Assembly: GCA_043799175.1 (NCBI GenBank)
Contig: JAZDOA010000156.1
Location: forward strand, 1,242-65,241
Direction of reading: 5' to 3'
Source: Pseudomonadota bacterium
Lineage (GTDB): Bacteria > Desulfobacterota > JAZDOA01
Length of the DNA stretch: 64,000 bases
Part shown: positions 1 through 64,000 of the stretch, one piece after another
Position numbering within the stretch: position 1 is the stretch's first letter
How the letters are laid out: every line of letters starts with the position of its first letter
Position numbers and translations under genes: made by a program
The notes under the pieces: model-generated
Database searches by the model: none
Told to the model about the DNA's origin: nothing
What the model saw: the letters and a program-made list of their open reading frames with translations, nothing else

Positions 1-238
1 GATCGGAAGCGCCTGGATCCAGTTTGGCATGCACTACTATCTCTACGCACTCATCTTTCTCGCCTTCGACGTTGAAATACTTTATCTTTTCCCCGTGGCC
101 CTGACCTATAATCGGGGCTTTGTTTTTCGCGATCTGATCGAGGTTGTCATCTTCGTGGGTATTCTGGCCCTGGCCATTGTTTATGCCTGGAAAGAAGGAG
201 TCTTCGAGTGGGGAAGAACGTCGGTACAGCCCCGATAG
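1..238 (+). CDS. nuoA: NADH-quinone oxidoreductase subunit A (5' end lies upstream of the window)
   Basis: C-terminal NuoA/ND3-like sequence ([15 protein letters not shown]...), directly followed by nuoB. Confidence 0.75.
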
Positions 239-729
239 TCCAGCTCGGTGTCGTTGAAGATCTCATCAACCTGGCCCGGGCCAACTCGCTGTGGCCGATG
301 ACCTTCGGTCTGGCCTGCTGCGCGATAGAAATGATGGCCGCCGGCGCCGCCCGCTTCGACCTTGACCGCTTTGGCGCCGGGGTGTTTCGTCCATCTCCCC
401 GCCAGTCCGACGTCATGATCGTGGCCGGCACCATATCCAAGAAGATGGCTCCAGCCATTGTCCGTCTGTGGGATCAGATGCCCGCCCCCAAGTGGTGCAT
501 CGCCATGGGTAATTGCGCCATTTCGGGAGGGCCGTTCGCCTATAAGGGCCAATACGGCATCATCGAGGGCGCCCACCTGATCGTCCCGGTTGATGTCTAC
601 GTCCCCGGTTGTCCGCCCAGGCCCGAAGGATTGATCGAAGGTATTCTCAAGCTTCAAGAGAAGATTGCAGGCCAGCGGCGCTTCCCATTGGCCGAGGGGG
701 CGAAGAAGCGTTCATGGCGTGCCGCTTAA
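208..729 (+). CDS. nuoB: NADH-quinone oxidoreductase subunit B (PSST, Fe-S N2)
   Basis: Contains [17 protein letters not shown] and CPPRPE motifs typical of NuoB; start codon uncertain (overlaps nuoA by 31 nt). Confidence 0.9.
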
Positions 730-751
730 GCTGACTCTGTGAGGAAGGCTC

Positions 752-1189
752 ATGTCTGTCGAAGAACTGAAGTCCGCGATTGATGAGAGGCTGGGCGCGG
801 GTGCCGCCGCCGCCACCGACTACGCCGCCAGGGGCTATCATGTCGAAGTACGCATGAACCCCGCCCAAGTCGTTCCCCTGGCGGAGGCCATGAACTCCTC
901 GGGTCTCTATCTCGAGGACGTAACCGCCGTTGATTGGCTCGCCGACGGCCAGATGGACATTCTGTACCACTACGCTTCCTTTTCGGAGTCGCTCCGGGTG
1001 GCCGGGCGCTGCGCGATAAGCCGTTTCGGGGGGAATGTCCCGAGCATCTGCGGCATATATCAGGGCGCCAACTGGCATGAGCGGGAGGTTTTCGACCTGT
1101 TCGGCGTGGGATTCACGGGTCACCCCGACCTCAAGAGGATACTCCTGCCTGACGATGCGGACTTCCACCCGCTGCGGAAGGACTTCTAG
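752..1189 (+). CDS. nuoC: NADH-quinone oxidoreductase subunit C (30 kDa)
   Basis: NuoC-like sequence (GANWHEREVFDLFGV), positioned between nuoB and nuoD. Confidence 0.85.
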   Translation: MSVEELKSAIDERLGAGAAAATDYAARGYHVEVRMNPAQVVPLAEAMNSSGLYLEDVTAVDWLADGQMDILYHYASFSESLRVAGRCAISRFGGNVPSICGIYQGANWHEREVFDLFGVGFTGHPDLKRILLPDDADFHPLRKDF

Positions 1190-1192
1190 CAA

Positions 1193-2311
1193 ATGTACGA
1201 GCTGGCCAAGGGTCTGGAAGAGACCACGTTCTATCTGAACATGGGGCCGCAGCACCCCTCCACGCACGGGGTGCTGCGTATTGTCCTCAGGCTGGACGGG
1301 GAGTACGTGGTGGAGGCCGAGCCGGTGTTGGGCTACATCCACCGCATGCAAGAGAAGATGGCCGAGAACCGCAACTATATTCAGTTTCTCCCTAATCTCG
1401 GCCGGTTGGACTATCTCTCGGCCATGCTCTACAACCACGGTTATTGCGGCGCCGTGGAAAAGCTCATGCAAATAGAGGTTCCGCCCCGGGCCGAGTATAT
1501 CAGAGTCATAACGGCGGAGCTTTCCCGCATCTCCAGCCACCTTCTCTGGGCCGGCGCCTACCTGATGGACCTCGGGGCGTTCACGCCCTTTCTCTATGCC
1601 TTTGACGATCGGGAAAACCTCCTCGACTTGCTGGAAAACGTCTGTGGGTCGCGTCTCACGTACTGCTATTTTCGCTTCGGAGGCGTCTGCAATGACGTCT
1701 CGCCGGAGTTTCTCAAGGGCACCGAGAAGTTTGTCCACAGACTCCGCTCCCGGATTCCCATGTATCACGACCTGGTGACCGGCAACGTCATCTTCGTCCA
1801 TCGCACCAAGGGGGTCGGGGTCATAAGCCAGGACTGCTGCAAGCGCTTTGGGGCGAGCGGCCCGGTGGCCCGCGGCAGCGGCATCAAACACGACGTCCGC
1901 AAGAACGAGCCTTACTCCATCTACGACCAGTTCAGCTTCGAGATTCCCGTGGGCACCGGGAGCGGTGACGCCCTGGACCGCTACCACGTGCGTATGGCCG
2001 AGATAGAGCAGAGCCTGAACATCATCGAGCAGGCCCTGTCGCGCATCCCAGAAGGGCCGGTGAAGAGCAAGCTGCCCAAGAAACTGAAGCCGCCGGTGGG
2101 TGACGTCTACTTCGCGGTCGAGACGGCCCGCGGTGAGTTCGGCACCTACATAGTCAGCGACGGATCGGACGTTCCCTACCGGATCAAGCTGAGGACGCCG
2201 TCATACTCGAACCTCAGCCTGCTTCCGGAGATACTTCCGGGCACCATGATGGCGGACACCGTGTCCATTTTGGGCAGTGTCGACGTGGTTATCCCCGAGA
2301 TAGACAGGTAG
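1193..2311 (+). CDS. nuoD: NADH-quinone oxidoreductase subunit D (49 kDa)
   Basis: NuoD/NiFe-hydrogenase large-subunit-like motif ([16 protein letters not shown]) and C-terminal region; 372 aa. Confidence 0.9.
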
Positions 2312-2315
2312 AGCC

Positions 2316-3308
2316 ATGCCGCAACTACATCCCTTAGGTTTGACGACGTTTCTTCAGGCGGACCTGGCGAACATTCTTCTGGGGGTCCTGCTGATCCTCG
2401 GTTTTGTGCAGGTCAACGCCTTAATCCTCGTCTGGCTGGAGCGGAAGGTGGCCGCCCACATGCAACTGCGGCTTGGCCCGATGGAAGTCGGCCCCCACGG
2501 TCTGCTCCAGACCCTCGCCGACGGCATCAAGCTGATCGGCAAGGAGCTCATAACCCCGAAGGCCGCGGACAAGCCGCTCTTCTGGCTGGCCCCGATTCTG
2601 GTCTTCATGCCGGTGCTGGTCGCGTTCGTGGTGGTGCCGTTCGCGGAGGGCTGGATAGTCAGGGACCTCAACGTGGGCGTCATCCTTATTTTTGCCTTTG
2701 CCACCCTGACCACGCTTTCCATCCTGATGGCCGGCTGGGGCTCCAACAACAAGTACGCCCTCCTGGGGGCGGCCAGGTCGGTGGCCCAGAGCATAGCCTA
2801 CGAGATACCGATGCTCCTGGCGGTGGTCCCGGTGGTAATGATAGCCGGTTCCCTTCGGCTCACCGACATCGTCAAGGCGCAAGGTCCCCTGCCGTTCGTG
2901 GTGATGCAGCCGCTGGCCTTCCTGATCTACCTCGTCGCCGGCGTGGCCGAGACCAACCGCGCCCCCTTCGATCTGCCCGAAGCCGAGTCGGAGCTGGTGG
3001 CCGGCTTCCACACGGAGTACAGCGGCATGCGCTTCGCGCTGTTCTTCCTGGCCGAATACTCCAATATGTTCATTGTCTCGGCGGTGGCCACCTGCCTGTT
3101 CCTGGGCGGTTGGAAGGGCCCCTTGCTCCCCGGTATCGCCTGGTTCTTCATCAAGGCCTACGCCCTGGTCTTCTTGCTTATGTGGTTCCGCTGGACGTTC
3201 CCGCGGGTGCGCTTCGACCAGCTCATGAACTTCTGCTGGAAGGTGCTTATTCCCCTCGCCTTGGTCAACCTCGTCGCCACTGCTTTGTTCCTCAAGGTGC
3301 ATATATGA
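2316..3308 (+). CDS. nuoH: NADH-quinone oxidoreductase subunit H (membrane, ND1)
   Basis: NuoH signature ([16 protein letters not shown]) and polytopic membrane protein; follows nuoD directly with no nuoEFG in between. Confidence 0.9.
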
Positions 3309-3775
3309 GCGGATACCTCGAAGACATCGTTTCGGGTGCCAGGAGCCTGCTCGTCGGCATGGGGGTGACCATCCGCTATATGGTCAAGCCCGTGACCACC
3401 TGCCAGTATCCCCGCGAGACGATCAACGTTACCCCCAACTTCCGGGGACACATAGAGCTGGTGCCCGACGAGGGCGGTGGAAACAAGTGCATTGTGTGCG
3501 GCTCCTGCGAGCGCATGTGTCCCTCGCAACTCATCAGCCTCAAGGGGGAGCGGCCCAAGACACCGCCGCCCGCCGAGGGTGAGAAGCCGAAGCCGGCCAA
3601 GAAAGAGCTGGTGGAGTACACCATTGATTTTACGAGGTGCAGTCTCTGCGGGCTGTGCGTCGAGAGTTGCCCGGTTGACGCGATCCGATTCTCGGCCAAC
3701 TACAATCTGGCTGGGTTCACCAGGGAGGAGTTCCACCTCGATCTGCTGCAAAGGCTCAGGGAGGAGGCGGCATGA
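3305..3775 (+). CDS. nuoI: NADH-quinone oxidoreductase subunit I (2x[4Fe-4S])
   Basis: Two CxxCxxCxxxCP ferredoxin motifs ([12 protein letters not shown] and [12 protein letters not shown]); ATG at 3305 overlaps the nuoH stop (ATGA), so the upstream part of the ORF-track frame from 3110 is read-through. Confidence 0.85.
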
Positions 3776-4281
3776 ATATCGACGGTAAGCTGGTGGCCGA
3801 CGGCGCCTTTCTTGGGGTAGTGGCGCTGGTCTTCGGTGGGGCGCTGATAGCCGTGCTGGCCCAGAACATTCTGCACGCCGTGCTCGGGCTCGTAGTCTCC
3901 TTCTTCGGGGTGGCCGGCCTATACGTCTACCTGGGAAGCGGTTTCGTGGCCGCAATGCAGATCCTCATCTACGTCGGCGCGGTCTGCATAGCCATTATGT
4001 TCGCCATCATGCTTTCGGAGCCGCTCTACAAGCCGGCGGCGATGCCGGATCCCATGAAAGTAGGGCTTTCCGCCGGCATGGCGGCCCTGATATTCGGCGT
4101 CATAGCGATGCTGGTCCTGAGAACCCATTGGGTGAAGGCGGCCCCAACCAGCAACGACTGGAGCATGACGGCGGTGGGGCAGTCCCTGCTCACTCACTAT
4201 GTAGTGGTCTTCGAATTGATCTCCGTGGTGCTGCTGGTGGCCATCATCGGTGCGATGACCACCGCCAGAAGGATGCGCTGA
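3772..4281 (+). CDS. nuoJ: NADH-quinone oxidoreductase subunit J (membrane)
   Basis: Hydrophobic NuoJ-like protein in the conserved operon position. Confidence 0.8.
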   Translation: MNIDGKLVADGAFLGVVALVFGGALIAVLAQNILHAVLGLVVSFFGVAGLYVYLGSGFVAAMQILIYVGAVCIAIMFAIMLSEPLYKPAAMPDPMKVGLSAGMAALIFGVIAMLVLRTHWVKAAPTSNDWSMTAVGQSLLTHYVVVFELISVVLLVAIIGAMTTARRMR

Positions 4282-4592
4282 TGTACCAGGAACTGATGAC
4301 TTATCTGCTGATCGCGGCCGGGCTCTTCGCCCTGGGGCTTTTTGGGGCGCTCTATCGCAGCTCATTGATCGGCCTGCTCATCTCGATCGAGCTGATGTTA
4401 AACGCCGCCGGCATAAATTTCATGGCATTCAACCGCTTCCTGGGGCCGGACCCCGCGGTGGGCCAGGTCTTCACTTTGTTCATCATGGGTATCGCGGCGG
4501 CGGAGGCGGCCATCGCCCTCTCCATCATCGTGGCGGTGTACAAGCGGCTGCGCACAATCAACATCGAACAGGCAAGTGATCTGAGGGGATAG
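4281..4592 (+). CDS. nuoK: NADH-quinone oxidoreductase subunit K (membrane, ND4L)
   Basis: Internal ATG at 4281 (MYQELMTYLLIAAGLF...) overlapping the nuoJ stop (TGATG); about 100-aa NuoK with ELMLNAAGINF motif. The ORF-track N-terminus (4128 onward) is an out-of-gene extension. Confidence 0.85.
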   Translation: MYQELMTYLLIAAGLFALGLFGALYRSSLIGLLISIELMLNAAGINFMAFNRFLGPDPAVGQVFTLFIMGIAAAEAAIALSIIVAVYKRLRTINIEQASDLRG

Positions 4593-4595
4593 GGC

Positions 4596-6593
4596 ATGGA
4601 CTGGAACAACCCGAACTTCATAGCCGCGGCAACGGTATCGGCGGTTCCGCTGATATGCTTCCTTATCATCTTTATTTTCACGCGGAACAATCACAAGCTT
4701 TCCTACTGCATCTCGATCACCGGCGCCCTGGCATGTATGCTTTCGGGTTGGTATCTCCTGGCCAACAACTGGTCGGCCCAGAAGCCCCTGGTCTTCAGCG
4801 TGCCGTGGCTCACCTCCGGAGAGTTTATCCGCATACCCTTCGGGTTCCTGCTCGATCCCCTTAGCCTGCTGATGCTGACAATCGTGGTCACGATCGTCTT
4901 CCTGGTGCAGGTCTACTCCGTGGGCTACATGGCGGGCGACCCAGGAATGGGACGGTACTTCTCCTTTCTGTCCCTGTTCTCCTGGTCAATGACGAATCTG
5001 GTCATAGCCCCGGAGCTGATCCAACTATACGTCTTCTGGGAGCTGGTCGGTCTCTCATCCTACCTGCTGATCGGCTTCTGGTATGAGAAATGGTCGGCGT
5101 CGCAGGCGGGCAAGAAGGCCTTCGTGGTCACCCGCATCGGGGACGTGGGCATGTTCCTGGGGCTGGCCATCATCATTCTGAGTCCGGGGATCCACACCCT
5201 CGATATTCTGAAGCTGAATTCCCCCGGAACGGCGGCGGCGCTTGGGCCGGGGTTGTTGACGCTCTCGGCGATACTGGTCTTCACGGGCAGCATTGGCAAG
5301 AGCGCCCAGTTCCCGCTGCACGTCTGGCTGCCCGATGCCATGGAGGGCCCGACGCCGGTCAGTTCGGTGTTGCATTCGGCTACCATGGTGGCCGCGGGCG
5401 TCTACCTGCTGGCCCGCATCTTCCCCTTCTACAGCCAATCGGCCGACGCCATGTTCTTTGCGCTGAGTATCGGCACCATCACCATGCTGCTGGCCTCGAC
5501 CATGGGCATGGTGGCCACCGATATAAAGCAGGTCTGGGCGTACTCCACGATCTCCCAGCTCGGCTTCATGATAATGGGTCTGGCCGCGGGCGCTTACGCG
5601 GCGGGCGTCTTTCACCTGACCACCCACGCGGCGTTCAAGTGCCTGCTGTTCAACGCGGCGGGCGCACTTATTCATACATATCATACCAATGATTTCTTCG
5701 TGATGTCCGAGAAGGGCGCGAAGGGGCAGCGAGTGCCGGTCATTACCATGACCGTGGCCGCGTGTGCCCTGGCCGGCCTGCCGTTCACGGCGGGGTTCTT
5801 CAGCAAGGAGGCGATCATCGCGGGCCTGGAGAGGCTTGACAACCCGTTCTGGCTCATCGCGGGCCTGGTGGGCGCGGGCATGACCGCCTACTACACCTTC
5901 CGGGTCATATTCGTTCTATGGCGGCCCTCGAGCGAGGTGGTCGGCTACGCCGCCCCGGTCATGGCCCGCGATCTCCACGCGGCACATGCTGGCCACGACG
6001 AGCATCATCATGGCACGCCCGCGGTCATGGCCTTCCCGCTGATATTCCTGGCCACGCTCTCAATCGTCCTGGGCTACGTCGGTCAACCGCTGCAGAGGTT
6101 CCTGCTGCGGGACAAGGCCGTTGTCTGGTCGCTCGAGCGCTTGGGTCTCATGGGCGGTCATGGCGAGCACGCGGCTCACGGCGGGGGCCTGCTGGCCGCC
6201 CTGGGCGTTCACCTCACCCCCATGCTTTTCATGGCCATCGGGGTTGCGCTGAGTGGGGTGATCTGGGCCTGGTACGACTGGGGTCGCAAGGGCTGCAAGC
6301 GGGTTGGCTTCCTGCACGCCTGCGAGCCGCTGGAGGAGCTCTTTCGCCGCCGTTGGTACATAGATGATTTCTATCGCTGGCTGATAGACCGCGTTCTCTA
6401 CGGTACCTTCAGCCGCGCCTGTATCATGCACGACCGTCGGGTCATCGACAGCGGCGTCGATGGTGTGGTGGGTCTGACTGTCGGGGGCGGCAGGGTTCTG
6501 TCCTTCCTGCAGTCCGGGATGGTGCAGTACAACATGCTGATAGCCTTTGCCGTGGTGGGCCTTATCGGTCTTTATTTTCTCTTTGGTTGTTAA
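4596..6593 (+). CDS. nuoL: NADH-quinone oxidoreductase subunit L (antiporter-like, ND5)
   Basis: 665-aa polytopic protein with NuoL/Mrp antiporter motifs (GKSAQFPLHVWLPDAMEGPTPVS). Confidence 0.9.
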   Translation: MDWNNPNFIAAATVSAVPLICFLIIFIFTRNNHKLSYCISITGALACMLSGWYLLANNWSAQKPLVFSVPWLTSGEFIRIPFGFLLDPLSLLMLTIVVTIVFLVQVYSVGYMAGDPGMGRYFSFLSLFSWSMTNLVIAPELIQLYVFWELVGLSSYLLIGFWYEKWSASQAGKKAFVVTRIGDVGMFLGLAIIILSPGIHTLDILKLNSPGTAAALGPGLLTLSAILVFTGSIGKSAQFPLHVWLPDAMEGPTPVSSVLHSATMVAAGVYLLARIFPFYSQSADAMFFALSIGTITMLLASTMGMVATDIKQVWAYSTISQLGFMIMGLAAGAYAAGVFHLTTHAAFKCLLFNAAGALIHTYHTNDFFVMSEKGAKGQRVPVITMTVAACALAGLPFTAGFFSKEAIIAGLERLDNPFWLIAGLVGAGMTAYYTFRVIFVLWRPSSEVVGYAAPVMARDLHAAHAGHDEHHHGTPAVMAFPLIFLATLSIVLGYVGQPLQRFLLRDKAVVWSLERLGLMGGHGEHAAHGGGLLAALGVHLTPMLFMAIGVALSGVIWAWYDWGRKGCKRVGFLHACEPLEELFRRRWYIDDFYRWLIDRVLYGTFSRACIMHDRRVIDSGVDGVVGLTVGGGRVLSFLQSGMVQYNMLIAFAVVGLIGLYFLFGC

Positions 6594-6619
6594 CGTAACG
6601 GTGCGTCGGAGTTGACCAA

Positions 6620-8101
6620 ATGCCTGTGTTGCTTGCTGATTTTCCGTATCTTACCGTCTCGATCCTCTCGCCCTTGGTGGCACTGATTGTCATCATGCTG
6701 TTGCCGGAGGAGCAGAAGAAGACGATTAAACTGGTGGGAGTCGCCTCGGCGGTCGTCTCGCTCGCGGTATGCCTCTACCTCTATTGGGCCTACGACAGGA
6801 CGGTGGGTGGGATTCAGTTCGCGGAGCGGATGGACTGGATACCCGGTCTGGGTATCAAGTACTTCGTGGGGGTCGATGGCATAAACGCCCCGCTGCTGCT
6901 CCTGAACGGCATCGTCTACCTGACCGGGTGCCTAACCATGTGGGAGCTGGAGCTTCGGGTGAAGGAATACTTCGCCTGGATCGCCGCCCTGGTGGCGGGG
7001 GTCTTCGGGGTATACGCCTCCTTCGACCTGTTCTTCTTCTTCATGTTCTATGAGATCGGCCTGCTGCCGATGTACCTGCTCATCGCCATCTGGGGCTCCA
7101 CCCGCAAAGAGTACGCGGCGATGAAGCTGACCCTCTACCTGCTGGCGGGCAGTACGCTGATCTTCCCCGGACTGCTGGCCCTCTACACTTACTCCCCGAT
7201 CAAAACCTTTGACTGGCTGATCCTGAGCCAACAGCATTTCACGCTGGAGCAGCAGAAGCTGATCTTCGGGCTCCTCTACTTCGGCTTCGGGGTGTTGGCG
7301 GCGATATGGCCGTTCCATACATGGTCGCCGGTCGGGCACGTGGCGGCTCCTACCTCGACCTCGATGCTCCACGCGGGGGTCCTGATGAAGCTGGGCGCCT
7401 TCGGGATCCTGCGGATCGCGATGCAACTGGCCCCCCAGGGTCTGGTATATTGGGCACCCACCATGGCCCTGCTGGCGACGATAGGCATCGTCTACGGCGC
7501 GCTGGCCGGTCTGGCGCAGACGGACCTCAAATATATCATTGGCTACTCGTCGGTCTCGCACATGGGGGTTGTCTGCCTGGGGCTTTCCACTCTCACCGTT
7601 GACGGGATCAACGGGGCCGTGTTCCAGATGTTCGCCCACGGCATAATGACGGCCCTCTTCTTCTCCGCGGTCGGCTACATCTACGACCGGACGCACACCA
7701 GGGAGATCTACGACCTGGGTGGTTTCTCCAAAATAATGCCCGTTGCCTCGGCCTTCTTCATCATTGCCGCCCTCTGCGGGTTGGGCTGCCCGGGGTTTGC
7801 GAGCTTCTGGGCCGAGCTGCTGGTCTTCGTGGCCGCCTTCCAGGTATACCCGGTCAAGGGGGTTTTAGCGGTGTGTGCCCTGGTCATTGCCACGCTGTTC
7901 GCGCTGCGGGTCATCATGAGGACCTTCTACGTGGCGCCAAATCCTAAATTCACGGGGCCCGGCTTCGCGGATGTGGGGCTTTTTCTGGCCAGCCCGCGGA
8001 TCATTCTGGTTGGCACCCTGATCATCTTTGGGTTGTTTCCCCGGCTCATGGTAGACGTCATACAGACTGCGGTTGAACCCTTTGTCCGGACACTGGTTTA
8101 G
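6620..8101 (+). CDS. nuoM: NADH-quinone oxidoreductase subunit M (ND4)
   Basis: 493-aa antiporter-like subunit with the WPFHTWSPVGHVAAPTSTSMLHAG motif. Confidence 0.9.
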   Translation: MPVLLADFPYLTVSILSPLVALIVIMLLPEEQKKTIKLVGVASAVVSLAVCLYLYWAYDRTVGGIQFAERMDWIPGLGIKYFVGVDGINAPLLLLNGIVYLTGCLTMWELELRVKEYFAWIAALVAGVFGVYASFDLFFFFMFYEIGLLPMYLLIAIWGSTRKEYAAMKLTLYLLAGSTLIFPGLLALYTYSPIKTFDWLILSQQHFTLEQQKLIFGLLYFGFGVLAAIWPFHTWSPVGHVAAPTSTSMLHAGVLMKLGAFGILRIAMQLAPQGLVYWAPTMALLATIGIVYGALAGLAQTDLKYIIGYSSVSHMGVVCLGLSTLTVDGINGAVFQMFAHGIMTALFFSAVGYIYDRTHTREIYDLGGFSKIMPVASAFFIIAALCGLGCPGFASFWAELLVFVAAFQVYPVKGVLAVCALVIATLFALRVIMRTFYVAPNPKFTGPGFADVGLFLASPRIILVGTLIIFGLFPRLMVDVIQTAVEPFVRTLV

Positions 8102-8104
8102 ACC

Positions 8105-9517
8105 ATGAACGCAACGGTTTTCCTGCCTGAACTTGCCGTGATGGCCATGGCCCTGCTGATGTTTGTGGTATCCATGGCGAAACCGAACGCTCAGCGTGAC
8201 TTTACCCTGGCCGTCGTCCTGGGGGCCGTGGTGGTCGCGGCGGGGGTGGCGAGCCTGCGGTCCGAGGGGCTGCTCTTCTTCGGTACTTACCGGATTGACA
8301 TCTTCTCCCAGGTCTTCAAGATCGCCCTCGGCGTGGGGTTGCTGCTCGCGATTTCGGTATGTCTTGACTTCAAGGGCGTGGACGAAAACCTGCATGGAGA
8401 GTACTACACCTTCATGGCCACGGGCACTCTGGGCCTGATGATGCTGGTCAGCTCGATGGAACTGCTGACCATGTACGTCGCGCTGGAGCTGTCGTCGTAT
8501 TCGCTCTACGTCATGCTTCCCATGCGGCGGGGGTTCGCGCACGACGCCGAGGCGTCCATCAAGTACGTGCTCTTCGGCGCGGTCTCTTCGTGCATCATGG
8601 TCTTCGGGCTCAGCTTCATCTATGGCCTGACCCACACCACGATGCTCAGCGAGATCATGCCTCAGATACCGGTGCTGGCCTCGCAGCCTCTGGGGCTGGC
8701 GGCGATACTCATGACGATCTGCGGCTTCTTCTTCAAGCTGACGGTGTTTCCGTTCCACGCCTGGGCCCCGGACGTCTATCAGGGCGCGGCCAACGAGACG
8801 GCCACCTTCATTGCCACGGCCCCCAAGGTGGGGGCGGTGGCCCTTCTGCTGCGCCTGGTCACACTGGCCGGGGTTGATGGAGTCGGGCTGGTCAAGGTAC
8901 TCATAATCCTCTCGGTGGCCTCCATGACTTTTGGCAATCTGGTGGCCATCGTCCAGAAAGACCTCAAGCGGATGTTGGCCTATTCATCCATCGCCCACGC
9001 CGGCTATGTGATAATCGGCGTCCTGACGCTGAGCGAACTTGGCTATATGAGTTCGATTTACTACATCTTCGGCTACCTGCTCATGAACTTCGCGGTGTTC
9101 ATGGTAGTGGTCAAGGTGTCTCAGGACGGCGGCAATGTGTCCATCGAGCAGCTTGCGGGGTTGTACAAACGGGCGCCGCTTCTGGCCTTGACCCTCATGC
9201 TTTCGCTGTTCGCTCTGGCGGGCATTCCACCGTCGGTCGGTTTCGTGGGCAAGTGGATGTTATTCACGGCGGCGCTGGAGAAGGGGTATCTGTGGCTGGT
9301 CATCATTGCGGCAGCCAACTCCACCGTGTCGCTGTACTACTATCTGTGCGTGGTGCGGGCGGCCTACTGTATGTCGCCGGGTGACCTGCCGGCGGTGAAA
9401 ATCGACATGCCCACCCGCGTCATGAGCTACGTAATGATCGCCGCGATAGTGGGCGTCGGGGTCGTGCCCGCGCCGCTTATTGAAATGGCCCGGAGTGCCG
9501 CGCGGACCCTGCTGTAG
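8105..9517 (+). CDS. nuoN: NADH-quinone oxidoreductase subunit N (ND2)
   Basis: 470-aa antiporter-like subunit with FPFHAWAPDVYQGA motif; last gene of the nuo operon. Confidence 0.9.
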   Translation: MNATVFLPELAVMAMALLMFVVSMAKPNAQRDFTLAVVLGAVVVAAGVASLRSEGLLFFGTYRIDIFSQVFKIALGVGLLLAISVCLDFKGVDENLHGEYYTFMATGTLGLMMLVSSMELLTMYVALELSSYSLYVMLPMRRGFAHDAEASIKYVLFGAVSSCIMVFGLSFIYGLTHTTMLSEIMPQIPVLASQPLGLAAILMTICGFFFKLTVFPFHAWAPDVYQGAANETATFIATAPKVGAVALLLRLVTLAGVDGVGLVKVLIILSVASMTFGNLVAIVQKDLKRMLAYSSIAHAGYVIIGVLTLSELGYMSSIYYIFGYLLMNFAVFMVVVKVSQDGGNVSIEQLAGLYKRAPLLALTLMLSLFALAGIPPSVGFVGKWMLFTAALEKGYLWLVIIAAANSTVSLYYYLCVVRAAYCMSPGDLPAVKIDMPTRVMSYVMIAAIVGVGVVPAPLIEMARSAARTLL

Positions 9518-9664
9518 ACGTGGGGAAGGGCAGTCCGCGGTCGTTGGATGATGTAATCGGAAAGGTTGGGCGCTGTCGGGCTGAGGGCAAAAGAAGTTCG
9601 CTTCCCGCGGCGCTTTTGATGAGGCAGTTAGCTCTGTTGATGTGAAAGGGGGAGGGGGTACCCG

Positions 9665-10327
9665 ATGCTCCAGGCTCTTTACGGTTACGCGCGTGGCCCG
9701 CTGGCATGGGCAGCCTTCGGTCTGTTCATCGGAGGAATCATCCTGAAGCTGATGAGGCTTTACGCACTCAGCTTAAAGAAGGATCAGGTAATTTATGACC
9801 ATCTGAGCATTTCGTGGGCTTTGCGGTCCATAGTGGCCTATCTGCTGCCCCTGAATCGCTCAGTGGCGAGTAAGCCGATTTTTTCCGCCATTGCATACAT
9901 GTTCCACATCTGTCTCATCGCGGCGCCGCTCTTGGTCATGGCCCACGCGGAACTCATGTACGAGTCCTGGGGCGTCAGCCTGCCCTACATCAAGGATGCC
10001 GTGGTCGATGTCATGGCGGTCGTGGTGATGTTGACCGGTCTGGCGTTACTAGTCAGACGCTTCATCGATCCCACCGTGCGGCTGCTAACGACGCCGACTG
10101 ACATTGCCCTGTTGCTGGCCACGATAGCGCCATTTGCCACGGGGTTCCTAGCGTACCATCAGTTGCTGTTGCCCTATGATCTCGCTATCGTGTTGCACCT
10201 TTTGAGCGCGGAACTCGTTCTGGCGCTGATTCCGTTTACGAAATTGAGCCACTTCGCCCTGTTCTTCGTGACGCGCGGCCTGATCGGCAGCGAGTTCGGA
10301 GGGCGCCGAGCCACGAGAGCTTGGTAG
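9665..10327 (+). CDS. NarI-family membrane cytochrome b (TmcC/HmcE/DsrM/HdrE-like)
   Basis: 220 aa with about five TM helices and conserved His residues; strong SD (GGGGGAGGGGG) 5' of the ATG; followed by an HdrD-like CCG protein. Confidence 0.7.
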   Translation: MLQALYGYARGPLAWAAFGLFIGGIILKLMRLYALSLKKDQVIYDHLSISWALRSIVAYLLPLNRSVASKPIFSAIAYMFHICLIAAPLLVMAHAELMYESWGVSLPYIKDAVVDVMAVVVMLTGLALLVRRFIDPTVRLLTTPTDIALLLATIAPFATGFLAYHQLLLPYDLAIVLHLLSAELVLALIPFTKLSHFALFFVTRGLIGSEFGGRRATRAW

Positions 10328-10348
10328 CGGTCGGTTGAGGAGGGACCC

Positions 10349-11656
10349 ATGGTTGACATAAGCAGATTTGGGGTGAAGGTGCCGGAACAGCCCGACCTTC
10401 CCAAACTCAAGAGTATTCTCGGGGCTCAGAATCACGCCCGGATGAAAATGTGGTTGGAAATCTGTACCCGTTGCGGCATGTGCGCGGACTCCTGCTTCTT
10501 TTATCTGGCGCACGACCGCAAACCGGAGTTCGCCCCGGCCTGGAAGGTCCAGCCACTGCGGAAGCTCTACCGCACGGGGGGCGAGGCCACGCGGGAAGTC
10601 CTGGAGGAGATGTTTCAACGCTCCTTCGCGGAGTGTACGGCCTGCCGCCGCTGCTCCCAGTACTGCCCGTTCGGAATTGACATCGCGACCATGGTCAGCG
10701 TTCAGCGGGCCATGCTGACGGCCCTCGATATGACCCCTTCAGGGCTTAAAATCTCCTGTGAGAACTATCTGACCCACGGGAACCAGATGGCGGTCACCGA
10801 GGAAGACTGGGTCGAGACCTGCATCTGGATGGAAGAGGAGACGGCGGCCGAGCTGCCGGGCCTTAAGATCCCCATGGACAAGAAGGGCGCCCGCATCATG
10901 TACACGGTCAACGCCCGGGAGCCCAAGTTCTATCCTCAGGACATCGCCATGGCGGCCAAGGTCTTTCACCTGGTCGGCGAGGACTGGACGATGCCCTCGA
11001 CTGGCTGGGATGACACCAACCTGGCCATGTTCGCGGGGCACCCAAAGGCCGCTGCCCGCGTGACCAAGCTGCTTTACGACAAGGCCGTGGAGTTGGGGGT
11101 CGAGGCCATAGCAATCACCGAATGCGGCCACGCGTACCGTTCGGTGGCCTTCGAGGGACCCTACTTCCTGGGCCTTCCGGGCGGGAAGCCGCCGGTCCCG
11201 GTCATCCACTCGGTGCAGCTCTTCTATGAGTATGTCCGCGACGGAAGGCTGAAGCTGGACAAGACCAAGATCACCGATCCCGTGACGTATCAGGACCCCT
11301 GCAACGTCTCGCGCAACGGCGGTCTCTGTGAGGAGCCTCGCTTCATACTGGATCAGCTCGTCACCAATTTTGTGGACATGCAGCCCAACCGCGAACACAA
11401 CTTCTGCTGTGGCGGCGGCGGCGGCTTTATTCCCATGGGGCCGCCCTTCAGGCGGCTGCGAATGGAATCCGGCAAGATTAAGGCCGAGCAGATTCGCGAG
11501 ACTGGGGCCAAGATCGCCTGCGTGCCGTGTCATAACTGCTATGACCAGATCGGCGATCTCAACAAGGAGTACAAACTCGGCATCAAGGTGGAGTCCTTCA
11601 AGGAGCTGTTCGAGAAGGCCGCCATCGTGCCCGAGCATATGAAACCCAAGGAATAG
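10349..11656 (+). CDS. HdrD-like iron-sulfur CCG-domain protein (TmcB/HmcF/DsrK-like)
   Basis: CxxCxxCxxxCP motifs (CTRCGMCADSC and CTACRRCSQYCP) plus Cys-rich CCG-type motifs (FCCGGGGG and CVPCHNC); 435 aa. Confidence 0.75.
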   Translation: MVDISRFGVKVPEQPDLPKLKSILGAQNHARMKMWLEICTRCGMCADSCFFYLAHDRKPEFAPAWKVQPLRKLYRTGGEATREVLEEMFQRSFAECTACRRCSQYCPFGIDIATMVSVQRAMLTALDMTPSGLKISCENYLTHGNQMAVTEEDWVETCIWMEEETAAELPGLKIPMDKKGARIMYTVNAREPKFYPQDIAMAAKVFHLVGEDWTMPSTGWDDTNLAMFAGHPKAAARVTKLLYDKAVELGVEAIAITECGHAYRSVAFEGPYFLGLPGGKPPVPVIHSVQLFYEYVRDGRLKLDKTKITDPVTYQDPCNVSRNGGLCEEPRFILDQLVTNFVDMQPNREHNFCCGGGGGFIPMGPPFRRLRMESGKIKAEQIRETGAKIACVPCHNCYDQIGDLNKEYKLGIKVESFKELFEKAAIVPEHMKPKE

Positions 11657-11686
11657 GGCGCGGAGCCAGCCGAAGGAGACGACACA

Positions 11687-12094
11687 ATGGGAAAAAAGGT
11701 CTATATAGCTCTCGCCGCGCTTGCGCTGACCGTAGGTTTTTTTTGGAGCGCGGTCGTCATGGCTCAGGGACATGTGACGCTGAGCCTGGCCGCGCAAGGA
11801 CTCAGCGAACGGGCGCCCGTCGAATTCGATCACGAGTCGCACCTCGCGGCTCTGGGAGACGAGTCATGCGGCCAGTGTCACCACGCGCTGCACGGCGGCG
11901 GGTTGGGCTACGAGCCCGGCGATGAAGAAAAGGCCTGCGCGGATTGCCACAAGGTGGAGGCCGTGGGCAAACGTCCAGCACTCATGCGGGCCTATCATTC
12001 CAATTGCGAGGGTTGCCACGCCAGGGACCGGAAGTCTTACAAAGAGACCGGGCCGGTCACCTGCGGCGGCTGCCACGTGAGGGCAACGCACTAA
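11687..12094 (+). CDS. Periplasmic tetraheme cytochrome c3-like protein (TmcA-like)
   Basis: N-terminal signal/anchor, four CxxCH motifs (CGQCHH, CADCH, CEGCH and CGGCH); 135 aa. Confidence 0.75.
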   Translation: MGKKVYIALAALALTVGFFWSAVVMAQGHVTLSLAAQGLSERAPVEFDHESHLAALGDESCGQCHHALHGGGLGYEPGDEEKACADCHKVEAVGKRPALMRAYHSNCEGCHARDRKSYKETGPVTCGGCHVRATH

Positions 12095-12116
12095 GGATGT
12101 CAAAACAAGGAGTTGA

Positions 12117-12377
12117 GTGAAAATGGCTGGTCATGACCATCACGGGCCGGTACATCCGCCTGACGGTCTCCTGCGGGATCCCTTTCAGAAGCCAAGGCCC
12201 ATAGAGCAGGAGATGTCCCAGGCGAACCAGATTACTCTCATGGACGACATGACCGACGTCATCAAGGACGGGTCGCGCTGGAAGCTTCAGAACAGCATGC
12301 TGGAGCTTCTGGTCATGATGATGATATGGCTTTCGGAGTTCACGATCTTCATCGCTCTTTCCCAAAGCTATCGTTAG
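12117..12377 (+). CDS. Small hypothetical protein with His-rich N-terminus and hydrophobic C-terminus
   Basis: 86-aa ORF starting 22 nt after the cytochrome c gene (MKMAGHDHHGPVHPP...) with C-terminal TM-like segment LLVMMMIWLSEFTIFIAL; no recognisable family. Confidence 0.4.
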   Translation: MKMAGHDHHGPVHPPDGLLRDPFQKPRPIEQEMSQANQITLMDDMTDVIKDGSRWKLQNSMLELLVMMMIWLSEFTIFIALSQSYR

Positions 12378-12396
12378 CTTTGGTTTCAATATGAGA

Positions 12397-12430
12397 ACGG
12401 GGCGGCCTTCGGGCCGCCCTTTGCTTTTTC
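12397..12430. terminator. Bidirectional rho-independent terminator between convergent genes
   Basis: Perfect 8-bp GC stem GGGCGGCC-TTCG-GGCCGCCC followed by TTTGCTTTTT; T-rich on the opposite strand too. Sits between the small + gene and era (-). Confidence 0.7.
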
Positions 12431-12460
12431 TGGGGCGCTGGCCAGTTGAAAAATGGCCTG

Positions 12461-13360
12461 TTAGCGTTTGCCGGGTTCCAGGCCCAGTTCATTAAGCGCG
12501 CGCGGGCTGCCGCGCCAGTCCTTCCGCACCCGGACCCAGAGCTGCAGAAAGACCTTGACGCCCAGCAGGGCCTCGATGTCCCACCTGGCCTCGCTGCCGA
12601 TGCGTTTTAGCATTCGCCCGCCTTCGCCGATGATAATACCCTTCTGGGAGTCCCGCTCCACCAGGATGGTCGCATGGATGCGAACCAGGCCCTCTTCCTC
12701 CCGCCATTCTTCAATGTCCACCGCCGTGGCGTAGGGTATCTCCTTGGCGGTGAGGCGGAAGATCTTCTCCCGCACCATCTCGGCCGCGAGGAAGCGCTCG
12801 GTGACGTCGGTGTGGAGGTCTGGGGGAAAGAGTTCGGGGCCTTCCGGAAGCAGGGGAGGGATTTCGGCGAGCAGGGGGTCGAGACCGTCGCCGGTAAGGG
12901 CGCAGATGGGCACCACGGCGACAAACTCCATGGCCTTTCGGTAATGGTCGATGAGAGGCAGCAGATCCTCCTTGGGGACGAGGTCTATCTTATTGATGGC
13001 CAGAACCACCGGCTTCCGGCGCGAGGCGAGGGCCGCGAGAACGGGTTCCGACTGCGTCTTGGCCTCGCGGTGAGTGTCTGTCATGAGCAGGACGGCATCG
13101 GTTTCGTCCATGGCCTGGAGGGCCATGCGTACCAGGTTGCGGTTGAGGCGGCTGTGAGCGTGGTGTATCCCCGGAGTGTCGACAAATATCGCCTGGTAGC
13201 CGGGCGTGGTGATGATGCCCCTGATTCGGTTGCGGGTGGTCTGGGGCTTGGGGCTGGTTATGGCGACTTTCTCCCCCAGGACGCGGTTGAGGAAGGTTGA
13301 TTTGCCCACGTTGGGGGCGCCGGCTATGGTGATGAAACCCGAACGATGTTTTTTTTCCAT
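12461..13360 (-). CDS. era: GTPase Era
   Basis: G1 GAPNVGKST, G3 DTPG and G4 NKID motifs plus a C-terminal KH domain; 299 aa. Confidence 0.95.
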   Translation of the reverse strand: MEKKHRSGFITIAGAPNVGKSTFLNRVLGEKVAITSPKPQTTRNRIRGIITTPGYQAIFVDTPGIHHAHSRLNRNLVRMALQAMDETDAVLLMTDTHREAKTQSEPVLAALASRRKPVVLAINKIDLVPKEDLLPLIDHYRKAMEFVAVVPICALTGDGLDPLLAEIPPLLPEGPELFPPDLHTDVTERFLAAEMVREKIFRLTAKEIPYATAVDIEEWREEEGLVRIHATILVERDSQKGIIIGEGGRMLKRIGSEARWDIEALLGVKVFLQLWVRVRKDWRGSPRALNELGLEPGKR

Positions 13361-13363
13361 AAT

Positions 13364-14368
13364 TCATGTGCTCCTGATGACGGCCGACCCTCGGGCCACG
13401 CGACGGGAGGCGCTGATGGAGAGAGCGCGCAGACTAAGGGTGGCTGCCAAAACCTTCAGGTTGTCTCGGTCGTGGCCGAGGGCGTCGGAGAGATCCTCGG
13501 GCGCCACCTCGACCGCCAAGGCGGCCGCGGGGCCGTGAGGGGCCAGTTGGGCGGCGAGCCGCCTTCGCCAGAGGGCCGAGCGCACGAGCTGCCCCAGGGC
13601 CGGATGATATGGCCCGGCCAGTACGGCCTCTTCCAGCCCAGGGGAGCACGGCAGGCCGACGCGGGCGAGCCGGATACCTCGGGGCTGAAAAATTTCGGCG
13701 GCCGCGCGGCACCAGTCCACGGCCTCATCCAGCGCCAGGGGGTGGTAGCGGTCTTGCCTCCAGAGCTTGGCCAAGGCGGTTCCGGTCAGTACCAGGGTAG
13801 GGTAGAGGCGGACAAGCTTCGGCTCCAGCTCCGCGGCGGCGCGGCAGGATGCCAGAAAGCCTTCCTTGTCCTCTCCGGGCAGGCCGCACATGAGCTGTAG
13901 TCCCAGCTCCAGGCCGGCCTGGTTGATCAGCCGGGCGGCGGACCGGACGGCCTCGGCCCCATGGCCCCGCCGGGCGGTGGCAAGCACCGCGTCGTCAAAG
14001 GACTGCGCGCCCAACTCGACCGTCCGTACCCCCTCCAGCCGGGAGAGCACGGCCGGTGAGACGGCGTCGGGCCGGGTTGAGAGCCGCATGGAGTCGATCT
14101 GGCCTCGGTCCATATAGGCTCGGCCGACCGCCAGCAGCCGCTCCTGGGCGGGCACGGGCAGAAGGGTGAAGGTGCCGCCGTAGAAGGCGAGTTGGCGGGG
14201 ACGGCGGTCCGGCTTGGCCGAGGCGAGATAGACGCTTACGACCTGCTGGATCTCCTCGGCCGAAGGCAGCCTCCTGGGCGCTCCGGATATCGCCCCCTGG
14301 TCACAGAAGATGCACTGGTGGGGGCAGCCGAGGCCCGGTATGAAAACGGGAATGACCAGTGGTTTCAT
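13364..14368 (-). CDS. Radical SAM domain protein (rnc-linked family)
   Basis: True start is MKPLVIPVFIPGLGCPHQCIFC (CxxxCxxC) at 14368, overlapping the rnc stop. The 584-aa ORF in the track is an artefactual 5' extension across rnc in another frame. Confidence 0.75.
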   Translation of the reverse strand: MKPLVIPVFIPGLGCPHQCIFCDQGAISGAPRRLPSAEEIQQVVSVYLASAKPDRRPRQLAFYGGTFTLLPVPAQERLLAVGRAYMDRGQIDSMRLSTRPDAVSPAVLSRLEGVRTVELGAQSFDDAVLATARRGHGAEAVRSAARLINQAGLELGLQLMCGLPGEDKEGFLASCRAAAELEPKLVRLYPTLVLTGTALAKLWRQDRYHPLALDEAVDWCRAAAEIFQPRGIRLARVGLPCSPGLEEAVLAGPYHPALGQLVRSALWRRRLAAQLAPHGPAAALAVEVAPEDLSDALGHDRDNLKVLAATLSLRALSISASRRVARGSAVIRST

Positions 14369-15069
14369 GGTGTTTTCTCTGCCGCCGCGGCCCGCTCTTC
14401 GGACAGAATGGCAAAGGCGTCTTTGGCGGCCTGGGTCTCCGCCTCTTTCTTGCTCCTGCCCTCGCCGGTGGCCAGTACGCGGTCGCCAACCCGGACCGCC
14501 ACCCGAAAGGTCTTGCGATGGGGCGGACCCGTCTCCCCCTCGGCCACGTAATGAGGTGACATGCGGCAGCAGGCTTGGCAGAGTTCCTGGAACGCCGTCT
14601 TGTGGTCCGTGGGGGACTGGGGCAGGGGGGTGAACTGCCGTTTGACCATGGCCAGGGCCGCCTCGAAGCCGGCGTCGAGATAGATCGCGCCCAGCAGGGC
14701 CTCGTAGGTCCCGGCCAGTAGCGAGGCCTTCTTGCGTCCGCCGCCTGTTTCTTCTCCGCGGCCCAGGCGGAGGAGGGAACCCAGATCGAGCTGGATGGCC
14801 AGGCCTTCCAGTGCCCGCTCGTTGACCACCGCCGCCCGCATTTTCGACAACTGGCCCGGTCCGTGGGCGGGATACAGCTCTATGAGCAGGTGGCCCACGG
14901 CCAACCCAAGCACGGCATCTCCCAGAAACTCCAGGGATTCGTTGTCTGGGCCGAGGTGGGGGTTCTCGTGAACGAACGAGCTGTGCGTCAGTGCCCGCAG
15001 CAGCAGATCCTGGTTTAAGAACTCGAATTGCAGGGTTCTCTGCATCTCCTCGGGGCTGGTAGGTGTCAC
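14365..15069 (-). CDS. rnc: Ribonuclease III
   Basis: RNase III signature (ERLEFLGDAV-like: ESLEFLGDAVLGL) plus a dsRBD C-terminus; 234 aa. Confidence 0.95.
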   Translation of the reverse strand: MTPTSPEEMQRTLQFEFLNQDLLLRALTHSSFVHENPHLGPDNESLEFLGDAVLGLAVGHLLIELYPAHGPGQLSKMRAAVVNERALEGLAIQLDLGSLLRLGRGEETGGGRKKASLLAGTYEALLGAIYLDAGFEAALAMVKRQFTPLPQSPTDHKTAFQELCQACCRMSPHYVAEGETGPPHRKTFRVAVRVGDRVLATGEGRSKKEAETQAAKDAFAILSEERAAAAEKTP

Positions 15070-15285
15070 GCTTCCTCCGGGACGAGGCGGCCGCTGCCGC
15101 CGTCCGCCGACCAGACAATTAAAGCGCTTCGCTTTTGAGAGGTCAAGCCGGTTGATTTTGTTTACTTGTGCCCGCTGGTTTGCTACGTTCTACAGCTAAT
15201 TCTGATACTGGGGTAATTCCGGTATTCGGCTGCTCCCGATTATTGGGCTGACTCCAATGTGTTTGTTCGTTTGCTGGAGGCGGCG

Positions 15286-16086
15286 ATGGCATGCCAAAAA
15301 AACATGTCGCCCGCGAAGGCGGGCGTGACGGCCCTCAACTATTTATCCGATCGCCTGTTCGAGATCAAACTTTTCTCGCCCGTGGTGGCCTCGGCCGCCA
15401 GGCCGGGGCAGTTTGTCATCCTGCAGGCAACGGCGCGCTCAAGCCGGGTCTCTCTGCCTCTGGCGGGCATAAGTCCCGAGGAGCAGACCATCAGCGTCGT
15501 AATGAGCAGGAGCACGGCGGGGGCGGGCAGCCTCGCGGTTCTGGAGGTCGGGGGCGAGTTGAATGCCCTGATGGGCCCTATCGGGGAACCGTCAGCCATT
15601 CAAGAAGGGGCAGCCTCGGTGCTGCTGGTTGGCGACGGGGCGGAGGCCTTCGGGCTGGCGCCGGTGGCGCGGGCACTAGTGGCCGGGGGCAGCCGTTTGT
15701 CGGGCCTGCTGGCCGGAGATCCGACCGATGCCAGAATACTTGCCGAGCGTCTTGGTTGCGCCGGGTCGTGCAAAACAATCCTTGGTGACGCTCCGCCTCT
15801 CGAGGCGTTGGCCCGACAGATAGACCACGTCGCCCCTGCGCTGATACTGGCCGCCGGGTCCACTCCATTGCTGCGGGCGGTGCAACAGGCGAGCAAGGAA
15901 AAGGGCGTGGCTGCCCGGCTTCGCCTGAACCCACCCATGCTCGACGGCATCGGGATGTGTGGCGGCTGCCGGCTGAAAATCGGCGGCAGACTGGCCTTCT
16001 GCTGCCTGGAAGGGCCGGAGTTCGAGGCCGCGGCCGTTGATTTCGACTACCTCGAAAGGCGGGAGCGCGCCGGGCGCGTTGCCTGA
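15286..16086 (+). CDS. nfnA: NfnA/SudB/PyrK-like FAD/NAD(P)-binding electron-transfer subunit with C-terminal [2Fe-2S]
   Basis: PyrK-like fold with the C-terminal Cys cluster CGGCRLKIGG...FCCLEGPEF; likely ATG at 15286 preceded by GGAGG (the ORF track starts at a GTG at 15259). Confidence 0.7.
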   Translation: MACQKNMSPAKAGVTALNYLSDRLFEIKLFSPVVASAARPGQFVILQATARSSRVSLPLAGISPEEQTISVVMSRSTAGAGSLAVLEVGGELNALMGPIGEPSAIQEGAASVLLVGDGAEAFGLAPVARALVAGGSRLSGLLAGDPTDARILAERLGCAGSCKTILGDAPPLEALARQIDHVAPALILAAGSTPLLRAVQQASKEKGVAARLRLNPPMLDGIGMCGGCRLKIGGRLAFCCLEGPEFEAAAVDFDYLERRERAGRVA

Positions 16087-16121
16087 AAACAGACCTGACT
16101 TCAGAAGAAACCTGGTAATCC

Positions 16122-17558
16122 ATGGCCATGCCCGAAGCTACGACAAAAAAACCCAAAAATGAGCGCCTGCCGCGACAGGCGATGCCTGAGCAGGACGTCG
16201 GGGTCCGCATACGCAATTTTGACGAGGTTCCGCTGGGCTATTCCGAGGAACTGGCCCAGGCCGAGGCCAGCCGCTGCCTGCGGTGCAAGAAGCCCAGTTG
16301 CATCAAGGGATGCCCGGTCGGCAACCAGATCCCGGCGTTCATCAGCCTGATCCGGGAACGCGACTACCTGGGGGCGATAGCCAAGATTCGGGAAACGAAC
16401 AACCTTCCGGCCGTGTGCGGCAGGGTGTGTCCTCAAGAGGTTCAGTGCGAGGGTCATTGCCGTCTGGGAAAGGTTGACGAGCCCGTGGCCATCGGGCGGC
16501 TGGAAAGATTCGTCGCCGATTATGAACGCTCCCGTGGGAGCAGGATCGTTCCTCGGCCGGAGTCGGCCACCGGGCGTCGGGTGGCCGTGGTGGGAGCGGG
16601 TCCCGCCGGGCTTACGGCGGCCGAAGACCTGGCCCGCGCCGGCCACGACGTCACGGTCTTCGAGGCCATGACCGCGGGGGGCGGGGTGCTGGCCTACGGC
16701 ATACCGGAGTTCTGCCTGCCCAAGGCCATCGTCCGGGCGGAAATAGACTACCTGATGGAACTGGGGGTCCGGTTCGAATACAGCATCCTGATCGGCAAGA
16801 CGCTCTCCGCCGAGTCGCTGGTTCGGGAGGGGCGTTTCCAGGCCGTCTTCCTTGGCATGGGGGCGGGCGTGCCTGGCTTCATGCGCATCTCCGGCGAAGA
16901 GCTGGGTGGCGTGCTCAGTGCCAACGAGTACCTCTTCCGGGCCAATTTCATGAGGGCCGATCGCCACCCGGAGCACGAGACCAGGGTGGTGAGAGGCAGG
17001 CGGGTGGCGGTCATCGGCGGGGGCGACGTGGCCGTGGATGCCGCCCGGCTGGCCTTCCGCCTGGGGGCCGAGGAAGTCACCATCGTCTATCGGCGCTCCG
17101 AGAAAGAAATGCCCGCCCGCAGGGACGAGATACACCATGCCCGCGCCGAGGGCACCAATATCCTTTTCCTCACCACCCCCGTGCGCTATCTGGCCGACGA
17201 CGCCGGCAGGGTGAGGGCCATGGAGTGCATCCGCATGGCCCTTGGCGAGTGCGATGCCTCGGGCCGGGCCCGGCCCTGCCCGGTCGCTGGCTCGGAGTTC
17301 CAGCTTCCGGTGGACGTCGTCGTGGTGGCCATCGGAACGGTGGCAAGCCCCCTGCTGGCCCGGCTGGTTCCAGCCATGGCGGTCAACCGGCGCGGCCTCG
17401 TCATTGCCGATCCCGAAACGGGTGCCACCTCCCGGCCAGGCTTCTATGCCGCCGGCGACGTGGTCACCGGCCCGAAGACCGTGGCCGCGGCCATGGCCGG
17501 AGGCAAAAGGAGCGCGCTTGCCATGCACGCTTACCTCATGCACGAGAGAGGCTACTGA
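16122..17558 (+). CDS. nfnB: NfnB/SudA/GltD-like NADPH-dependent FAD oxidoreductase (glutamate synthase small-subunit family)
   Basis: N-terminal 2x[4Fe-4S] region (CLRCKKPSCIKGCPV...CGRVCPQE) followed by two Rossmann GxGxxG motifs (VAVVGAGPAG and VAVIGGGDVAVD); 478 aa. Confidence 0.8.
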   Translation: MAMPEATTKKPKNERLPRQAMPEQDVGVRIRNFDEVPLGYSEELAQAEASRCLRCKKPSCIKGCPVGNQIPAFISLIRERDYLGAIAKIRETNNLPAVCGRVCPQEVQCEGHCRLGKVDEPVAIGRLERFVADYERSRGSRIVPRPESATGRRVAVVGAGPAGLTAAEDLARAGHDVTVFEAMTAGGGVLAYGIPEFCLPKAIVRAEIDYLMELGVRFEYSILIGKTLSAESLVREGRFQAVFLGMGAGVPGFMRISGEELGGVLSANEYLFRANFMRADRHPEHETRVVRGRRVAVIGGGDVAVDAARLAFRLGAEEVTIVYRRSEKEMPARRDEIHHARAEGTNILFLTTPVRYLADDAGRVRAMECIRMALGECDASGRARPCPVAGSEFQLPVDVVVVAIGTVASPLLARLVPAMAVNRRGLVIADPETGATSRPGFYAAGDVVTGPKTVAAAMAGGKRSALAMHAYLMHERGY

Positions 17559-19661
17559 GTGCTCGATCATTTCTTCTCGCCCTCCTCGATCGCCGTGATC
17601 GGCGCCTCCCGCACCCCTGGCAAGGTGGGCCATGACCTGCTCAAGAACATGGTCAACTTCGGCTTCGGCGGTGCCATCTATCCAGTTAACCCCACCACCG
17701 ACGAGGTGCTGGGGCTCAAGTGTTACCCCAGTGTTCTAGACATTACCGACCCCGTGGACCTGGCGGTCGTGGTGGTGCCGCCTTCGGCGGTCATGGCGGC
17801 CATAGAGCAATGCGGGGAGAAGCGGATAGACTCGGTGGTGGTCATTACCGCCGGCTTCAAGGAGACTGGAACCGAAGGCGCCCGGCTGGAGCGAGAACTC
17901 CTCAAGGTGGCTCGCAGTTACGGGGTTCGCATCCTGGGGCCCAATTGCGTGGGGCTGATAGACAGCCACACCCGGGTCAACGCCTCCTTCGCCTCGGGTA
18001 CCCCGCTGCCCGGCGGCATCGGGTTCTTCTCCCAGTCCGGGGCACTGTGCATCGCCATACTGGACTGGGCGCTGGGGGCCAACATCGGCTTCAGTAAGTT
18101 TGTCAGCCTGGGCAACAAGGCGGACATCAACGAGACGGATTTGATCCAGGCCCTGGCCGAAGACGATGACACCAAGGTCATACTTGGCTACCTGGAGGGC
18201 ATCACCGACGGCAAGCGCTTCATGGCCGTGGCCAAAGACGTGGTGCCGCGCAAGCCGATCATCATCATCAAGAGCGGGGTGACCACCGCCGGTGCCAAGG
18301 CCGCGTCATCCCATACCGGTGCCCTGGCCGGATCCGACCGGGCCTTCGAGGCCGCCTTCAGGCAGACGGGGGTCATCCGGGCCAAATCCGTGGCCGAGCT
18401 GTTCAACTACGCCCTGGCCTTCGCCAATCAGCCACTTCCCCAGGGGCCGAACCTGGCCATACTTACCAACTCCGGCGGTCCGGGAATAATAGCCGCCGAC
18501 GCCGCCGACCGCACGGATCTGGAGTTGGTGACCCTGCAGAAGAAGACCACCGACGCGCTACGCGCTTTTCTGCCCAAGATGGCCTCTTTCTACAACCCGG
18601 TGGATATCTTGGGCGACGCCCCGGCGGAGCGGTACCGGCGCGCCCTGGATCTCGTCGTCGCCGACGAGAAAGTGGACTCGGTCCTGGTGCTCCTCACGCC
18701 CACGGCGGTGGTTGACGTCAAGGCGGTGGCGACGGGCGTGGCCGAGGTGGCCAAGACGAGCATCAAACCGATTTTCGCCTCGTTCATGGGTGGGGTAGGG
18801 GTAGCCGAGGGGCGGCGCATTCTGCGCGACAGCGGCGTGCCCAGCTACGACTATCCTGAAGACGCCGTCGCCTCCCTCAACACCATGCTTAAGCAACAGA
18901 GGTGGCTCAACCGCACCCCGGACTTTTATCCGCGCCTCGAGGTCGGCCGGGAGCGGGTGGCCCAGATAATGGCCGAGGCGCGCAACGATGGCCGCATGCG
19001 CCTGAGCGAGCAGGAGGCCCATGAGGTACTGAAGGCCTACGGCTTCCGCCTGCCCCGCGAGGAGATGGCCCGCACCACCGAGGAGGCGGTCGCGGCCGCC
19101 GAGCGCATCGGCTACCCCGTGGTAATGAAGCTCATCTCGCCTCAGGTCGTTCACAAGTCCGACGTGGGGGGCGTGGTGGCCAATGTGCGCAATGCCGATG
19201 ACGTCCGCAATGCCTTCTTCGAGATGACCTCCAACGCCCAACGCATGGTCTCCGAAAAACTCTTTATCGCGGGAGTGCTGGTGCAGGAGATGATCCGGGG
19301 CGGCAAGGAGGTAATCCTGGGCCTCAGCCGCGACATGCAGTTCGGGCCGATGGTCATGTTCGGCCTCGGGGGCATATACGTCGAGGTACTCAAGGACGTC
19401 TCTTTCCGCATAGCACCGGTGTCGCGGGAGGAGGCTGACAAAATGATGCGCGAGATAGGCGCCTTTCCCCTCCTGCGGGGGGTGCGGGGGGAGCCGCCGG
19501 TAGACTTTCCGGCGCTGCGCGAGGCGCTGCTGCGGCTCTCCCAGCTCGCGGTGGACTTTCCGGAAATAATCGAGGCCGATATCAACCCACTCCTGGTTCT
19601 CGGTCCCGGCCAAGGGACAGTGGCCGCCGACGCCAGATTCACCATTACGGGAGAGGGATAG
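17559..19661 (+). CDS. Acetyl/acyl-CoA synthetase (ADP/NDP-forming), fused alpha-beta
   Basis: N-terminal CoA-binding domain (SIAVIGASRTPGKVG), succinyl-CoA-synthetase-like ligase domains and a C-terminal ATP-grasp; 700 aa. GTG start overlaps the nfnB stop. Confidence 0.8.
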   Translation: MLDHFFSPSSIAVIGASRTPGKVGHDLLKNMVNFGFGGAIYPVNPTTDEVLGLKCYPSVLDITDPVDLAVVVVPPSAVMAAIEQCGEKRIDSVVVITAGFKETGTEGARLERELLKVARSYGVRILGPNCVGLIDSHTRVNASFASGTPLPGGIGFFSQSGALCIAILDWALGANIGFSKFVSLGNKADINETDLIQALAEDDDTKVILGYLEGITDGKRFMAVAKDVVPRKPIIIIKSGVTTAGAKAASSHTGALAGSDRAFEAAFRQTGVIRAKSVAELFNYALAFANQPLPQGPNLAILTNSGGPGIIAADAADRTDLELVTLQKKTTDALRAFLPKMASFYNPVDILGDAPAERYRRALDLVVADEKVDSVLVLLTPTAVVDVKAVATGVAEVAKTSIKPIFASFMGGVGVAEGRRILRDSGVPSYDYPEDAVASLNTMLKQQRWLNRTPDFYPRLEVGRERVAQIMAEARNDGRMRLSEQEAHEVLKAYGFRLPREEMARTTEEAVAAAERIGYPVVMKLISPQVVHKSDVGGVVANVRNADDVRNAFFEMTSNAQRMVSEKLFIAGVLVQEMIRGGKEVILGLSRDMQFGPMVMFGLGGIYVEVLKDVSFRIAPVSREEADKMMREIGAFPLLRGVRGEPPVDFPALREALLRLSQLAVDFPEIIEADINPLLVLGPGQGTVAADARFTITGEG

Positions 19662-20726
19662 ATGGTTCCGCTCTATATCAGCTCAACCTCGGGCTACTCG
19701 GGCAAGAACCTCGTGACCATGGGAATCGGAGCCCGGCTGAAGAAAGACGGCTACCGCGTGGGTTACATGAAACCGCTGGGCACGGACCCCGTCCGGGTTG
19801 GTGCTACCCTTACGGACGGTGGGGCCAGTTTCCTGCGCGACGCGCTGGGCCTGGCCGACCCTCTGGACCTGATAAGCCCGGTGCTGCTCACCCACGACCT
19901 CAAGGTCAGGGGCTACGGACAGGACATCCCCGGCCTGGAGTCCAGAATTGTCGAGGCCTACCGTCAGCTTTCGGCGGACAAAGACGTAATGCTTCTGGGG
20001 GGGGCGGGCAACATCTACACCGGGGCCTTCCTGGGAATTTCCGGCGCCAAGCTCATCAAGAAGCTGGGGTTGAAGGTCATTCTCATAGACAAGTACGAAG
20101 GTGAGTTCTGTCTGGACTGCATTCTCGCCGCCCGAGACGCCCTGGGCAACAGGCTCATCGGGGTCATCCTCAACGCCGTGACCCAGGAGTACCTCCGGGA
20201 TGTCGAGGATCTCATTGTCGGTTTTCTGCACCGCAAGGGCATAGAGTTCTTCGGAGCACTACCGCAAGACGACGTCCTGGCCTCAATCAAGGTCGAGGAC
20301 CTGGCCGAGCGGCTGCGGGCCAGGATCCTCTGCTGCCACGACAGGCTCGACGGCATGGTGCGGAAGTTCCTCATCGGGGGGATGAACGTCGACAGGTTCC
20401 TGGAGTATTACCGCAAATCCCCTCACAATGCCGTCATAGTCGGCGGGGACCGCTCCGACGTGCAGATGGTCGCGCTGGAAGGCCGCAGCGAGTGCCTCAT
20501 CCTTACTGGAGACTTCTACCCCAGCGACATGATCCTGGCTCGGGCGGAGGAAAGGGGCGTGCCGGTCATGCTGGTGCGCGATGACACATATACGGTCACG
20601 GAGAAAATTCAACGCCTCGGCAGTACCTTGCGCCTCAAGGAACCGGAAAAGGTGCAACGCGCCATTCAGGCGGTCAACAAGCATGTCAATTTCGAAGCGC
20701 TGTATCGTCATCTCGGGCTCAAGTGA
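19662..20726 (+). CDS. Pta N-terminal-like (AAA_26 + DRTGG) domain protein
   Basis: N-terminal dethiobiotin-synthase/CobQ-like P-loop-less nucleotide-binding fold and a DRTGG motif region (VIVGGDRSDVQMVALEGRSECLILTGD); 354 aa. Confidence 0.6.
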   Translation: MVPLYISSTSGYSGKNLVTMGIGARLKKDGYRVGYMKPLGTDPVRVGATLTDGGASFLRDALGLADPLDLISPVLLTHDLKVRGYGQDIPGLESRIVEAYRQLSADKDVMLLGGAGNIYTGAFLGISGAKLIKKLGLKVILIDKYEGEFCLDCILAARDALGNRLIGVILNAVTQEYLRDVEDLIVGFLHRKGIEFFGALPQDDVLASIKVEDLAERLRARILCCHDRLDGMVRKFLIGGMNVDRFLEYYRKSPHNAVIVGGDRSDVQMVALEGRSECLILTGDFYPSDMILARAEERGVPVMLVRDDTYTVTEKIQRLGSTLRLKEPEKVQRAIQAVNKHVNFEALYRHLGLK

Positions 20727-20745
20727 GCGGCCAGGGGCGGCCCAT

Positions 20746-21309
20746 ATGAACCTCGTGCGCACATTAATGACTGGCAAGGACGTGGAGCGCGCCTTGCACC
20801 GCATTACGGACGCCATTCTGGAGTGCAACCGAAGAAACACCGCGAGGCTGGCCCTGATCGGCATCCACACCGGCGGCGTCTTCCTGGCCCAGCGGATCCG
20901 GCGCCGGATCCTGGAGCTTACGGGACAGGAGGTGCCGCTGGGAGTGCTGGACATCAACCTCTACCGCGACGACTGGACCCGGCGAAACCAATACCCAGTG
21001 GTCCGTAAGACCGAGCTGACTTTTTCGGTGGACGGCCGCGGAATCGTGCTGATAGACGACGTCCTCTACACCGGACGAACGGTACGGGCGGCCATGGACG
21101 CCCTGATGGACTTTGGTCGCCCCGACAGGATCGAGCTGGCCGTCCTGGTTGACCGGGGCCTGAGGGAGTTGCCCATAATGGCCACCTACCGCGGAGAGTC
21201 CGTGCTCACCACGTCTCAAGAACAGGTATACGTAGACCTCGAAGAGCATTCGGGGCGAGACGAGGTCAGGATCGAGGCCCCCCAGGAATCTGGCCAGGCG
21301 GCCGAGTGA
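20746..21309 (+). CDS. pyrR: Bifunctional pyrimidine operon regulator / uracil phosphoribosyltransferase PyrR
   Basis: PRTase motif VLIDDVLYTGRTVRAAMDAL and the PyrR N-terminus; ATG at 20746 (the ORF-track frame starts earlier at 20581). Confidence 0.9.
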   Translation: MNLVRTLMTGKDVERALHRITDAILECNRRNTARLALIGIHTGGVFLAQRIRRRILELTGQEVPLGVLDINLYRDDWTRRNQYPVVRKTELTFSVDGRGIVLIDDVLYTGRTVRAAMDALMDFGRPDRIELAVLVDRGLRELPIMATYRGESVLTTSQEQVYVDLEEHSGRDEVRIEAPQESGQAAE

Positions 21310-22493
21310 ATATGTCAGGAAAGGCTAAGAGCAGGCAGCCACATGTCTCCCCGCGGGTCGTGGCCACGGTGGGCGAGGCGCTGGAGGCCGTCCGGGCCGG
21401 TCGGCCGGTGGCGGAGGTGTCCGCGGAACTTGTGGCCCAGGGCTGGGCAAGCGAGCAGGTCATGGAGGTCGCCTCCGAACTGGGCCGACAGGCCTCCCAG
21501 GAAGCGGCCGATCTCGCCGCCGGGCTGGCCGCCGCACCCGGCTTCGCCGAAAAGGACGTCCACCGTGCCTTGAAGCGGGCCTTGTACCTGCTGGAGCAAA
21601 AGGGCTTCAAGGTCGAAGCGCCCCGAGGGGAACCGGTCCTGAAGCCGGTGGCTATTCCCGCCCTGCCCGCCTACGTGGGCCTGCCCGATGCCGCCGGGCA
21701 CCAACTGGTGGTCGCGACCATTCCCGCTCAAGGCGGCTACAACGCCTGCCTTTGCGGCCTCAGCCCACGGGGAGTGGAGCATTTTTCGCTGTTGTCGGTG
21801 CCCAAGAAGAGCCTGAGGAAGATGGTCGAGCGGATCGAGGAGGACAGTCGGCTGCCGGTGGCCGAGACCGACGAGACTCACGTGCTCTACCTGCTCGAGG
21901 AGGCCAGGGCGGCGTCAATGGCCGAGGGAGAGGCGCTGGATCCCGAGTTCGCCACGTTCCTCAGGGTTTTTTCGGGTCTGGCGGCGGGCCGTCGCGAGAC
22001 GCCGGCAATATATGACGTCATCCCGGCTGCCGAGGTGGAGGCGGATGAATCCCTTCTGGAGCGCTGCGTCGAGCTGCTCCAGGACATCGGCCTGCTCTGG
22101 AGCCTGCCCTTGTACCTGGTAAGACCTTATGCCGACGAGCTGGACCGGGCGGAGGGGTCCGGTCTCATTATCGGCCGCGAGCTGCGCGAGGCCAGGCGGC
22201 TTGAAATAATCGGCAAGGCGGCCGCCGAGTTGTTTGACGCCGGGCGGCGAAAGCGGTGGCGGCGCAGGCTGGAGGAGTGCGCCTTCGTCATGGCCAGGAA
22301 GGGCCGGCCTGATGAAGCCAGGATCGCCCTGGCCACCGCGATACACTTCGGCCATGAGATTGCGGCAAGCCGGCCGCATCCGCTAGCCGCGGCCCTGATA
22401 GGCCGCTCCCTGGACCTCTTGCGGGCCAAGGAGCGGGAGCGGATGGAATTCTCACCGATCATCACCCCAGGCGGGCCGGGAGACCGAAGGTGA
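21306..22493 (+). CDS. Hypothetical protein (395 aa, Ala/Leu/Glu-rich, probably helical)
   Basis: Translationally coupled to pyrR upstream (ATGA overlap) and to yjbQ downstream; no recognisable motifs. Confidence 0.5.
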   Translation: MNMSGKAKSRQPHVSPRVVATVGEALEAVRAGRPVAEVSAELVAQGWASEQVMEVASELGRQASQEAADLAAGLAAAPGFAEKDVHRALKRALYLLEQKGFKVEAPRGEPVLKPVAIPALPAYVGLPDAAGHQLVVATIPAQGGYNACLCGLSPRGVEHFSLLSVPKKSLRKMVERIEEDSRLPVAETDETHVLYLLEEARAASMAEGEALDPEFATFLRVFSGLAAGRRETPAIYDVIPAAEVEADESLLERCVELLQDIGLLWSLPLYLVRPYADELDRAEGSGLIIGRELREARRLEIIGKAAAELFDAGRRKRWRRRLEECAFVMARKGRPDEARIALATAIHFGHEIAASRPHPLAAALIGRSLDLLRAKERERMEFSPIITPGGPGDRR

Positions 22494-22903
22494 AGACCCT
22501 GGAAGTGCGCAGCACAAAACGCTCCGAGATGATAGACATTACCTCGCGGGTGGCCGAGGCGGCGCGCGCGATGTCCGCCACCGATGGCGCCTTGACCGTC
22601 TTCGTGCCCCACACCACGGCGGCGGTGACCATCAACGAGGCGGCGGACCCGGACGTCGCCACCGACATTCTGGTCGCCCTTGACAGACTGGTGCCTTGGG
22701 AGGCAGGCTATCGCCACGGGGAGGACAACGCCGCCGCGCACATCAAGAGCACCATGGTAGGTTCTTCGGTGCAGATCGGCGTGGAGGGCGGCCGGCTGGT
22801 GTTGGGCCGGTGGCAGGGAGTTTTCTTTTGTGAATTCGACGGCCCCCGCGGGAGGCAGGTACACGTATTTTTTCGGCAGGCTGCTGCGCGCGCGGAGGGC
22901 TGA
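22490..22903 (+). CDS. yjbQ: YjbQ/UPF0047 family protein (secondary thiamine-phosphate synthase-like)
   Basis: Characteristic UPF0047 motifs (DITSRV, LTVFVPHTTAAVTINE and HIKSTMVG); 137 aa. Confidence 0.8.
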   Translation: MKTLEVRSTKRSEMIDITSRVAEAARAMSATDGALTVFVPHTTAAVTINEAADPDVATDILVALDRLVPWEAGYRHGEDNAAAHIKSTMVGSSVQIGVEGGRLVLGRWQGVFFCEFDGPRGRQVHVFFRQAAARAEG

Positions 22904-22956
22904 CCGCCTGTTGATAAGAGCCTTCTGACGCGGGTTGCCAAGAGGAGAAAGGACAA

Positions 22957-23355
22957 TTGCGGCGAAAAGTAGACGTAAAGATCGCCGATGACCGGTCGGT
23001 CACCCTGGACGTCAAGAAATCCGCCGTGGCGGATTTTGCCGGAGCCTTCGTGGAGTACTCCATCGAGAGGGTGCGGAAGGCGGCCGCGGCCAACAAGATC
23101 ACCAACGTGGAGATGCTCGCCGAAGGCTTCCTGGTCTCGCTCAACGAGGAAGTAACCTACTTTCTGAAGCACACCAGCCCCGAGGACCAAAGCCTCCTGC
23201 TGGAGTGGCTCACCACGGCCGTGGTCGGCGGCTACGGACAGGACTTCCTGGCCCGCTACGTAAAGACCCTGGCCGCCCAAGACAACGGTGGCCCAGACAA
23301 CGATAGCCAAGGTGACGGGGGCGAAAACGGCTCGTCCGGGCGGGGCGGCGGCTGA
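22957..23355 (+). CDS. Hypothetical protein with acidic Gly/Asp-rich C-terminal tail
   Basis: TTG start with a strong SD (AGAGGAGAAAGG); 132 aa; lies upstream of the dsrA leader. Confidence 0.45.
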   Translation: MRRKVDVKIADDRSVTLDVKKSAVADFAGAFVEYSIERVRKAAAANKITNVEMLAEGFLVSLNEEVTYFLKHTSPEDQSLLLEWLTTAVVGGYGQDFLARYVKTLAAQDNGGPDNDSQGDGGENGSSGRGGG

Positions 23356-23408
23356 TATTCATGCCCCGCGCCACTCCCGGCATGACGCTAAATCGTTCTC
23401 TTTTAAAA

Positions 23409-23436
23409 CTTGACACTGACAGCGACTAGCGTTATA
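23409..23436 (+). promoter_or_regulatory. Candidate sigma70-type promoter for dsrABDN (TTGACA-16nt-TTATAA)
   Basis: TTGACA at about 23409 and TTATAA at about 23431; would give a roughly 400-nt dsrA leader. Confidence 0.4.
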
Positions 23437-23844
23437 AGGGGCGAGCGCAATCTGCTATTTGCACGTGGCGGTGGTGACTCCCTAATTATGGGATCGCTGG
23501 CTGGCAACACCCAACGGCAACCTGCGTAAACATCCCGGCAAATGGCATGTGGTTCGGGCGATGGGCCGTCTTTCCGTTTGAGTGCCCGAGGCCGTGGGGA
23601 AGTGTTGTCTGCGCGCGTCTCCAGCTTTTCGAAAACCACCGAAAGCATTCGAAGAGCATTCACTGGCCAGCGGGCCGAATTCGTCAGCCCGGTGTAAGTC
23701 TTTTTGTTCAAAACGGTATACCCCCCTCGGCATGCTGATGAAAAAGAATTGAGGAGGTGATTTGGAGCCACGCGGTAAGGACATGCATCCGGCATCAAAC
23801 TGGGGTGGTACTTTTCGTAGTGAAAAGCGAATGGAGGTATAGCT

Positions 23845-25053
23845 ATGGCAGTTGATGTTAAGTCAACCTCTCCTACTCCGATGCTCGACGAACTGGAGAA
23901 GGGCCCCTGGCCAAGCTTCGTATCGTGCATCAAGGAGGCGGGCAAGACAAAGGCTATGGCCCGCGATCTGCTCCTTCAGCTTGAGCAATCGTACCGAGAC
24001 GGCGTCACTCACTGGAAGCACGGCGGGATCGTCGGCGTGTTGGGCTATGGTGGAGGCGTAATCGGCCGCTACTCCGACAGCCCCGACAAGTTCCCCGGCG
24101 TGGCCCACTTCCATACCGTCCGCGTCAATCAGCCCGCGGGCAAGTTCTACACCACCAAAGCGCTGCGCCAGATATTCGACATCTGGAATCGCCGCGGCTC
24201 CGGCCTCACCAACTTCCACGGCTCCACCGGCGACATGGTCTTCTTGGGTACCACTACTGACGAACTTGAGCCCATTTTTGCCGAACTGACCAAGTTGGGC
24301 TGGGATCTCGGTGGCTCCGGTTCCTGCCTGCGTACCCCCAGCGACTGCGTGGGCATGTCCCGCTGCGAATTCGCCTGCATCGACTGTGGCGATTTCACCA
24401 ACGACGTAACCCATACCTATCAGGATGAGCTCCATCGTCCGATGTGGCCGTACAAGACCAAGATAAAGGTTGCCGGCTGCCCGAACGACTGCATCGGCGC
24501 GATCGCCCGGGCGGACTGCTCTGTCATCGGCACCTGGAGAGACGATATTCAGGTGAACCCCGACGCCGTGGCCGAGTGCTCCAAGACCATCGACATTCAG
24601 GCCGAGGTCGTGGGCCTCTGCCCGACCAGCTGCATGAGATGGGACGGCAAGAAGCTCTCCATAAACAACAAAGAGTGCAGCCGTTGCATGCACTGCATCA
24701 ACGTTATGCCCAGGGCACTGAAGCCAGGCAAAGATCGTGGCGCTACCATCTGCATCGGCGCCAAGGCCCCCATCCTCATGGGAGCCCAACTGAGCAGCGT
24801 GGTCATTCCCTTCATGCGCATGGAGTCCCCATACGAGGAGTTCAAGGACTTCATAGCCAAAGCTTGGGAATGGTGGGATGAGAATGGCAAGAACCGGGAG
24901 CGTATTGGCGAGCTGATCCTGCGCAAGGGCATGAAAGAGTTCCTGGATGCAGTCGGCCTGAAGGCGGATCCCCGCATGGTCAAGGAGCCGAGGTCCAACC
25001 CCTACGTCTTCTGGGCCGAGGACGAAGTTCCCGGCGGCTGGCCGAAGAACTAG
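23845..25053 (+). CDS. dsrA: Dissimilatory sulfite reductase alpha subunit
   Basis: DsrA N-terminus ([15 protein letters not shown]), sirohaem/[4Fe-4S]-binding Cys motifs and a ferredoxin-like insert (CPNDC...CPTSCM); 402 aa; strong SD. Confidence 0.95.
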
Positions 25054-25077
25054 AGCACTCGAGGAGGTGATTAACAC

Positions 25078-26151
25078 ATGTCATCCGCAGCAAGGATAAC
25101 CGATATAGGTCCCCCGGATTTCAAGCAGTTTCTGCCTCCGGTATGCCTGAAGAACTACGGGAAGTGGGACTATCACGAGATAGTCGAACCTGGCGTCCTG
25201 CGCCACGTGGCCGAGAGCGGCGACGAGATCCATTCCGTGCGCATTGCCTCCGCCCGTCTCCACAGCACGGCCTGGCTGGAAAGGGTCCTGCAGATCGCAG
25301 ATAAGTACTGCGACGGCTACCTGCGCTGGACGACCCGCAACAACGTCGAATTCCTGGTCTCCGACAAGAGCAGGCTCGAACCCCTGAAGGCGGAACTCAA
25401 GGAGAAGGGCTACGTCATCGGCGGTACCGGGAAGGGCATCAGCAACATCGTCCATACCCAGGGTTGGATCCACTGCCATACCCCGGCCACCGACGCCTCG
25501 GGCGTTGTCAAGGCCATAATGGACGAGCTGATAGAGTACTTCGACGGCCGCAAGACGCTGCCCGCGAAGCTGCGGGTCGCCCTGGCCTGTTGCCTTAACA
25601 TGTGCGGCGCCGTTCACTGCTCCGACATCGCCATTTTGGGCGTGCATCGCAAGCCCCCCCGGATAGACCACGGCGCGCTCAAGGTTCAGTGCGAGCTGCC
25701 GACGGTCGTTGCCTCCTGCCCCACGGGCGCCATCAAGATGAAGCCCAAGGAGGGGACGCTTGACGTCAACCAGCCGCGGTGTATGTTTTGCGGTAACTGC
25801 TACACCATGTGCCCGGCCATGCCCTTGGCCGACAAAGAGGGTGACGGTATTGCCATCCTGGTGGGCGGCAAGATCTCCAACGCTCGGAGCATGCCCAAGT
25901 TCTCCAAGATGATCATCCCCTTCATCCCCAACGAGCCGCCGCGCTGGCCGCAGACCGTTAATGTGATCAAGAAGCTCGTAGAGGTCTATGCAGCCGGTGC
26001 CAATAAGCATGAGCGTATGGGCGACTGGATCGAGCGCATAGGTTGGGAGCGTTTATTCGACCTGACGGGTATCCCGTTCGACGCGAAGTGCATCGACGAT
26101 TTCCGCCTGGCCCAGAACACTCTCCGCAATAGTACCCAGTTCAAGTGGTAG
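25078..26151 (+). CDS. dsrB: Dissimilatory sulfite reductase beta subunit
   Basis: DsrB-like sequence with Cys clusters ([29 protein letters not shown] and [12 protein letters not shown]); 357 aa; directly follows dsrA. Confidence 0.95.
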
Positions 26152-26208
26152 AGGGTTTTTTCAGGCTCCAAGCAGTATGTTTGGAACCCTTTGAGCGGAG
26201 TGAAAGAA

Positions 26209-26418
26209 ATGGCCGATCTGAAGGCAGAGATTATGGTGATTCTTGCTGAGAGTAAGCAAAAGAGAAAGAAGCTGAAGCCAAACGAGGTTGTCAAGAAGGT
26301 CCAGGAAAAGATGGAGATCTCCAAGGAAGACGTAAAGACCGCCATCAAGGAACTGGCCAACGAAGGCAAGATCGTCTACGTATATGCCGGTGGCAGCTTC
26401 GTGGAGCTTCCGTCGTAG
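26209..26418 (+). CDS. dsrD: DsrD (small winged-helix protein of the dsr operon)
   Basis: About 70 aa, Lys-rich, with C-terminal YVYAGGSFVEL resembling DsrD YWSSGSTTMYGL; ATG at 26209 with GGAG SD (the ORF track uses a TTG at 26191). Confidence 0.8.
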   Translation: MADLKAEIMVILAESKQKRKKLKPNEVVKKVQEKMEISKEDVKTAIKELANEGKIVYVYAGGSFVELPS

Positions 26419-26430
26419 TTTTTTGTAAAT

Positions 26431-27864
26431 ATGCCAAAAGAACCCTGTCCGCGTCTGGTCCTTGCGGGCCTGCGTGGTGGGTCCGGAAAAACCACGGTTT
26501 CGCTTGGTCTGACCGCCGCCTGGCGGCAGGCCGGGCGAGATGTGGTTCCCTTCAAAAAAGGACCTGACTATATCGACGCCGGGTGGCTGGCCCTGGCGGC
26601 TGGCCGGCCCTGTTATAATCTTGACCCCTTCCTGATGTCCTGGGAAGGGGTTTTGTACTCCTTTGCGCGTCGTGCCGCCCCACGGGGCATAAACATTGTC
26701 GAGGGCAACCGGGGCCTGTACGACGGGCTGGACGCCCGGGGCGAATACAGCACGGCGGAGCTTGCCAAACGGCTGCGCGCCCCCCTGGTTCTGGTGGTCG
26801 ATTGCACCAAGGCCACCCGTACCGTGGCCGCGCTGGTGCTGGGCTGCAAGTGTTTCGACGACTCCCTGAACCTCGCTGGGGTGGTGCTCAACCGCATTGC
26901 CGGCTCCCGCCATGAAGCAGTCGTCAGAGCCTCCCTGGCGGAGTATTGCGGCGTGCCCGTGGTGGGGGCGCTGCCCAAGCTGAGCGCCCGGATTGCCGAA
27001 CGCCACATGGGCCTGGTCCCCTCCCACGAGGTAGCGGAGGCCGGAGCGGCGCTGGACTTTGCCGCGGAATGCGCCCGAAAATATCTCGACCTCGATGCCC
27101 TGGAGGTTTTAGCCCAGGCCGCGCCGCCGATTGAGTGGGAGGCCGCGACCGTCGAGTGCCGCCCGGTCGCGGACCGACCCCGCATAGGCGTCATCCGCGA
27201 CGAGGCATTCTGGTTCTATTACCCGGAAAACCTGGAGGCCCTCGCCGAGGCCGGGGCGGAGGTGGTCTGGCTGGATGCCCTGCGAGACGGCGTGCTTCCT
27301 CCGCTCGACGGACTTTACATCGGCGGAGGCTTCCCCGAGGTACACGCCGAGCGCCTGGCGGCCAACAGCGGCTTTCGGGAATCCCTCCGGCTGGCAATAG
27401 AGGACTGGCTGCCGGTCTATGCCGAGTGCGGCGGGCTGATGTATCTTGGCCGGGACATCCGGGTTAAGGACACGGCCTACCCCATGGTAGGGGTGTTTTT
27501 GGTGAGTTTTGGGCTGGAGCCCAAGCCGCAGGGCCACGGCTACACCGTGCTCGAGGTCGAGGAGCAGAACCCCTTCTACCCGCCGGGGCGGGTGGTGCGG
27601 GGCCACGAGTTCCGCTACTCCAGGGTGCTGGACTACGGCGGCGGCCTAAAGCTGGCGTTCCGACTGGAAAGGGGACACGGGTTCCAGGACGGCCGCGACG
27701 GACTGATCTACAAGAATGTACTTGCCGGCTACACCCATGTTCACGCCCTGGGCACGAAGGAGTGGGCCTTCTCCCTGGTGGACCGCGCCGCCGAGCACCG
27801 AGGGCGCCGGATGGCGGAGACCGCCGCCCTGGCAGTGGGGTGCCCACGAGCAGACAAGGCCTGA
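26431..27864 (+). CDS. dsrN: DsrN, cobyrinic acid a,c-diamide synthase homologue (sirohaem amidase)
   Basis: CbiA/CobB-type N-terminal ATPase (LAGLRGGSGKTTVSLGL) plus a C-terminal glutamine amidotransferase domain; follows dsrD as in dsrABDN loci. Confidence 0.85.
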   Translation: MPKEPCPRLVLAGLRGGSGKTTVSLGLTAAWRQAGRDVVPFKKGPDYIDAGWLALAAGRPCYNLDPFLMSWEGVLYSFARRAAPRGINIVEGNRGLYDGLDARGEYSTAELAKRLRAPLVLVVDCTKATRTVAALVLGCKCFDDSLNLAGVVLNRIAGSRHEAVVRASLAEYCGVPVVGALPKLSARIAERHMGLVPSHEVAEAGAALDFAAECARKYLDLDALEVLAQAAPPIEWEAATVECRPVADRPRIGVIRDEAFWFYYPENLEALAEAGAEVVWLDALRDGVLPPLDGLYIGGGFPEVHAERLAANSGFRESLRLAIEDWLPVYAECGGLMYLGRDIRVKDTAYPMVGVFLVSFGLEPKPQGHGYTVLEVEEQNPFYPPGRVVRGHEFRYSRVLDYGGGLKLAFRLERGHGFQDGRDGLIYKNVLAGYTHVHALGTKEWAFSLVDRAAEHRGRRMAETAALAVGCPRADKA

Positions 27865-28272
27865 ATGGAGAACCCGATCATGAGAACCCGACCCGGAAAC
27901 CGCCTGGAATTCCCGAGCTGTCCCTTCTGTGGGGCGGTGGTCATGCGGCCCGCCGAAGAAATTGCCGGCCTGGATCTGCCCGGCGGCAAGTGCGACTGCG
28001 GGGCCGTCTATGCCATGGACCCCACCGGCCTTCGCCTGGGCGAGGCGCTGCTTGAGGCGCTGTCCCTGGCCTGCGGGTGCGACTCCGACCTGGGCTGGAA
28101 GCTGGAGCCGGGCGAGGACTACGAGGAGCGCCAGATTCTGGGCTACGACCCCAACCGCCACGTCATCATCGGGGCCGGGGCCAACTACCGTTCGGGCATG
28201 AGCGCCCTGTGCTTCATCCGGCTCTCGGAAGGGGCGCTGGAGCGGGCCGCCGGGCGCGCGCGGCACGGCTGA
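27865..28272 (+). CDS. Small Cys-rich zinc-ribbon-like protein
   Basis: Contains CPFCG...CDCG...CGCDSD; 135 aa; translationally coupled on both sides (stop/start overlaps). Confidence 0.5.
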   Translation: MENPIMRTRPGNRLEFPSCPFCGAVVMRPAEEIAGLDLPGGKCDCGAVYAMDPTGLRLGEALLEALSLACGCDSDLGWKLEPGEDYEERQILGYDPNRHVIIGAGANYRSGMSALCFIRLSEGALERAAGRARHG

Positions 28273-28928
28273 TGGTCTCCCGGCTCAGCGCAAATATCAG
28301 AACACTGCTGGCCGGCGGCGACCTGGAGTCGCTGAAGGCTTTGGCTGTTGGCGGGCAGCCGGTGGTACGCGGCCTGGTCTCGCTCCTCTACGACGAAGAC
28401 GCCCCCGCGCGCTGGAAGGCCATTTCCGCCCTGGGCCAGGTCTGTGCGACCCTGGAGCGCTCCGGCCGCAGCGAGCGGGTGCATGATCTCGTCCGGCGCC
28501 TCTTCTGGATGATGAACGACGAGTCCGGCGGCAGCGGCCGCCACCTGCCGGAGGCGGTGGGCGAGATTCTCTATTGCGTGCCGGTGTTGCTGCCGGCCTT
28601 CGGTCCCATGCTGGCCACGCATCTGGATATCGATCTCTACACCGCCGGGGTGTGCTGGGCCGTGGGAAGGATGAGCCAGCGCGACCGGCGGTTGTTCGCT
28701 TTCGTGCTGCCCGAGGTCCGAAAAGACTACCTGGGCCACGAGGCCCCTGAGATACGCGCCCTGGCGGCCTGGTGCCTGGGGTGGGCGAAGGACGAAGATG
28801 CGCGGCCGCTCCTGGCCGAGCTGGTTGCCGATTCAGCCGAGGCGGTGGTCTTTGAAGATGGCGAATTGCGGAAGGCCAGCGTGGGGCAGTTGGCCACCGA
28901 GGCGCTGGGGCGGCTGAACAGGCCCTGA
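28272..28928 (+). CDS. HEAT/PBS-lyase repeat protein
   Basis: ATG at 28272 overlapping the upstream stop (TGATG); repeated helical units with conserved Arg/Ala/Leu periodicity (ARWKAISALGQV, IRALAAWCLGWAKD). Confidence 0.55.
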   Translation: MVSRLSANIRTLLAGGDLESLKALAVGGQPVVRGLVSLLYDEDAPARWKAISALGQVCATLERSGRSERVHDLVRRLFWMMNDESGGSGRHLPEAVGEILYCVPVLLPAFGPMLATHLDIDLYTAGVCWAVGRMSQRDRRLFAFVLPEVRKDYLGHEAPEIRALAAWCLGWAKDEDARPLLAELVADSAEAVVFEDGELRKASVGQLATEALGRLNRP

Positions 28929-28974
28929 AGAAACTCTGATGGTTTCGTAAAAAGTCAGCCTGTCCTGTCCCGTC

Positions 28975-29040
28975 CCGTTCATGGTTCGATACCTCACCAC
29001 GAACGGAAAATCAGATACTTACGACCTACTCCATCCGTTC
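28975..29040. repeat. Partial copy of a short palindromic repeat (core TTCGATACCTCA flanked by CCGTTC/GAACGG)
   Basis: CCGTTCATGGTTCGATACCTCACCACGAACGG closely matches 29672-29703; a CCGTTCGCCCTGG fragment matches 29611-29623. Confidence 0.6.
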
Positions 29041-29194
29041 GCCCTGGAAGCCTTTCAAAAAAGGATTTGAGTGTGGGGTTGCAGCGTGTCGCTGCCAGGG
29101 TCGCCATATACAGAACCGCCCTGATTATGTCCCCGCCCACCCCTATCTTTATAACCTCACTGACAAAGCTTCCCTGGCAAAGGCCATAGATTTC

Positions 29195-29431
29195 ATGACC
29201 AAGATGACATCTCTCAGACCGACTGATTCCAGGCTATATCGCAACCGTGCTGACTATTACCGAGCCTCCGGCAACAATCAGCTCGCGGTGCGGGACTACT
29301 CCACGGCCATAAGACTCGCCGGCGAGGCCGCAAGCAGTTCTGACTACTACCTCACGGAGACTTTGTTAAACAAGGTCTGCGCGCCAAAGGACATAAAGAA
29401 GGCGAAGAATGGTAAGAAGGGCAAGAAGTAA
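29195..29431 (+). CDS. Questionable small ORF with one TPR-like motif and a poly-Lys tail (possibly a gene remnant)
   Basis: 78 aa; the segment ADYYRASGNNQLAVRDYSTAIRL is TPR-like; C-terminus KKAKNGKKGKK; embedded in a repeat-rich non-coding region. Confidence 0.25.
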   Translation: MTKMTSLRPTDSRLYRNRADYYRASGNNQLAVRDYSTAIRLAGEAASSSDYYLTETLLNKVCAPKDIKKAKNGKKGKK

Positions 29432-29580
29432 GGACACGATTTTGATGGTCTGGTAGACGGAAGCGGTCAGGAATGCAGGGCCGCCCGATAAATTGCAGGG
29501 CAGGCACAGGGGCCTGTGCCCCTACAAGAGGCACGAACAGAACCCTCCCAGCGGGGGAATGCGGTGCGGGAGGCAATTAG

Positions 29581-29738
29581 GGAACCTCTGAATGAGTCCC
29601 CGCGTTGCCAACCGTTCGCCCTGAGGTATCGAAGGGCGAACATAAAACGGTATCAAAGCATTCACTATTTCCGTTCATGCTTCGATACCTCAGCACGAAC
29701 GGAAGCGGTTCAACGGGCTTATTCAGAGGTTCCTTAGC
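29581..29738. repeat. Large imperfect palindrome made of two inverted ~65-nt repeat copies (29581-29645 and 29674-29738), each with an internal hairpin
   Basis: Left arm GGAACCTCTGAATGAG...CCGTTCG..CTGAGGTATCGAAG...; the reverse complement of the right arm is GGAACCTCTGAATAAG...CCGTTCG..CTGAGGTATCGAAG...; internal perfect hairpin GTTCGCCCT-N10-AGGGCGAAC at 29614-29641. Confidence 0.65.
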
Positions 29739-30020
29739 GGTAGTAAAAAAAACGACTCCGGAAGCGGCTTTCGGCCTACTCCCGCCCGAAAAAGACCTTC
29801 ACCGGCTCCCCTTACTCACCTCCTTCCTTTCAGAAGGAGATTTTTGGGTTCGCCTCCAGCCTCTCCGAATCGGTTTCGCCTACCGGCCATCTCCCGGAGT
29901 CACTTTTAGGATAAGGACCGCCGGGCCAGGCTGTCAAGCACCCGGAGAGATGGTCGGAAAATACCCAGCGAGGCCAGTTGCCCTCCGCCGAAGTCCCTTG
30001 GGAAACACCCGCCCGTTTTC

Positions 30021-30060
30021 CAAAGAAAAAGGCCGGAGACTCACGTCCCCGGCCTTTGTT
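30021..30060. terminator. Bidirectional terminator 3' of the cytochrome c3 gene
   Basis: GGCCGGAG-N8-(C)CCCGGCC stem flanked by A/T runs (CAAAGAAAAA ... TTTGTTTATT). Confidence 0.6.
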
Positions 30061-30076
30061 TATTCGGTAGCAGTGC

Positions 30077-30451
30077 TTACTTCTTGTGACACTCGGTGCA
30101 GGTGGTCGGCGCGGGCTTGCCGGCCTTCTTTTCCTTCACGTGGCAGCCCTTCCAGCAATTGTTGTGGAAGGCGTCCTTCAGGGCTATCGGCTTCGGCCCG
30201 GTCTTGTGGCAGGCGTCACACTTCTGGACCGGGTCTCCCTGCTTCCAGACGTTCTTGCCATCTTTGTAGACATGGTGGCAATCAGCGCAGGCGGTCTTCA
30301 GATCAACGTGCTTCTTGTGCGTAAACTCCACCGCGCCCTTGGTGGCACCCTTGAGGCTGATGGTGTCAGGCGCCTTTTGCGCCGCGGAGGCCACGCCCAT
30401 GGCGCAGACAAACGCGGCCACCAGAATCAAAGCAATCGTCCCTCTTCTCAT
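30077..30451 (-). CDS. Periplasmic tetraheme cytochrome c3 (type I-like)
   Basis: Signal peptide MRRGTIALILVAAFVCAMGVASA followed by four CxxCH motifs (CADCHH, CDACH, CWKGCH and CTECH); mature protein about 100 aa. ATG at 30451; the ORF-track 5' extension is spurious. Confidence 0.85.
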   Translation of the reverse strand: MRRGTIALILVAAFVCAMGVASAAQKAPDTISLKGATKGAVEFTHKKHVDLKTACADCHHVYKDGKNVWKQGDPVQKCDACHKTGPKPIALKDAFHNNCWKGCHVKEKKAGKPAPTTCTECHKK

Positions 30452-30581
30452 TCTTCTCCCTTGCCTCCTCCTAAAAATGAACGCAGATGTGAAATGGTGC
30501 CCTATACTCTCTCCGCCGAATTCCTCTGTCAAGGGAAAATTTTCTCTATAAATAAAGAAGGTTGCGCCAGGGATAACCGGG

Positions 30582-31052
30582 TCAGTCCGGTCGCCGGTGG
30601 AGACCGATTTCGTTCAGGACGCCGTCGATCAGCCGAGGCAGCGCCGCTGCGACTTCGCTCGACAGATCCAGACCGGCTTCGATGACCGCCGGCTGAAGCC
30701 CCATGATGACGGTTCTGTCTGGAGGGATCTTCCCGAGGGATTCCAGCAGGCGGAGTACGCCTGGGATGTTCAGTTCGTGCAGGGAGAGGGCGGGCTCCTG
30801 GTCTTCCCTGGTATCGGAGGGGAACATTATATAGAGGGTGCCGGGATCCCCTGGCCCCAAAATGGCGTCAAGGATGATGAGCAGATCCACTCCCTCAAGA
30901 AAGGGCAGGATATTCATGGCCGAGGTGGCGCCGTCCGCGGCCTCGACGCCCGGCGGCAGACCGCGTTCCTGGAGAGCCCGGACGGCGTGGATGCCCAGAC
31001 CCTCGTCTCGGAGAAGCAGGTTGCCAAACCCCACCACCAGGACCTTTCCCAT
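30582..31052 (-). CDS. [NiFe]-hydrogenase maturation endopeptidase (HybD/HyaD/HycI family)
   Basis: Family motifs: N-terminal GNLLLRDEGLGIHAV and mid-protein ILDA/H region; 156 aa; no hydrogenase structural genes in the window. Confidence 0.75.
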   Translation of the reverse strand: MGKVLVVGFGNLLLRDEGLGIHAVRALQERGLPPGVEAADGATSAMNILPFLEGVDLLIILDAILGPGDPGTLYIMFPSDTREDQEPALSLHELNIPGVLRLLESLGKIPPDRTVIMGLQPAVIEAGLDLSSEVAAALPRLIDGVLNEIGLHRRPD

Positions 31053-31257
31053 GGAACCCCTCGGACAAAATTAATGTAGATCCTCGGACGCGGGGCGCGG
31101 GGCGGTCCAGCGTCCCGAAGATTAAAAAATTTACTATATCATGATTGCAAGCGTCCGCGCGCGGTGGCGCGGGACTCTTCGGAGGCTGCCACTGAACCCG
31201 CTCAACGCCAAGAAGAATCCGGTGCGCATCAGGGGTGGATTTAATCAATTTTTCCGC

Positions 31258-31286
31258 TTGACAGCCTTTGGGACACAGAGTAGAAA
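31258..31286 (+). promoter_or_regulatory. Candidate promoter upstream of qrcA (TTGACA-17nt-TAGAAA)
   Basis: A -35 consensus hexamer with a weak -10; about 190 nt 5' of the qrcA ATG. Confidence 0.25.
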
Positions 31287-31346
31287 CGGCTGAGCGGTGG
31301 AGAGTGCCGACCGCCCGCTAGGTTTTTTCGAGGGTCGGCCCCTTCG

Positions 31347-31380
31347 GTTTCGTCAGGGCCAAGGCTTTCGTCAGGGTCAA
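31347..31380 (+). promoter_or_regulatory. Direct repeat TTTCGTCAGGG(C/T)CAAG x2 (18-nt period): putative regulator binding site upstream of qrcA
   Basis: Two 16-nt units differing at one base, separated by 2 nt, about 100 nt upstream of qrcA. Confidence 0.35.
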
Positions 31381-31476
31381 GATATATAGCCTGAGAGAAA
31401 ACACAGCCAAGGAGATCTGGCGCGCCCGCGCGGCGCATACGGAATCCTCATTCTTAAAAGACCGAGGCGAGGTTCT

Positions 31477-32097
31477 ATGGAGACACATTCAACTGACAAA
31501 GGAGCGGGTTGGCGTTCCTGGTTGGCGTTCCTGGTTGGCTTTTTCGCGCTGCAGGTAGTCGGCTGGGTTATCTTTCCCGCGCTGCTCTACGGAACGAAGA
31601 CCCAACCGCTTAACTTCAGTCACAAGGCTCACGTCGAAAACGCCGGAGTAGGCTGCGAAGACTGTCACGCCTTCCGCGAAGACGGTACCTTCGCCGGCAT
31701 TCCCAATGTAGCCAAGTGCAAAGAGTGCCACGAGAGCGCTGTAACGGAATCACCCGCCGAAGCGACCCTCATCTCTGAATACATCGCGAAAAACAAGGAG
31801 ATACCCTGGCTGGTCTACGCGCGCCAGCCGGACTGTGTCTTCTTCTCCCATGCCGCGCACGTCAAGCTGGGCCAGATGGAATGTACCATCTGCCATGGCG
31901 ACCACGGGAAAACTGACCAACTGAGGCCCTATCAGTACAATCGCATTACGAAGTACAGCCGTGACATCTGGGGCAAATATATCTCGGGGATCTACGCTTT
32001 CAAGAAGCACCCCTATGACAGCATGAAGATGGATGACTGCGGCACTTGTCACAAGGAACAGCACGTGAGCAATGCCTGCTTCGTCTGTCATAAGTAG
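31477..32097 (+). CDS. qrcA: Membrane-anchored multihaem cytochrome c, QrcA-like
   Basis: N-terminal TM anchor plus five CxxCH motifs (CEDCH, CKECH, CTICH, CGTCH and CFVCH); precedes a Mo-pterin/FeS/NrfD trio. Confidence 0.75.
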   Translation: METHSTDKGAGWRSWLAFLVGFFALQVVGWVIFPALLYGTKTQPLNFSHKAHVENAGVGCEDCHAFREDGTFAGIPNVAKCKECHESAVTESPAEATLISEYIAKNKEIPWLVYARQPDCVFFSHAAHVKLGQMECTICHGDHGKTDQLRPYQYNRITKYSRDIWGKYISGIYAFKKHPYDSMKMDDCGTCHKEQHVSNACFVCHK

Positions 32098-32111
32098 GCG
32101 AGGGCGAAGAT

Positions 32112-34322
32112 ATGGATATCAGCAGAAGAACCTTCGTGATGTTCGGGGTAGGCGCGGCCGCGGGCTTCGTCTTGGGTCCGATCAACTGGAAACTCATGGA
32201 CGACGGCGCCATCTGGACCCAGAACTGGCCCTGGGTGCCGGTGCCCGAAGACGGTGAAACCTCTTATGCCACCTCGACCTGCAAGCTGTGTCCGGGGGCG
32301 TGTGGCATAAAAGTGCGCCTGATCGACGGGAAACGCGCCATCAAGATCGACGGCGACCCCGACCATCCGGTCAACAAGGGCGGCATCTGTGCCCTGGGGC
32401 TGTCGGGCCTGCAGGTCGTCTACGGGCCGGACCGCATCAAGAGCCCTCTCAGGCGGGACGGAGAGAGGGGCTCCGGCCAATGGAAGGCCATAAGCTGGGA
32501 GGAGGCGATCTCGCAACTCTCCGCCAAACTCAGCGAACAGCGCATGAGCGCCAAGCCCCACAGCGTGGCCCTGATAAATGGAGAGAGAAACGGGGCGATG
32601 AATCGCTTCTGGGAGCGCTTCCTGCGCTCTTACGGCTCGCCGAACCACGTCCTGATGCCCTCCCTGTCCGATACTGAAGAGGCCATAGGCGAGGTGATGC
32701 ACGGGGTGCGCAGCCCCATGGGCTACGACCTCGAAGGTTCGGGATATATCCTGAGCTTCGGCGCCGAGCTTCTCGACGGCTGGGGAAGCCCCGTCCGCAT
32801 GATGCTGGCCTACGGCAACTGGCGGGGAGGCGAGGGGACGCGGCCCAGGCTGGTCCATGTCTCCAGCATGTCCTCCATGAGCAGCTCCAAGGCGGATGAA
32901 TGGGTGGCGGTGCGACCCGGAACCGAAGCGGCTCTGGCCCTGGGCATGGCCAACGTCATCCTCAACGAGGGGCTGGCCAAGGGATCGGGGGGCGGAATGG
33001 ACGCCTTCCGGCAGGTGGCCTCGGAGTACACCCCGGATAGAGTTTCCTTGGTTACCGGTGTCAAGGCGGAGGACATCGCCCGCCTGGCCAGGGAGTTCGC
33101 CGCGGCAACGCACCCGGTGGCGGTGTGGGGGCGGGGCAGGGGAGATATGCCCGAGCGTCTGGCCGATGCCGGCGCCGTGCAGTGTTTGAACGCCCTGGTA
33201 GGCGCCGTGGGCGCCACGGGTGGCGTGGCCCCGCAACCTGCCGTACCGCTGGCGGGCTGGGGCGAGGCCCCGGTGGACATGGTGGCCGCGGCTGGCCTTG
33301 GTGCGGGAAGGCTGGACGGCACGGGGGGTGGGTGGCCACCAGCGCCTGGCGCCAGGGGAGCTGTGGGCAGCCTGGCTCACGACTTCCTCCAGGCCGCCGA
33401 CCAGAACGCGCCCTACGGGGTCAATGTCCTCATGGTCTACGAGGCCAACCCGGCCTACTCGTTGGCCGAGGCGCGCCTGTTCCGAGAGGCGGCGGGTAAG
33501 ATTCCTTACATTGTCAGTTTTGCCAGCTCTATGGATGAAACGGCGGCCATGGCGGATCTCATCCTGCCTAACCATACCTATCTGGAGCGCTGGGACAGCA
33601 CCCTGACCCCGCCGGGCCTTCAGTACCCGCTGGTCAGCCTGACCAAGCCGGTCATCGATCCCCTCTACCAGACCAGGCACACCGCCGAGGTCATGATGGA
33701 AGTCGCCAAGGCCGTGGGTGGCTCCGCCGCTTCAGCCCTGCCCTGGAGCAGCGCCGAGGAGATGGTCAAGTCCGAGGTTGCCTCGCTCGTCGGGGAAGGC
33801 TTGGTGTGGTGTGATCCGGCCGCCAGAGGGGGCGATAGCTTCGGCTTCGCCATGACCCTGCCCGGACGTGAAGAGAGCCGGGTGCCCAACTATCAGTCGG
33901 CCAACTTGACCGGCTCGGCACCCGAGTACCCCCTCCTGCTTATGCCCTTCGCCAACGCGCGGATGACGCAGAACAACATCGCCAATCCGCCCTACATGAC
34001 CAAAACCCTCGAGGATACCGTCTTGTTCGGGCAGGACCTGTTCGTCAGGTTGAGCCCGGTAACGGCGGGTGACCTGGAGATCGAGGAAGGCGACGCGGTG
34101 GAGCTGAAGACACCGGGTGGCACGGTAAAGGTCAGGGTGACTCTCGATCTCGGTATCCCGCCGGGAGTGGTGGGAATACCCCAGGGGCTTGGTCATGTCG
34201 CCCAGAGCGAATGGATAGCGGGCAAGGGTATCAACGCGAATGATGTCCTTATGATCGAGCGTGACCCTCTCAGCGGGTTGGCCAGGTGGCATGCAACCAG
34301 GGCCCGCGTCACCAAGATATAG
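32112..34322 (+). CDS. qrcB: Molybdopterin-oxidoreductase-family large subunit, QrcB-like (Tat-exported)
   Basis: Twin-arginine signal (SRRTFVMFGVGAAAG), N-terminal Cys cluster region (CKLCPGACGIKV) and MopB fold; 736 aa. Confidence 0.8.
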   Translation: MDISRRTFVMFGVGAAAGFVLGPINWKLMDDGAIWTQNWPWVPVPEDGETSYATSTCKLCPGACGIKVRLIDGKRAIKIDGDPDHPVNKGGICALGLSGLQVVYGPDRIKSPLRRDGERGSGQWKAISWEEAISQLSAKLSEQRMSAKPHSVALINGERNGAMNRFWERFLRSYGSPNHVLMPSLSDTEEAIGEVMHGVRSPMGYDLEGSGYILSFGAELLDGWGSPVRMMLAYGNWRGGEGTRPRLVHVSSMSSMSSSKADEWVAVRPGTEAALALGMANVILNEGLAKGSGGGMDAFRQVASEYTPDRVSLVTGVKAEDIARLAREFAAATHPVAVWGRGRGDMPERLADAGAVQCLNALVGAVGATGGVAPQPAVPLAGWGEAPVDMVAAAGLGAGRLDGTGGGWPPAPGARGAVGSLAHDFLQAADQNAPYGVNVLMVYEANPAYSLAEARLFREAAGKIPYIVSFASSMDETAAMADLILPNHTYLERWDSTLTPPGLQYPLVSLTKPVIDPLYQTRHTAEVMMEVAKAVGGSAASALPWSSAEEMVKSEVASLVGEGLVWCDPAARGGDSFGFAMTLPGREESRVPNYQSANLTGSAPEYPLLLMPFANARMTQNNIANPPYMTKTLEDTVLFGQDLFVRLSPVTAGDLEIEEGDAVELKTPGGTVKVRVTLDLGIPPGVVGIPQGLGHVAQSEWIAGKGINANDVLMIERDPLSGLARWHATRARVTKI

Positions 34323-34331
34323 AGGTAAGAG

Positions 34332-35108
34332 ATGAAGGAAACTCATTTCAAGAACCGTTACGGCATGGTCATCGACCTGGACAAGTGCACGGGATGCGGG
34401 GCTTGCACGGTGGCCTGCTGCACGGAGAACAACCTGCCGGCGTTGCCCGATGAGAGTGACAAGGTTCGCAGCATCACCTGGCTTCGCCTCTACCGGGTAG
34501 ACAACGGCCAGCCGTGGCCCAAGACACAGTACAGCTACTTCCCCCGGCCTTGCATGCACTGTGACCATCACACCCCGTGCGTCTCGGTCTGCCCGGTTAC
34601 GGCAACGAAAAAAGACGAAAACGGCGGGATCGTCAGCCAGATATATACCCGCTGCATGGGTTGCCGGTACTGCATGGCCTCCTGCCCTTACCATGCCCGA
34701 TACTTCAATTGGTGGGACGTGCGGTGGCCCGGAGATACCCAAAAAGCCCTGACCCCCGATGTCTCCCCCCGCATGAGGGGCGTCGTGGAAAAGTGTTCCT
34801 TCTGCCACCATCGCATGATGAAGGCAAAGGACAAGGCCGCGCTCGAAGGTCGCCACGAACTCAATGAAGGTGAATGGCAGCCCGCCTGCGTGGAGGCGTG
34901 CCCCGCCAAGGCCATGACCTTCGGGGACTTGAACAATCCCGAAGCGGCGGTTACCAAACTGTCCAAGAGCCCTCACGCCTTCCGGCTCCTGGAGCGTCTC
35001 GGAACCGAGCCCAAGGTATACTACCTCTCCACCAGAGCGTGGGTGCGGTGGTGGGCGGACAATCACTACCCGGGTGAAAAGAAGGTAGTGCCCGCCGTCC
35101 ACCTGTAA
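34332..35108 (+). CDS. qrcC: 4Fe-4S ferredoxin-type iron-sulfur subunit, QrcC-like
   Basis: Several CxxCxxCxxxC clusters (CTGCGACTVAC, CMHCDHHTPCVSVCP and CMGCRYCMASCP); 258 aa. Confidence 0.8.
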   Translation: MKETHFKNRYGMVIDLDKCTGCGACTVACCTENNLPALPDESDKVRSITWLRLYRVDNGQPWPKTQYSYFPRPCMHCDHHTPCVSVCPVTATKKDENGGIVSQIYTRCMGCRYCMASCPYHARYFNWWDVRWPGDTQKALTPDVSPRMRGVVEKCSFCHHRMMKAKDKAALEGRHELNEGEWQPACVEACPAKAMTFGDLNNPEAAVTKLSKSPHAFRLLERLGTEPKVYYLSTRAWVRWWADNHYPGEKKVVPAVHL

Positions 35109-35120
35109 AGGAGTGCGAAT

Positions 35121-36341
35121 ATGGATCGTTCACTGATTCCGGATGGCTGCAGGAGATGCTCGCCGGCGGTGTTTTTCATCTTCCAGGCGCTCTGGATGGG
35201 GCTGGTGGGCTTTGGTATCCTCGGCGCGACGCTCTGCCTCGGCCTTGGGCTGAACCAGACCGGGCTTAACGACTATTTCGGCTTCGGCATCTGGATCGTC
35301 TTCGACCTTGCGATCATCGCCCTGGGCGCGGGCGCCTTCTCTACCGGCTTCCTGGCTTATGTGGTCGGCAAGAAAGAGCTCAAGCCCATGATCAACGCCG
35401 CGGTCATCATCGGCTTCATCTGCTACTCCGGCGCGGTGGGCATGCTGGGCATAGACGTCGGGCAACCCATCAGGGGCTGGTTCGGCTTCTGGCACGCCAA
35501 TGTGCACAGCATGCTGACGGAAGTTATGTTTTGCATCACGACTTACCTGGCCGTGCTGGTCATAGAATATCTGCCGAATATCCTGGAAAACCGGAAGCTC
35601 GACAAGATTCCGGCGGTTCACGCCTTCAGCCACAACCTTCATGAGATAATGGTCGTCTTCGCCGCCACCGGGGCATTCCTCTCCATGTTCCATCAAGGGT
35701 CTCTGGGCGGTCTCTACGGGGTAATGTACGCCAGGCCGTTCGCCGCCCGAACAGGCATCCTGATCTGGCCCTGGACGTTCTTCCTCTTCATCATCTCGGC
35801 GGTGGCTTCCGGCCCGGCCTTCACCATGTTCTGCATCTGGTTGACCCAGAAGATCAGCGGGCGCCAGCTGGTGAAGCGCGAGGTGCTCAGTCTGCTGGCC
35901 AAGATCGCGGGCAACGTGCTGCTGGTCTACGCCGTGCTGAAACTGATAGACACCTACTACTGGGCCACCGTGGTGGCGCCCAGCGCGGGCTTCACCCTAT
36001 TGCAGTTTTATAAGGCGCCCTACGGGATTCACCTGCTCGTCATCGAGCTGGCGTGCGCCGTGCTGCCGGTGTTCGTCCTGCTGAACCCGAAACTGCGGGA
36101 TAAGGACGCCTGGCTGATTCCGGCGGCGCTGATAGACATCGCCGGGATCTGCCTGAACCGCTTCGTGTTCACGGTTCAGACCTCGGCCGTACCCGTCCTG
36201 CCATTTGACAAATACATCCCGTATCACGCCACATGGCAGGAGTGGTCCATCGCCATTGCCATGATCGGCTACGGGCTCCTGATATACTCGTTCTCATACC
36301 GCTATCTGCCGGTCTTCCCGCAGGAAAGGGAGTTGAACTAG
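35121..36341 (+). CDS. qrcD: NrfD/PsrC-family integral membrane subunit, QrcD-like
   Basis: 406-aa polytopic membrane protein in the conserved position after the FeS subunit. Confidence 0.8.
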   Translation: MDRSLIPDGCRRCSPAVFFIFQALWMGLVGFGILGATLCLGLGLNQTGLNDYFGFGIWIVFDLAIIALGAGAFSTGFLAYVVGKKELKPMINAAVIIGFICYSGAVGMLGIDVGQPIRGWFGFWHANVHSMLTEVMFCITTYLAVLVIEYLPNILENRKLDKIPAVHAFSHNLHEIMVVFAATGAFLSMFHQGSLGGLYGVMYARPFAARTGILIWPWTFFLFIISAVASGPAFTMFCIWLTQKISGRQLVKREVLSLLAKIAGNVLLVYAVLKLIDTYYWATVVAPSAGFTLLQFYKAPYGIHLLVIELACAVLPVFVLLNPKLRDKDAWLIPAALIDIAGICLNRFVFTVQTSAVPVLPFDKYIPYHATWQEWSIAIAMIGYGLLIYSFSYRYLPVFPQERELN

Positions 36342-36521
36342 CATGTTCCCTTGGGTTTTTGAATGGGATTGGGAAATTGGCCACTATTGTCTCCTGGGGG
36401 CGTGGTACTGCGTGTGCACGGTGGTGGGGGTGACGCTGCTCTACACCATCCTGAAGACCGCCAGCGATCTGCGCAACAAGCGCGACCGAGCCGGCCACGG
36501 AGATGATCACGGTCATCACTG
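36342..36521 (+). CDS. Small (59 aa) single-TM peptide with His/Asp-rich C-terminus; not in the ORF track
   Basis: ATG 1 nt after the qrcD stop (TAGCATG). Translation: MFPWVFEWDWEIGHYCLLGAWYCVCTVVGVTLLYTILKTASDLRNKRDRAGHGDDHGHH*; hydrophobic core of about 22 aa. Confidence 0.4.
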
Positions 36522-36752
36522 AGAGGGCTGTGGCTTTCTGGAGCCCGGTCGTTAGGTAGCGCCTTTTCGGGGCTGCGTCCGGGGTATGAAGATAGTCCGA
36601 GGTGGGGTAGGGTGCCCAGTGTGACCCTCTCCGCCTCGGTTTTTTTGGGGGGGACTTGGTAAGTAGTCGGGAAACAATCCGGCGTGGTTGTTGCACTGTA
36701 CAGCGGCGATGCGCCGTAGGCCACATAGAATTGGCACCCAAGGTCAGATCTC

Positions 36753-38794
36753 ATGGAAATCTCAGGCAAATCATCCACGGATCCGTCAGGGCCGGGCGGG
36801 CGGGACTCGAGCATGGTGGGGCCGAGGTGGCTGCCGGAAGTGTTGCGCCGGACGGTGAGCGGAGGCCGTTTGGCCTCATCGGCCAGTCTGGTGCTTGGCA
36901 CATTCCTGTGCGTCCTGCTTGGTCACACGGCACTGAACGTGCTGAGTGCCCGAACAGCCAAGGAACGGGCGGAGGTTGTTCACGAAAGAGCGCATGCAAC
37001 CGAGGAGGAGTCCGCCACCTACGCCCTGAAGGCCAAGGACATGCAGTTGGCCGTGGTGGAGGTGCAGCAGTGGCTGACGGACGTTGCCGCCTCCCAGACG
37101 GCTGAAAATCCGGGCTTCGCTCACGCCGAGGAACAGCCAAAACTTTCCGCGGCCTGTGCGAGGTTCTTCGCGCCAGGTACCAGAAGGCCGGCAATACGAA
37201 GGTAGTGGGCAACCTCGACACCATCGCCAGGGATTTCGAGGCCTTCCATGCCGTGGGCCTGAGAATGGCCAGGGCCTATATTGACGGGGGGCCGAGCGCC
37301 GGCATCCCCCTGATGCACCAGTTTGACCCCTACGCCGAGAGAATCAACGCCGACCTGGCTGCCTTAGTCAGGCAGCAGTCAGCCGAACTGGAGCGGTCCA
37401 TGGCCATGGTCAAGGACATGTGCGCCTCCATCGAAAAGGAGTCCGAATTCACCTCGAAGGCCAATATCTTGGCGGGGATAGCCATAGCCCTGGTGGCCGG
37501 GCTGTTGGGCATCTTCTACTTCCTGGGTACCGAACAGAAGAAGGCGGACGAGAATCTGAAGCACTCCGTCTCGCTCTTGCAGGCCACGGTGGAGTCCACC
37601 GCCGACGGCATCCTCGCGGTGGACAACGAAGGAACCATCCTGACCTACAATCACAACTTCGTGGAGATGTGGGGTATTCCCGATTCCATCATGGAGCCGC
37701 GGGACCACTACATCGCCCGGAAGTTCATCGCCGGGCAACTGGCCGACCAGAAGGGCTTTCTCGACAGCACGCGGGAGTACTATCTCAACCCCGACGTGGC
37801 GAGCTGCGCCATACTGGATCTCGAGGACGGCAGGACGCACGAATGTTGCGCCATGCCCCAACGCTTGGGAGGAAAGATCGTCGGCCGGGTCTATAGCTTC
37901 CGCGACCTCACCCCGCACAAGAAGGCGCAGGCGGAGCTGCGGCAGGCCCAGGCCAGCCTCCTGCAGTCGGAAAAAATGGCCGCCGTCGGGCAACTGGCGG
38001 CCGGCATTGCCCACGAGATCAACAACCCCATGGGGTTCATCAACAGCAACCTCGGCACCTTGGGAGAATACCAGTGGGATCTGAGCCGGCTGCTGGAAAA
38101 ATATCTGGCCCTGGAAAAACAGCTCATGGAGAGCGGTGAGGAGAATGTCTCGGAGAAGGTGGGCGCTCTCTGCGCTGAAATCGCCTTTTTGCGAAAGGAA
38201 ATAAACTTCGATTACATTATGGGGGACTTTGAGAAGGTGATCTCCGAGTCCCTGGACGGCTGCCAGCGCGTAAAGTCCATTATCCTTGACCTCAAGGACT
38301 TCTCCCATGTGGAAAACAGTGAATTGCAGGAAGCGGACATAAACAAGTGCCTGGAGAGCACGCTCAACATCGTCTGGAACGAGCTCAAGTACAAGGTAAC
38401 GGTGAACAAAGGCTACCAGACCCTGCCGCTGCTGCGCTGCCTGCCCCGGCAGTTGAATCAGGTTTTCTTGAACCTCTTCGTCAACGCGGCGCAGGCCATA
38501 GAAGATCGGGGGACCATGGCCATCCGAACCGGATACCACGAGGCTCCCGAGCCGCACATCGAGGTCCAGATCAGCGATACCGGAAAGGGCATCGCCAAGG
38601 AGAACCTCAGCAAAATATTCGAACCCTTCTTCACCACTAAGCCGGTGGGCTCCGGGACGGGCCTGGGTCTCCACATGGCCTACGGCATCGTCAAGAGACA
38701 TCGGGGGGAGATCCTGGTCGAGAGCGAGGAAGGCAAGGGGACTACGTTCACCATAAAGCTGCCAATAGGCGAGGTCATGCAAGGTGCCGCGTAA
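36753..38794 (+). CDS. Sensor histidine kinase (TM–periplasmic sensor–TM–PAS–HisKA–HATPase) interrupted by an apparent 1-nt frameshift near 37136-37139
   Basis: ORF 36753-37205 (TM + sensor N-terminus) and ORF 37205-38794 (sensor C-terminus, TM, PAS, H-box AHEINNP, and N/G-box HATPase) read as one protein if the A4 run at about 37136-37139 is A5 (...AEEQPKTFRGLCEVLRARYQKAGNTKVVGNLD...). Confidence 0.6.
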
Positions 38795-39257
38795 CTTACT
38801 CGTCGTGGACGATGAGAGTTCCGTGATCAGCAGCCTGCGACGGGTCATGAGAGGGGAAAACTACAAGATCCTCTCCGCGGCGAGCGGCGCGGAGGCCCTG
38901 GCCATCCTGGCCGAACAGCCGGTGAGCCTGATCCTGTGCGATTTGGGAATGCCCGGGATGACCGGCTTCGAGCTGCTGGAAATCGTGAAGAAACGCTATC
39001 CCACGGTTGTTCGTACCATTCTGAGTGACCAGACCAGGGTCGGCACCCTCTTGTGGGCTATCAACGAGGGGGAGGTTTACCGGTTTTTCACCAAGCCCTG
39101 GGACAACGACGAGATGCGAGATTCGCTGCGCCGCGTGGTCTGCCACGCCGATCTCGTTGCGGAGGCGGACCGACTGGCCACGTGGCTGGAAGAGCGGAAG
39201 GACATTCTGCGGCAACTCCTGGATGGCCCGGACGAAGAAACCCCGGTGGCATACTAA
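38784..39257 (+). CDS. Single-domain response regulator (CheY-like receiver)
   Basis: LLVVDDE...D(54)LGMPGMTGFELL...K-P receiver motifs; 157 aa; overlaps the kinase stop. Confidence 0.85.
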   Translation: MPRNLLVVDDESSVISSLRRVMRGENYKILSAASGAEALAILAEQPVSLILCDLGMPGMTGFELLEIVKKRYPTVVRTILSDQTRVGTLLWAINEGEVYRFFTKPWDNDEMRDSLRRVVCHADLVAEADRLATWLEERKDILRQLLDGPDEETPVAY

Positions 39258-39353
39258 GCATTACCGCAATCAAGTACCAGCAGCCCGTCGGAGGAAGCGG
39301 GCAAAAAAACAAGAACAGAGAGGGGCGGGCCGCGAGGTCTGCCGGGAGGCCCC

Positions 39354-40649
39354 ATGGATCAAGAGGAAAGCCGTAAGCATACCGTTCTGTTCGTCGATGA
39401 TGAACGAAACGTGCTCAACTCCATCGAACGCCTTCTGCGCAAAGAAAACTTCAGTGTCCTCACCGCCGAGAGCGGCCCGCAGGGCCTGGAAATCCTGGCT
39501 CGGGAGACCGTCTCGGTGGTGGTGTCCGACCACCGTATACCTGGCATGACCGGAGTGGAGTTCTTGCAGCTGGCGAAGCAGCAGTCTCCAGACAGCCTCC
39601 GCATAATGCTGACCGGCTACGCCGAGACGCAGGCCGCCATGGCCGCCATAAACGAGGGCGGGGTGTATCGCTTTATAACCAAGCCCTGGAACGACCAGGA
39701 GCTGCTGCTGTCCATCAGGGACTTTGTCCGCCAGTATGAACTGGTGATGGATAACCGGAGGCTCTTCGCTCTCACCGAGGAACAGAACCAGCAGTTGCGC
39801 GAGATGAACCAGTCTCTCGATGCAAAGGTGGAGGAGAGGACGCGAGAGATCGCCGAAAAGAACAAGGAACTGGAGCAGCTCTACGACAAGCTGGAAAAGA
39901 GCTTCTTCGACTCCATCCGCGCCTTTCTTTCAATGATCGAGCTCTTCGACCCCCTGCTGGGCGGCCACTCCAAGCGGGTGGCGGCCCTGGCAAGTACCAT
40001 GGCCGCCCGCTGCGGCATGGACAAGCCCGGGCAGGAGTTCGTGGAGATTGCCGCTATCCTGCACGATATCGGACTCATCGGTCTGCCCCGCGAGGTCCTC
40101 ACCAAGCGGGAGGATGAGATGACTCAGGCCGAACTCGCCCTCTTCAAACAGCACCCGGATCTGGGTACCACCGCCTTGGGGGGCATAGACAATCTGGAAA
40201 AAGTGGCGGTGCTCATCAGGACTCATCATGAAAACTATGGGGGGACGGGTTTCCCCCATAGACTGCGCGGCATGGACATTCCCCTGGGGGCCCGGATCAT
40301 CCATGCCGCCAGCGCCTACGACGACCTGGTCACGAGGCATCGGCTCAATAAGGCCTCGGCCTGCGAGCAGATCAAGGTCAGGAGTGGGAACGAGCTTGAC
40401 CCCGAGGTGGTCTACCACCTGCTGGGCGTGGTGCGGGCCACGGAACATACCACCCGCCGAGAGACCATCGTGCCTCTGGATAAACTGGAGTCGGGCATGG
40501 TTCTGTCTCGAAGCCTCAAGACCGTGGGCGGCAGGCTGCTGCTCCCGGGAAAGTCGGTGATAAGGCAGACCCACATAGAAAAAATAAAGTGTTTCGCGCG
40601 GATAGACCCGGTCGAGGGGGGAATATACGTATTCGTTCCGGATGCCTGA
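39354..40649 (+). CDS. Response regulator with HD-GYP phosphohydrolase domain (RpfG-like c-di-GMP phosphodiesterase)
   Basis: N-terminal REC (VLFVDDE...VSDHRIPGMTG), coiled-coil linker, and HD-GYP domain (HSKRVA...LHDIGLIGLP...HHENYGGTGFP). Confidence 0.85.
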   Translation: MDQEESRKHTVLFVDDERNVLNSIERLLRKENFSVLTAESGPQGLEILARETVSVVVSDHRIPGMTGVEFLQLAKQQSPDSLRIMLTGYAETQAAMAAINEGGVYRFITKPWNDQELLLSIRDFVRQYELVMDNRRLFALTEEQNQQLREMNQSLDAKVEERTREIAEKNKELEQLYDKLEKSFFDSIRAFLSMIELFDPLLGGHSKRVAALASTMAARCGMDKPGQEFVEIAAILHDIGLIGLPREVLTKREDEMTQAELALFKQHPDLGTTALGGIDNLEKVAVLIRTHHENYGGTGFPHRLRGMDIPLGARIIHAASAYDDLVTRHRLNKASACEQIKVRSGNELDPEVVYHLLGVVRATEHTTRRETIVPLDKLESGMVLSRSLKTVGGRLLLPGKSVIRQTHIEKIKCFARIDPVEGGIYVFVPDA

Positions 40650-41101
40650 GCGTGGTGAGTCATAATTTCATTCACCGATGGCCGTCGATGGGCGGCGCGA
40701 TTTCCGCGTGCTCGCTCCTCGCCGACCGGGCGGCAGGGCCGCCTGCCAGACTCCGGCACCTGAGACAGGTGGCCATTATTGATGTGCTTCCGAAGGCGCC
40801 GGCACCTGTCGGCGTTGCCGACAGGCCATGGTTGCAGCCGCCCTCCCTTCGGCGTGGAATTAACGTCAGACCTACCCGAGGGCGGAGTGTGCTTGGCGCG
40901 GCTCGCGCCCGCCTCGGGATCGACTCGTCGCTGTGCTGCGGTCTCGCTTGCCCCTCGACGCCCAATTCAGGGCCAGCGCTGCCATTGTTTATGGTTTTTA
41001 ACGACTATGGCCACGAGAGAGGTGCAGCGCCAGAGCATAGAGCCTTCTAATAACTCAGTACACTGCGGCCCGTTGCTAGCGGCCCGACTTGAGACGGGCG
41101 G

Positions 41102-42172
41102 CTACGGCCAGAGAAACCTGCCGTCTTTCTGGATCGGCGTGCTGTCGAGGTGGATCTCGCCGCCCTGGCGAAGGTCTTTGATCATGTCCCAGTGCAGGGC
41201 ACTGTCGTTGAGGGAGCCGGTTTCGGGGTAGCCCTTGCCGAGGGCCAGGTGAATGGTGCCGCCGATCTTTTCATCGAACAGGGTGTCTTTGGTGAAGCGC
41301 TCGATGGCATAGTTGAACCCTACTCCGAACTCGCCGATACGACGCGAGCCGGCGTCCATGTCGAGCATGGAGTGGAGAAAGTCCGCGTTCTTTTCCGCCG
41401 AGGCATCCACCACCCGGCCGCCCTTGAAGGTGAGTCGCACCCCGGTGACTTCTCGGGCGTTGTAGATGGCCGGGAACTCGTAGTAGATCGTCCCCTCGGT
41501 GGAATCTTCCACCGGAGCCGTGAAAACCTCGCCGTCCGGCATATTGCTTTGGCCTGAGCACTTGGCCGCCTTGCGCCCCTCGATGGAGAAGCGAAGATCG
41601 GTCTCCCGCCCCAGGATTCGTACCGACCTGCTTGATTCCAGCAGCAGCTTCAGGCGCTCTTCCTCGCGGTCCACCGCCTCCCAGTCTATGTTGGTGGCCC
41701 GGTAGAAGAAGTCTTCATATTCGGCCAGGGACATCTCGGCCTCCTGAGCCAGGGCGTTGGTGGGGAAGTTGGTCAGTACCCAGCGCTTTTCATCAATGAC
41801 AATGTCCTTCCACGGTTTTAGGGCCGCCTGACGGGCCGAGACCCGCTCCGCCGGGACGCCGGAGAGCAGCTTGCGGTTGAGGGGGGCGCGGATATTGACG
41901 TAACAGTCTATATGTTGGGCCTGATAGAGCCTGACCGGCGACAGATGCCGGACCTGCTCCATGCTGCCCTGATTCAACAGGATGGCGTCTGCCTCCTCGA
42001 AGCCGACCTCCAGGAGCGGGTGTCCTCCGTTCCTCAACACCTCCTCGAAGACCACCAGGCCCAGAGGCTTGCCGGCCTCGGTGCAGGAGATGAGAACGGT
42101 TTCACCTTCCTTGACCTTCAGGGAGTAGCCCACCAGTATCGCCGCCAGGCGGTCCGTCCGCGGGTCTGCCAT
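41102..42172 (-). CDS. Aminopeptidase, M29 (AmpS/PepS/aminopeptidase T) family
   Basis: 356 aa with M29 family conserved blocks (HLALG...TGSLNDSALHWDMI). Confidence 0.8.
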   Translation of the reverse strand: MADPRTDRLAAILVGYSLKVKEGETVLISCTEAGKPLGLVVFEEVLRNGGHPLLEVGFEEADAILLNQGSMEQVRHLSPVRLYQAQHIDCYVNIRAPLNRKLLSGVPAERVSARQAALKPWKDIVIDEKRWVLTNFPTNALAQEAEMSLAEYEDFFYRATNIDWEAVDREEERLKLLLESSRSVRILGRETDLRFSIEGRKAAKCSGQSNMPDGEVFTAPVEDSTEGTIYYEFPAIYNAREVTGVRLTFKGGRVVDASAEKNADFLHSMLDMDAGSRRIGEFGVGFNYAIERFTKDTLFDEKIGGTIHLALGKGYPETGSLNDSALHWDMIKDLRQGGEIHLDSTPIQKDGRFLWP

Positions 42173-42624
42173 CAGCCGTTGTCCTCCTCGATCAAGGGGG
42201 GTTCGAGCTTGACCGTCTCCGGCCCTTCGGCCAGCCTGGGTCCCTTGCAGGCCATTATATACGCTGGCTCATCGCCCGTGTTCTTGTAGGCGTGCCCGAC
42301 CCCGGCCGCCAGGCGCAGGAGGCGCCCCTCCCCACCGACGCTCTCTCGCCGCACCCGGCCGTCTTCTTCCCAGACGACGAGCGCCCGGCCGCCGAAAAAG
42401 AAGAGGTATTCCTCTCTGGTGGGATGCGCATGATTGCCGCGGACCTGCCCCGGCACGCTGGCCACGATGTGCAGGCTGGTCATGTCTATCGGGACGTCTT
42501 CCGGCAGTAAGGCGGCCCAACCGCCCCTGGCGTCCTTCCTGACCACTCCGGACAGAAACTCGCTCCGCTCCCGCGCCATGCTTCCTCCCCCGCATTTGTA
42601 CGATGAGGCTGATATTCTCGGCAA
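42172..42624 (-). CDS. Cupin-domain protein
   Basis: Cupin motifs G(X)5HxH...(HAHPTREEYLFFFGG) and a second His motif (GHAYKNTGDEP); the real start may be the internal MARERSEF. Confidence 0.65.
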   Translation of the reverse strand: MPRISASSYKCGGGSMARERSEFLSGVVRKDARGGWAALLPEDVPIDMTSLHIVASVPGQVRGNHAHPTREEYLFFFGGRALVVWEEDGRVRRESVGGEGRLLRLAAGVGHAYKNTGDEPAYIMACKGPRLAEGPETVKLEPPLIEEDNG

Positions 42625-42782
42625 AGCTGGTGTATTGTCAAGCTCGGTTTAATTATCAGCCGAAATCGGCTGGTGACTCAGCCGCCTACTTGGGTGGGCA
42701 TGTTTTTCTGAGTTGTCAAAGTGGTACACAAAGTGCGATACGCGAACAAAGCCACGATGGAGCCAAACGAGCGGAGGTCCTG

Positions 42783-44066
42783 ATGGCCAGCATTGAAGGT
42801 ATCAGAATACGGAACTTCCGCGCCCTGCGCGACGTAACACTGGGTAAGTTATGGCAGCTGCAAAAGGCCGCTCCCCTGACTCCCATGACCGCCGTTATCG
42901 GGAAAAATGGCGTCGGCAAAAGCACGATTTTCGATGCCTTCAGTTTCCTGGCGGATTGCCTGAAAACCGGCGTGGAAGAGGCTTGTGACCTGCGCGGGCG
43001 CGGAGGGTTTGATCGCATCAGGTCGCAAGGGGAAGCGGGGGGCATCGAGTTTGAAGTTTATTACAGGGAATATTTGAAGGCGCGGCCTATCACCTATGAG
43101 CTTGCCGTTGACCTGGATTCTAAGGGGCGCCCCTACGTTCAGAAGGAAAGACTCCGCCAGAGACGAGAAGGGCAATTCCACGGCAGGCCTTTCTCTTTCC
43201 TTTGGCTTGAGAATGGTAAGGGCATTGCCTGGAAAGGGGAGAGAGGAGGGGTTGACGAAAAAGAACAGCAGATGGATCTCTCGGGGATCATCAAGCGTAT
43301 CGAAAAAGGAGAGGACGAAGAGGAGAGCAGGGAAACCGAAATTGTCGAACTCGATGACAAACGCAAGCTTGGCATCGCCACGCTTGGTGCACTCAAACAG
43401 CATCCTCGAATTTCAAAGTTCCGCCGCTTCATTGAAGGTTGGTATCTGAGCTACTTCAGGCCTGACTCCGCCCGTGGTCTCCCGCTTGCGGGTCCCCAAA
43501 AACATTTGAATATCCATGGGGATAATCTCGGTAATGTGGTTCAGTTCATGGAACGCGAGCATCCGAAGCGGTTTAAATCAATCTTGGAGGCAATAGCGGC
43601 AAAAATTCCAGGTATCGACAAGATAGACACCGTAAAAACTCCGGATGGAAGGCTGTTGCTTCGGTTCAACGACAAGGGGTTCAAGGATCCCTTCTATGCA
43701 CAACAGATGTCTGATGGCACTTTGAAAGTGTTCGCTTACCTCCTGCTCCTCAATGATCCTACTCCACCACCATTCTTGTGCGTGGAGGAACCCGAAAATG
43801 GATTGTACCACAAACTTCTTGAGACCCTTGCAAAGGAGTTCCGCGAACACGCCGCTCAAAGAGGCGGGTCACAGGTATTCGTTACCACGCACCAGCCCTA
43901 TTTCGTGGACGCGCTGAATCCTGACGAAGTATGGGTGATGGAAAAGGGAACCGACGGGTTCGCGACCATCAAACGAGCGAGCGAAGATCCACTTGTGAAC
44001 AATTTGGTAAGCGAAGGTATCCCCCTTGGCGGACTCTGGTACAGCGATTATTTGGATGCAAGGTGA
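42783..44066 (+). CDS. ABC/SMC-type AAA ATPase (AAA_15/AAA_21-like; RecF/OLD-ATPase-like), candidate defence ATPase
   Basis: ATG at 42783 with GGAGG 7 nt upstream. Walker A GKNGVGKST, signature-like QMSDGTLK, Walker B/D-loop FLCVEEPENGLH and H-loop VFVTTHQP. GC about 48-50% against about 63% in the flanks. Confidence 0.8.
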   Translation: MASIEGIRIRNFRALRDVTLGKLWQLQKAAPLTPMTAVIGKNGVGKSTIFDAFSFLADCLKTGVEEACDLRGRGGFDRIRSQGEAGGIEFEVYYREYLKARPITYELAVDLDSKGRPYVQKERLRQRREGQFHGRPFSFLWLENGKGIAWKGERGGVDEKEQQMDLSGIIKRIEKGEDEEESRETEIVELDDKRKLGIATLGALKQHPRISKFRRFIEGWYLSYFRPDSARGLPLAGPQKHLNIHGDNLGNVVQFMEREHPKRFKSILEAIAAKIPGIDKIDTVKTPDGRLLLRFNDKGFKDPFYAQQMSDGTLKVFAYLLLLNDPTPPPFLCVEEPENGLYHKLLETLAKEFREHAAQRGGSQVFVTTHQPYFVDALNPDEVWVMEKGTDGFATIKRASEDPLVNNLVSEGIPLGGLWYSDYLDAR

Positions 44067-44071
44067 AGCCG

Positions 44072-44731
44072 ATGCACTTTGAAATACTTGTCGAAGATCA
44101 GTCTGGGAAACGAATGCTTGACGTACTTGTTCCCAAATTCATCGGCACTGAGCACACATGCGTGGTTCACGCCTACAAGGGTATCGGGCATATTCCCAAA
44201 GACCTCAGAGGGAAGGCTGACCCGAGCAAGCGCATTCTTCTTGATCGGCTTCCCAAACTGCTCCGAGGGCACGGAAAGACGTTTGCCGGCTATGGCAAAG
44301 ACTACCATGCCGCCGTCGTGGTGGTGTGCGACCTGGATGATAAGTGCCTGAAAGTATCTCGTCAGGAGCTATTGGGCGTCCTCAATGCCTGCAACCCCAA
44401 GCCCAACACCCGCTTTTGCTTCGCGGTTGAGGAAGGTGAAGCCTGGTTCTTGGGTGACCTGAACGCTGTCAGAAGGGCTTATCCCCGGGCCAGGGACAGC
44501 GTACTTCATTCCTACCGGAATGACGAAGTCTGTGGGACATGGGAGAAACTGGCCGATGCCGTATATCCCGGCGGAGCCGCAAAGCTATCCGGTAAGGGCC
44601 GGCAAGCAGTAGGCAAAGAGAAGTCCCGGTGGGCCGAGGCCATCACACCCCATATGGACGTCTCAAACAGTAGCTCGCCGAGCTTTTGCTACTTTCGTGA
44701 CAAGCTGCGGGAACTGGCGCGGCGCGGTTGA
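44072..44731 (+). CDS. Small TOPRIM-like protein (resembles DUF4276 / OLD-nuclease C-terminal module), partner of the upstream ATPase
   Basis: ATG at 44072, 5 nt after the ATPase stop. N-terminal EILVEDQSG (TOPRIM Glu) and VVVVCDLDD (DxD) motifs plus a conserved AVEEGEAWFLGD block; 219 aa; low GC like the ATPase. Confidence 0.7.
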   Translation: MHFEILVEDQSGKRMLDVLVPKFIGTEHTCVVHAYKGIGHIPKDLRGKADPSKRILLDRLPKLLRGHGKTFAGYGKDYHAAVVVVCDLDDKCLKVSRQELLGVLNACNPKPNTRFCFAVEEGEAWFLGDLNAVRRAYPRARDSVLHSYRNDEVCGTWEKLADAVYPGGAAKLSGKGRQAVGKEKSRWAEAITPHMDVSNSSSPSFCYFRDKLRELARRG

Positions 44732-44767
44732 TGGACCACATGCCGGCAATCCGCCCCAGGTTCCCTT

Positions 44768-45598
44768 ATGCCCGAGCTCCCCGAAGTTGAGACCATAGCC
44801 CGCGACCTGCGCGCCCAGAACCTGCCCGGAAGCAGGGTGGAAGAGGCGATAATCCTCCATCCCAAAATCATTCGGGGCGGGGCGACCCCGTTCGCGCGGG
44901 GACTTAGGGGGACGACGGTTGCCTCGGTCGGCCGCCACGGCAAGCTACTCCTCATTGATCTCAATTGCGAACCCGACGGCGGCCTAGTCCTCACCGTACA
45001 CCTGGGGATGACCGGCCAGCTCACCCTGGTGCCGGAAGGCACGCCCCTGGCCAGCCACACCCACGCCGTATTCGGCCTGAACGACGGCCGGCAGCTCCGC
45101 TTCCGCGACATTCGCCGTTTTGGCCGGCTGGCCCTGCTCGGCGGCCGGGAGGCCCAGGAGGTACTCAAAAGAGACCTCGGGCCGGACGCCCTGGAAATAG
45201 GCGAGGAAGATTTGGCCTCCCTGCTTCGGTCCCGCCGGGTTGGCATAAAGACCCTGTTGCTGAACCAGCGACTGCTGGCGGGCGTGGGCAACATCTACGC
45301 CAACGAGATACTCTTCGCGGCCAGAATAAACCCCTGGCGCGCGGCGGGCGGGCTGAGCGGCGAGGAGGTCCACCGGCTCCACCATGCCCTAAAAACAGTA
45401 CTCTCGGCGGCCATCGAGGGTCGGGGGTCTACCATTTCTGACTACGCCGACGTCTCGGGGCGCGCCGGGAACTTTCAGACCCGCCACCAGGTGTACCGCA
45501 AGGAGCGTTGCCCCTCGTGCGGCGGGCCGATCCTGCGGGTGGCAGGCGGAGGGCGCCCTACATTTTATTGCCCCGCCTGCCAGCCGGCTATTTTTTGA
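44768..45598 (+). CDS. mutM: Formamidopyrimidine-DNA glycosylase
   Basis: N-terminal MPELPEVE catalytic motif, H2TH domain and C-terminal zinc finger CPSCGGPI...CPACQ; 276 aa. Confidence 0.95.
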   Translation: MPELPEVETIARDLRAQNLPGSRVEEAIILHPKIIRGGATPFARGLRGTTVASVGRHGKLLLIDLNCEPDGGLVLTVHLGMTGQLTLVPEGTPLASHTHAVFGLNDGRQLRFRDIRRFGRLALLGGREAQEVLKRDLGPDALEIGEEDLASLLRSRRVGIKTLLLNQRLLAGVGNIYANEILFAARINPWRAAGGLSGEEVHRLHHALKTVLSAAIEGRGSTISDYADVSGRAGNFQTRHQVYRKERCPSCGGPILRVAGGGRPTFYCPACQPAIF

Positions 45599-46268
45599 GC
45601 AGCTCCTTTTCGGCGGGGCCGACCTCCGTGGGCAAGGCATTTTCCGGGAGCCTGGAGCAGACCTGGTCCCGCCCGGCGTGCTTGGCCTGGTAGAGGGCGG
45701 CGTCGGCCAGCTCGATGAACTGGACCTGGGTCAGGGGATCCAGATAGCGCAGGCAGGCGGCCCCGGCGCTGATGGTGACGCGTATGGGCGTCTCCCTGTA
45801 GAGGATCTTGCGTCGCTTCAGGGCGCGCCGTATGCGCTCGACGATGCGCTCGCCCTCCTCGAGAGTGGTCGAGGGCAGAATAATGGCGAACTCCTCGCCG
45901 CCGTAGCGGCATACGATGTCCATGGCCCTGGTGCCCGCCTTGATTACCGCCGCCGCCTCCTGCAGGACGGTATTTCCCGCCTCGTGACCGTAGTTGTCGT
46001 TGACCAGCTTGAAATGGTCGAGGTCCAGCATGATGAGGCCGCAAGGTGCCCCGGTGCGCCGCACCCGCTCCATTTCTATCTCGAGCTGCTCCTGAAAGTA
46101 GCGGTAGTTGTGCAGGCCGGTGAGGGGGTCTATCAGCGACAGCTCCCGCAGGCGCTCGTTCTCGGCCCGGAGATCCGCCACTTGGCGCAGGAGCTGGTCA
46201 TGCGCCAAGCGGCGCTCCGGGGGGAGGGTCGCGGGCTTTTTGGTCCTGTCAGCCGGCTTGCCGGACAA
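45588..46268 (-). CDS. GGDEF-domain diguanylate cyclase
   Basis: Coiled-coil N-terminus followed by GGDEF domain (DPLTGLHN...RYGGEEFAIILP); 226 aa. Confidence 0.85.
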   Translation of the reverse strand: MSGKPADRTKKPATLPPERRLAHDQLLRQVADLRAENERLRELSLIDPLTGLHNYRYFQEQLEIEMERVRRTGAPCGLIMLDLDHFKLVNDNYGHEAGNTVLQEAAAVIKAGTRAMDIVCRYGGEEFAIILPSTTLEEGERIVERIRRALKRRKILYRETPIRVTISAGAACLRYLDPLTQVQFIELADAALYQAKHAGRDQVCSRLPENALPTEVGPAEKELLKK

Positions 46269-47383
46269 CCCTGCTCTCCGCGGAGGCCCAGTGCAGATAG
46301 CTTTGCACGAAGGGGTCCAGGAAGCCGTCCAGGACGGCGTCCACGTTACCCATTTCCTCCGAGGTCCGGTGGTCTTTCACCAGCCGGTAGGGCTGCAGGA
46401 CATAAGAGCGGATCTGGGAGCCCCAGGCGATGTCCTTCTTGTTGTCGTGCAACTCCTGCTTCTTGCGGGCCTGCTCCTCCCGCTCCTTGTCGTAGAGCCG
46501 GGAGCGGAGCACCTTCATGGCTATGTCACGGTTGCGGTGCTGAGACTTCTCGTTCTGGCACTGCACGACTATGCCCGTGGGCAGGTGGGTTATGCGGACC
46601 GCCGACGAGGTCTTGTTCACGTGCTGCCCGCCGGCCCCGCTGGCCCGGAAGGTGTCGACCCTCAGGTCCGATTCCTTGACGTCTATGACGATCTGTTCGT
46701 CTATTTCGGGGTAGACGAACACCGAGGCAAACGAGGTATGGCGGCGGCCGCTGGCGTCGAAGGGGGAGATGCGCACCAGCCGGTGCACGCCCGTTTCGCC
46801 GCGAAGGTAGCCGTAGGCATACGGGCCGCGTACCATGAAGGTCACGCCCTTGATCCCAGCCTCCTCACCCGGCTGCTCGTCGAACAACTCCGACTTCATG
46901 GAGTGGCGCTCGGCCCAGCGCAGGTACATCCGCAGCAGCATCTGGGTCCAGTCCTGGGCCTCGGTCCCGCCGGCACCGGAATGAATGAGCACGATGGCAT
47001 TGTTGGGGTCGTTCTCGTCGCTCATCACCTGGCGCAGTTCCATCTCCTGGATCCGCGGCTCGATCTGCTTGAGCTGAAGCCTGACCTCGTCAACCGTGGC
47101 CGCGTCGGATTCAGCGACCGCCATCTCCAGCAGCAGGGCCGCTTCCTCGGTGCTGGTCTTGGCGTTCTCCCACTCCGCCACGGTCTGTTGGAGGCCCTTG
47201 CGCTCGCGCTGCAAGGTCTTTTGTCGTTCCAGGTCGCTCCAGACCTCCTGGCGCGACATGAGGGAGTCTACCTCGGCGAGCCGCTGCTTCTTGGCATCTA
47301 AGTCAAAGGCAGCCTCCGAGCCGGCCCAGTTGAAAATCCAGTTCCCGAATCTTCTGCTGCAAGTCATCGACTATTATGGTCAT
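46249..47383 (-). CDS. prfB: Peptide chain release factor 2, with programmed +1 frameshift
   Basis: Frame 0 from ATG at 47383 (MTIIVDDLQQKIRELDFQLGRLGGCL) ends at in-frame TGA inside CTT TGA C (minus-strand codon at 47305-47303) preceded by GGAGG. The +1 frame then continues as DLDAKKQRL...SPFD...GGQHVNKT to 46249. The ORF-track entry (46249-47367) begins in the shifted frame. Confidence 0.9.
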
Positions 47384-48948
47384 GATTTCTTCCCCTCGCG
47401 AACAGCCCCCCAAAAGACCCCCAGCCCCCCGGACACCGCCAGGCAGAGCCAGGCGAAGGCGTCGCCGATCTTGGTGTAAACCGTCTTGATAGTCATCAGC
47501 GGCACGACTCCGCGCACGTAGGTACGCTCTTGCAGCCTGGTGGCCGCGAGTACCCTGCCATCAGGCCCGATGAGGCCGCTGATACCCGTATTTGCCGCCC
47601 TTACCACCGCCCGCCTGGTCTCGACGGCCCTCAGGACGGACATGGAAAAATGCTGGTAAGGCGCGCTCGTCCCGCCGAACCAGGCGTCGTTGGTGATGAC
47701 CGCCAGGATCGTGGCCCCGCCGCCGACCGCCTCGCGGGCCAGGTCGGCGAAGATGCTCTCGAAGCAGATCAGCACCCCCACTCGTGCCGGCCTGGGGCCG
47801 CCCAAGGACAGGCAGCAGCCCGGTCGCCCGGCCTGGAAGTTGCCCACCGCCCGCACGGCCTTGCCCAGAAAGGGCATGTAGCTCTTCAGGGGCACGTATT
47901 CGCCGTAAGGCACGAGATGTACTTTGTCATACTTGGCGGTCGGCTGTCCACCCGGCGCCAGGAGATAAGCCCGATTATAATAGCATATGTCATCGGCGTC
48001 GAAATCGTAGGCCGGAGAACCCAGGAGCACGTAACTCGGCAGCCCCTTGAGCCCCTCCATCACCTTCGGGGTGAAGCGGTCTTCCAAGAGGAAGTAGAAG
48101 GGCAGGGCGGTCTCCGGCCAGACGATCAGGTCCGGGTGGCTGGCGGCCGCCTTTTCGGTGAGTTTTCGGTATATCTCGACGGACTTGCCCTGAAAGCCGT
48201 CCGACCACTTGACCCCCTGGTCGATATTGCCCTGCACCGCCACCACCGCCAGTTTGGGCGCCGCCGCGGCGGCGGCCTCTATGTGCCCCAGCCGGAAGTG
48301 ACCGTAAGTGAGCGTCAGGGATAGCGCCGCCAGGGCGGCCAGGCCCGCGACCACGCCCCTGGAGGTCTTTTCTTCGGCCCAGGCGGCAACCAGCGCGGCG
48401 TTGACCAGCACCACCACGAAGCTCAGCAGGGCCACGCCCCCCAGGTCGGCCGCCTGCACGAAGCCGTTCCAGGTGTACTGGCTCGCCCCCAGCTCCGCCC
48501 AGGGGAACCCGGTGAGCAGAATGCCCCGCAAATACTCCAGCCCCACCCATAAGGGAGGGGCGACGACCCATTGGGGCAGGCCGCACCGGGAGGCATACGC
48601 CAGGCCCAGCCCGAACAGGGCCGAATACATCGCCAGGTAAAGGACCAGCAGGGCCGCCACGCCCACCCCGGCCGGAAGGCTCATGCCTCCGTAGGTGGTG
48701 GTGACGTAGGCTATCCAGTATATGACAAGGCTGAACTCGAAGATTCCGGCCACGGCCCCGAGCAGCAGACCGCGCCTGGGCGTGGCGTGGCGCAGCGCCA
48801 GGAGCAGGGGGGCCAGGCCCACCCATGCCAGGGGCCACAGCCCAACAAACTTGGGAAAGGCCAACCCGACGAGGCCGCCGCCGAGGGCGGCCAGGAATAT
48901 ATCAAGATAAGGCGCGGAGACTATGGAAGTTTCAGATCTGTGCCGCAT
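47380..48948 (-). CDS. lnt: Apolipoprotein N-acyltransferase
   Basis: N-terminal polytopic membrane domain followed by a CN-hydrolase domain (E...K...C triad region CFESIF); start tentatively the internal MRHRS; overlaps the prfB ATG (ATGA). Confidence 0.85.
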   Translation of the reverse strand: MRHRSETSIVSAPYLDIFLAALGGGLVGLAFPKFVGLWPLAWVGLAPLLLALRHATPRRGLLLGAVAGIFEFSLVIYWIAYVTTTYGGMSLPAGVGVAALLVLYLAMYSALFGLGLAYASRCGLPQWVVAPPLWVGLEYLRGILLTGFPWAELGASQYTWNGFVQAADLGGVALLSFVVVLVNAALVAAWAEEKTSRGVVAGLAALAALSLTLTYGHFRLGHIEAAAAAAPKLAVVAVQGNIDQGVKWSDGFQGKSVEIYRKLTEKAAASHPDLIVWPETALPFYFLLEDRFTPKVMEGLKGLPSYVLLGSPAYDFDADDICYYNRAYLLAPGGQPTAKYDKVHLVPYGEYVPLKSYMPFLGKAVRAVGNFQAGRPGCCLSLGGPRPARVGVLICFESIFADLAREAVGGGATILAVITNDAWFGGTSAPYQHFSMSVLRAVETRRAVVRAANTGISGLIGPDGRVLAATRLQERTYVRGVVPLMTIKTVYTKIGDAFAWLCLAVSGGLGVFWGAVREGKKS

Positions 48949-49792
48949 CTTCGGGGCTTTTTTCAACCGCAGTGACCCGGAGGCTGTCAATTTTTCGCTC
49001 GTCGGCCGCCTCCACCAGGAACTCCAGCCCGTCGTAGCGGAAGATCTCTCCGGTTTCGGGCACCCGCCCGGCCAGGTTTACGACAAAGCCACCCACCGAG
49101 GCGAACTCGCCCTCGGGCAGATCCACGTTGAAGTGTTCCTCGATGAACTCCACCTCGAGCCGGGCATCCGCCAGCACGGTGTGGGGGTCAATCACGATGA
49201 GCCGCTTCTCCTCGAGGTCGTACTCGTCCTCGAGCTCGCCGACAATCTCCTCGACGATGTCCTCCACCGTGAGCAGCCCGGCGGTGCCGCCGTATTCGTC
49301 TATCACCACCGCGATATGAACCCGCTTGGCCTTCAGCTCTTTCAGCAGGTCACAGATCTTTTTGGTCTCGGGCACGAAGTAGGCGGGCCGGGCGATGCGG
49401 CGCAGGTCCATTTCGCCGTCTTTGGCCCCCCAGTGGGGCAGCAGATCCTTGGCATGCACCACGCCCACGATGCTGTCCAGGTTGTGCTCGAAGATAGGAA
49501 TGCGGGAGTGGCCGCTTTCGATTATGACATTGATGATTTCCGGGGCGGTGCTCTCCACGGACGCCGCAGCCATTTCGGTCCGCGGGACCATGATCTCCCG
49601 TACCAGGGTGTCCTTGAACTCCAGTATGCTCCCGATCATATCCTCTTCTTCGGAGGATATGAGACCCTCGGCCCTGGCCGAGCTCAGGAGGCGGATGACT
49701 CTTTCCTTGACGTGTCCGGGGATTTCCGGCCGCCCGCCGAAAAGCCGGGCAAACCTCACCAGAAGGCTGTTACTGTCGCCGTCTTCGTCCAA
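48932..49792 (-). CDS. corC: CBS-pair / CorC_HlyC domain protein (CorC/YbeX family Mg/Co efflux-associated)
   Basis: Two CBS motifs followed by a C-terminal CorC_HlyC transporter-associated domain; conserved ybeX-lnt arrangement. Confidence 0.8.
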   Translation of the reverse strand: MDEDGDSNSLLVRFARLFGGRPEIPGHVKERVIRLLSSARAEGLISSEEEDMIGSILEFKDTLVREIMVPRTEMAAASVESTAPEIINVIIESGHSRIPIFEHNLDSIVGVVHAKDLLPHWGAKDGEMDLRRIARPAYFVPETKKICDLLKELKAKRVHIAVVIDEYGGTAGLLTVEDIVEEIVGELEDEYDLEEKRLIVIDPHTVLADARLEVEFIEEHFNVDLPEGEFASVGGFVVNLAGRVPETGEIFRYDGLEFLVEAADERKIDSLRVTAVEKSPEDAAQI

Positions 49793-49872
49793 CGCGGGTG
49801 CTCCGATGCATAACGCTTAGCAATTGAATGTACTACAGAACCAATAGAACCACATGCCGGGTATGCTGTCAA

Positions 49873-50751
49873 TCAGTGTCGTTTACTTTGCAGGATGTAT
49901 GCCATCAGCTTATAAGCCAGCTTGGCCGCCGTGAAATCGGACACCGGGCTGAGTGCCAGGGGGCACAGTTCGACTAGGTCAAAGCCGATTATCTCCCGCC
50001 TCGCGGCCACCTCGCGCAACAAAGAAAGGGTGGCGTACCAGCTCAGCCCACCCGGTTCCGGCGTGCCCACCGCGGGCATTATGGACGGGTCGAGCGCGTC
50101 GAGGTCGATAGTAATGTAGACGCGGGGAAGGAGGCGGTCAAGGATCTGCTGAATGGCCTCGCCTCTTTCCACGCTGGAGACCGAAATGGGGTTCAGGCCG
50201 CGCAGCCGCATGAAGGCGGCTTCCTCGGCACAGTAAGAACGTATGCCCACGGGCACGACGGGGGCATGGTCCAGCGCCCGGCGCATGGTGCAGGCGTGGC
50301 TGTAGGGGGTGCCCAGATAGGAGTCCCGCAGGTCGGCGTGGGCGTCGAGCTGCAGGATGCTGAAAGAATCCCCGCACACCGCCTTGGCGGCGCGTATGGG
50401 CGCCAGGCTGACGGTGTGCTCTCCCCCGAGGGTGACCAGCAGTTGGCCCGCCTCGAGAACCTGCCGACAGATAGGCTCCAGTACCTCCAGGGCGGCCTGG
50501 GGGTCTGGAGGCAACTCCGGTTCATCGAGGGTATGTATTCCCGCCAGATGCGGCTCGGTGGCGGTCTCTTCCTCGAACAACTCCATGTTGCGGGAGGCGT
50601 CTATGATAGCCTGCGGCCCGAGCCGGGTGCCGGAACGGTAGGATACCGTGGCCTCGAACGGCGCGGGCATTACCACCACCCCCGCCTGGCGCGGGGCACA
50701 GGGGGGCAGGGCAGCAAAGTTCCAGGGGCGACCAGGCCAGTCAGGCATCAT
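49873..50751 (-). CDS. speB: Agmatinase / arginase-family ureohydrolase
   Basis: Mn-binding motifs GGEHTVS, LDAHADLR and ITIDLDALDPS; start placed at MMPDWPG with a G-rich SD (the ORF track extends to 50814). Confidence 0.8.
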   Translation of the reverse strand: MMPDWPGRPWNFAALPPCAPRQAGVVVMPAPFEATVSYRSGTRLGPQAIIDASRNMELFEEETATEPHLAGIHTLDEPELPPDPQAALEVLEPICRQVLEAGQLLVTLGGEHTVSLAPIRAAKAVCGDSFSILQLDAHADLRDSYLGTPYSHACTMRRALDHAPVVPVGIRSYCAEEAAFMRLRGLNPISVSSVERGEAIQQILDRLLPRVYITIDLDALDPSIMPAVGTPEPGGLSWYATLSLLREVAARREIIGFDLVELCPLALSPVSDFTAAKLAYKLMAYILQSKRH

Positions 50752-50761
50752 GGCCAGCCCC

Positions 50762-51199
50762 CTAAAGGAGCTTCTGCCGCCTGTCCTCACGGACAATCTT
50801 TGCCGCCTCCCCAAGGTGGTTCGGGAAGTGGAGGCCGCGGTCCAAAATGCGGACCTCCAGCTTGTCTATGGCAAAGTACTCCTTGATGTGGGCCACCGCG
50901 CTGTCGGCATCGAAGGCCTTGCAGGAGAAAATGTCGAGGCTCAGGTAGTCCTTGTCTGGAAAGGTATGCACGCTGATGTGGCTCTCGGCTATAAGGACGA
51001 AACCGGACAGACCCCAGTCCTCGGGCTTCACGCCCTCGTACTTGAAAACGTAAGGGGGCATGATCTTGGTCATATGGATCTGGTCCGGGTATTCGTTCAG
51101 AAACTCATAGATGACGCCGAGATCCCGCAGTTTGGCGCCGTCGCAACCGTAGCCGTCCACCATGAGGTGCTGTCCGAAACCGAACTCTGGCTTGTTCAC
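50762..51199 (-). CDS. speH: S-adenosylmethionine decarboxylase proenzyme (small SpeH type)
   Basis: Family motif around the autoprocessing Ser (FVLIAESHISVHTFPD); likely GTG start at about 51199 preceded by GGGAGGAG (the ORF track extends to 51355). Confidence 0.75.
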   Translation of the reverse strand: MNKPEFGFGQHLMVDGYGCDGAKLRDLGVIYEFLNEYPDQIHMTKIMPPYVFKYEGVKPEDWGLSGFVLIAESHISVHTFPDKDYLSLDIFSCKAFDADSAVAHIKEYFAIDKLEVRILDRGLHFPNHLGEAAKIVREDRRQKLL

Positions 51200-51230
51200 T
51201 CTGATACTCCTCCCGCTCTGCTCGATTTGG

Positions 51231-51785
51231 CTAATATATTGGTGGCGTGACCACCCACAGGATGCGAGCCGCGTGAGGGCCGCAGTTCTCGACAGAGTGG
51301 ACACTCCGGGCTGAGAAGTAGAAACAGTCACCCTTGCCCAGTTTATGAGCTGCATTATCGACTTTCAATGCAACCCTCCCTTGGAGGACCAGCCCGAACT
51401 CCTCGCCCTCGTGAGGGCCGTGGGCCTCGGTCTGCTCGCCGCTCTGCAGCGTGACCAGAACCGGATCCATCCGGCGGTTCTGGGCGTCGGGCACCAGCAC
51501 CTCTACGCTGTAGCCCTCGGTGCTGTCTGAGGTCAGGACACGGTTCGCTTTCTTGTAGACAGCGGTAACCTGCTGATCGTCCTTGAAAAATTCGTCCATC
51601 CGCACCCCGAAGACATCAAGGATGTCTTTAAGGGTGGCAATGGAAGGGGACGTCTGGTCCCGCTCCAATTGCGAGATAAAGCCTTTGGTCAGGAAGGCCC
51701 GGTTGGCCAACTCTTCTTGCGTGAGCGAATTGGAGCTTCGCAGTCTCCGAAGCTTCTCGCCTATCTTTAATGCCGCGCCGTTCAT
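51231..51785 (-). CDS. XRE-family HTH transcriptional regulator with C-terminal cupin sensor domain
   Basis: HTH (LRRLRSSNSLTQEELANRAFLTKGFISQLER) plus a cupin fold (HGPHEGEEFGLVLQG...H); 184 aa. Confidence 0.8.
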   Translation of the reverse strand: MNGAALKIGEKLRRLRSSNSLTQEELANRAFLTKGFISQLERDQTSPSIATLKDILDVFGVRMDEFFKDDQQVTAVYKKANRVLTSDSTEGYSVEVLVPDAQNRRMDPVLVTLQSGEQTEAHGPHEGEEFGLVLQGRVALKVDNAAHKLGKGDCFYFSARSVHSVENCGPHAARILWVVTPPIY

Positions 51786-51972
51786 GTTTAGCTGGGCTAT
51801 ACAGAAAGTTTAGTGACACTAGCTTTTAGTCGAGCTCCGGCTTTTTGTCAAGGACTTTACCGGCCCATGGGGCCATTTTTTGAGTCTGACCACCCCGCAA
51901 GGGCACCGCGCCGCTTGACAGCCGCCCGTCACATGAAATAGCCTGACTGGTTAGTTCATTAAGGAGAAGCGA

Positions 51973-52191
51973 ATGCGAAACGAAGAACAGATCCGGGAAA
52001 AGGTCGCGGAGTGCGTGGCGAATCTGCGCGACCTGACCGCCAAGGTCGAGTTCGGGGGGCAGGATTTTATCGTCGCCGACCGCAACGTCACGACTCTGTC
52101 CGTCTTGCTTTGGGCACTGGAGGAGGCGCCGCCCGATGAGGTAAAGAAGCTCGCGGACTCCGTGCTTTCCAAGTTCCGCCAGGCCAGCTGA
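51973..52191 (+). CDS. Small hypothetical protein (72 aa)
   Basis: ORF with a plausible SD (AAGGAGAAG) 5' of the ATG; no identifiable motifs. Confidence 0.35.
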   Translation: MRNEEQIREKVAECVANLRDLTAKVEFGGQDFIVADRNVTTLSVLLWALEEAPPDEVKKLADSVLSKFRQAS

Positions 52192-52216
52192 GCAACGGAG
52201 CGGGGCGACGGGCGAC

Positions 52217-53023
52217 ATGAAACAGATCGGCATCCTCGCCAGAAAAAAACAGGCCGTGGAGCTGGCCGAAAGGCTCAAGGTCTGGCTCCGGGCCAAGGGC
52301 GTCGAGCCCATCGAGGCCAAGGACGACCTGCCCGCTTCCGTGGGGGCGGTGGTGGTGTTGGGTGGTGACGGCACCATGCTGCACGCCGTCAAGCTGGTGG
52401 GCGCCAAGAACATCCCCGTGCTAGGCATCAACCTGGGTGAACTGGGCTTCCTGACGGAGGTCTCCGTGGCCGAGATGTATGACGCCATGGAGATGGTTTT
52501 GGCGGGCAACTACCAGTTGGAGCGCCGCATGATGCTTTCGGCCTGTCTCTTCAAGGACGGGGCGCAGGAGTGCGAGCGGCTGGTGCTCAACGACGTGGTC
52601 TTCAATCGCGGGGCGGTGGCGAGGCTGGTCCATCTGCGCACCACCATAGACGGCCGCTACCTCACCACCTACCGGGCAGACGGCCTGATCGTGACCACCC
52701 CGACGGGCTCCACCGCCTACAGCCTCTCGGCTGGAGGGCCGATTGTCGACCCCACCCACGACACCATTCTCCTGACGCCCATATGCCCCCACACCCTGAC
52801 CAACAGGCCCATCGTCCTGCCGGACACCTGCGTGGTGCGGGTGGAGATGGGCGGCAGCGGCATCCGCAACGTCAGCCTCACCTTCGACGGCCAGCCCGGC
52901 TACGAGCTTGATGCCGGAGACGTCGTCGAGGTGCAGAAGGCCCGGATGTATTTTAGCCTCATCAGGCTGCCCGGCAAGGACTACTTCGACAATCTTCGCA
53001 CCCGGCTCAAGTGGGGCGGATGA
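52217..53023 (+). CDS. nadK: NAD(+) kinase
   Basis: GGDGT motif (VVVLGGDGTML), NE/D short motif and conserved C-terminal region; 268 aa. Confidence 0.9.
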   Translation: MKQIGILARKKQAVELAERLKVWLRAKGVEPIEAKDDLPASVGAVVVLGGDGTMLHAVKLVGAKNIPVLGINLGELGFLTEVSVAEMYDAMEMVLAGNYQLERRMMLSACLFKDGAQECERLVLNDVVFNRGAVARLVHLRTTIDGRYLTTYRADGLIVTTPTGSTAYSLSAGGPIVDPTHDTILLTPICPHTLTNRPIVLPDTCVVRVEMGGSGIRNVSLTFDGQPGYELDAGDVVEVQKARMYFSLIRLPGKDYFDNLRTRLKWGG

Positions 53024-53064
53024 AGTGGCGGGACCACCCTGGCGGCCTGTTGAAAACGGCCTTG

Positions 53065-53349
53065 CTAGGGTTTGACGAGCGTATAGATCCCTATCAGCAC
53101 AAAAAGCACGCCGGCGCCGCCGCGCAGGTAGTGGGGTGGAATTGCCTTGCCCAAGGCGGCCCCGAAAATCACGGCCAGGAGGCTGGTCAGGACCAGCGCG
53201 GCCGAGGCGCCCAAGAAGACCTCCAGCCTGCCGGCCCGCGCTGAAGAGGAAAAGGTGAAGGTGGCCAACTGGGTCTTGTCACCCAGTTCCGCCAGGAAAA
53301 TGGCCAGGAACGTGGTGGCCATCACTTTAATGTCAATCATGAAACGCAC
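53065..53349 (-). CDS. UPF0016/GDT1-family small membrane protein (single E-x-G-D-K-T repeat)
   Basis: Contains the ELGDKTQLAT signature of the TMEM165/GDT1 family; 94 aa with three TM helices. Confidence 0.55.
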   Translation of the reverse strand: MRFMIDIKVMATTFLAIFLAELGDKTQLATFTFSSSARAGRLEVFLGASAALVLTSLLAVIFGAALGKAIPPHYLRGGAGVLFVLIGIYTLVKP

Positions 53350-53446
53350 CTCGCGGACCTTGCTGGGGTTTTTTCTGAACCCTCCAGCCAGGTGATCCTA
53401 GCAACGCCCGCGGCGAGAGGCAAGCAACGGGAGTCGGAGACGAACA

Positions 53447-54769
53447 GTGGCGGATATTTTACCCTTCAGGGCCTTGCGCTACGACCTGGCCCGAATAAAG
53501 CGTATCGAGGATGTCGTCACCCCACCCTATGACGTCATCGGGCCGCGGGAGCAGGAGTCTTACCTGGCCGCCAGCCCCTACAACATAGTGCGGCTGGAGC
53601 TGCCCCAAGCCGGCCCGGACCACGGCCCGGACGGCGGCGACGGCTGGGCACAAAAGGCGGGTCAGTGGCTGCGCCAGTGGCGCCAGGAGGGCGTACTGGT
53701 CCGCGACCCGGCCGGGTCTTTCTACTATTGCGAAACCGATTACACCGCCCAGGGAGAGCGGCGCTGCCGCAGGGGTTTCATCGGCCTGGTCCGCGCCGAT
53801 GAGTTCGGCGGGGCCGTCCGGCGTCACGAAATGACCTTCTCCCGGGTCAAGGCAGGCCGCCTGAGCCTCATAAGAGAGTGCCGGGCCAATCTCAGCCCCG
53901 TCTTCGGCCTCTACGAAGACCCACCCGACAGGGCCATCGAGGCGCTCCGGGCCTCCGCCCAGGGGCCGCCCGAGGTGGTTTTCGAGGACCGGGGCGGCTG
54001 CGGCCACCGGCTGTGGCGGGTGAGCGACGCCCAAAAAACCTTGAGTGAGGTGGTCGCCGCCCTGAAGGACTCCCTCATCGTCATTGCCGACGGCCACCAC
54101 CGCTACGAGACCGCCGTGGCCTACAGGCAGCAGATGCGGGCCACCTTCCCCGACGCGCCGCCGGAGGCCGCCTTCAACTACGTCATGATTTACCTGTGCA
54201 ACAGCCAGGACAAGGGACTCACCGTGCTGCCCTCCCATAGGCTGCTCGCCGCCCCGGAAGGCTTTTCCCTGGAGGAGTTCGACCGCCGGGCCTCGGTCTG
54301 GTTCGAGGTGCGTCACTTCTCTGGGGCCAATAAGACACCCTTCCTGGCCGCTCTGGCCGAGGGCGGCCGCGCGGGCAATGCCATCGGGTTTTACGCCGGG
54401 GGCGGATACCGCCTGCTCCTTCTCAAGGAGGGTGTTATGTCAGGGCCGGAGGCCGAGGGGCTGCCTGGCCCGGTCCGCGCGCTCGATGTCGTCGTGTTCA
54501 GCCGCCTGCTGCTACAGCGGGTTCTGAACCTGCCCGGCGATGAAGACGAGCGGCTGATCCAATACATTTCGGACACTGACCGCGCGCTCCAGGCCGCCCA
54601 AGAAACGGGCCGCCTGGCCTTCCTGCTGAACCCCACCCCGGTGGCGCAGGTCCAGGAGGTGGCCCGGCAGCGTCTGACCATGCCGCGCAAGTCCACCTAC
54701 TTCTATCCCAAGGTGATGTCCGGCCTGACCATCAACCCCTTGGAGTATCCGGCCTCGGACGTTTTTTGA
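53447..54769 (+). CDS. DUF1015-family protein
   Basis: The N-terminus ILPFRALRY and overall 440-aa length match the DUF1015 family. Confidence 0.6.
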   Translation: MADILPFRALRYDLARIKRIEDVVTPPYDVIGPREQESYLAASPYNIVRLELPQAGPDHGPDGGDGWAQKAGQWLRQWRQEGVLVRDPAGSFYYCETDYTAQGERRCRRGFIGLVRADEFGGAVRRHEMTFSRVKAGRLSLIRECRANLSPVFGLYEDPPDRAIEALRASAQGPPEVVFEDRGGCGHRLWRVSDAQKTLSEVVAALKDSLIVIADGHHRYETAVAYRQQMRATFPDAPPEAAFNYVMIYLCNSQDKGLTVLPSHRLLAAPEGFSLEEFDRRASVWFEVRHFSGANKTPFLAALAEGGRAGNAIGFYAGGGYRLLLLKEGVMSGPEAEGLPGPVRALDVVVFSRLLLQRVLNLPGDEDERLIQYISDTDRALQAAQETGRLAFLLNPTPVAQVQEVARQRLTMPRKSTYFYPKVMSGLTINPLEYPASDVF

Positions 54770-55527
54770 GCGGCAAGGCGGCGGATGAAGAAGAAAAGAC
54801 CCAGGACGCCCTCTTCGGGGGGCGTCTGGTTCTGTCTCAGAGCCGGCGGGGCTATCGGTACTCCATAGATGCCCCCATTCTGGCCCACTTCGCCGCGGGC
54901 GCCGTCAGGGAGCCCATGGTTGACCTGGGGGCCGGGTGCGGGGTGATAGCCCTGATACTGGCCTTCAAGTTCGGCCTGGGGCGCATAACCGCCCTGGAGC
55001 TGCAGCCGGGGCTGGCCGCGCTGGCAGCGCGAAACGTCGCCGCCAATCACCTTGAGGAGCGCATCACGGTGTTTTCGGCCGACCTGACCGCCGTTGACCG
55101 GCTTCCCGCCGCATCCGCCGCGGGGGTGGTCTGTAACCCCCCTTATCGCGGACTGGGCACGGGCCGGGTGAATCCCGCCACCGAAAAGGCCCTGGCCCGG
55201 CACGAGCTGGCGGCAGAACTTCCCCAGATAGTTGCCGCCGCCGCCCATCTGCTGACGGCCAAGGGGCGCTTCTTCATTATTTATCCGGCGCCCAGGCTGG
55301 CGGCACTGTTTTCGGCGCTGGCGCGGGGTGGCCTGGAGCCCAAGCGGTTGAGGCCCGTACACTCTTTCGCCGCCGAGGACGCGGTGCTGGTGCTGGTGGA
55401 GGCCCTGAAAGGGGGAGGGGAGGGGCTGCGGATCGAGCCTCCCCTGGTGATCTACGGCTCGGAGGGCCGCTACGGCGAGGAGGTCAGCTCCTACTTCGAG
55501 GCGGACCCTGATGGGGGCGGCTCTTGA
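54766..55527 (+). CDS. tRNA (adenine-N6)-methyltransferase-like SAM-dependent MTase (TrmN6/YfiC family)
   Basis: SAM motif I (VDLGAGCGVIAL) and motif IV NPPY; TTG start overlapping the upstream stop. Confidence 0.7.
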   Translation: MSGKAADEEEKTQDALFGGRLVLSQSRRGYRYSIDAPILAHFAAGAVREPMVDLGAGCGVIALILAFKFGLGRITALELQPGLAALAARNVAANHLEERITVFSADLTAVDRLPAASAAGVVCNPPYRGLGTGRVNPATEKALARHELAAELPQIVAAAAHLLTAKGRFFIIYPAPRLAALFSALARGGLEPKRLRPVHSFAAEDAVLVLVEALKGGGEGLRIEPPLVIYGSEGRYGEEVSSYFEADPDGGGS

Positions 55528-55828
55528 TGATTCTCACCTCCCGGACCCAAAAACCCGGCCCCAGGATGGCGTTGGCGCCATCCACCAACTGCAGGGAGCG
55601 CAACTGGGCCTCCTGAGCCCAAAGAGGGTTGTCCGCCTCGAGCCAGAGGACACCTTCTTCCAGCGCGATAGGGCGCACGGCCCTGGCCAGGATTTCCCCC
55701 CCCGCCATCTGCTCCCAGCCGTGGTGCAAGGCCATGAGCCGCTGGAGGTGGCGAAAGCGCGCCTCGCCCAGGACGGCCTCCAGCAGGTTGCCCAGTTTGC
55801 GCGGCTCGCGGTTTCTTTCGTCGGTCAT
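55484..55828 (-). CDS. DUF721 (DciA-like) domain protein
   Basis: 114 aa with characteristic DUF721 sequence (LGNLL...W....G..IA..A.P......G.L.V...N..WAQEL). Confidence 0.5.
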   Translation of the reverse strand: MTDERNREPRKLGNLLEAVLGEARFRHLQRLMALHHGWEQMAGGEILARAVRPIALEEGVLWLEADNPLWAQEAQLRSLQLVDGANAILGPGFWVREVRIIKSRPHQGPPRSRS

Positions 55829-57225
55829 ATTCGTTCGCTCCGGGGTATCGAAGGGCGACTGGCACTTTTTACAGGACTATTAATCTCGTGTTGAGCCTGT
55901 CCCTGCACGATGGAGCGGATCTTGTCCAAGCGCTGGGGCGTAGGCGCCTCGCAGCGGATTACCACGACCGGCTGGGTGTTGGAGGCCCGGACCAGCCCCC
56001 AGGCGCCGTCTCCAAAGTCAATTCTGGCTCCGTCGATATCGCATATGGCGTATTTTTTCCGCCGAAAATGCTCCGTCAGCCGCGAAACCACCTCAAACTT
56101 GGCCTCGTCGGGGCAGGGGATTCTGATTTCGGGGGTGGCATGGGCAACCGGCAGGTCTTTCAGCAGGGCGCTCAGCGGCCCGGCGGATTCCGAAAATATT
56201 TCCAGCAGCCGCATGGCGGCATAGGTGGCGTCGTCGAAGCCGAAGTAGCGGTCGGCGAAGAAGAAGTGACCGGTCAGCTCTCCGGCGAGCAGCGCCCTCT
56301 CCTCGCGCATCTTGCTTCTTATGAGGCTGTGACCCGACTTCCACATGACGGGTCGCCCCCCTCGCGCCGCCAGGTCGGCAAAGAGGCGCCCGGAGCACTT
56401 GACCTCGGCGACCACCGTGGCGCCGGGGTTGCGGCCGAGGATGTCCCGGCCGAAGATGACCAGCAGATCATCTCCCCAAATGACGCTCCCTCGTTCGTCC
56501 ACCACCCCGAGGCGGTCGGCGTCTCCGTCAAAGGCGAAGCCGACGTCGGCCGCCTCCGCCAACACCCGGCGGCGGAGGTCCTCCAGGTTGGCCGGAACCG
56601 TGGGGTCGGGAAAATGATTGGGAAAGCGGCCGTCGACCTCGGTGAACATCTCTACCACCTGGCAGCCCAGGGCGCGCAGCGCCTGGGGGGCCACCAGGCC
56701 GGCGGTGCCGTTGCCGGCATCGAGCACCACCCGCGGGGGACGGGCCAGGCGGACTCTTCCGTCCAGTTGGGCCAGATAATGGGGCAGGACGTCGTAGGAG
56801 GCTTGGCACCCCCGAACGGACACGGCAAGCTGGCCCAGCTCCATGATCCGGCGCAGTTGTTGTATCTGGTCGCCATAAATGGTATCGCGGCCGACGCAGA
56901 TCTTGAAGCCGTTGAACTCCGGCGGGTTGTGGCTGCCGGTGATCATAATTCCGCCGTCCGCGGCCAGGTGCATGATGGAAAAGTACAGCACGGGGGTAGG
57001 CAACAGGCCGACGTCTATGACCTCCAGCCCGCCCGCGAGCATCCCCTCCAGGAGCTGGTCGTGCAGCCGGGGTGAGTGCAGGCGGCCGTCGCGACCCAGG
57101 CAGACCCGCTGTCCTGAGCCGATGAGAGTGGCATAGGCCCGGCCGAGGTTCTGGAGAAAGGCCTCGTCGAAGTCGCGCTCCACGATGCCGCGGATGTCAT
57201 ACTCCCGAAAGACCTCAGAATTCAT
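55825..57225 (-). CDS. Phosphomannomutase/phosphoglucomutase
   Basis: Active-site motif TGSHNPPEFNGFK, Mg-binding DGDADR and sugar-binding GEL(T/S)GH motifs; 466 aa. Confidence 0.9.
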   Translation of the reverse strand: MNSEVFREYDIRGIVERDFDEAFLQNLGRAYATLIGSGQRVCLGRDGRLHSPRLHDQLLEGMLAGGLEVIDVGLLPTPVLYFSIMHLAADGGIMITGSHNPPEFNGFKICVGRDTIYGDQIQQLRRIMELGQLAVSVRGCQASYDVLPHYLAQLDGRVRLARPPRVVLDAGNGTAGLVAPQALRALGCQVVEMFTEVDGRFPNHFPDPTVPANLEDLRRRVLAEAADVGFAFDGDADRLGVVDERGSVIWGDDLLVIFGRDILGRNPGATVVAEVKCSGRLFADLAARGGRPVMWKSGHSLIRSKMREERALLAGELTGHFFFADRYFGFDDATYAAMRLLEIFSESAGPLSALLKDLPVAHATPEIRIPCPDEAKFEVVSRLTEHFRRKKYAICDIDGARIDFGDGAWGLVRASNTQPVVVIRCEAPTPQRLDKIRSIVQGQAQHEINSPVKSASRPSIPRSERI

Positions 57226-58934
57226 TCAACCACTCCGTTGTCGCCCGCGCGGCGGATTGCTCTGATGTTGAGCCGCAGGCCGCGGGTACCCCGCCAGGTG
57301 TTGATCTCGGGCTGAAAGGCTACGTCAACGGCGGTGGCGGGTTGTTCGGTCCAGAGCCCAAAGCCCACGGCCTCGAACCTGATCCCATTGCAGCCGAAAA
57401 AACTGGCCTTGAGGTGGGTCTCCTTCATTTGGCTCCAGGACAGGGGAGTCAGGCCGGCCGCGGCAAAGAGAGGCCGGGGGTTGCCGATGCCGTGAGGCTC
57501 CAGCGCGGCCAACTCCTCGGCCAGGCGGAAGTTTACCCGCTCGAGCGGCAGTTCCATATCAAGCTCTATGGCGGGCCGCAGGTCTTCCGCGCTCAGGCAG
57601 CCCGCGCAATAGGCATCGAAAACCTCCCGGAAGGTGTTGAGGTTTTCATCCTTGACCAGCATGCCGGCCGCCTGCCGGTGTCCACCGTAGCGCTCCAGCA
57701 GGTGCTCGCAGGCGCGGAGTGCCTCGAAGAGGTGCAGGCCCTTGATGCTGCGCGCCGACCCGCGCCAGAAGCCGTTTTCTTCAGCCATGACGATAGTCGG
57801 CCGCCAGTAGTGCTCCGCCAGGCGCGAGGCCACGATGCCCAGAATTCCGGGATGCCAGCCCTCGGAGTACACCAGCAGGGAGAAGCCCGGCGGGCCGGCG
57901 CCGTCTATCATCAGACGGCACTCCTCCTGGGTGGCGGCCTCTATGGCCTGGCGCTGGGTGTTTTGGCCGTCAAGCTCGGTGGCCAGTTGCGTGGCCTCGG
58001 CCAAGTCCGTGGTAAGCAGCAGCCTGAGCGCCCGGACGGCGTCACCCATGCGGCCGGCTGCGTTGAGGCGCGGCCCCAGCCGGAACCCGACGTCGGCGCT
58101 GCTCACCGCTCCCGTACACCGGGAGACGGCCTTGAGCCTGGCCAGCCCCAGCCGTTTGGTGGTCTCCAGGCACCTGAGGCCGGCTTTGGCCATTATGCGG
58201 TTTTCTTCCTTCAGCGGGGCCAGGTCGGCGATGGTTCCGAGGGCGACGAGGTCCAGCCAGTCTTGAGGGGTGGGAAGTTCTGGCCGGCCCGCCATGCGGG
58301 TGCGCACCGCGCAGGCCAGGTAGAAGGCCAGGCCCACGGCCGCCATTGCCTTGAAGGGAAACTCGCAGCCCGGCTGCTTGGGGTTGATGACGGCCACGGC
58401 GTAAAACCTGCCTGCCGGCACTTCGTGATGATCCACCACGATGGTGTCGATTCCGGCCTCGGCGGCGCGAATGATGCGCTCCGAGTCGCTTATGCCGCAG
58501 TCCAGCGTGATGAGAAGATCGGGGCGGGTGGCCAGCACCCGGCTCAGCGCCGCATCAGTAAGGCCGTAGCCCTCGGAGAGCCTGTCGGGCAGGACGCACT
58601 CCGGCCGAAGCCCCAGCGCCCCGAGGAGCTCGAGCATTATGGCCGCCGAGGTGACCCCGTCAACGTCATAATCCGCAAAGATGGTTACCCGCTGGCCCGC
58701 CTCCACCGCCTGGGTGATGCGGACGACCGCCGCCTCCATGCCTTTCATCAGATACGGGTCGCGCAGGTCCGCCAGGCGCGGTTCAAGAAAATTCTGGGCT
58801 GCGGCTGCATCGGTTATGCCCCGCCGCACCAGAACGGAGGCCACCTCGGGCAGGATGCCCAGGGAGTGCCCCAGATCAAAGGCCTCGCCAGCGGCCGGCC
58901 TGAACAACCATCTGCTTGAACGCCCCAAAACCAA
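57222..58934 (-). CDS. recJ: Single-stranded-DNA-specific exonuclease RecJ
   Basis: DHH motifs (IFADYDVDGVTS and VDHH) and DHHA1 domain; 570 aa. Confidence 0.9.
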   Translation of the reverse strand: MVLGRSSRWLFRPAAGEAFDLGHSLGILPEVASVLVRRGITDAAAAQNFLEPRLADLRDPYLMKGMEAAVVRITQAVEAGQRVTIFADYDVDGVTSAAIMLELLGALGLRPECVLPDRLSEGYGLTDAALSRVLATRPDLLITLDCGISDSERIIRAAEAGIDTIVVDHHEVPAGRFYAVAVINPKQPGCEFPFKAMAAVGLAFYLACAVRTRMAGRPELPTPQDWLDLVALGTIADLAPLKEENRIMAKAGLRCLETTKRLGLARLKAVSRCTGAVSSADVGFRLGPRLNAAGRMGDAVRALRLLLTTDLAEATQLATELDGQNTQRQAIEAATQEECRLMIDGAGPPGFSLLVYSEGWHPGILGIVASRLAEHYWRPTIVMAEENGFWRGSARSIKGLHLFEALRACEHLLERYGGHRQAAGMLVKDENLNTFREVFDAYCAGCLSAEDLRPAIELDMELPLERVNFRLAEELAALEPHGIGNPRPLFAAAGLTPLSWSQMKETHLKASFFGCNGIRFEAVGFGLWTEQPATAVDVAFQPEINTWRGTRGLRLNIRAIRRAGDNGVVE

Positions 58935-58997
58935 CGGAAGAAGAACCTCGGTGAGGAATGAATGGCTGCCGCACTATAGCAGGGCCAGGGCGCGGCA

Positions 58998-59438
58998 TCA
59001 ATCGAGGTGAGCCAGGACCTCGCGCGGGTCGAAGGGCTTTCGCAGGACGAAGTCAATATTGCCGCCCAAGGCGGAAGCGGCCGGTTTAGCGACGTCCCAG
59101 CCGGTCATGATGCCCACCGAGGTCGAGGGGCTGGAGGCCTTTATCCGCTCGGCGACCTCCCAACCGTTCATTCCCGGCATGCCCAGGTCGGTCAGGACCA
59201 GGTCGAAATCCTCCTTCGCGGCCTTGTCGATCCCCTCCTGGGCCGTGGCCGCGATGGTGACCTGACGGTTGGCGGTGGAGAGGAGTTCGCTAAGGCTCTC
59301 GAGCAGCGAAATCTCGTCGTCGATAATGAGCAGCTTCTTGGTATGCCGGCTGTCTTCGGCGGCCTTCCGGCGGCGTGGCGGCCTGCGGTGGCCGACCTTC
59401 GCCACGACCAGGCAGGGGGCCGTCTTCCTGGTCTCCAC
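58998..59438 (-). CDS. Response-regulator receiver domain protein; 5' end ambiguous and may be the C-terminal domain of the upstream sensor
   Basis: KLLIIDDE...D LGMPGMNGWE...T...K receiver motifs; no canonical start near the domain; the GTG at 59438 lies inside the upstream ORF. Confidence 0.6.
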   Translation of the reverse strand: METRKTAPCLVVAKVGHRRPPRRRKAAEDSRHTKKLLIIDDEISLLESLSELLSTANRQVTIAATAQEGIDKAAKEDFDLVLTDLGMPGMNGWEVAERIKASSPSTSVGIMTGWDVAKPAASALGGNIDFVLRKPFDPREVLAHLD

Positions 59439-60468
59439 CTGCCGGGCGCAGGCTGACCGTCAGCTTCACGACACGGCCCGACACCGCGCGGATGGCAATC
59501 TTGTGCTCACGCCAGTGGCGCTGGCGCAGGTCCCGGAGTATCTCGGCCACCACCAGCCGCCGGGTCTCCTTGGGCAGCAGGGCGGAAAAACGGTGGCCCA
59601 CGAGATCCCTGGCCGGCCGGCCCCAGATGGCGGCGGCGGCCGCGTTCAGCTTCAGCAGTCTGCCCGTCTGGCCGAATATGAGGATTGGACTGGTGTTACA
59701 GTCAACCAGCTCCTCGACAACGGCCGAGATCCGCCGTATCTCCTGTTGCTGAACGAGCGCGCGGCGCATGAAGCGCTCCACCTCCAGCCCCAGGCCTTGG
59801 TTGAGTGCATCCAGCCGGCGTTTCAGCTCTACGCTCTTGAGCATCTGGGCCGCGGTGGCGGACAGCAGCACCAGGGCGTGCTCTATGTGCCGGGAGGGCA
59901 ACTCCGCGAGCGGGCTGCCAAGCTTGATGATCCCCAACCGTTCCTCGTCGGCTCGCATGGGCGCCAGGGCCACGAAGCCGCGCTGGTCCTCGTCCGGTTT
60001 GGGGTAGGTGAGCGTGGGGTACTGAGACCGGAAGGCATCCGCCAGTGGTCCGTTGCTGGCCGAGTATACCGCCGGGTGCCGGCCGCAGGTGGAACCGGCC
60101 TCCCGAAGCTCGTCCCGCCGTCTGTCGTAGAGGTAGATGTGACAGCACTCGAACTCCAGCTCCGCGGCCAGGACCACCGACGCCGAGGAGCAGACTTCTT
60201 CAGGGGTATTCGCCTCGGACAAGACGTCACTGAGGCGGCGGATCGCCGAGAGCACCCGGAGCAACTCCTCGTAGCGCTGCTGGACGAGCGAAATCTCGCG
60301 AGGATAGACTTCATGCCAGCCGCTCGCCTCCTCGAGCATGTCAAGGAGCCCGTTCAGGCGACGGATCATCTCCGGGGTACCGGCGGCCGGATCGAGGCGG
60401 GCCGTGTGATCTCCCCGCTCGATTTGATCGAGCAGCGTGCTGAAGGCGTCTGTACAGTCCCTTGCCAC
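59290..60468 (-). CDS. GAF/PAS-domain signalling protein; the C-terminal ~50 aa are low-complexity read-through overlapping the REC gene
   Basis: GAF-like middle region followed by a PAS-like segment (PILIFGQTGRLLKLNAAAAAIWG); the tail (Pro/Arg/Gly-rich) overlaps REC ORF 58998-59438 by 149 nt. Confidence 0.55.
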   Translation of the reverse strand: MARDCTDAFSTLLDQIERGDHTARLDPAAGTPEMIRRLNGLLDMLEEASGWHEVYPREISLVQQRYEELLRVLSAIRRLSDVLSEANTPEEVCSSASVVLAAELEFECCHIYLYDRRRDELREAGSTCGRHPAVYSASNGPLADAFRSQYPTLTYPKPDEDQRGFVALAPMRADEERLGIIKLGSPLAELPSRHIEHALVLLSATAAQMLKSVELKRRLDALNQGLGLEVERFMRRALVQQQEIRRISAVVEELVDCNTSPILIFGQTGRLLKLNAAAAAIWGRPARDLVGHRFSALLPKETRRLVVAEILRDLRQRHWREHKIAIRAVSGRVVKLTVSLRPAGGDQEDGPLPGRGEGRPPQAATPPEGRRRQPAYQEAAHYRRRDFAAREP

Positions 60469-60729
60469 GGTGATACCTCGCGGAGCGTCCGGGTCAGCTT
60501 CCGTCTCTCGCAGCCGGCACCCTCTCGGCCTTCAAACAGCCACAAAGAGACCACGGGTGCCGGAGCTTGCCTGGCGCGGCTCGCGCCCGTCCCCCTTGTT
60601 ATCGGGCTACCCCGCCAAGTACTTGAGATAGGGACAAATGCTCATACCGCGCCCAGCTTGCGCGCCTCCGTGGCGTCCGAGGTCATTTTGCCGTTGAGTT
60701 AATGTGGAATCGGTCGTTAATATGCTTGC

Positions 60730-60960
60730 ATGTCAACCAGCACCATTGCCGTCTACCGGCTCGATCCCGCGCTGATTCATCTGCTGAGGTTCTCTCTGGA
60801 GGGCTATGAGGGAGTGGCCTTGCTCACCACCCTTGATTCCCGGCGCGGGCTGGTGAGGCTGCACATTGCGCCCGGCTGTGAAGACGTGGTTGGAGGCCTG
60901 CTGCGCGAGTTGGCCCCAGAACTGCATCTGGAACCACACCGCGAGTCACTAGAAATTTAA
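60730..60960 (+). CDS. DUF4911-like small protein
   Basis: 76 aa with a YRLDP...RF.LE.YEG.A...TLD...G.VRL.IAPGCE pattern typical of DUF4911; candidate promoter TTGAGT-17-TTAATA immediately upstream. Confidence 0.5.
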   Translation: MSTSTIAVYRLDPALIHLLRFSLEGYEGVALLTTLDSRRGLVRLHIAPGCEDVVGGLLRELAPELHLEPHRESLEI

Positions 60961-60970
60961 GGAGGGATGA

Positions 60971-61375
60971 TTGTTGCGAAAAATCCTCTGGCTGGTTCTT
61001 CCACTCGCCGGTTGGCTGGCGCTGTGCGGAATGGGGATGCTGCCGGAATCCGAAACCAGCGTGCCGCGAACGAAGGAGAACTTCGCGGCCACCGTCTACG
61101 ACGACAGCGGTGTCAGCACCAGGCTCACCCACTTCAGCATAAATGGGGACACCTTCCTCCCGGCGCGTCGCGGCGCGGGCAGCCTGGCCATTCCCTTCGA
61201 GCAACTCCGGGAAATCAGCCTGGCGCAGGGGAAGGCAAGCGTCGTCATTCAAGGGAAGCCGCCCCCGGAGGTCTGCCTGGACCGCGACCTGACGGCCCAA
61301 GGGCTCTCCGACTACGGGCCCTATCGTATAAAGCTTAACAAGATCCGCCGGATAGTCATAGATGGCAGGCTCTAG
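60971..61375 (+). CDS. Putative lipoprotein (hypothetical)
   Basis: Signal peptide with lipobox (LAGWLALCG); 134 aa. Confidence 0.5.
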   Translation: MLRKILWLVLPLAGWLALCGMGMLPESETSVPRTKENFAATVYDDSGVSTRLTHFSINGDTFLPARRGAGSLAIPFEQLREISLAQGKASVVIQGKPPPEVCLDRDLTAQGLSDYGPYRIKLNKIRRIVIDGRL

Positions 61376-61384
61376 CGGGCCGTG

Positions 61385-62065
61385 TCAGCGGCGCCGCGCG
61401 CCCGCGGTCCCGCCGCCGCTGTAGCGATACCTCTCCGTGAAGGCCCTGGCCAGAACGAAACCCGCGGCGAAGCCGCCTATATGGGCATGCCAGGCCACCG
61501 CGCCTCCCTGGCCGGCCCCACTGAGCTGCAAGAGAAACCAGCCTGCCAGCAATATGAAGGCCGGCACCCGGACCACTCTGATGAAGAGCAGGGTCTGAAT
61601 TCTGGCGCGCGGGAAGAGAACGGCATAGGCTCCAAGCAGCCCCGCGATGGCCCCACTGGCTCCGACAATGGGCAGCTTGCCGTCGGGGGCCACCAGAATC
61701 TGGATGAAGGCCGCGACGAAGCCGCAAAGAAGATAGAAGCCCGCAAAGCGCGGGTGCCCCATGGAGCCTTCCACGTTGGGGCCGAAGATCCACAGGTAGA
61801 GCATATTGCCCAGCAGGTGCAGCAGCCCGCCGTGTACAAACAGCCCGGTGATCATCGTCAGCGGCAGGGGCACGATGGCCGGCGGCCCGATGTCCACCAT
61901 ATGGGTGATCTCGTAGGGTATCGTCCCGGCGGTGGTGGCCAGTCGCCCGATTCCCACGTCATTGGCCAGCAGCGAATACGCACAAATGGCCGCATTGACG
62001 GCCAGAAGCGCAAAGGTTACCGTCGGCCGCCCGAAGGCCCGCCTTTCATCCTTGAGAGGGAACAT
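61385..62065 (-). CDS. Rhomboid-family intramembrane serine protease
   Basis: Catalytic GASGA(I) motif (IVGASGAIAGLLGAY) and the His in ...FAAH-like helix (AWHAHIGGFAAG); 226 aa with six TM helices. Confidence 0.85.
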   Translation of the reverse strand: MFPLKDERRAFGRPTVTFALLAVNAAICAYSLLANDVGIGRLATTAGTIPYEITHMVDIGPPAIVPLPLTMITGLFVHGGLLHLLGNMLYLWIFGPNVEGSMGHPRFAGFYLLCGFVAAFIQILVAPDGKLPIVGASGAIAGLLGAYAVLFPRARIQTLLFIRVVRVPAFILLAGWFLLQLSGAGQGGAVAWHAHIGGFAAGFVLARAFTERYRYSGGGTAGARRR

Positions 62066-62345
62066 GCCCGAGGCTTGTAGCAGATCGCGGCATGGGGGGC
62101 AACATCCGTCAAGCTAACGATACTTCGCGCGACTGCCGAAGAGTATGCTGACGGCGTCAGGGAAGGGTTCTTGCAAGGCAGGCACCCGGATAATTTGCCC
62201 TTGCGAAGGTTCTGAGCCTGTTATAGCCTCAAACTGTCACGGCGACGCGACGTTGGCCTTTGGCCGATGCCGTGGGTGGAAGACCGCCGCGAGGCACGCC
62301 CGGCCGGAGCCGCCAGCTTGCGGAAAGGCTGCCTTTGGGCCGAAG

Positions 62346-62374
62346 TGCTTTTGGACCAAACTGCTTTTGGACCA
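62346..62374 (+). repeat. Tandem direct repeat TGCTTTTGGACCA x2 (16-nt period) in the miaB 5' region
   Basis: GTGCTTTTGGACCAAACTGCTTTTGGACCAGG, about 10-40 nt upstream of the miaB start. Confidence 0.5.
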
Positions 62375-62384
62375 GGATGGGCAC

Positions 62385-63776
62385 GTGATTCGCCGCTACT
62401 ACATCAAGACCATGGGCTGCCAGATGAACGTCCACGATTCTCAGGTCATGGCCGCCATGCTCGAGCACGACGGCTGGCAGGCGGCCTCCGGCCCCGCCGA
62501 TGCCGATCTGATAATCATCAATACCTGCTCCATCCGCGAGAAAGCCGAACAGAAGGTCCATTCTCTGCTCGGAAGGCTGGCCATCCTCAAGCAGGCCAAA
62601 CGCTCGATGATCATGGCCGCCTGTGGCTGCGTGGCGCAGCAGAAGGGCAGGGCGCTTCTTGATAGCGCCCCGCACCTGGACCTCGTCTTCGGCACCCAGC
62701 AGATCGCCCGGCTGAACACCCTCCTCGCCGAAGTGGGGCAGGGGCGCCGCCGCTGCGAACTGGCCATGGCCCATCCCTTCCCGCAGGTGGAGCGCACAAC
62801 GCCCGCGGGCATCAAGGCCTTCGTCAGCATCATGCAGGGCTGTGACAATTTCTGTACCTACTGCATAGTCCCGTACGTTCGCGGCCGAGAGGTAAGCCGC
62901 CCCGTCGCTGACGTCCTCAACGAGGTCAGCGGCCTGCTGTCGCGAGGCATCAACGAGATTACGCTCCTCGGGCAGAACGTCAATTCCTACGGCAAGCGGG
63001 TGCTCGGCAACGGCAGCGAGCGTCCCCGGTTCGTGGATCTGCTCACCGATCTCGCCAGATGTGAGGGCCGCCAGGGAGAGCGGCTGAAGCGTATCCGCTT
63101 CACCACTTCTCATCCGCGAGACCTCTCGCCCCAGCTCGCCGCGCTCTTCGGCAGTCTCGAGCCCCTCTGCGAGCACATTCATCTTCCGGTGCAGTCGGGC
63201 TCCTCGCGCCTGCTTCAGCTCATGCACCGCGGCTACGACCGCGACGACTATCGCCAGAGAATCTCCTGGCTGCGCGAAAGCTGCCCCGACATCGCCATAA
63301 CCACCGACATCATCATCGGCTTTCCCGGTGAAACCGAAGACGACTTCGAACAGACCCTGGATCTGCTCCAGGAGACAGGCTTCGATGGGGCCTTCTCCTT
63401 CAAATATTCCGACCGCCCCCCCGCCAAGGCGGTCAGCTTCGCCGCCAAGGTCGCCGAAGAGATCAAAGACCAGCGGCTGGCCCGCCTTCAGGACCTTCAG
63501 GCGGCAATCACCTTTTCCAAGAACCGCGCTCTCATGGGCACGACCCAGGAAGTACTGGTCGAAGGGGCAAGCAAGCGCGGCGGGACCCTCACCGGGCGCA
63601 CCCGCTGCAACCGCATCGTCCACTTTGCAGGGCCTTCTGACCTCGTTGGGCAACTCCTCGATGTACACATAACCGAGGCCCACACCCATTCCCTGAAGGG
63701 GCGCCTGGAGGACAAGCCGCGTTCGGCTCTCCGCCAGGGCCAAGCACGCTGCAAGGAGAGCTTATGTACCGCCTGA
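62385..63776 (+). CDS. miaB: tRNA-2-methylthio-N6-dimethylallyladenosine synthase
   Basis: MTTase N-domain (YIKTMGCQMNVHDS), radical-SAM CxxxCxxC (CDNFCTYC) and TRAM domain; start GTG at 62385 or ATG at 62412 (the ORF-track frame opens at 62145). Confidence 0.9.
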   Translation: MIRRYYIKTMGCQMNVHDSQVMAAMLEHDGWQAASGPADADLIIINTCSIREKAEQKVHSLLGRLAILKQAKRSMIMAACGCVAQQKGRALLDSAPHLDLVFGTQQIARLNTLLAEVGQGRRRCELAMAHPFPQVERTTPAGIKAFVSIMQGCDNFCTYCIVPYVRGREVSRPVADVLNEVSGLLSRGINEITLLGQNVNSYGKRVLGNGSERPRFVDLLTDLARCEGRQGERLKRIRFTTSHPRDLSPQLAALFGSLEPLCEHIHLPVQSGSSRLLQLMHRGYDRDDYRQRISWLRESCPDIAITTDIIIGFPGETEDDFEQTLDLLQETGFDGAFSFKYSDRPPAKAVSFAAKVAEEIKDQRLARLQDLQAAITFSKNRALMGTTQEVLVEGASKRGGTLTGRTRCNRIVHFAGPSDLVGQLLDVHITEAHTHSLKGRLEDKPRSALRQGQARCKESLCTA

Positions 63777-64000
63777 TGTCGGTGTTCGGACTCACCATCG
63801 ATCCCTTCACCAACTCTCCCATCATGATCCTCAAGGAGACGGAGGGAGAGAAATCCCTGCCCATCTGGATCGGGCTGCTCGAGGCCACCGCCATAGCCTC
63901 CGAGCTGGAGAACGTGCAGTTCGCCCGCCCCATGACCCACGATCTGCTCAAAAGCATCCTGGAGCAGATGGGCGCGACCGTCTCCAAAGTGGAGGTGTGC
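63764..64000 (+). CDS. Bifunctional nuclease (DUF151/BFN) domain protein (3' end lies beyond the window)
   Basis: N-terminus DPFTNSPIMILKETEGEKSLPIWIGLLEATAIA...PMTHDL typical of DUF151; SD AAGGAGAG; overlaps the miaB stop. Confidence 0.6.
   Translation, partial: MYRLMSVFGLTIDPFTNSPIMILKETEGEKSLPIWIGLLEATAIASELENVQFARPMTHDLLKSILEQMGATVSKVEVC

Follow-up and report, generated by a model that had tools for sequence, protein, structure and literature searches.

What is the relation between a complex I operon and the Tmc-like membrane redox module that lies directly behind it in a bacterium of the Desulfobacterota? We addressed this question in a stretch of 64,000 nucleotides (contig JAZDOA010000156.1, assembly GCA_043799175.1), hereafter the window. 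Proteins of this genome are on record under MFH0810483.1 and MFH0810486.1 (locus tag V2A77_08490). The initial annotation had recognized, in the three genes after nuoN, counterparts of the catalytic components of the Desulfovibrio complex TmcABC, and had proposed that they are combined with complex I in a respiratory supercomplex or regulon. The gene content and the cofactor-binding motifs of the locus, read directly from the window, are as follows.

1..9517, + strand: 11-subunit complex I operon without nuoEFG (NCBIfam match for each subunit below)
to 238, + strand: nuoA, 5' part cut by the window start
208-729, + strand: nuoB
752-1189, + strand: nuoC
1193-2311, + strand: nuoD
2316-3308, + strand: nuoH
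3305-3775, + strand: nuoI, two CxxCxxCxxxCP motifs
3772-4281, + strand: nuoJ
4281-4592, + strand: nuoK, 103 aa
4596-6593, + strand: nuoL
6620-8101, + strand: nuoM
8105-9517, + strand: nuoN
9518..9664, + strand: nuoN-tmcC intergenic gap, 147 nt; no terminator and no recognizable sigma-70 promoter (scans, folding)
9665..10327, + strand: TmcC/HmcE-like NarI-family dihaem cytochrome b, 220 aa (Pfam Nitrate_red_gam; NCBIfam TmcC, HmcE)
10349..11656, + strand: TmcB/HmcF-like cytoplasmic iron-sulfur protein, 435 aa (Pfam Fer4_8, CCG; NCBIfam HmcF, TmcB)
11687..12094, + strand: TmcA-like acidic tetrahaem cytochrome c3, 135 aa (Pfam Cytochrom_CIII; NCBIfam TmcA)
12123..12377, + strand: orf84, clade-specific tail-anchored 84-aa protein; orthologues in the same position, no Pfam/NCBIfam match
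12399..12429, + strand: intrinsic terminator, GGGGCGGCC-UUCG-GGCCGCCCU then UUUGCUUUUU (terminator scan and fold)

The window also carries genes typical of sulfate reducers, namely dsrA, dsrB, a dsrD-like ORF, a dsrN-like gene, a basic cytochrome c3, and qrcABCD. An Rfam scan of the window returned no match, and neither a second copy of the module nor a copy of the orphan tmcB locus is present within the 64 kb.

Complex I was correctly described as encoded by an 11-gene operon without nuoEFG. The genes nuoA (cut) BCDHIJKLMN are contiguous, with nuoD followed directly by nuoH and no nuoE, nuoF, or nuoG between them, and the identical 11-gene set occurs in the relatives L162, L164, and L167. Both the subunit set and the lack of NuoEFG are shared with the 11-subunit complex I (NuoABCDHIJKLMN) of sulfate reducers, whose partners are assumed as “Fd?/MQ” and whose donor and role are still open in the field (PMC6491731). 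In the window, however, these genes are followed by a Tmc-like unit, with no terminator between the two.

This unit comprises four genes, tmcC-like, tmcB-like, tmcA-like, and orf84, located 3' of the 11-subunit nuo genes and ending at a strong terminator. The open reading frames had been placed correctly at 9665-10327, 10349-11656, 11687-12094, and 12117-12377; the intergenic gaps within the unit measure 21, 30, and 28 nt, and a ribosome-binding site is present in every one of them. No TmcD gene adjoins the module: orf84 is followed by era on the opposite strand.

The first gene encodes a cytochrome b with about five transmembrane helices in its hydropathy profile. Its best NCBIfam score was to TmcC (215.7 bits), followed by HmcE (168.5 bits), where the equivalog cut-offs for this membrane subunit are 240 and 275 bits, respectively. 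His81, His94, His178, and His196 are invariant across 23 sequences and align with His56, His66, His187, and His205 of E. coli NarI (1Q16_C), which we take to be the NarI haem ligands; these four positions are therefore predicted haem sites. Judged by its four conserved histidines in transmembrane helices 2 and 5, the protein is predicted to be a dihaem cytochrome of the NarI type.

The second gene encodes a protein with two CxxCxxCxxxC [4Fe-4S] motifs (C39-C49 and C96-C106), a single CCG domain (C318, C353, C354, C394, and C397), and a TECGH motif (ITEC259GH) whose Cys259 is encoded by TGC at 11123-11125. It scored 476 bits to HmcF, 431.5 to TmcB, and 217 to DsrK, all below the respective cut-offs of 750, 735, and 400 bits. 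The same ranking, HmcF > TmcB >> DsrK, was found in five other scanned members of its subfamily, with HmcF scores of 476 to 557 bits when the window is included. A bona fide DsrK, encoded at locus L124, scores 718 bits on the DsrK model. On these scores, an identity as DsrMK or as a canonical HdrDE pair was rejected. In a neighbor-joining tree rooted on a DsrK, the window's clade nests within the subfamily; relative to the D. vulgaris TmcB and HmcF, the protein is placed by HMM scores.

An AlphaFold2 model of the same protein (pLDDT 85) best matched the structures of EtfD (9OJN), LutA, and HdrB, and EtfD was also the only PDB sequence match. The Mycobacterium smegmatis EtfD, the top structural match with a TM-score of 0.69 on the query, differs in being a single large polypeptide (1042 aa in the PDB sequence file) with only 19% identity across the structural alignment, and it lacks a cytochrome c partner. 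EtfD contains its own membrane domain, oxidizes ETF, and reduces menaquinone. Since the closest solved fold is that of an ETF:menaquinone oxidoreductase, a pair of cytochrome b and CCG protein need not reduce DsrC.

The product of the third gene starts with a signal peptide that ends in VMA-QG, contains four CxxCH motifs, and in its mature form has a pI of 6.2. TmcA was its best NCBIfam match (96.1 bits, cut-off 114), and its best PDB sequence match was 3CAO (2e-17), which we take to be the D. africanus acidic cytochrome c3. These features point to a periplasmic acidic tetrahaem cytochrome c3 of type II, and the cytochrome is TmcA-like.

The resemblance to the three catalytic components of TmcABC thus stands at the level of the Tmc/Hmc type, as observed in the HMM scores, and the module is neither of the DsrMK nor of the HdrDE type. 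Because its proteins score best on Tmc/Hmc models yet below the NCBIfam equivalog cut-offs, we place it by sequence in a sister family within the Tmc/Hmc type and not in TmcABC in the strict sense. It bears the marks of a C-B-(A) Tmc/HmcEF-like subfamily: the gene order, a CCG protein 50-64% identical between the window and other members, and the ranking HmcF > TmcB >> DsrK. TmcABCD of Desulfovibrio vulgaris Hildenborough (Pereira et al. 2006, cited in PMC5109826) is similar in its acidic tetrahaem type II c3, its cytochrome b, and its single-CCG protein with TECGH. The window differs in its C-B-A order, in lacking an adjacent TmcD and having an unrelated 84-aa tail-anchored protein, in its position after nuo, and in scoring below the equivalog cut-offs (96 vs 114 bits for TmcA, 431 vs 735 for TmcB, and 216 vs 240 for TmcC). 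The Desulfovibrio-type genes run A-B-C-D and include a tryptophan-rich TmcD, neither of which applies to the window; that complex is reduced by hydrogenase via type I c3, and its electrons pass to the cytoplasm.

Two further systems share parts of this architecture. HmcE and HmcF of HmcABCDEF have the same order, cytochrome b before CCG protein, and HmcF is the top model for the CCG protein of the window; however, the scores fall short (HmcF 476 vs 750 bits, HmcE 168 vs 275 bits), and a four-haem c3 takes the place of the 16-haem HmcA and an adjacent HmcBCD. DsrMK of DsrMKJOP shares the NarI-type dihaem cytochrome b, the protein with one CCG domain, the (T/G)ECGH cysteine, and the gene order, whereas the window has a c3 subunit, no DsrJOP at the module, and a DsrK score of 217 vs 400 bits.

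Both traits that had been considered peculiar, the order C-B-A and a cluster without TmcD, are real but turned out to be normal in the subfamily. We examined 160 related loci, which belong to Syntrophobacterales, Desulfarculales, and Desulfobacterales; nearly all have the order b, CCG, c3 (or C-B alone) and lack TmcD. The order is “inverted” only relative to the Desulfovibrio tmcABCD, as hmcEF and dsrMK share that of the window. Three-gene Tmc clusters without TmcD were already published in Desulfobacteraceae (PMC2702500, PMC5109826): TmcBCA in Desulfobacterium autotrophicum HRM2 (PMC2702500), and tmcA2B2C2 in Desulfococcus multivorans, whose Tmc2 proteins reportedly share only 27-35% identity with their D. 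vulgaris counterparts (PMC5109826). Judged by cluster make-up, the module of the window represents the same widespread, TmcD-less kind; neither a nuo neighbor nor a small fourth gene is reported in these two papers. Two apparent oddities are thereby removed.

At the related loci, the C-B-A module is flanked by unrelated housekeeping genes (tol, ndk, moaC, dksA) or by sensor/regulator genes, and no conserved functional neighbor was found beside it, as judged by eye on representative sequences. The maintenance of C-B(-A) among unrelated housekeeping genes, the short internal gaps with ribosome-binding sites, and the terminator 3' of orf84 together argue that the module is a self-contained unit.

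The small protein described after the c3 as 86 aa long, His-rich, and hydrophobic is encoded by a real gene, although its start is most likely the ATG at 12123 (84 aa) and not the GTG at 12117, since the orthologues and the GenBank annotation start there. It has a His-rich N-terminus (MAGHDHHGPVHPPDG), a conserved core, and a C-terminal transmembrane helix at about residues 62-80. Orthologues with 59-76% identity occupy the same position in L082, L162, L164, L166, and L167, and the differences among them rank 3 > 1 > 2 by codon position. Together these observations ruled out a chance ORF, and they also indicate that the antisense ORF 12057-12389 is not the gene. Conservation is confined to the clade: a search of 5.8 billion proteins recovered only 10 clusters of homologues, all at least 61% identical, with no match in Pfam or NCBIfam and no comparable small ORF after tmcA at 105 other family loci. 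A small fourth subunit as a family-wide feature was accordingly rejected. Within the clade, the 84-aa protein is probably a fourth subunit or an accessory of the module. The terminator that follows, between the convergent orf84 and era, folds at -24.3 kcal/mol (z = -2.4), and equivalent hairpins with T-runs lie 3' of the small gene in L162, L164, L166, L167, and L082.

The module itself is therefore common, and only its position beside complex I is unusual. The claim that the arrangement after nuo is uncommon was borne out, as none of the 160 other family loci has nuo within 10 kb of the module. Among the loci compared, we found the adjacency only in the window's own clade, where nuoN adjoins tmcC in every member that has upstream sequence. 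This clade is small and shallow, and its whole 20 kb is collinear. We found no report of a nuo-tmc arrangement in the literature.

Transcription across the junction was the next point on which the proposed linkage depends. The gap had been given as about 150 nt and free of terminators, and with nuoN ending at 9517 it indeed spans 147 nt, compared with 202-267 nt in the relatives. It retains a ribosome-binding site (GAAAGGGGG) and contains no terminator-like hairpin, its folding being no better than that of shuffled sequence (z = +0.56). A terminator was likewise absent from this gap in every relative scanned. The picture for a promoter is mixed. In an alignment of eight clade members, the gap of seven relatives conserves a promoter-like element, TTGACA, 14 nt, TGnTA (also written GTTGACAG-N13-TGnTA), which lies upstream of tmcC at a distance of about 100 nt, together with a near-palindrome and the motif TGCACRAAATTnnGT; the element did not satisfy the -10 rule of our promoter scanner. 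Motif searches for TTGACA-N14-TGnTA and TGCACRAAATTnnGT found neither in the window's gap nor in the rest of the window, which thus appears to have lost the promoter-like element and near-palindrome that its relatives kept. Since the seven relatives retain the element, nuo and the module seem to have been separate transcription units ancestrally. With the element lost and a terminator absent from the gap, read-through from nuo into the module is plausible in the window, and in this genome nuo and tmc may be fused into one transcription unit.

Taken together, we consider it probable that the locus encodes a self-contained four-gene transmembrane electron-transfer complex of the Tmc/HmcEF/DsrMK superfamily, which serves the DsrC route of a sulfate or sulfite reducer and is partly transcribed by read-through from nuo. 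The periplasmic acidic tetrahaem c3 would exchange electrons with the soluble pool of basic c3 and pass them to the dihaem NarI-type cytochrome b, which would carry them across the membrane to the cytoplasmic protein with its pair of [4Fe-4S] clusters and its single noncubane CCG cluster. This protein, via a redox-active Cys259 of TECGH, may then reduce a disulfide or trisulfide on a partner protein, the DsrC trisulfide being the likeliest candidate. Which way the electrons flow and that DsrC is the substrate, like any reaction of the cytochrome b with menaquinone, are inferred, the function being carried over from relatives that are not close, as all three proteins score below the equivalog cut-offs. 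The position after nuo would have arisen once, in the window's clade, where the relatives' modules retain their own promoter-like element; that of the window was presumably lost and, with no terminator present, partial read-through from nuo is probable.

Several other readings were weighed against this self-contained complex. In an unlikely alternative, the locus is a menaquinone-pool regulon: Nuo, with ferredoxin as a possible donor, would reduce menaquinone, the TmcC/TmcB-like pair would act as a DsrMK-like menaquinol:DsrC-trisulfide reductase with the c3 as a side entry, and a single 15-gene transcript would encode both, completing a chain that runs from ferredoxin via menaquinone to DsrC. 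DsrMK(JOP) is indeed a menadiol:DsrC-trisulfide reductase (PMC10861901). The TmcC-like protein is a member of the NarI family, which is quinone-reactive, and has both predicted haem sites conserved, and the missing terminator and lost tmc promoter-like element would permit a joint transcript in the window. The adjacency holds throughout the clade; however, it holds in that one clade only, where the entire 20 kb is collinear, none of the 160 other loci links nuo and tmc, and the relatives retain a separate promoter-like element. EtfD, the top structural match, is menaquinone-linked, but electrons reportedly reach the Tmc of D. vulgaris through cytochrome c3, whereas menadiol does not reduce it. 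It is very doubtful that two units were fully merged by loss of the tmc promoter/operator into a 15-gene operon (nuoA-N, tmcC, tmcB, tmcA, orf84), which would make the EFG-less complex I and a c3-/menaquinol-dependent DsrC reductase in fixed proportion, with the 84-aa protein tethering or tuning them and electrons running from ferredoxin to menaquinone to DsrC. A lineage in which complex I is followed by a putatively DsrC-directed module with no terminator between them would offer a convenient test case for co-regulation.

The supercomplex or regulon originally proposed was drawn from adjacency by itself, and this adjacency is confined to a single shallow clade in which all flanks are collinear too. 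Nothing supports a supercomplex, and we regard as extremely improbable that the Tmc-like module docks on complex I, for example via the 84-aa protein, and supplies or removes electrons in place of NuoEFG. The genes are adjacent, nuoEFG are missing from the operon, and the small membrane protein is confined to the clade with this adjacency; yet there are no fusion proteins, shared subunits, or extra domains on Nuo subunits, and identities within the clade (83-91% for Nuo proteins vs 57-82% for Tmc proteins) give no sign of coupled evolution. The TmcB-like fold, moreover, is of the thiol/disulfide reductase type and not that of an input module for NuoB, NuoD, and NuoI, and sulfate reducers commonly have an 11-subunit nuo operon without a Tmc-like neighbor. 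A reversed, Hmc-like flow, from reduced DsrC or another thiol in the cytoplasm to periplasmic cytochromes, for example in syntrophic or fermentative growth, appears quite unlikely. It would fit the higher HmcF than TmcB score of the CCG protein (476 vs 431 bits, with the subfamily alike), the hmcE-hmcF gene order, and the many family members from syntrophic lineages such as Syntrophobacteraceae, and Hmc is thought to run in this direction (PMC5109826). For the cytochrome and the membrane subunit, however, the TmcA and TmcC models give higher scores than the Hmc models, and no HmcABCD accompanies the module.

A separate observation concerns the TECGH cysteine, proposed to be catalytic in DsrK, TmcB, and HmcF (PMC10861901). 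The residue equivalent to Cys259 is selenocysteine in syntenic relatives and in 52 of the 161 family loci, each of the 52 having a conserved hairpin downstream; in L164, no Rfam SECIS family matched. This alternation of selenocysteine and cysteine provides independent natural support for the proposed redox-active catalytic cysteine (PMC10861901). Gene callers routinely break these selenoprotein genes in two, which is a concern for their annotation.

The redox module occupies the 3′ flank of a nuo operon in which no gene lies between nuoD and nuoH, which directly adjoin; the encoded complex I is therefore an 11-subunit form without NuoEFG. The features of this region are as follows.

1-9517, plus strand: nuo operon, comprising nuoA (truncated at the window boundary), B, C, D, H, I, J, K, L, M and N
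9665-10327, plus strand: TmcC-like cytochrome b, 220 aa, about five hydrophobic helices, Pfam Nitrate_red_gam
10349-11656, plus strand: TmcB-like CCG protein, 435 aa, two CxxCxxCxxxC motifs, one CCG domain (C318, C353, C354, C394, C397)
11687-12094, plus strand: TmcA-like cytochrome c3, 135 aa, signal peptide, four CxxCH motifs, Pfam Cytochrom_CIII
12123-12377, plus strand: small ORF, 84 aa (86 aa from a GTG at 12117)
12399-12429: strong intrinsic terminator, directly beyond the 84-aa gene

nuoN and tmcC are 147 nt apart, and the four module genes are tightly packed (gaps of 21, 30 and 28 nt), each preceded by a purine-rich ribosome-binding site. Past the terminator lie era and a radical-SAM gene, both on the minus strand and convergent with the module. 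ORF positions and family matches agreed in every material point with the initial annotation of three redox genes after nuoN. Against NCBIfam, the cytochrome b scored best with TmcC (215.7 bits, cut-off 240) and next with HmcE (168.5 bits), the cytochrome c3 scored best with TmcA (96.1 bits, cut-off 114), and the CCG protein, which has no hydrophobic helix, reached 476 bits with HmcF, 431 with TmcB and 217 with DsrK, each under its cut-off.

We collected relatives of the CCG protein at 508 loci (one genome per species) and at 281 loci from metagenomes, and examined the best 80 of each (160 loci). The window’s score pattern was shared by five other scanned members of the subfamily (HmcF about 500-557, TmcB about 410-461 and DsrK about 185-212 bits). 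A true DsrK, from locus L124, scored 718 bits on the DsrK model against 217 for the window’s protein, ruling out DsrK identity. In a neighbour-joining tree rooted on this DsrK, the window’s clade nests within the C-B-(A) family. Given the shared score pattern and this placement, the family is a sister of TmcB and HmcF, not of DsrK, and a strict equivalog of neither.

The C-B-A gene order and the missing TmcD had been regarded as unusual, and neither is. The cytochrome b gene lies directly 5′ of the CCG gene in nearly all of the 160 examined loci, and a TmcA-like c3 gene then follows in about two thirds of them. Cytochrome b before CCG protein is also the order of hmcEF and dsrMK, and it is the tmcABCD order of Desulfovibrio that is the exception. 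Absence of TmcD is normal in the subfamily and already known elsewhere, from the three-gene “TmcBCA” cluster of Db. autotrophicum (PMC2702500) and tmcA2B2C2 of D. multivorans, 27-35% identical to D. vulgaris (PMC5109826); Seep-SRB1 has a divergent Tmc without TmcA (PMC10553843). Where named, hosts of the examined loci belong to Syntrophobacteraceae, Desulfarculaceae, Desulfobacterales and Desulfatiglandales, and cultured ones include Desulfoferrobacter suflitae, Desulfocarbo indianensis and Desulfacinum infernum. The window’s module is Tmc/HmcEF-like and of a common, already described kind. Its new aspects are modest: a small clade has inherited it in a position 3′ of an EFG-less nuo operon, its fourth gene is clade-specific, and its own promoter has apparently decayed in the window genome.

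H81, H94, H178 and H196 of the cytochrome b are invariant in an alignment of 23 homologues, whose profile matches E. coli NarI (1Q16_C) and places them on H56, H66, H187 and H205, which we take to ligate its two b haems. As far as can be judged from its sequence, the TmcC-like protein therefore belongs to the dihaem cytochromes b of the NarI type. The closest solved relative of the TmcA-like c3 by sequence is 3CAO (2e-17), which we take to be the D. africanus acidic cytochrome c3; the next matches are to domains of the Hmc cytochrome, which has 16 haems, and those to basic c3 proteins are far weaker. The mature protein has a pI of 6.2, and the window encodes a second, lysine-rich c3-type cytochrome (30077-30532, minus strand, pI 9.3), together matching the acidic type II and basic type I pair known from Desulfovibrio. 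An AlphaFold2 model of the CCG protein (pLDDT 85, pTM 0.87) resembled M. smegmatis EtfD most (TM-score 0.69), then LutA and HdrB. Its ITEC259GH sequence corresponds to the T/GECGH motif shared by DsrK, TmcB and HmcF; according to a published proposal, disulfide reduction requires the cysteine of this motif (PMC10861901).

The linkage to nuo is rare. None of the 160 examined loci (0/160) has a nuo gene within 10 kb upstream; their neighbours, inspected by eye in representative sequences, are unrelated and variable (tol genes, ndk, moaC, dksA, acetyl-CoA synthetase, universal stress proteins, two-component systems). Searching with the cytochrome b revealed a small clade whose TmcC is 67-76% identical to the window’s, and nuoN lies directly 5′ of tmcC in every member with upstream sequence (L162, L163, L164/L165, L166, L167 and L168). 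Members with long enough contigs carry the nuo operon with the same 11 genes, and the 84-aa gene, era and the radical-SAM gene as well. Identities within the clade are 83-91% for Nuo and 57-82% for Tmc proteins. The linkage is real and inherited in this clade, but since the whole 20 kb is collinear, its conservation tells nothing specific about function. The supercomplex proposed earlier is unsupported. Of the regulon idea, co-transcription in the window is plausible from the features of the nuoN-tmcC gap, and the quinone pool may possibly couple the two complexes functionally.

As noted initially, no terminator follows nuoN: terminator-like hairpins were absent between nuoN and tmcC in the window and three relatives, and the window gap is no more stably folded than shuffled sequence. 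Aligning the gap of eight clade members (the window and seven relatives) revealed three elements common to the relatives (L162 9786-10000, L164 9789-10000, L166 1942-2143, L167 6005-6271, L168 806-1056, L170 1-240): a near-palindromic TGCAC(A/G)AAATTnnGT directly 3′ of nuoN; an invariant GTTGACAG followed after 13 nt by TGnTA; and the ribosome-binding site GAAAGGGGG, the sole one kept by the window. The columns around them are poorly conserved (mean identity 50%), which indicates that the near-palindrome and the GTTGACAG/TGnTA element are under constraint. The latter, which precedes tmcC by about 100 nt, resembles a -35 hexamer with an extended -10; the scanner made no call on it because the -10 lacks its final T. 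The simplest reading is a putative regulated promoter of the tmc unit, and the near-palindrome may be an operator for some regulator. In the window, a gap shorter by 55-120 nt has lost the near-palindrome to deletion and reads TTGGAT in place of TTGACA, with no -10 at the right spacing, and neither motif has a copy elsewhere. We infer that the nuo and tmc units were ancestrally separate but unterminated, that the module’s own promoter has decayed in the window genome, and that the module there probably now depends more on read-through from nuo.

The 84-aa protein, annotated by NCBI as hypothetical protein V2A77_08490, has no family match. Orthologues 59-76% identical lie 3′ of tmcA in L082, L162, L164, L166 and L167, and differ mainly at third codon positions (e.g., 29 third, 18 first, 8 second), showing that the ORF is genuinely coding. 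Its His-rich N-terminus (GHDHHGPxHPPDG) is invariant and its core conserved, and the protein ends in a single hydrophobic helix. When 5.8 billion proteins were searched with a profile, only 10 clusters matched, each with at least 61% identity, and 105 other family loci had no comparable ORF 3′ of tmcA; the protein is therefore specific to the clade with the nuo linkage. The most economical guess is a putative fourth subunit or assembly factor of the module.

At the TECGH residue, 52 of 161 family loci carry an in-frame TGA (selenocysteine). The window has the Cys form (TGC, 11123-11125, plus strand), and the aligned codon is TGA in an unbroken frame in the syntenic relatives L162 (11478), L164 (11472), L166 (3602) and L082 (925). 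TGA loci have a hairpin about 18 nt downstream (consensus CCCTTC-GGTTC-GAAGGG) with compensatory changes between lineages; this stretch is more stable than in Cys loci (-15.3 vs -12.3 kcal/mol, Mann-Whitney p = 2e-7), yet lower in G+C. “Fe-S oxidoreductase (GlpC)” has been described as a selenoprotein family in Deltaproteobacteria (PMC1794560); in the literature examined, we did not find its link to the TECGH residue stated. Because of the TGA codon, public gene calls artefactually split the tmcB-like gene (L162 10683-12011, L164 10686-12023, L166 2825-4138, L167 6953-8272) into two pieces, one bearing Fer4 (about 260 aa) and the other CCG (about 150 aa). The window’s CCG protein is 80-82% identical to its syntenic Sec-type orthologues and 89-90% to Cys-type orphans that lack an adjacent cytochrome b or c3 gene (tmcC or tmcA) (L081 3339-4646, L161 973-2280). 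Of 35 diagnostic sites, it shares the orphan state at 28, a pattern suggestive of gene replacement or of a duplicate that was transposed. Orphan neighbours, judged by eye from translations, include a divergent sigma-54-type PAS/AAA+ activator, ftsZ, a Cys-rich ORF of 72-80 aa and an MBL-fold hydrolase.

Other genes of the window bear on the host’s physiology.

15259-16086 and 16122-17558: NfnAB-like pair
17559-19661: ADP-forming acetyl-CoA synthetase-like ORF (label from Pfam domains of collinear relatives)
19662-20726: DRTGG/AAA_26 ORF (labelled likewise)
23845-25053: dsrA, above equivalog cut-off
25078-26151: dsrB, above equivalog cut-off
about 26208-26415: dsrD-like ORF, 68 aa
26431-27864: dsrN-like amidase (cobyrinic-acid a,c-diamide synthase homologue)
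30582-31052, minus strand: ORF resembling a hydrogenase maturation protease by eye
31477-36341: qrcABCD, all four above NCBIfam cut-offs

The block at 15259-20726 is collinear in L162, L164 and L166. Positions 23845-27864 form a dissimilatory sulfite reductase cluster, which the dsrD-like ORF suggests to be of the reductive type. With dsr, qrc and the basic c3, the host is a dissimilatory sulfate or sulfite reducer. DsrK acts on the DsrC trisulfide (PMC10861901), and “TpIc3/DsrC” are the partners usually assumed for Tmc (PMC6491731); by these analogies, and given such a host, DsrC trisulfide would most likely be the acceptor of the CCG protein. Elsewhere in the window, a 487-aa AbiEii-like AAA_21/AAA_15 ATPase (42603-44066), unrelated to the module, may be part of a defence or toxin-antitoxin system.

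Follow-up and report, generated by a model that had tools for sequence, protein, structure and literature searches.

One of the questions raised by this locus is what fills the 1148 nt between the dsr operon and the cytochrome c3 gene that converges on it. According to the open reading frames and Pfam matches, this intergenic gap runs from 28929 to 30076, between the stop codon of the HEAT-repeat gene (28926-28928) and that of the convergent cytochrome c3 gene (30077), in the stretch of 64,000 nucleotides that was analysed (hereafter the 64-kb window). In three relatives with an identical gene order, the orthologous gap between the same flanking genes is 92 nt (L346), 116 nt (L348) and 70 nt (L349); the terminator is present in these gaps and the hairpins described below are absent. 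A gap of 70-116 nt in three related genomes indicates that about 1 kb of the window gap is inserted junk. The sole part that is common to the relatives is a bidirectional intrinsic terminator hairpin at 30028-30057, just past the cytochrome c3 gene, which was detected by a terminator scan (13 pairs, then a T-run); L346 has an equivalent hairpin (aaaggccggg...cccggccttt) in its gap of 92 nt. The gap is a landing zone in which mobile DNA has accumulated; it lies between the two converging operons and upstream of the terminator that they originally shared.

An ORF of 78 codons on the plus strand (29195-29431) contains one weak TPR-like repeat (TPR_2, E = 7.8e-4, 19.8 bits, under the 27-bit cut-off) and a Lys-rich tail, and has no counterpart in the orthologous gaps of L346, L348 and L349. 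It is probably a gene fragment; the first-pass annotation of this DNA had taken it for a remnant, which fits TPR matches that are sub-threshold only. The same annotation described the gap as packed with short palindromic repeats. The repeats are real, but they cover only ~270 of the 1148 nt, so that "packed" is an overstatement. Neither the gap interior nor the composite element had a match among plasmids, and exact look-ups of three window proteins (cytochrome c3, DsrB and the HEAT-repeat protein) gave no record.

The repeats are built around three 32-nt hairpins with an identical 12-nt loop (TTCGATACCTCA on one strand, TGAGGTATCGAA on the other) and stems that vary by compensatory changes. 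Their general form is 5'-CCGTTCG-YSS-TGAGGTATCGAA-SSR-YGAACGG-3', where the loop and outer stem are fixed and the inner stem varies with compensation. Read on the plus strand, hairpin A (28975-29006) is CCGTTCATGG-TTCGATACCTCA-CCACGAACGG and hairpin B (29671-29702) is CCGTTCATGC-TTCGATACCTCA-GCACGAACGG. Both were assigned to the minus strand, on which the loop is TGAGGTATCGAA and the stem is better paired, with fold energies of -9.8 kcal/mol (minus) vs -7.5 (plus) for A and -11.6 (minus) vs -9.4 (plus) for B; the TGAGG strand is therefore the stabler by 2.2-2.3 kcal/mol. Hairpin C (29612-29643), CCGTTCGCCC-TGAGGTATCGAA-GGGCGAAC, has a perfect stem, the loop-forward orientation on the plus strand and a fold energy of -10 kcal/mol (z = -4.6). 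Folded as single strands, the hairpins are all stable (-7.5 to -11.6 kcal/mol; z-scores -2.3 to -6.7). The 12-mer TTCGATACCTCA is found at 28985-28996 (+), 29622-29633 (-) and 29681-29692 (+), three matches against ~0.15 expected in the 64-kb window, and no shuffle reached three; the 32-nt core gives 2 matches vs 0 expected. The core does not occur elsewhere in the 64-kb window, which holds only these three hairpins. The inverted, ~80% identical arms of a composite palindrome, which were noticed earlier, were found again, with inner arms of 35 nt that are 80% complementary and outer arms of 22 nt that are 86% complementary. For the composite of 167 nt, the fold energy is -43.6 kcal/mol (z = -7.5). 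A resemblance of GGTTCGATACC to a tRNA T-arm was dropped, as a tRNA/tmRNA scan found neither.

Hairpins C and B are carried by an intact 153-bp element, miniature transposon 2 (29581-29733), which lies between direct TTAG repeats at 29577-29580 and 29734-29737, so that element and repeats span 29577-29737. Sequence searches placed its left terminal inverted repeat, GGAACCTCTGAATGAG, at 29581-29596 on the plus strand and its right one, GGAACCTCTGAATAAG on the minus strand, at 29718-29733; together they make up an outer inverted repeat, GGAACCTCTGAATRAG, in which 15 of the 16 positions agree, and comparison with IS5 ends shows the left repeat to be IS5-like. The IS5 of E. coli has the ends GGAAGGTGCGAATAAG / ...AACAAG and a TTAG duplication. 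Element 2 resembles the IS5 group and its derived MITEs in its 16-nt repeats (GGAAssTsyGAAyrAG), its 4-bp YTAR duplication, its length of 153 bp and its lack of an ORF. It differs from them in that its terminal repeat agrees with IS5 at only 11-13 of 16 positions and in that its interior is a hairpin doublet which is also found without these ends. The same terminal-repeat family is present at 8 further places in 6 loci with 4-bp YTAR duplications (TTAA, TTAG or CTAA, and CTAA/CTAG at one copy), and elements with these ends, 122-194 bp long, lie on five contigs of one MAG in unrelated flanks. Judged by its sequence, element 2 is a non-autonomous IS5-type transposon that was inserted at TTAG and duplicated that site. 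When a full-length IS with such ends was looked for by tblastn with the E. coli IS5 transposase, the window and every fetched locus were empty; most likely, element 2 would have been mobilised by an IS5-group transposase supplied from elsewhere.

The left part of the gap holds miniature transposon 1 (28937-29046), a truncated element that was recognised by BLAST to complete elements and that consists of a left terminal repeat, hairpin A and, after a spacer of 28 nt, the first arm of an inverted partner hairpin. Its left terminal repeat, TGATGGTTTCGTAAAAAGTC at 28937-28956, is also present in L079 and L065, and complete elements in L079, L049, L083, L071, L088 and L036 match it with 81-87% identity over 72-114 nt. 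In L027, L036, L037, L049, L079 and L083, the partner is intact and separated from the first hairpin by 28 nt; here the partner is represented by its 5' arm (CCGTTCGCCCTG, 29035-29046, plus strand), which is broken inside the loop at 29046/29047, and the right terminal repeat of the element is absent from the window. The third partial copy of the repeat that had been reported is thus real and truncated, and it extends further to the left than described (28937-29046). Next to the break is a remnant of an IS110-family transposase (29048-29140, minus strand), a C-terminal part of ~31 codons (Pfam Transposase_20, E = 0.032, profile positions 63-86 of 87). Its residues 2-31 match annotated IS110 family transposase genes (tblastn, >1000 plasmid records; best E = 1e-4), and the IS110 similarity stops exactly at the broken hairpin. 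In element 1, the left two thirds remain of a second miniature transposon, whose ends are unlike those of element 2 and which lies beside a dead IS110 fragment. An IS110 insertion that targeted the hairpin was rejected as a simple story, because the junction at 29046/47 falls inside the transposase reading frame and not at an IS end; a later deletion is the more likely origin of this junction.

Outside this genome, at least 120 loci carry the hairpin, usually as inverted doublets; they belong to Gamma-, Beta- and Deltaproteobacteria and to one Aminicenantes genome. The core is thus a dispersed family, and together with the 16-nt terminal inverted repeats and the TTAG duplication this bears out the proposal of the first-pass annotation that a MITE- or REP-like element lies in the gap; the IS5-type ends, the IS110 remnant (29048-29140) and the link to a nuclease gene family that is described below had been missed in it. 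Its proposed check, looking for further copies of the core, turned out as expected. Among the matches listed, more than one hairpin was present in 76 of the 120 loci from the genome scan, and several contigs of the same genome were matched for some MAGs and isolates; this 64-kb window has 3 copies. A later count, protein-anchored loci included, gave 113 adjacent inverted pairs, mostly with one stem type of each. The genome scan that gave the at least 120 loci used a pattern in which the loop and a GTTC/GAAC stem were preset, so that their conservation there is by construction, and only the set of loci anchored on the protein is unbiased for loop and stem conservation. A scan of viral contigs gave 0 matches to the hairpin, and no conserved flank or tag was seen beyond the CC/GG positions. 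Full-text searches of the literature on the loop sequences or a related loop gave nothing relevant.

In 137 unique copies, stem positions 6-8 are Watson-Crick paired in 95-97%, with at least 2 pair types per position, and shuffling the partner bases among copies reached the observed pairing in 0, 0 and 2 of 2000 shuffles, which speaks for selection on the stem. Stem position 5, read on the TTCGA strand, has 74 A.C vs 1 G.T mismatches, the former being G.T wobbles on the TGAGG strand, and 64-73 of 81 copies keep the 5' CCGTTCG arm, whereas the 3' arm has decayed. This imbalance and the better-kept 5' arm point to a folded single strand and not to a symmetric duplex site.

Another question is whether such a hairpin has a protein partner. 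Among 5312 ORFs from the 120 listed loci, a gene for a GIY-YIG protein is enriched. Its family (P0001; 4430 homologues) is 101 aa in size and has PF01541 as its only domain (Pfam match of the partner protein, E = 3.6e-16), and Y6, Y16 and E63 are invariant in the alignment. These residues are the counterparts of Y6, Y17 and E64 of the nuclease SsnA, in which mutation of these positions abolishes cleavage (PMC11893778). The gene lies between inverted hairpins in seven loci (L041, L062, L076, L086, L106, L123 and L132), and it is bracketed in the same way in ~20 protein-anchored metagenome loci. In ~20 loci, a forward copy precedes the start codon by 20-95 nt and an inverted one follows the stop at 1-35 nt. 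The motif TGAG-N3-7-TCGAA was found within 300 nt of the gene in 78 of 80 loci, against a background of 0.15 per kb. The loop also follows the protein: all 16 proteins with an NPLP tail are accompanied by the TGAGGTATCGAA loop, 55 of the 64 without this tail have only the TGAGCnnGTCGAA loop, and a Sphingomonas homologue has a third loop variant. In three loci the gene lies after hmgA and in three others after one and the same upstream gene, with ~65% protein identity, and a gene position repeated at such divergence suggests long vertical retention. Taken together, these observations show that a clade of GIY-YIG nucleases, single-domain proteins of ~101 aa, has this hairpin family as its cognate flanking repeat. 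The 64-kb window itself contains neither a GIY-YIG gene nor an IS5 transposase gene; an apparent GIY-YIG match at 60013-60111 (E = 0.036) is spurious and lies within a long unrelated ORF.

The closest characterised system is that of the Ssn nucleases and their NTS or Ssn-related motif (SRM) hairpin repeats (Chenal et al., Nat Commun 2025; PMC11893778). In both cases a small single-domain GIY-YIG protein, of ~94-100 aa in the Ssn system, has conserved catalytic Tyr, Tyr and Glu, and its gene is flanked by two copies of a hairpin repeat, one forward and one inverted. Further copies of that repeat are scattered through intergenic DNA, the motif has a direction, its 5' side being conserved, and protein subclades pair with differing repeats. 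The hairpins themselves are unrelated, CCGTTCG...TGAGGTATCGAA...CGAACGG here vs CGTCATTCCCGCG-MAV-GCGGGAATCYRG for NTS, and the published SRM pattern, HGTCWYN(0-2)YYVSBRHN(0-5)WNVSBRGN(0-2)RNCYNB, fits 0 of 106 hairpins on either strand. Here conservation is strongest in the loop of 12-14 nt; in NTS the loop was shown with SsnA to be dispensable (PMC11893778). The NTS pattern also occurs in at least 120 viral-contig stretches, vs 0 for the window hairpin. The partner protein has 35% identity (E = 1e-12, 45 bits) to a GIY-YIG gene product whose gene is flanked by canonical NTS repeats in L319, and it is closer to the UPF0213 protein BH0048 (45% identity, 69 bits) than to this NTS-linked type (45 bits). 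Among proteins of solved structure, UPF0213 (BH0048, PDB 1ZG2; EF2693, PDB 1YWL) also gave the best match (E = 2.6e-21; 45% identity); it is equally long and likewise has one GIY-YIG domain only. It differs in its setting: the Listeria gene overlaps its operon neighbours, and no such hairpins were found at the UPF0213 genes of Listeria and Legionella. With REP/REPIN sequences and their RAYT proteins the family shares short imperfect palindromes that are arranged as inverted doublets and dispersed in intergenic DNA, and a single-copy partner gene that is flanked by the repeats and apparently vertically retained. The partner here is a GIY-YIG nuclease instead of an HUH tyrosine transposase, a GTAG tag is lacking, and the identical loop is found across bacterial classes, while REPIN families are lineage-specific. 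Full-text searches for literature that pairs GIY-YIG with REP, RAYT or YhbQ gave nothing.

From these data we consider it likely that the gap is mobile-DNA debris with two miniature transposons carrying inverted hairpin doublets that are cognate to the GIY-YIG clade. One other option is that the protein is a selfish homing-type endonuclease, as classical GIY-YIG homing enzymes exist. The 32-bp palindrome would then be its double-stranded target, the gene would sit in a split target, and solo hairpins and doublets would be uninvaded or healed sites. The constant bracketing of the gene by inverted copies can be read in this way, the flanks in L132 resemble one hairpin split by the gene (...TATCGAAGGGCAT / gene / ATGCCCTTCGATA...), and loops are often points of breakage or insertion (29046/47 in the window; L014, L088 and L123). 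Nevertheless, homing is unlikely, as it is opposed by the strong strand asymmetry in the stem mismatches and in the arms, by the gene position that is retained after hmgA or the other upstream gene, by a protein without an extra DNA-binding domain and by one characterised relative that has no double-strand activity (PMC11893778). The hairpins could also belong to plain miniature transposons, of the IS5 type or other, that have no partner protein, with the GIY-YIG link reflecting shared insertion preferences. The ends and duplications of element 2 and the 8 others need a transposase alone, and the window is without the nuclease gene. This reading is very unlikely: IS5-like ends are found on only 9 of the 113 adjacent inverted pairs, and chance co-insertion cannot explain that the hairpin lies at set distances and in set orientations relative to 78 of 80 nuclease genes, with a loop type that tracks the subclade.

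The first-pass annotation had also offered a structured non-coding RNA locus, and a related idea is that the hairpins act at the RNA level, for example by terminating the dsr transcript or by stabilising its 3' end, like REP in E. coli transcripts. The hairpins are indeed stable with compensatory stem changes, they lie just downstream of the last operon gene, and G.U pairing accounts for the asymmetry equally well. Against this, no Rfam match was found in the window and 13 related loci at gathering and relaxed thresholds, with chance-level hits only at E up to 10, and the region is missing from the same gap in the three relatives. The copies occur in both orientations and as inverted doublets, with unconserved flanks and no T-run after them, and the characterised Ssn relative acts on single-stranded DNA, not RNA (PMC11893778). 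An RNA function is also very unlikely, and the RNA locus found no support. Movement by a RAYT, an HUH tyrosine transposase, as in REP/REPIN families, is suggested by the resemblance of inverted doublets of imperfect palindromes to REPINs (PMC3116915). We regard it as highly improbable: a GTAG (or CGTC) tag is absent, flanks past the CC/GG positions are unconserved, the sequence is missing from the GTAG/CGTC catalogue, and the 5312 ORFs contain no enriched transposase-like cluster, in contrast to the GIY-YIG gene. Integron attC sites were rejected as well: a GTTRRRY core is missing, and neither transposase nor integrase genes are enriched in the vicinity.

For a hairpin family that is paired with the GIY-YIG clade, a possible mechanism can be drawn by analogy with Ssn/NTS. 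Wherever replication, repair or DNA uptake makes DNA single-stranded, the strand bearing the TGAGGTATCGAA loop would fold, and the nuclease may then recognise the loop together with the 5' CCGTTCG arm and cut nearby. The hairpins of the window are transposon passengers, and the nuclease could act on them only if its gene is present elsewhere in the genome. The window has no such gene and only three hairpins in 64 kb, and any activity in this genome would be hypothetical. The loop is invariant here vs dispensable in NTS, and thus the Ssn analogy may not extend to the mode of recognition or to the cut site. This scheme does not account for the presence of the same doublet in transposons whose ends are of at least two unrelated types.

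For the organism, these results mean that the odd 1.1-kb gap beside the dsr operon is transposon debris and not regulatory RNA, and it should be annotated accordingly. For the protein family we tentatively suggest, at somewhat less than even chances, a second nuclease-repeat partnership, for which the searched literature holds no description. A UPF0213-like GIY-YIG clade, sister to Ssn, would read a 12-14-nt loop (TGAG-x-TCGAA) and not the stem, the loop and the protein subclade would coevolve, and hairpins captured by IS5-type and other transposons would spread the sites across genomes and phyla. More generally, the results extend the recently described pairing of small GIY-YIG nucleases with dispersed hairpins to a different hairpin superfamily and to a putative sister protein clade, in which the loop and not the stem is conserved. 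Ssn enzymes are under development as site-specific single-strand DNA cutters, and the three or four loop variants offer ready predicted enzyme-site pairs with putatively new, loop-defined specificities. If the second partnership is real, the uncharacterised UPF0213-like proteins would gain their first testable substrate.

The intergenic gap at 28929-30076 is bounded on one side by a HEAT-repeat gene, whose stop codon occupies 28926-28928, and on the other by a convergent gene for a class III cytochrome c. The 12-mer TTCGATACCTCA occurs in it three times, where only about 0.15 copies are expected per 64 kb, and the hairpin core has no further copy in the 64-kb window outside the gap. Three 32-nt hairpins are found here: A (28975-29006), B (29671-29702) and C (29612-29643), the last in the opposite orientation to the other two. 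The stem of A and B is GTTCATGS/SCACGAAC and that of C is GTTCGCCC/GGGCGAAC, so that both sides of the stem change while the loop stays constant. An outer inverted repeat, GGAACCTCTGAATRAG, encloses C and B. All three hairpins are predicted to be stable as folded single strands, and a 167-nt composite has a predicted fold energy of -43.6 kcal/mol (z = -7.5). The repeats are therefore as the first-pass annotation described them. It had suggested either a MITE- or REP-like element or a structured RNA locus; the former is right, as the dispersed hairpin family, transposon ends and duplications described here indicate, and the reading as an RNA gene found no support. A secondary role of the hairpins as a transcript-end structure is possible.

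Comparison with three relatives (54-59% identity) shows how the gap has grown. The gene order is the same as in the window (dsrA, dsrB, dsrD, a cbiA-like gene, a small ORF, the HEAT gene and, facing it, cytochrome c3, hycI and the NiFeSe hydrogenase), with corresponding gaps of 92, 116 and 70 nt and no 32-nt hairpin in any of the three loci, which indicates that about 1 kb of the window gap is added material. A terminator scan finds a 13-pair hairpin at 30028-30057, and its equivalent is present in the 92-nt gap, so the addition sits ahead of the ancestral terminator. In another relative, GCA_040961035.1 (locus L344, 4885-7655), the HEAT gene is followed by co-directional nitrate-reductase-gamma-like and cytochrome b genes instead of cytochrome c3 and hydrogenase, an arrangement that marks the downstream junction of the dsr cluster as a recurrent rearrangement point.

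Locally, the finding is ordinary mobile-DNA debris. On the minus strand, 29048-29140 retains roughly 31 codons from the C-terminal part (Transposase_20) of an IS110-family transposase; the Pfam match has E = 0.032, and by tblastn the stretch matches genes annotated as IS110 transposases in over 1000 plasmid records, the best at E = 1e-4. The ORF at 29195-29431 gave TPR matches in the profile search, all of them sub-threshold, and the remaining sequence matches nothing else in the window and nothing in the fetched loci. A 14-nt inverted repeat (13/14 matching), CAAGAAGTAAGGAC at 29422-29435 and GTGCTTACTTCTTG at 30073-30086, joins two 3' ends on opposite strands that both read Lys-Lys-stop, those of the TPR-like ORF and the cytochrome c3 gene; this could reflect a past duplication or inversion at the end of the cytochrome gene, or could be a coincidence. 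By consensus match only, the right part of the gap also carries a terminator-like hairpin followed by ATTTTTGG (plus strand, 29820-29839) and one promoter-like site (minus strand, 29937-29908).

The hairpin family is widespread. When one genome per species was scanned for the pattern GTTC-N4-TTCGATACCTCA-N4-GAAC, at least 120 stretches matched, where by our estimate from the number of specified bases about one is expected by chance. Among the matches listed, the hosts form four groups, namely Lysobacterales (Dokdonella, Rhodanobacteraceae, Rudaea), Betaproteobacteria (Azohydromonas, Gallionella, Rubrivivax, Ferrigenium), Methylococcaceae, and Syntrophobacter-like delta lineages together with one Aminicenantes MAG; among the copies compared there is no conservation outside the 32 nt. 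Across the 137 unique copies, 95-97% have Watson-Crick pairs at stem positions 6-8, with at least two pair types at each position, a level of pairing that was almost never reached when partner bases were shuffled among copies. At position 5, 74 copies have A.C, 54 have G-C and one has G.T; the A.C cases are G.T wobbles on the opposite strand, which carries the loop TGAGGTATCGAA and is the more stable by 2.2-2.3 kcal/mol in hairpins A and B. When copies were picked solely by loop and nearness to a nuclease gene, the TGAGGTATCGAA-loop strand retained the 5' arm CCGTTCG in 64-73 of 81 copies whereas the 3' arm decays, and thus the motif is directional. From these patterns it looks as if the motif is under selection as a folded single strand.

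More than one hairpin is present in 76 of the 120 genome-scan loci listed (at least 120 in all), and a later count, with protein-anchored loci added, gave 113 adjacent inverted pairs, most of which join one hairpin with an RTGS/SCAC stem to one with an RYCC/GGRC stem. Element 2 (29581-29733) is one of these doublets: C and B stand between terminal inverted repeats of 16 nt, and the element is flanked on either side by TTAG (29577-29580 and 29734-29737). Eight other copies share this end family, with flanks of TTAA, TTAG or CTAA, and on five contigs of one MAG the flanks of such copies are unrelated right up to the ends. One locus of that MAG, L013, has TTAG on both sides while its other copies have TTAA, which shows these bases to be a direct duplication of the target site rather than an outer portion of the inverted repeat. 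In the retrieved sequence of E. coli IS5 the ends read GGAAGGTGCGAATAAG / ...AACAAG and TTAG is duplicated; on this likeness element 2 is a miniature transposon of IS5-group type, which would have been moved by an IS5-group transposase. Neither the window nor the fetched loci yielded an IS5 transposase.

Element 1 (28937-29046), which holds hairpin A, matches complete elements of about 175 bp that have the ends TGATGGnnTCGTAAAAAGTC and variable 4-bp duplications. It breaks off within the second hairpin's loop, at the very point where similarity to IS110 stops, and since this junction falls within the reading frame of the transposase, the break is most simply explained by a deletion. The same doublet is found in transposons whose ends are unrelated. 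The terminal repeat TGATGGnnTCGTAAAAAGTC is common to the window (28937-28956), L079 (3056-3075) and the Aminicenantes MAG (L065, 1841-1860); its presence in MAGs assigned to different phyla implies that it has spread horizontally, unless the MAGs contain binning errors. In L014 and L088 the loop of the first doublet hairpin contains, between TTCGATA and CCTCA, the 30-nt palindrome CCTGCCTGCGCCGAGGCTTCGGCAGGCAGG, a second small element for which the loop appears to be the target. Besides the break at 29046/47 of the window, expanded or broken loops occur in L123 and in the H1-B1 MAG elements. Transposon insertion does not account for the tandem arrays, namely eight copies in L106 (6454-7527, mostly at ~115 nt spacing), alternating hairpin pairs in L204 (2945-3740), and half-hairpins triplicated in L157, downstream of the gene, and in L060 (3988-4060).

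Clustering of 5312 ORFs from the 120 genome-scan loci listed gave no transposase cluster. In five or six of these loci a GIY-YIG nuclease gene of about 100 aa has a reverse hairpin on one side and a forward hairpin on the other. Its protein has 4430 homologues (the 120 listed span 94-168 aa, mostly 101 aa), and exact-protein contexts show hairpins around the genes of two of them, P0012 and P0090. In 80 metagenome loci that were fetched through protein similarity, TGAG-N3-7-TCGAA occurs within 300 nt of the nuclease gene in 78; elsewhere it occurs 0.15 times per kb. The layout is fixed: on the sense strand a forward hairpin precedes the start codon, and an inverted hairpin follows 1-35 nt past the stop. 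The loop type tracks the protein subclade: TGAGGTATCGAA accompanies every one of the 16 proteins that carry WGxRNPLP as a C-terminal tail, and TGAGC(T/C)TGTCGAA is the sole loop for 55 of the 64 tail-less ones, with the frame CCGTTCG...CGAACGG unchanged. A Sphingomonas homologue has the loop TGAGCGAAGTCGAA and a Thiocystis homologue yet another variant. The gene directly follows that of homogentisate dioxygenase in L062, L132 and L149 (in L132 between hmgA and fahA), and follows one common upstream gene in L151, L160 and L163; the proteins at these shared positions are ~60-70% identical, which suggests that the gene has long been retained vertically, as domesticated RAYTs are.

The nearest described system is the Ssn family of GIY-YIG proteins, ~94 aa long (CDD cd10448), with genes that lie between NTS/SRM hairpin repeats; Ssn proteins bind the hairpin solely as single-stranded DNA, cut one strand just upstream of it and limit transformation in Neisseria, and their authors remarked on the likeness to IS elements and to REP-RAYT pairing (Chenal et al., 2025; PMC11893778). 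The gene-between-hairpins architecture is the same here, and the catalytic residues Y6, Y16 and E63 align with Y6, Y17 and E64 of SsnA. However, none of 106 hairpins of our family fits the published SRM pattern, and the loop, dispensable in NTS (PMC11893778), is invariant in ours. The protein of a canonical NTS-gene-NTS unit on a viral contig (L319) shares only 35% identity (45 bits) with P0001, of the hairpin-linked 101-aa family, as against 45% (69 bits) for UPF0213 BH0048 (PDB 1ZG2). No such hairpins were seen at the Listeria and Legionella UPF0213-like genes examined, and the GTAG/CGTC palindromic-repeat catalogue does not hold this type. The habitats of the two repeat families also contrast sharply in IMG/VR viral contigs, where the Neisseria-type NTS pattern GTCATTCCCGCG-N3-GCGGGAAT is found in at least 120 stretches and the TTCGATACCTCA hairpin in none. 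By analogy with Ssn, the nuclease would recognise the TGAGG-loop strand folded in single-stranded DNA and would then cut near the folded hairpin. The window hairpin belongs to a nuclease-repeat partnership of the Ssn type, in a variant that is not described in the literature searched, and this hairpin/nuclease variant is the part of the finding worth pursuing.

Follow-up and report, generated by a model that had tools for sequence, protein, structure and literature searches.

The window, by which we mean the whole 64-kb stretch of DNA analysed here, contains two adjacent genes on the + strand whose products are the same as the NCBI gene calls of the source contig (100% identity and coverage). 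These are the two open reading frames, 5 nt apart, singled out by the original prediction, and their positions were confirmed. The locus comprises the following elements:

42580-42782, + strand: upstream spacer between the probable start of the cupin gene (first ATG) and gene 1, 52% GC
42773-42777, + strand: GGAGG ribosome-binding site of gene 1, ending 5 nt before the ATG
42783-44066, + strand: gene 1, 427 a.a., HEC-01A, predicted OLD/SMC-like ABC ATPase
44060-44074, + strand: coupling junction, with AAGGTGA, AGCCG and the gene 2 ATG in sequence
44072-44731, + strand: gene 2, 219 a.a., HEC-01B, DUF4276-family protein, predicted OLD-type TOPRIM nuclease with a helical C-terminal region
44732-44767, + strand: spacer of 36 nt between gene 2 and mutM
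44768-45598, + strand: mutM, the downstream neighbour of the pair

At the junction, the Shine-Dalgarno-like AAGGTGA overlaps the TGA stop codon of gene 1 and is separated from the gene 2 ATG by the 5-nt gap AGCCG. The same arrangement of a stop codon, 3-5 nt and an ATG is found in the copies from Methanosarcina, Desulfomicrobium orale and Magnetococcales, and gene 2 is translationally coupled to gene 1. The upstream spacer, which presumably includes the promoter of the pair, contains a terminator-like hairpin (42682-42699) and a TTGTCAA motif (42713-42719). In the 36-nt spacer before mutM, we found no terminator-like site on the + strand, and mutM may therefore be co-transcribed with the pair at present. 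As had been predicted, the genes for an M29 aminopeptidase and a cupin lie upstream on the - strand and mutM lies downstream on the + strand; the neighbours overall are aminopeptidase, cupin, mutM, GGDEF, prfB and lnt. No methylase, helicase or PglZ gene was found in the ~5 kb surveyed on each side, no integrase or transposase gene adjoins the pair, and the 64-kb window contains neither tRNA genes nor Rfam matches. A dsrAB-like gene pair, located ~17 kb upstream, would fit a host with dissimilatory sulfur metabolism.

Gene 1 matched the PADLOC model HEC-01A (PDLC04182) over almost its entire length (E 2.5e-195, 647 bits; residues 1-426, model positions 1-402 of 406). The original description of an ABC/SMC-type ATPase was borne out by Pfam AAA_21 (E 6.2e-45), and AAA_15, SMC_N and AAA_23 matched as well. 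The ATPase motifs are all intact and in the correct order, with invariance scored in an alignment (A2) that includes the distant P. agarici protein:

42900-42926, + strand: Walker A/P-loop GKNGVGKST, residues 40-48; G40, N42, G43, G45 and K46 invariant
43233-43322, + strand: segment of highest variability in the ATPase by column entropy, residues 151-180, acidic, KGERGG...EKGEDEE
43707-43727, + strand: signature-like ABC motif MSDGTLK, residues 309-315; S310, G312, T313 and K315 invariant
43773-43808, + strand: Walker B and D-loop FLCVEEPENGLY, residues 331-342; C333, E335, E336, P337, E338 and N339 invariant
43884-43898, + strand: H-loop TTHQP, residues 368-372; T369 and H370 invariant

Judged from these motifs and profile matches, gene 1 encodes an ABC ATPase of the OLD/SMC-like kind. 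The motifs quoted in the original prediction are present in both proteins, except that the D-loop, given there as ending in GLH, reads GLYH. The column entropy of residues 151-180 is 1.1-1.5 bits, compared with a mean of 0.47, and this segment is, speculatively, a candidate specificity or sensor insert. The AlphaFold2 model of gene 1, built from a shallow alignment of sequences ~80% identical, reached a pLDDT of only 53 and a pTM of 0.38, and was therefore kept out of the fold searches. With the A2 profile, the best match among PDB sequences was 6p74, an OLD-family entry with a partial match at E 3.6e-7, and the search returned no PDB entry nearer to the ATPase.

Gene 2 matched the PADLOC model HEC-01B (PDLC04205) with an E-value of 9.5e-93 (308 bits; residues 1-214, model positions 1-211 of 213). 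It contains the motifs EILVEDQSG (residues 4-12) and VVVVCDLDD (residues 82-90), and the residues conserved among 59 diverse relatives, which are 33-60% identical to the window protein, are encoded as follows:

44093-44095, + strand: E8 codon, the TOPRIM glutamate right behind strand b1; invariant in the 59 family members
44330-44338, + strand: D87-L88-D89 codons, the TOPRIM DxD closing strand b3; D87 and D89 invariant
44438-44446, + strand: E123-A124-W125 codons, behind strand b4; E123 and W125 invariant
44621-44623, + strand: K184 codon, in the C-terminal helical region; invariant lysine

The predicted structure of gene 2 (pLDDT 95.9) has the canonical TOPRIM topology b1-a1-b2-a2-b3-a3-b4, with the strands at residues 2-7, 29-34, 80-87 and 113-118. 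E8 and D87/D89 are located at strand ends, so that the model displays the hallmark of the OLD-type TOPRIM fold, a glutamate behind b1 and a DxD behind b3. By analogy with the OLD nucleases (Payne et al. 2024), E123 may provide a second metal ligand. K184 is a putative catalytic lysine. Foldseek with this model yielded no significant match in the PDB or among viral structures, and a sequence-profile search of the PDB with the DUF4276 alignment likewise gave nothing meaningful. On its own, gene 2 scores below the 30.2-bit gathering threshold of Pfam DUF4276 (PF14103; 16.5 bits, E 0.01), in a match that runs from end to end (residues 7-212, model positions 1-191 of 192), and 58 of the 59 aligned relatives match the same model at E<=0.001. 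DUF4276 has been placed independently in the Toprim superfamily (PMC12065111). Gene 2 is thus a DUF4276-family TOPRIM protein with the full presumed catalytic constellation E8, D87-x-D89, E123 and K184, as the original suggestion of a DUF4276-like TOPRIM protein had anticipated.

The family of the pair, which had been considered unassignable and perhaps an undescribed variant, was identified by the profile search. HEC-01 (Hma-embedded candidate 01; PADLOC-DB v2) consists of an ABC ATPase and a DUF4276/TOPRIM protein, of which HEC-01B has the metal site of the B. pseudomallei OLD protein in common (Payne et al. 2024, bioRxiv 10.1101/2024.01.29.577857). In the window, the two genes are adjacent on one strand, in the same order of a co-oriented ATPase gene and a DUF4276/TOPRIM gene, and the TOPRIM metal-site residues are kept. 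The pair is therefore a member of HEC-01, a catalogued candidate anti-phage family, and the finding is real but, since HEC-01 is already listed in PADLOC, not new. The previously studied P. agarici pair falls under another sub-model than PDLC04182/PDLC04205, its ATPase and nuclease share only 40% and 25% identity, respectively, with the window proteins, and its genes overlap by 4 nt instead of being separated by 5 nt. Furthermore, HEC-01 was discovered embedded in Hma (helicase-methylase-ATPase) systems (bioRxiv 10.1101/2024.01.29.577857), whereas the window pair is free-standing, with no helicase or methylase among its neighbours.

Several known systems share parts of this architecture. Mad3-Mad4 of the P. 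aeruginosa MADS system (bioRxiv 10.1101/2023.03.30.534895) likewise combine an AAA_15/21-type ABC ATPase with an adjoining DUF4276 TOPRIM protein, and gene 1 is also matched by the mad3 model of PADLOC (E 1.9e-24). We rejected MADS membership, as gene 1 scores 104 bits against the NCBIfam MAD3 model (NF047739), which has a cut-off of 420. None of the 12 PADLOC models matching gene 2 at E<=1 is named mad4, all 12 being HEC-01, and mad1, mad2 and mad5-8, of which mad6-8 are mandatory MADS genes, were not found near the pair. MADS also tells self from non-self via methylation, whereas no methylase lies near the window locus.

The original prediction had in addition pointed to the domain logic of OLD, PARIS and AbiL, which holds for the layout but not for PARIS or AbiL membership. 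PARIS (AriA-AriB) has the same order of two genes for an ABC ATPase and a separate TOPRIM nuclease. It was rejected because gene 2 has no DUF4435 match (Pfam, E<=1) and no AriB model among its PADLOC matches; AriB is also longer (~300 a.a., compared with 219 a.a.). The A2-profile search of PDB sequences reached AriA only at E 0.04, and the PADLOC 'AriA' match on gene 1 (PDLC02980) coincides with the stretch matched by the generic Pfam AAA_21 model. AbiL of Lactococcus (AbiLi-AbiLii) similarly pairs an ATPase with an RloB-like partner of the Toprim superfamily, and the PADLOC AbiLi model partially matches gene 1 (E 1.5e-26). This candidate was dismissed in the absence of any RloB or AbiLii match of gene 2 in Pfam or PADLOC; just one of the 59 family members touches RloB (E 7e-4). 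The OLD nucleases, compared through P2 Old and T. scotoductus OLD (class 1) and B. pseudomallei OLD and Gabija GajA (class 2), have the E/DxD/E/K catalytic logic in common with gene 2. However, they carry the ATPase and the TOPRIM domain on one polypeptide, whereas a stop codon separates two reading frames in the window. Both OLD classes and Gabija were excluded on this ground, together with the lack of a match to PF20469 (Pfam OLD-like TOPRIM) and of an adjacent UvrD/GajB helicase gene.

The base composition of the pair is atypical for the host genome. Gene 1, gene 2 and the pair as a whole have GC contents of 52.3%, 56.1% and 53.7%, respectively, compared with a window mean of 62.2%, and the pair is the 1.95-kb stretch of minimum GC in the 64 kb (z = -3.3; the next lowest stretch elsewhere is at 56.3%). 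The GC contrast had thus been seen correctly but was overstated, with 48-50% proposed for the pair and ~54% found; values of 49-51% occur only in local 400-nt windows. The GC3 is 58-63%, compared with 79-82% in the flanking genes, and the noted enrichment in AAA and GAA codons was reproduced, with 15 of 30 lysines in gene 1 encoded by AAA, compared with 1 of 18 in prfB. The best non-self match of the host MutM is 60% identical, whereas the ATPase has counterparts with 81% identity in unrelated phyla.

We identified three empty sites, using MutM homologues, contig look-ups and one metagenome scan. In these three related contigs, the order aminopeptidase-cupin, then mutM-GGDEF-prfB-lnt, is kept and the pair is absent; the aminopeptidases are 75-77% identical and the cupin-mutM distance is 232-401 bp. 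The synteny comparison therefore identifies the pair as an insertion, in agreement with the original prediction: it was inserted by horizontal transfer into the divergent cupin/mutM intergenic region of this lineage. An aminopeptidase search of species-representative genomes was uninformative, as its best matches were only 53-60% identical and neither mutM, nor the cupin gene, nor the pair adjoined the aminopeptidase among the 37 best-matching loci listed. No convincing terminal repeats, att-like repeats or conserved flanks were found around the pair. The window spacers and the empty-site spacers L090 and L091 have only the short TTGTCAA motif in common, which is too weak to define the exact insertion point.

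A further possibility is a cellular function other than defence, either DNA repair or a part in the cell cycle, with the pair and mutM co-transcribed as a repair operon, comparable to RecF/RecR or to the archaeal Cran1, which shows that an OLD-family ATPase can act in the cell cycle (PMC12796447). The short, apparently terminator-free spacer of just 36 nt before mutM and the very high amino acid conservation over bacteria and archaea are in line with such a role. However, the closest relatives show this mutM neighbourhood but lack the pair, and the neighbours in the other genomes examined are unrelated to repair, so that a mutM repair operon can be rejected. The patchy distribution, the foreign GC content and the carriage by a plasmid and a prophage, described below, also fit accessory rather than core genes, making a repair or cell-cycle role highly improbable. 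The siting beside mutM, which had been regarded as remarkable, has no apparent functional meaning, since the neighbours are unrelated in every other genome examined.

The subfamily of the window pair is found, at 73-81% identity, in Nostoc, Methanosarcina, Desulfomicrobium, a conjugative plasmid and a lambdoid prophage, and the ATPase homologues across phyla are 78-81% identical. In most of the genomes sampled, including the host, the pair stands alone among housekeeping genes and outside defence islands. The plasmid pGLE121P3 carries it as cargo, and in the lambdoid prophage of Rahnella it lies between the antiterminator and lysis genes. The Methanosarcina copy is flanked by Thoeris genes on one side and, on the other, by SNF2/PglZ genes that are part of a BREX-like locus. 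This copy, and probably that of Amarolinea, lies in a BREX-like locus with N6/N4 methylases. OLD-ABC and TOPRIM pairs have been described as backup effectors inside BREX systems (PMC12839542).

These placements, together with the first discovery of HEC-01 within Hma systems, raise the question of whether the pair is an orphaned accessory effector of a methylation system of the Hma, MADS or BREX type, which would need a methyltransferase and a helicase elsewhere in the genome and otherwise be inert here. In MADS, mad3 and mad4 are required for defence, and deletion of the methylase gene mad5 is possible only if mad2 or mad3 is removed as well (bioRxiv 10.1101/2023.03.30.534895); the related mad3 and mad4 are accessory in that system, with mad3 needed for the lethality of methylase loss. 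Nevertheless, the ~5 kb on each side of the window pair is free of methylase, helicase and PglZ genes (the inspected portion of the genome being 64 kb), and the MAD3 score of gene 1 is far below the cut-off. Most subfamily copies are solitary, and the solitary copies are still under strong purifying selection, which argues for a stand-alone function. We thus consider an orphaned effector very unlikely.

A solitary pair could also be a selfish, toxin-antitoxin-like addiction module, in which the ATPase would restrain a TOPRIM toxin, with little or no anti-phage benefit, and which would persist and spread mainly because its loss is harmful. Solitary copies lacking defence neighbours in most genomes sampled, carriage by the conjugative plasmid and the prophage, tight translational coupling, and the Pfam label of AAA_21, 'putative AbiEii toxin, Type IV TA system', are all consistent with addiction. 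So is the fact that one assayed HEC-01, that of P. agarici, gave no protection against phages in E. coli (Payne et al. 2024, bioRxiv 10.1101/2024.01.29.577857). Another HEC-01, a cold-seep representative, did protect E. coli B from one or more of the phages T4, T5 and T7, with no effect size given (PMC12881386), and PARIS, a two-gene system built on the same logic, is a true defence whose nuclease alone is only mildly toxic (PMC11464382). Moreover, residence in BREX-like and Hma loci is typical for immune effectors, and addiction is compatible with abortive defence, the two not being mutually exclusive. Taken together, an addiction module appears rather improbable.

The identity of the pair proteins (73-80% at the amino acid level) is unusually high for defence genes, and the third codon positions are near saturation. 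A tentative reading, which we regard as possible but doubtful, is that the PDLC04182/PDLC04205 clade of HEC-01 is a distinct autonomous defence cassette. Such a cassette would be exchanged between bacteria and archaea and would land in intergenic spots with no recombinase and no recognisable ends. Its ATPase would respond not to phage proteins that evolve fast but to a universal cue, for example free DNA ends, a replication intermediate or some conserved host factor, and its nuclease target might be universally conserved as well, for example a tRNA. High protein identity (73-81%) with saturated synonymous sites would be expected if the cue were universal, and such a nuclease target would be in keeping with it too. 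If this reading is true, the mechanism would be unlike the PARIS-type sensing of anti-restriction proteins.

The interpretation that we prefer, and consider probable, is that the pair was acquired horizontally as a free-standing representative of HEC-01, a candidate defence family within the OLD-like superfamily of ABC ATPase and TOPRIM nuclease systems. The ATPase would act as a sensor or regulator that controls the nuclease. PARIS serves as the working model for sensing by the ATPase and release of the nuclease (PMC11464382), and P2 Old is a mechanistic analogue of the pair (PMC12445682). The ATPase would form a dimer or a larger assembly that keeps the nuclease inactive and, by means of ATP binding or hydrolysis, would detect infection through a phage protein or through DNA of aberrant structure. 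It would then license or release the two-metal TOPRIM nuclease to cut nucleic acid. The target may be DNA of the invader, which is the case for Gabija, class 1 OLD and retron-Eco8, or, equally possibly, a tRNA of the host, the target of PARIS AriB and P2 Old. The outcome would be a block of phage or mobile element replication, possibly with loss of the infected cell. In favour of a defence role are the conflict-type settings of the Methanosarcina, plasmid and prophage copies, the protection seen with the cold-seep representative and the requirement for mad3 and mad4 in MADS. The negative P. agarici assay, the solitary position of most copies, the unusual protein conservation, the missing Foldseek match of gene 2 and its sub-threshold DUF4276 score count against this interpretation.

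For genome annotation, the pair is an ordinary accessory defence candidate, with no link to mutM or energy metabolism. HEC-01 is comparatively frequent in environmental genomes, ranking in the top 12 candidate defence types of cold-seep MAGs (PMC12881386), and the locus provides a clean natural example of the family, a free-standing copy accompanied by three empty sites in an uncultured, presumably sulfur-metabolising lineage. It also draws attention to one HEC-01 clade that is far more conserved across the domains of life than immune genes usually are, and offers a well-defined subfamily to clone, distinct from the pair of P. agarici, for which the phage assay was negative.

The six-frame ORF list of the window contained two co-oriented ORFs flanked by a cupin gene on the minus strand and mutM on the plus strand:

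42783-44066, plus strand: gene 1, 427 aa, with GGAGG 5 nt before its ATG
44072-44731, plus strand: gene 2, 219 aa

On the source contig, which is a MAG contig of 78.8 kb, NCBI called the genes with the same boundaries, in agreement with the original prediction of a two-gene pair at this location with this gene 1 start and a 5-nt gap. The products are identical over 100% of their length (100% identity) to the database proteins P0121, annotated as 'AAA family ATPase', and P0001, annotated as 'hypothetical protein', respectively. The two genes are translationally coupled: the Shine-Dalgarno-like AAGGTGA holds the gene 1 stop and is followed by AGCCG and the gene 2 ATG. The spacer 5' of gene 1 has a terminator-like hairpin at 42682-42699 on the plus strand (CCGCCTACTTGGGTGG, then a T-run), where no plus-strand gene ends; it could be a cassette-borne remnant or a regulatory element.

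The base composition of the pair differs from that of its surroundings, although less sharply than first claimed. The GC content is 53.7% (gene 1, 52.3%; gene 2, 56.1%) versus 62.2% for the window, and values of 49-51% are reached only by local 400-nt windows. Even so, the pair is the lowest-GC 1.95-kb stretch of the 64 kb (z = -3.3; next lowest elsewhere, 56.3%), its GC3 is 58-63% versus 79-82% in the flanking genes, and the AAA and GAA codons are clearly over-represented, as proposed.

Elsewhere in the window, sulfur and energy metabolism genes occupy 23845-27864, 10349-11656, 1193-9517 and 32112-36341. They include a dsrA/dsrB-like NIR_SIR pair followed by a CobB/CobQ-type (DsrN-like) amidotransferase, a DsrK-like CCG/4Fe-4S protein, nuo-type complex I genes and a molybdopterin oxidoreductase with an NrfD-type membrane subunit, a set that would be consistent with dissimilatory sulfur metabolism, either reduction or oxidation. 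Three long ORFs (395-510 aa) had no Pfam match at E<=1e-5: 16101-17633 (minus), 21306-22493 (plus) and 59269-60702 (plus). Since the first overlaps the opposite-strand ORF 16122-17558, some of the three may not be genes.

Gene 1 encodes an intact ABC ATPase, as anticipated from its ABC/SMC-type features. Pfam AAA_21 matched along the whole protein (E 6.2e-45), and AAA_15, SMC_N and AAA_23 matched its N-terminus. The motifs follow the canonical order of Walker A, ABC signature-like, Walker B/D-loop and H-loop, and their positions are invariant even with a 40%-identical homologue in the alignment. All of the motifs quoted in the original prediction are present, except that the D-loop reads GLYH, not GLH. 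The structure model of gene 1 (pLDDT 53) was set aside as fold evidence, and the ABC fold is assigned from the sequence profiles and the analysis by Payne et al. Within the ATPase, only residues 151-180 form a variable stretch, which might, speculatively, be a specificity insert.

The gene 2 product, a predicted nuclease, is a separate TOPRIM protein of the OLD type in which the catalytic constellation is complete. Its match to Pfam DUF4276 covers the full length at 16.5 bits, below the cut-off of 30.2, and 58 of 59 aligned relatives (33-60% identical to gene 2) match this family, which has been independently assigned to the Toprim superfamily (PMC12065111). The AlphaFold2 model from the 59-sequence alignment (mean pLDDT 95.9, pTM 0.91) shows a b1-a1-b2-a2-b3-a3-b4 core with a helical C-terminal region after it; E8 comes immediately after b1 and D87-x-D89 at the end of b3. 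E8, D87, D89, E123, W125 and K184 are the sole invariant columns among the 59 sequences. The topology, the invariant E8/D87/D89 and the DUF4276 relatives bear out the proposed TOPRIM, DUF4276-like identity.

At the level of sequence profiles, the PADLOC library settles the family as HEC-01, contrary to the earlier view that it could not be assigned or was perhaps undescribed. Gene 1 matched the HEC-01A model PDLC04182 (E 2.5e-195, 647 bits) and gene 2 the HEC-01B model PDLC04205 (E 9.5e-93, 308 bits), both at full length, and the two genes are adjacent, so that all three sequence and arrangement features tested were found. HEC-01, one of the 'Hma-embedded candidates', pairs an ABC ATPase with a TOPRIM protein, the metal-binding site of which corresponds to the one in B. 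pseudomallei OLD (Payne et al. 2024). The idea of a candidate antiphage ATPase-TOPRIM pair held. The pair is neither PARIS nor AbiL: gene 2 lacks DUF4435/AriB identity, and no RloB/AbiLii partner is present. MADS was rejected (MAD3, 104 bits versus 420 for gene 1; other mad genes absent nearby), as were classical OLD and Gabija, the pair being no fused polypeptide and having no helicase partner.

The pair is a horizontally acquired insertion. The host lineage is sparsely sampled: in a set of 5.8 billion proteins, the best match to its MutM, other than itself, is 60% identical. As the original prediction had envisaged for a synteny comparison, three related contigs (L089, L090 and L091) keep the neighbourhood of M29 aminopeptidase (75-77% identical to the window), cupin (55-57%) and then divergent mutM (55-69%), and encode nothing resembling the pair. 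Beyond mutM, the next genes in L090 are GGDEF and prfB; in L091 they are GGDEF (65%), prfB (79%), lnt (66%), CorC and arginase. The cupin-mutM distance is 401 bp in L090, 232 bp in L091 and about 330 bp in L089; the spacers flanking the pair total ~239 bp (203 + 36), so the addition amounts to essentially the two ORFs and some 5' leader. In cyanobacteria, Chloroflexota, Aminicenantes, Magnetococcales, Desulfomicrobium and Methanosarcina, related proteins are 78-81% identical to the ATPase and 65-73% to the TOPRIM protein. Beside the pair, no terminal repeats (direct or inverted), tRNA genes, Rfam elements or recombinase genes were found, nor was flanking DNA conserved between cassette copies.

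The spacer from gene 2 to mutM is 36 nt long and terminator-less, which might suggest a joint repair or cell-cycle role with mutM, for which Cran1 offers a precedent; such a role is disfavoured by the empty sites in relatives and by the unrelated neighbours at other loci. TTGTCAA occurs in the window at 42713-42719 (~65 bp upstream of gene 1) and 42634-42640, and in the empty sites L090 (about 7910) and L091 (about 7925-7945), about 70-80 bp upstream of mutM. From this shared position, and with a weak spacer alignment, the cassette may lie between the ancestral mutM promoter and mutM, perhaps borrowing that promoter.

We inspected eleven other loci of the subfamily, and 10 of them have the same unit of an ATPase gene followed by a DUF4276 gene. 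In the remaining locus (Amarolinea), which is fragmentary and frameshifted, no DUF4276 gene is called after the ATPase gene. The Methanosarcina, D. orale and Magnetococcales copies share the junction of stop, 3-5 nt and ATG; in the Nostoc copy and locus L008, gene 2 as called starts before gene 1 ends.

Genomic contexts of the pair in other genomes
Nostoc sp. TCL26-01 (CP040297.1), locus L001 7771-14519: solitary, housekeeping neighbours; opposite in orientation to the Bmp / ABC_tran / BPD_transp_2 x2 transporter operon that it splits
Desulfomicrobium orale: solitary, housekeeping neighbours
Magnetococcales MAG: solitary, housekeeping neighbours
Two metagenomic chromosomes: solitary, housekeeping neighbours
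Aminicenantes MAG: solitary, housekeeping neighbours
Methanosarcina sp. WWM596 (CP009503.1), locus L003 1-17602: within a BREX-like locus, composite defence island
Conjugative plasmid pGLE121P3: between T4SS genes and MobF relaxase, 75% identical
Rahnella aquatilis HX2 plasmid PRA1, locus L093 5551-10837: lambdoid prophage, antiterminator-lysis slot, 73% identical

The Nostoc copy is another precise intergenic insertion, with no ORF disrupted and no mobility gene nearby. In Methanosarcina, two small systems are nested in an archaeal BREX-like locus: the island holds BrxC/PglY, an SLFN/Fic-like protein, two N6/N4 methylases, Thoeris ThsA(Macro)/ThsB(TIR), the HEC-01 pair, an SNF2 helicase and PglZ. 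The Ca. Amarolinea copy probably lies in a similar island. The antiterminator-lysis gap of a lambdoid prophage is a classic moron slot, and the Rahnella prophage itself resides on a 571-kb plasmid; this prophage and pGLE121P3 provide vehicles for transfer. The BREX-like, plasmid and prophage contexts fit a role in mobile-element conflicts. As a less likely rival reading, an addiction module would fit the carriage on mobile elements and the solitary contexts, and is compatible with abortive defence. A ~45-nt conserved leader, CTCATGTGGTATGATCAGGC(A/G)GTGAC, precedes the ATPase start in Methanosarcina (L003 9950-10000) and D. orale (L006 8655-8703) and includes an extended -10-like TGnTATGAT. 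The leader is degenerate in L007 and L092; GTGGTACACA, at about 42720 in the window, bears only a faint likeness to it.

The transfers are not recent, since the nucleotide identity between cassette copies is 64-70% and cassette GC3 follows the host, from 23% in Nostoc up to 63% in the window. Between the window ATPase (42783-44066) and those of L001, L003, L006, L007, L092, L093 and L095, from bacteria and one archaeon, amino-acid identity is 73-80%, whereas, where the residue is identical, the third codon position agrees in just 33-44% of cases. This comparison of coding sequences points to old transfers and to purifying selection of a strength unusual in a presumed immune gene. Such selection across many solitary copies is hard to square with an orphaned accessory of an Hma/MADS/BREX system, which the discovery context of HEC-01 would otherwise fit.

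For a defence role, characterised relatives suggest that the ATPase would act as a sensor or regulator and the TOPRIM protein as the effector nuclease. The AriA hexamer of PARIS keeps hold of AriB until ATP-dependent recognition of a phage protein frees it; AriB then dimerises and cuts tRNA-Lys (PMC11464382). Cleavage of tRNA anticodon stems by P2 Old requires ATP hydrolysis (PMC12445682). A V. cholerae class 1 OLD nuclease reportedly nicks DNA, the Retron-Eco8 holocomplex reportedly cuts dsDNA, and GajA is an OLD-family nuclease. In MADS, the DUF4276-containing mad3-mad4 pair is needed for defence, and the methylase gene can be deleted only with mad2 or mad3 also removed, indicating a DNA-directed, restriction-like activity there. 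Because no methylase gene was found in the surveyed neighbourhood, we favour a trigger-activated nuclease for the free-standing pair, with DNA and tRNA about equally likely substrates. Direct functional evidence for HEC-01 defence is scant, with mixed outcomes. The pair of P. agarici, which shares only 40% (ATPase) and 25% (TOPRIM protein) identity with that of the window, failed to protect E. coli (Payne et al. 2024), and a single cold-seep HEC-01, picked at random, defended E. coli B against one or more of T4, T5 and T7 (PMC12881386).

OLD-type ABC ATPases with TOPRIM partners in conflict systems have been described since Krishnan et al. 2020, and the same architecture was lately described again as a BREX backup effector. 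Given this record and the HEC-01 matches, the locus is not a new system, but a further example of HEC-01, itself a known but uncharacterised candidate. It is mildly interesting as a cleanly documented insertion in front of mutM, and as a member of a clade whose conservation across domains of life is exceptional and recommends the clade for mechanistic work.
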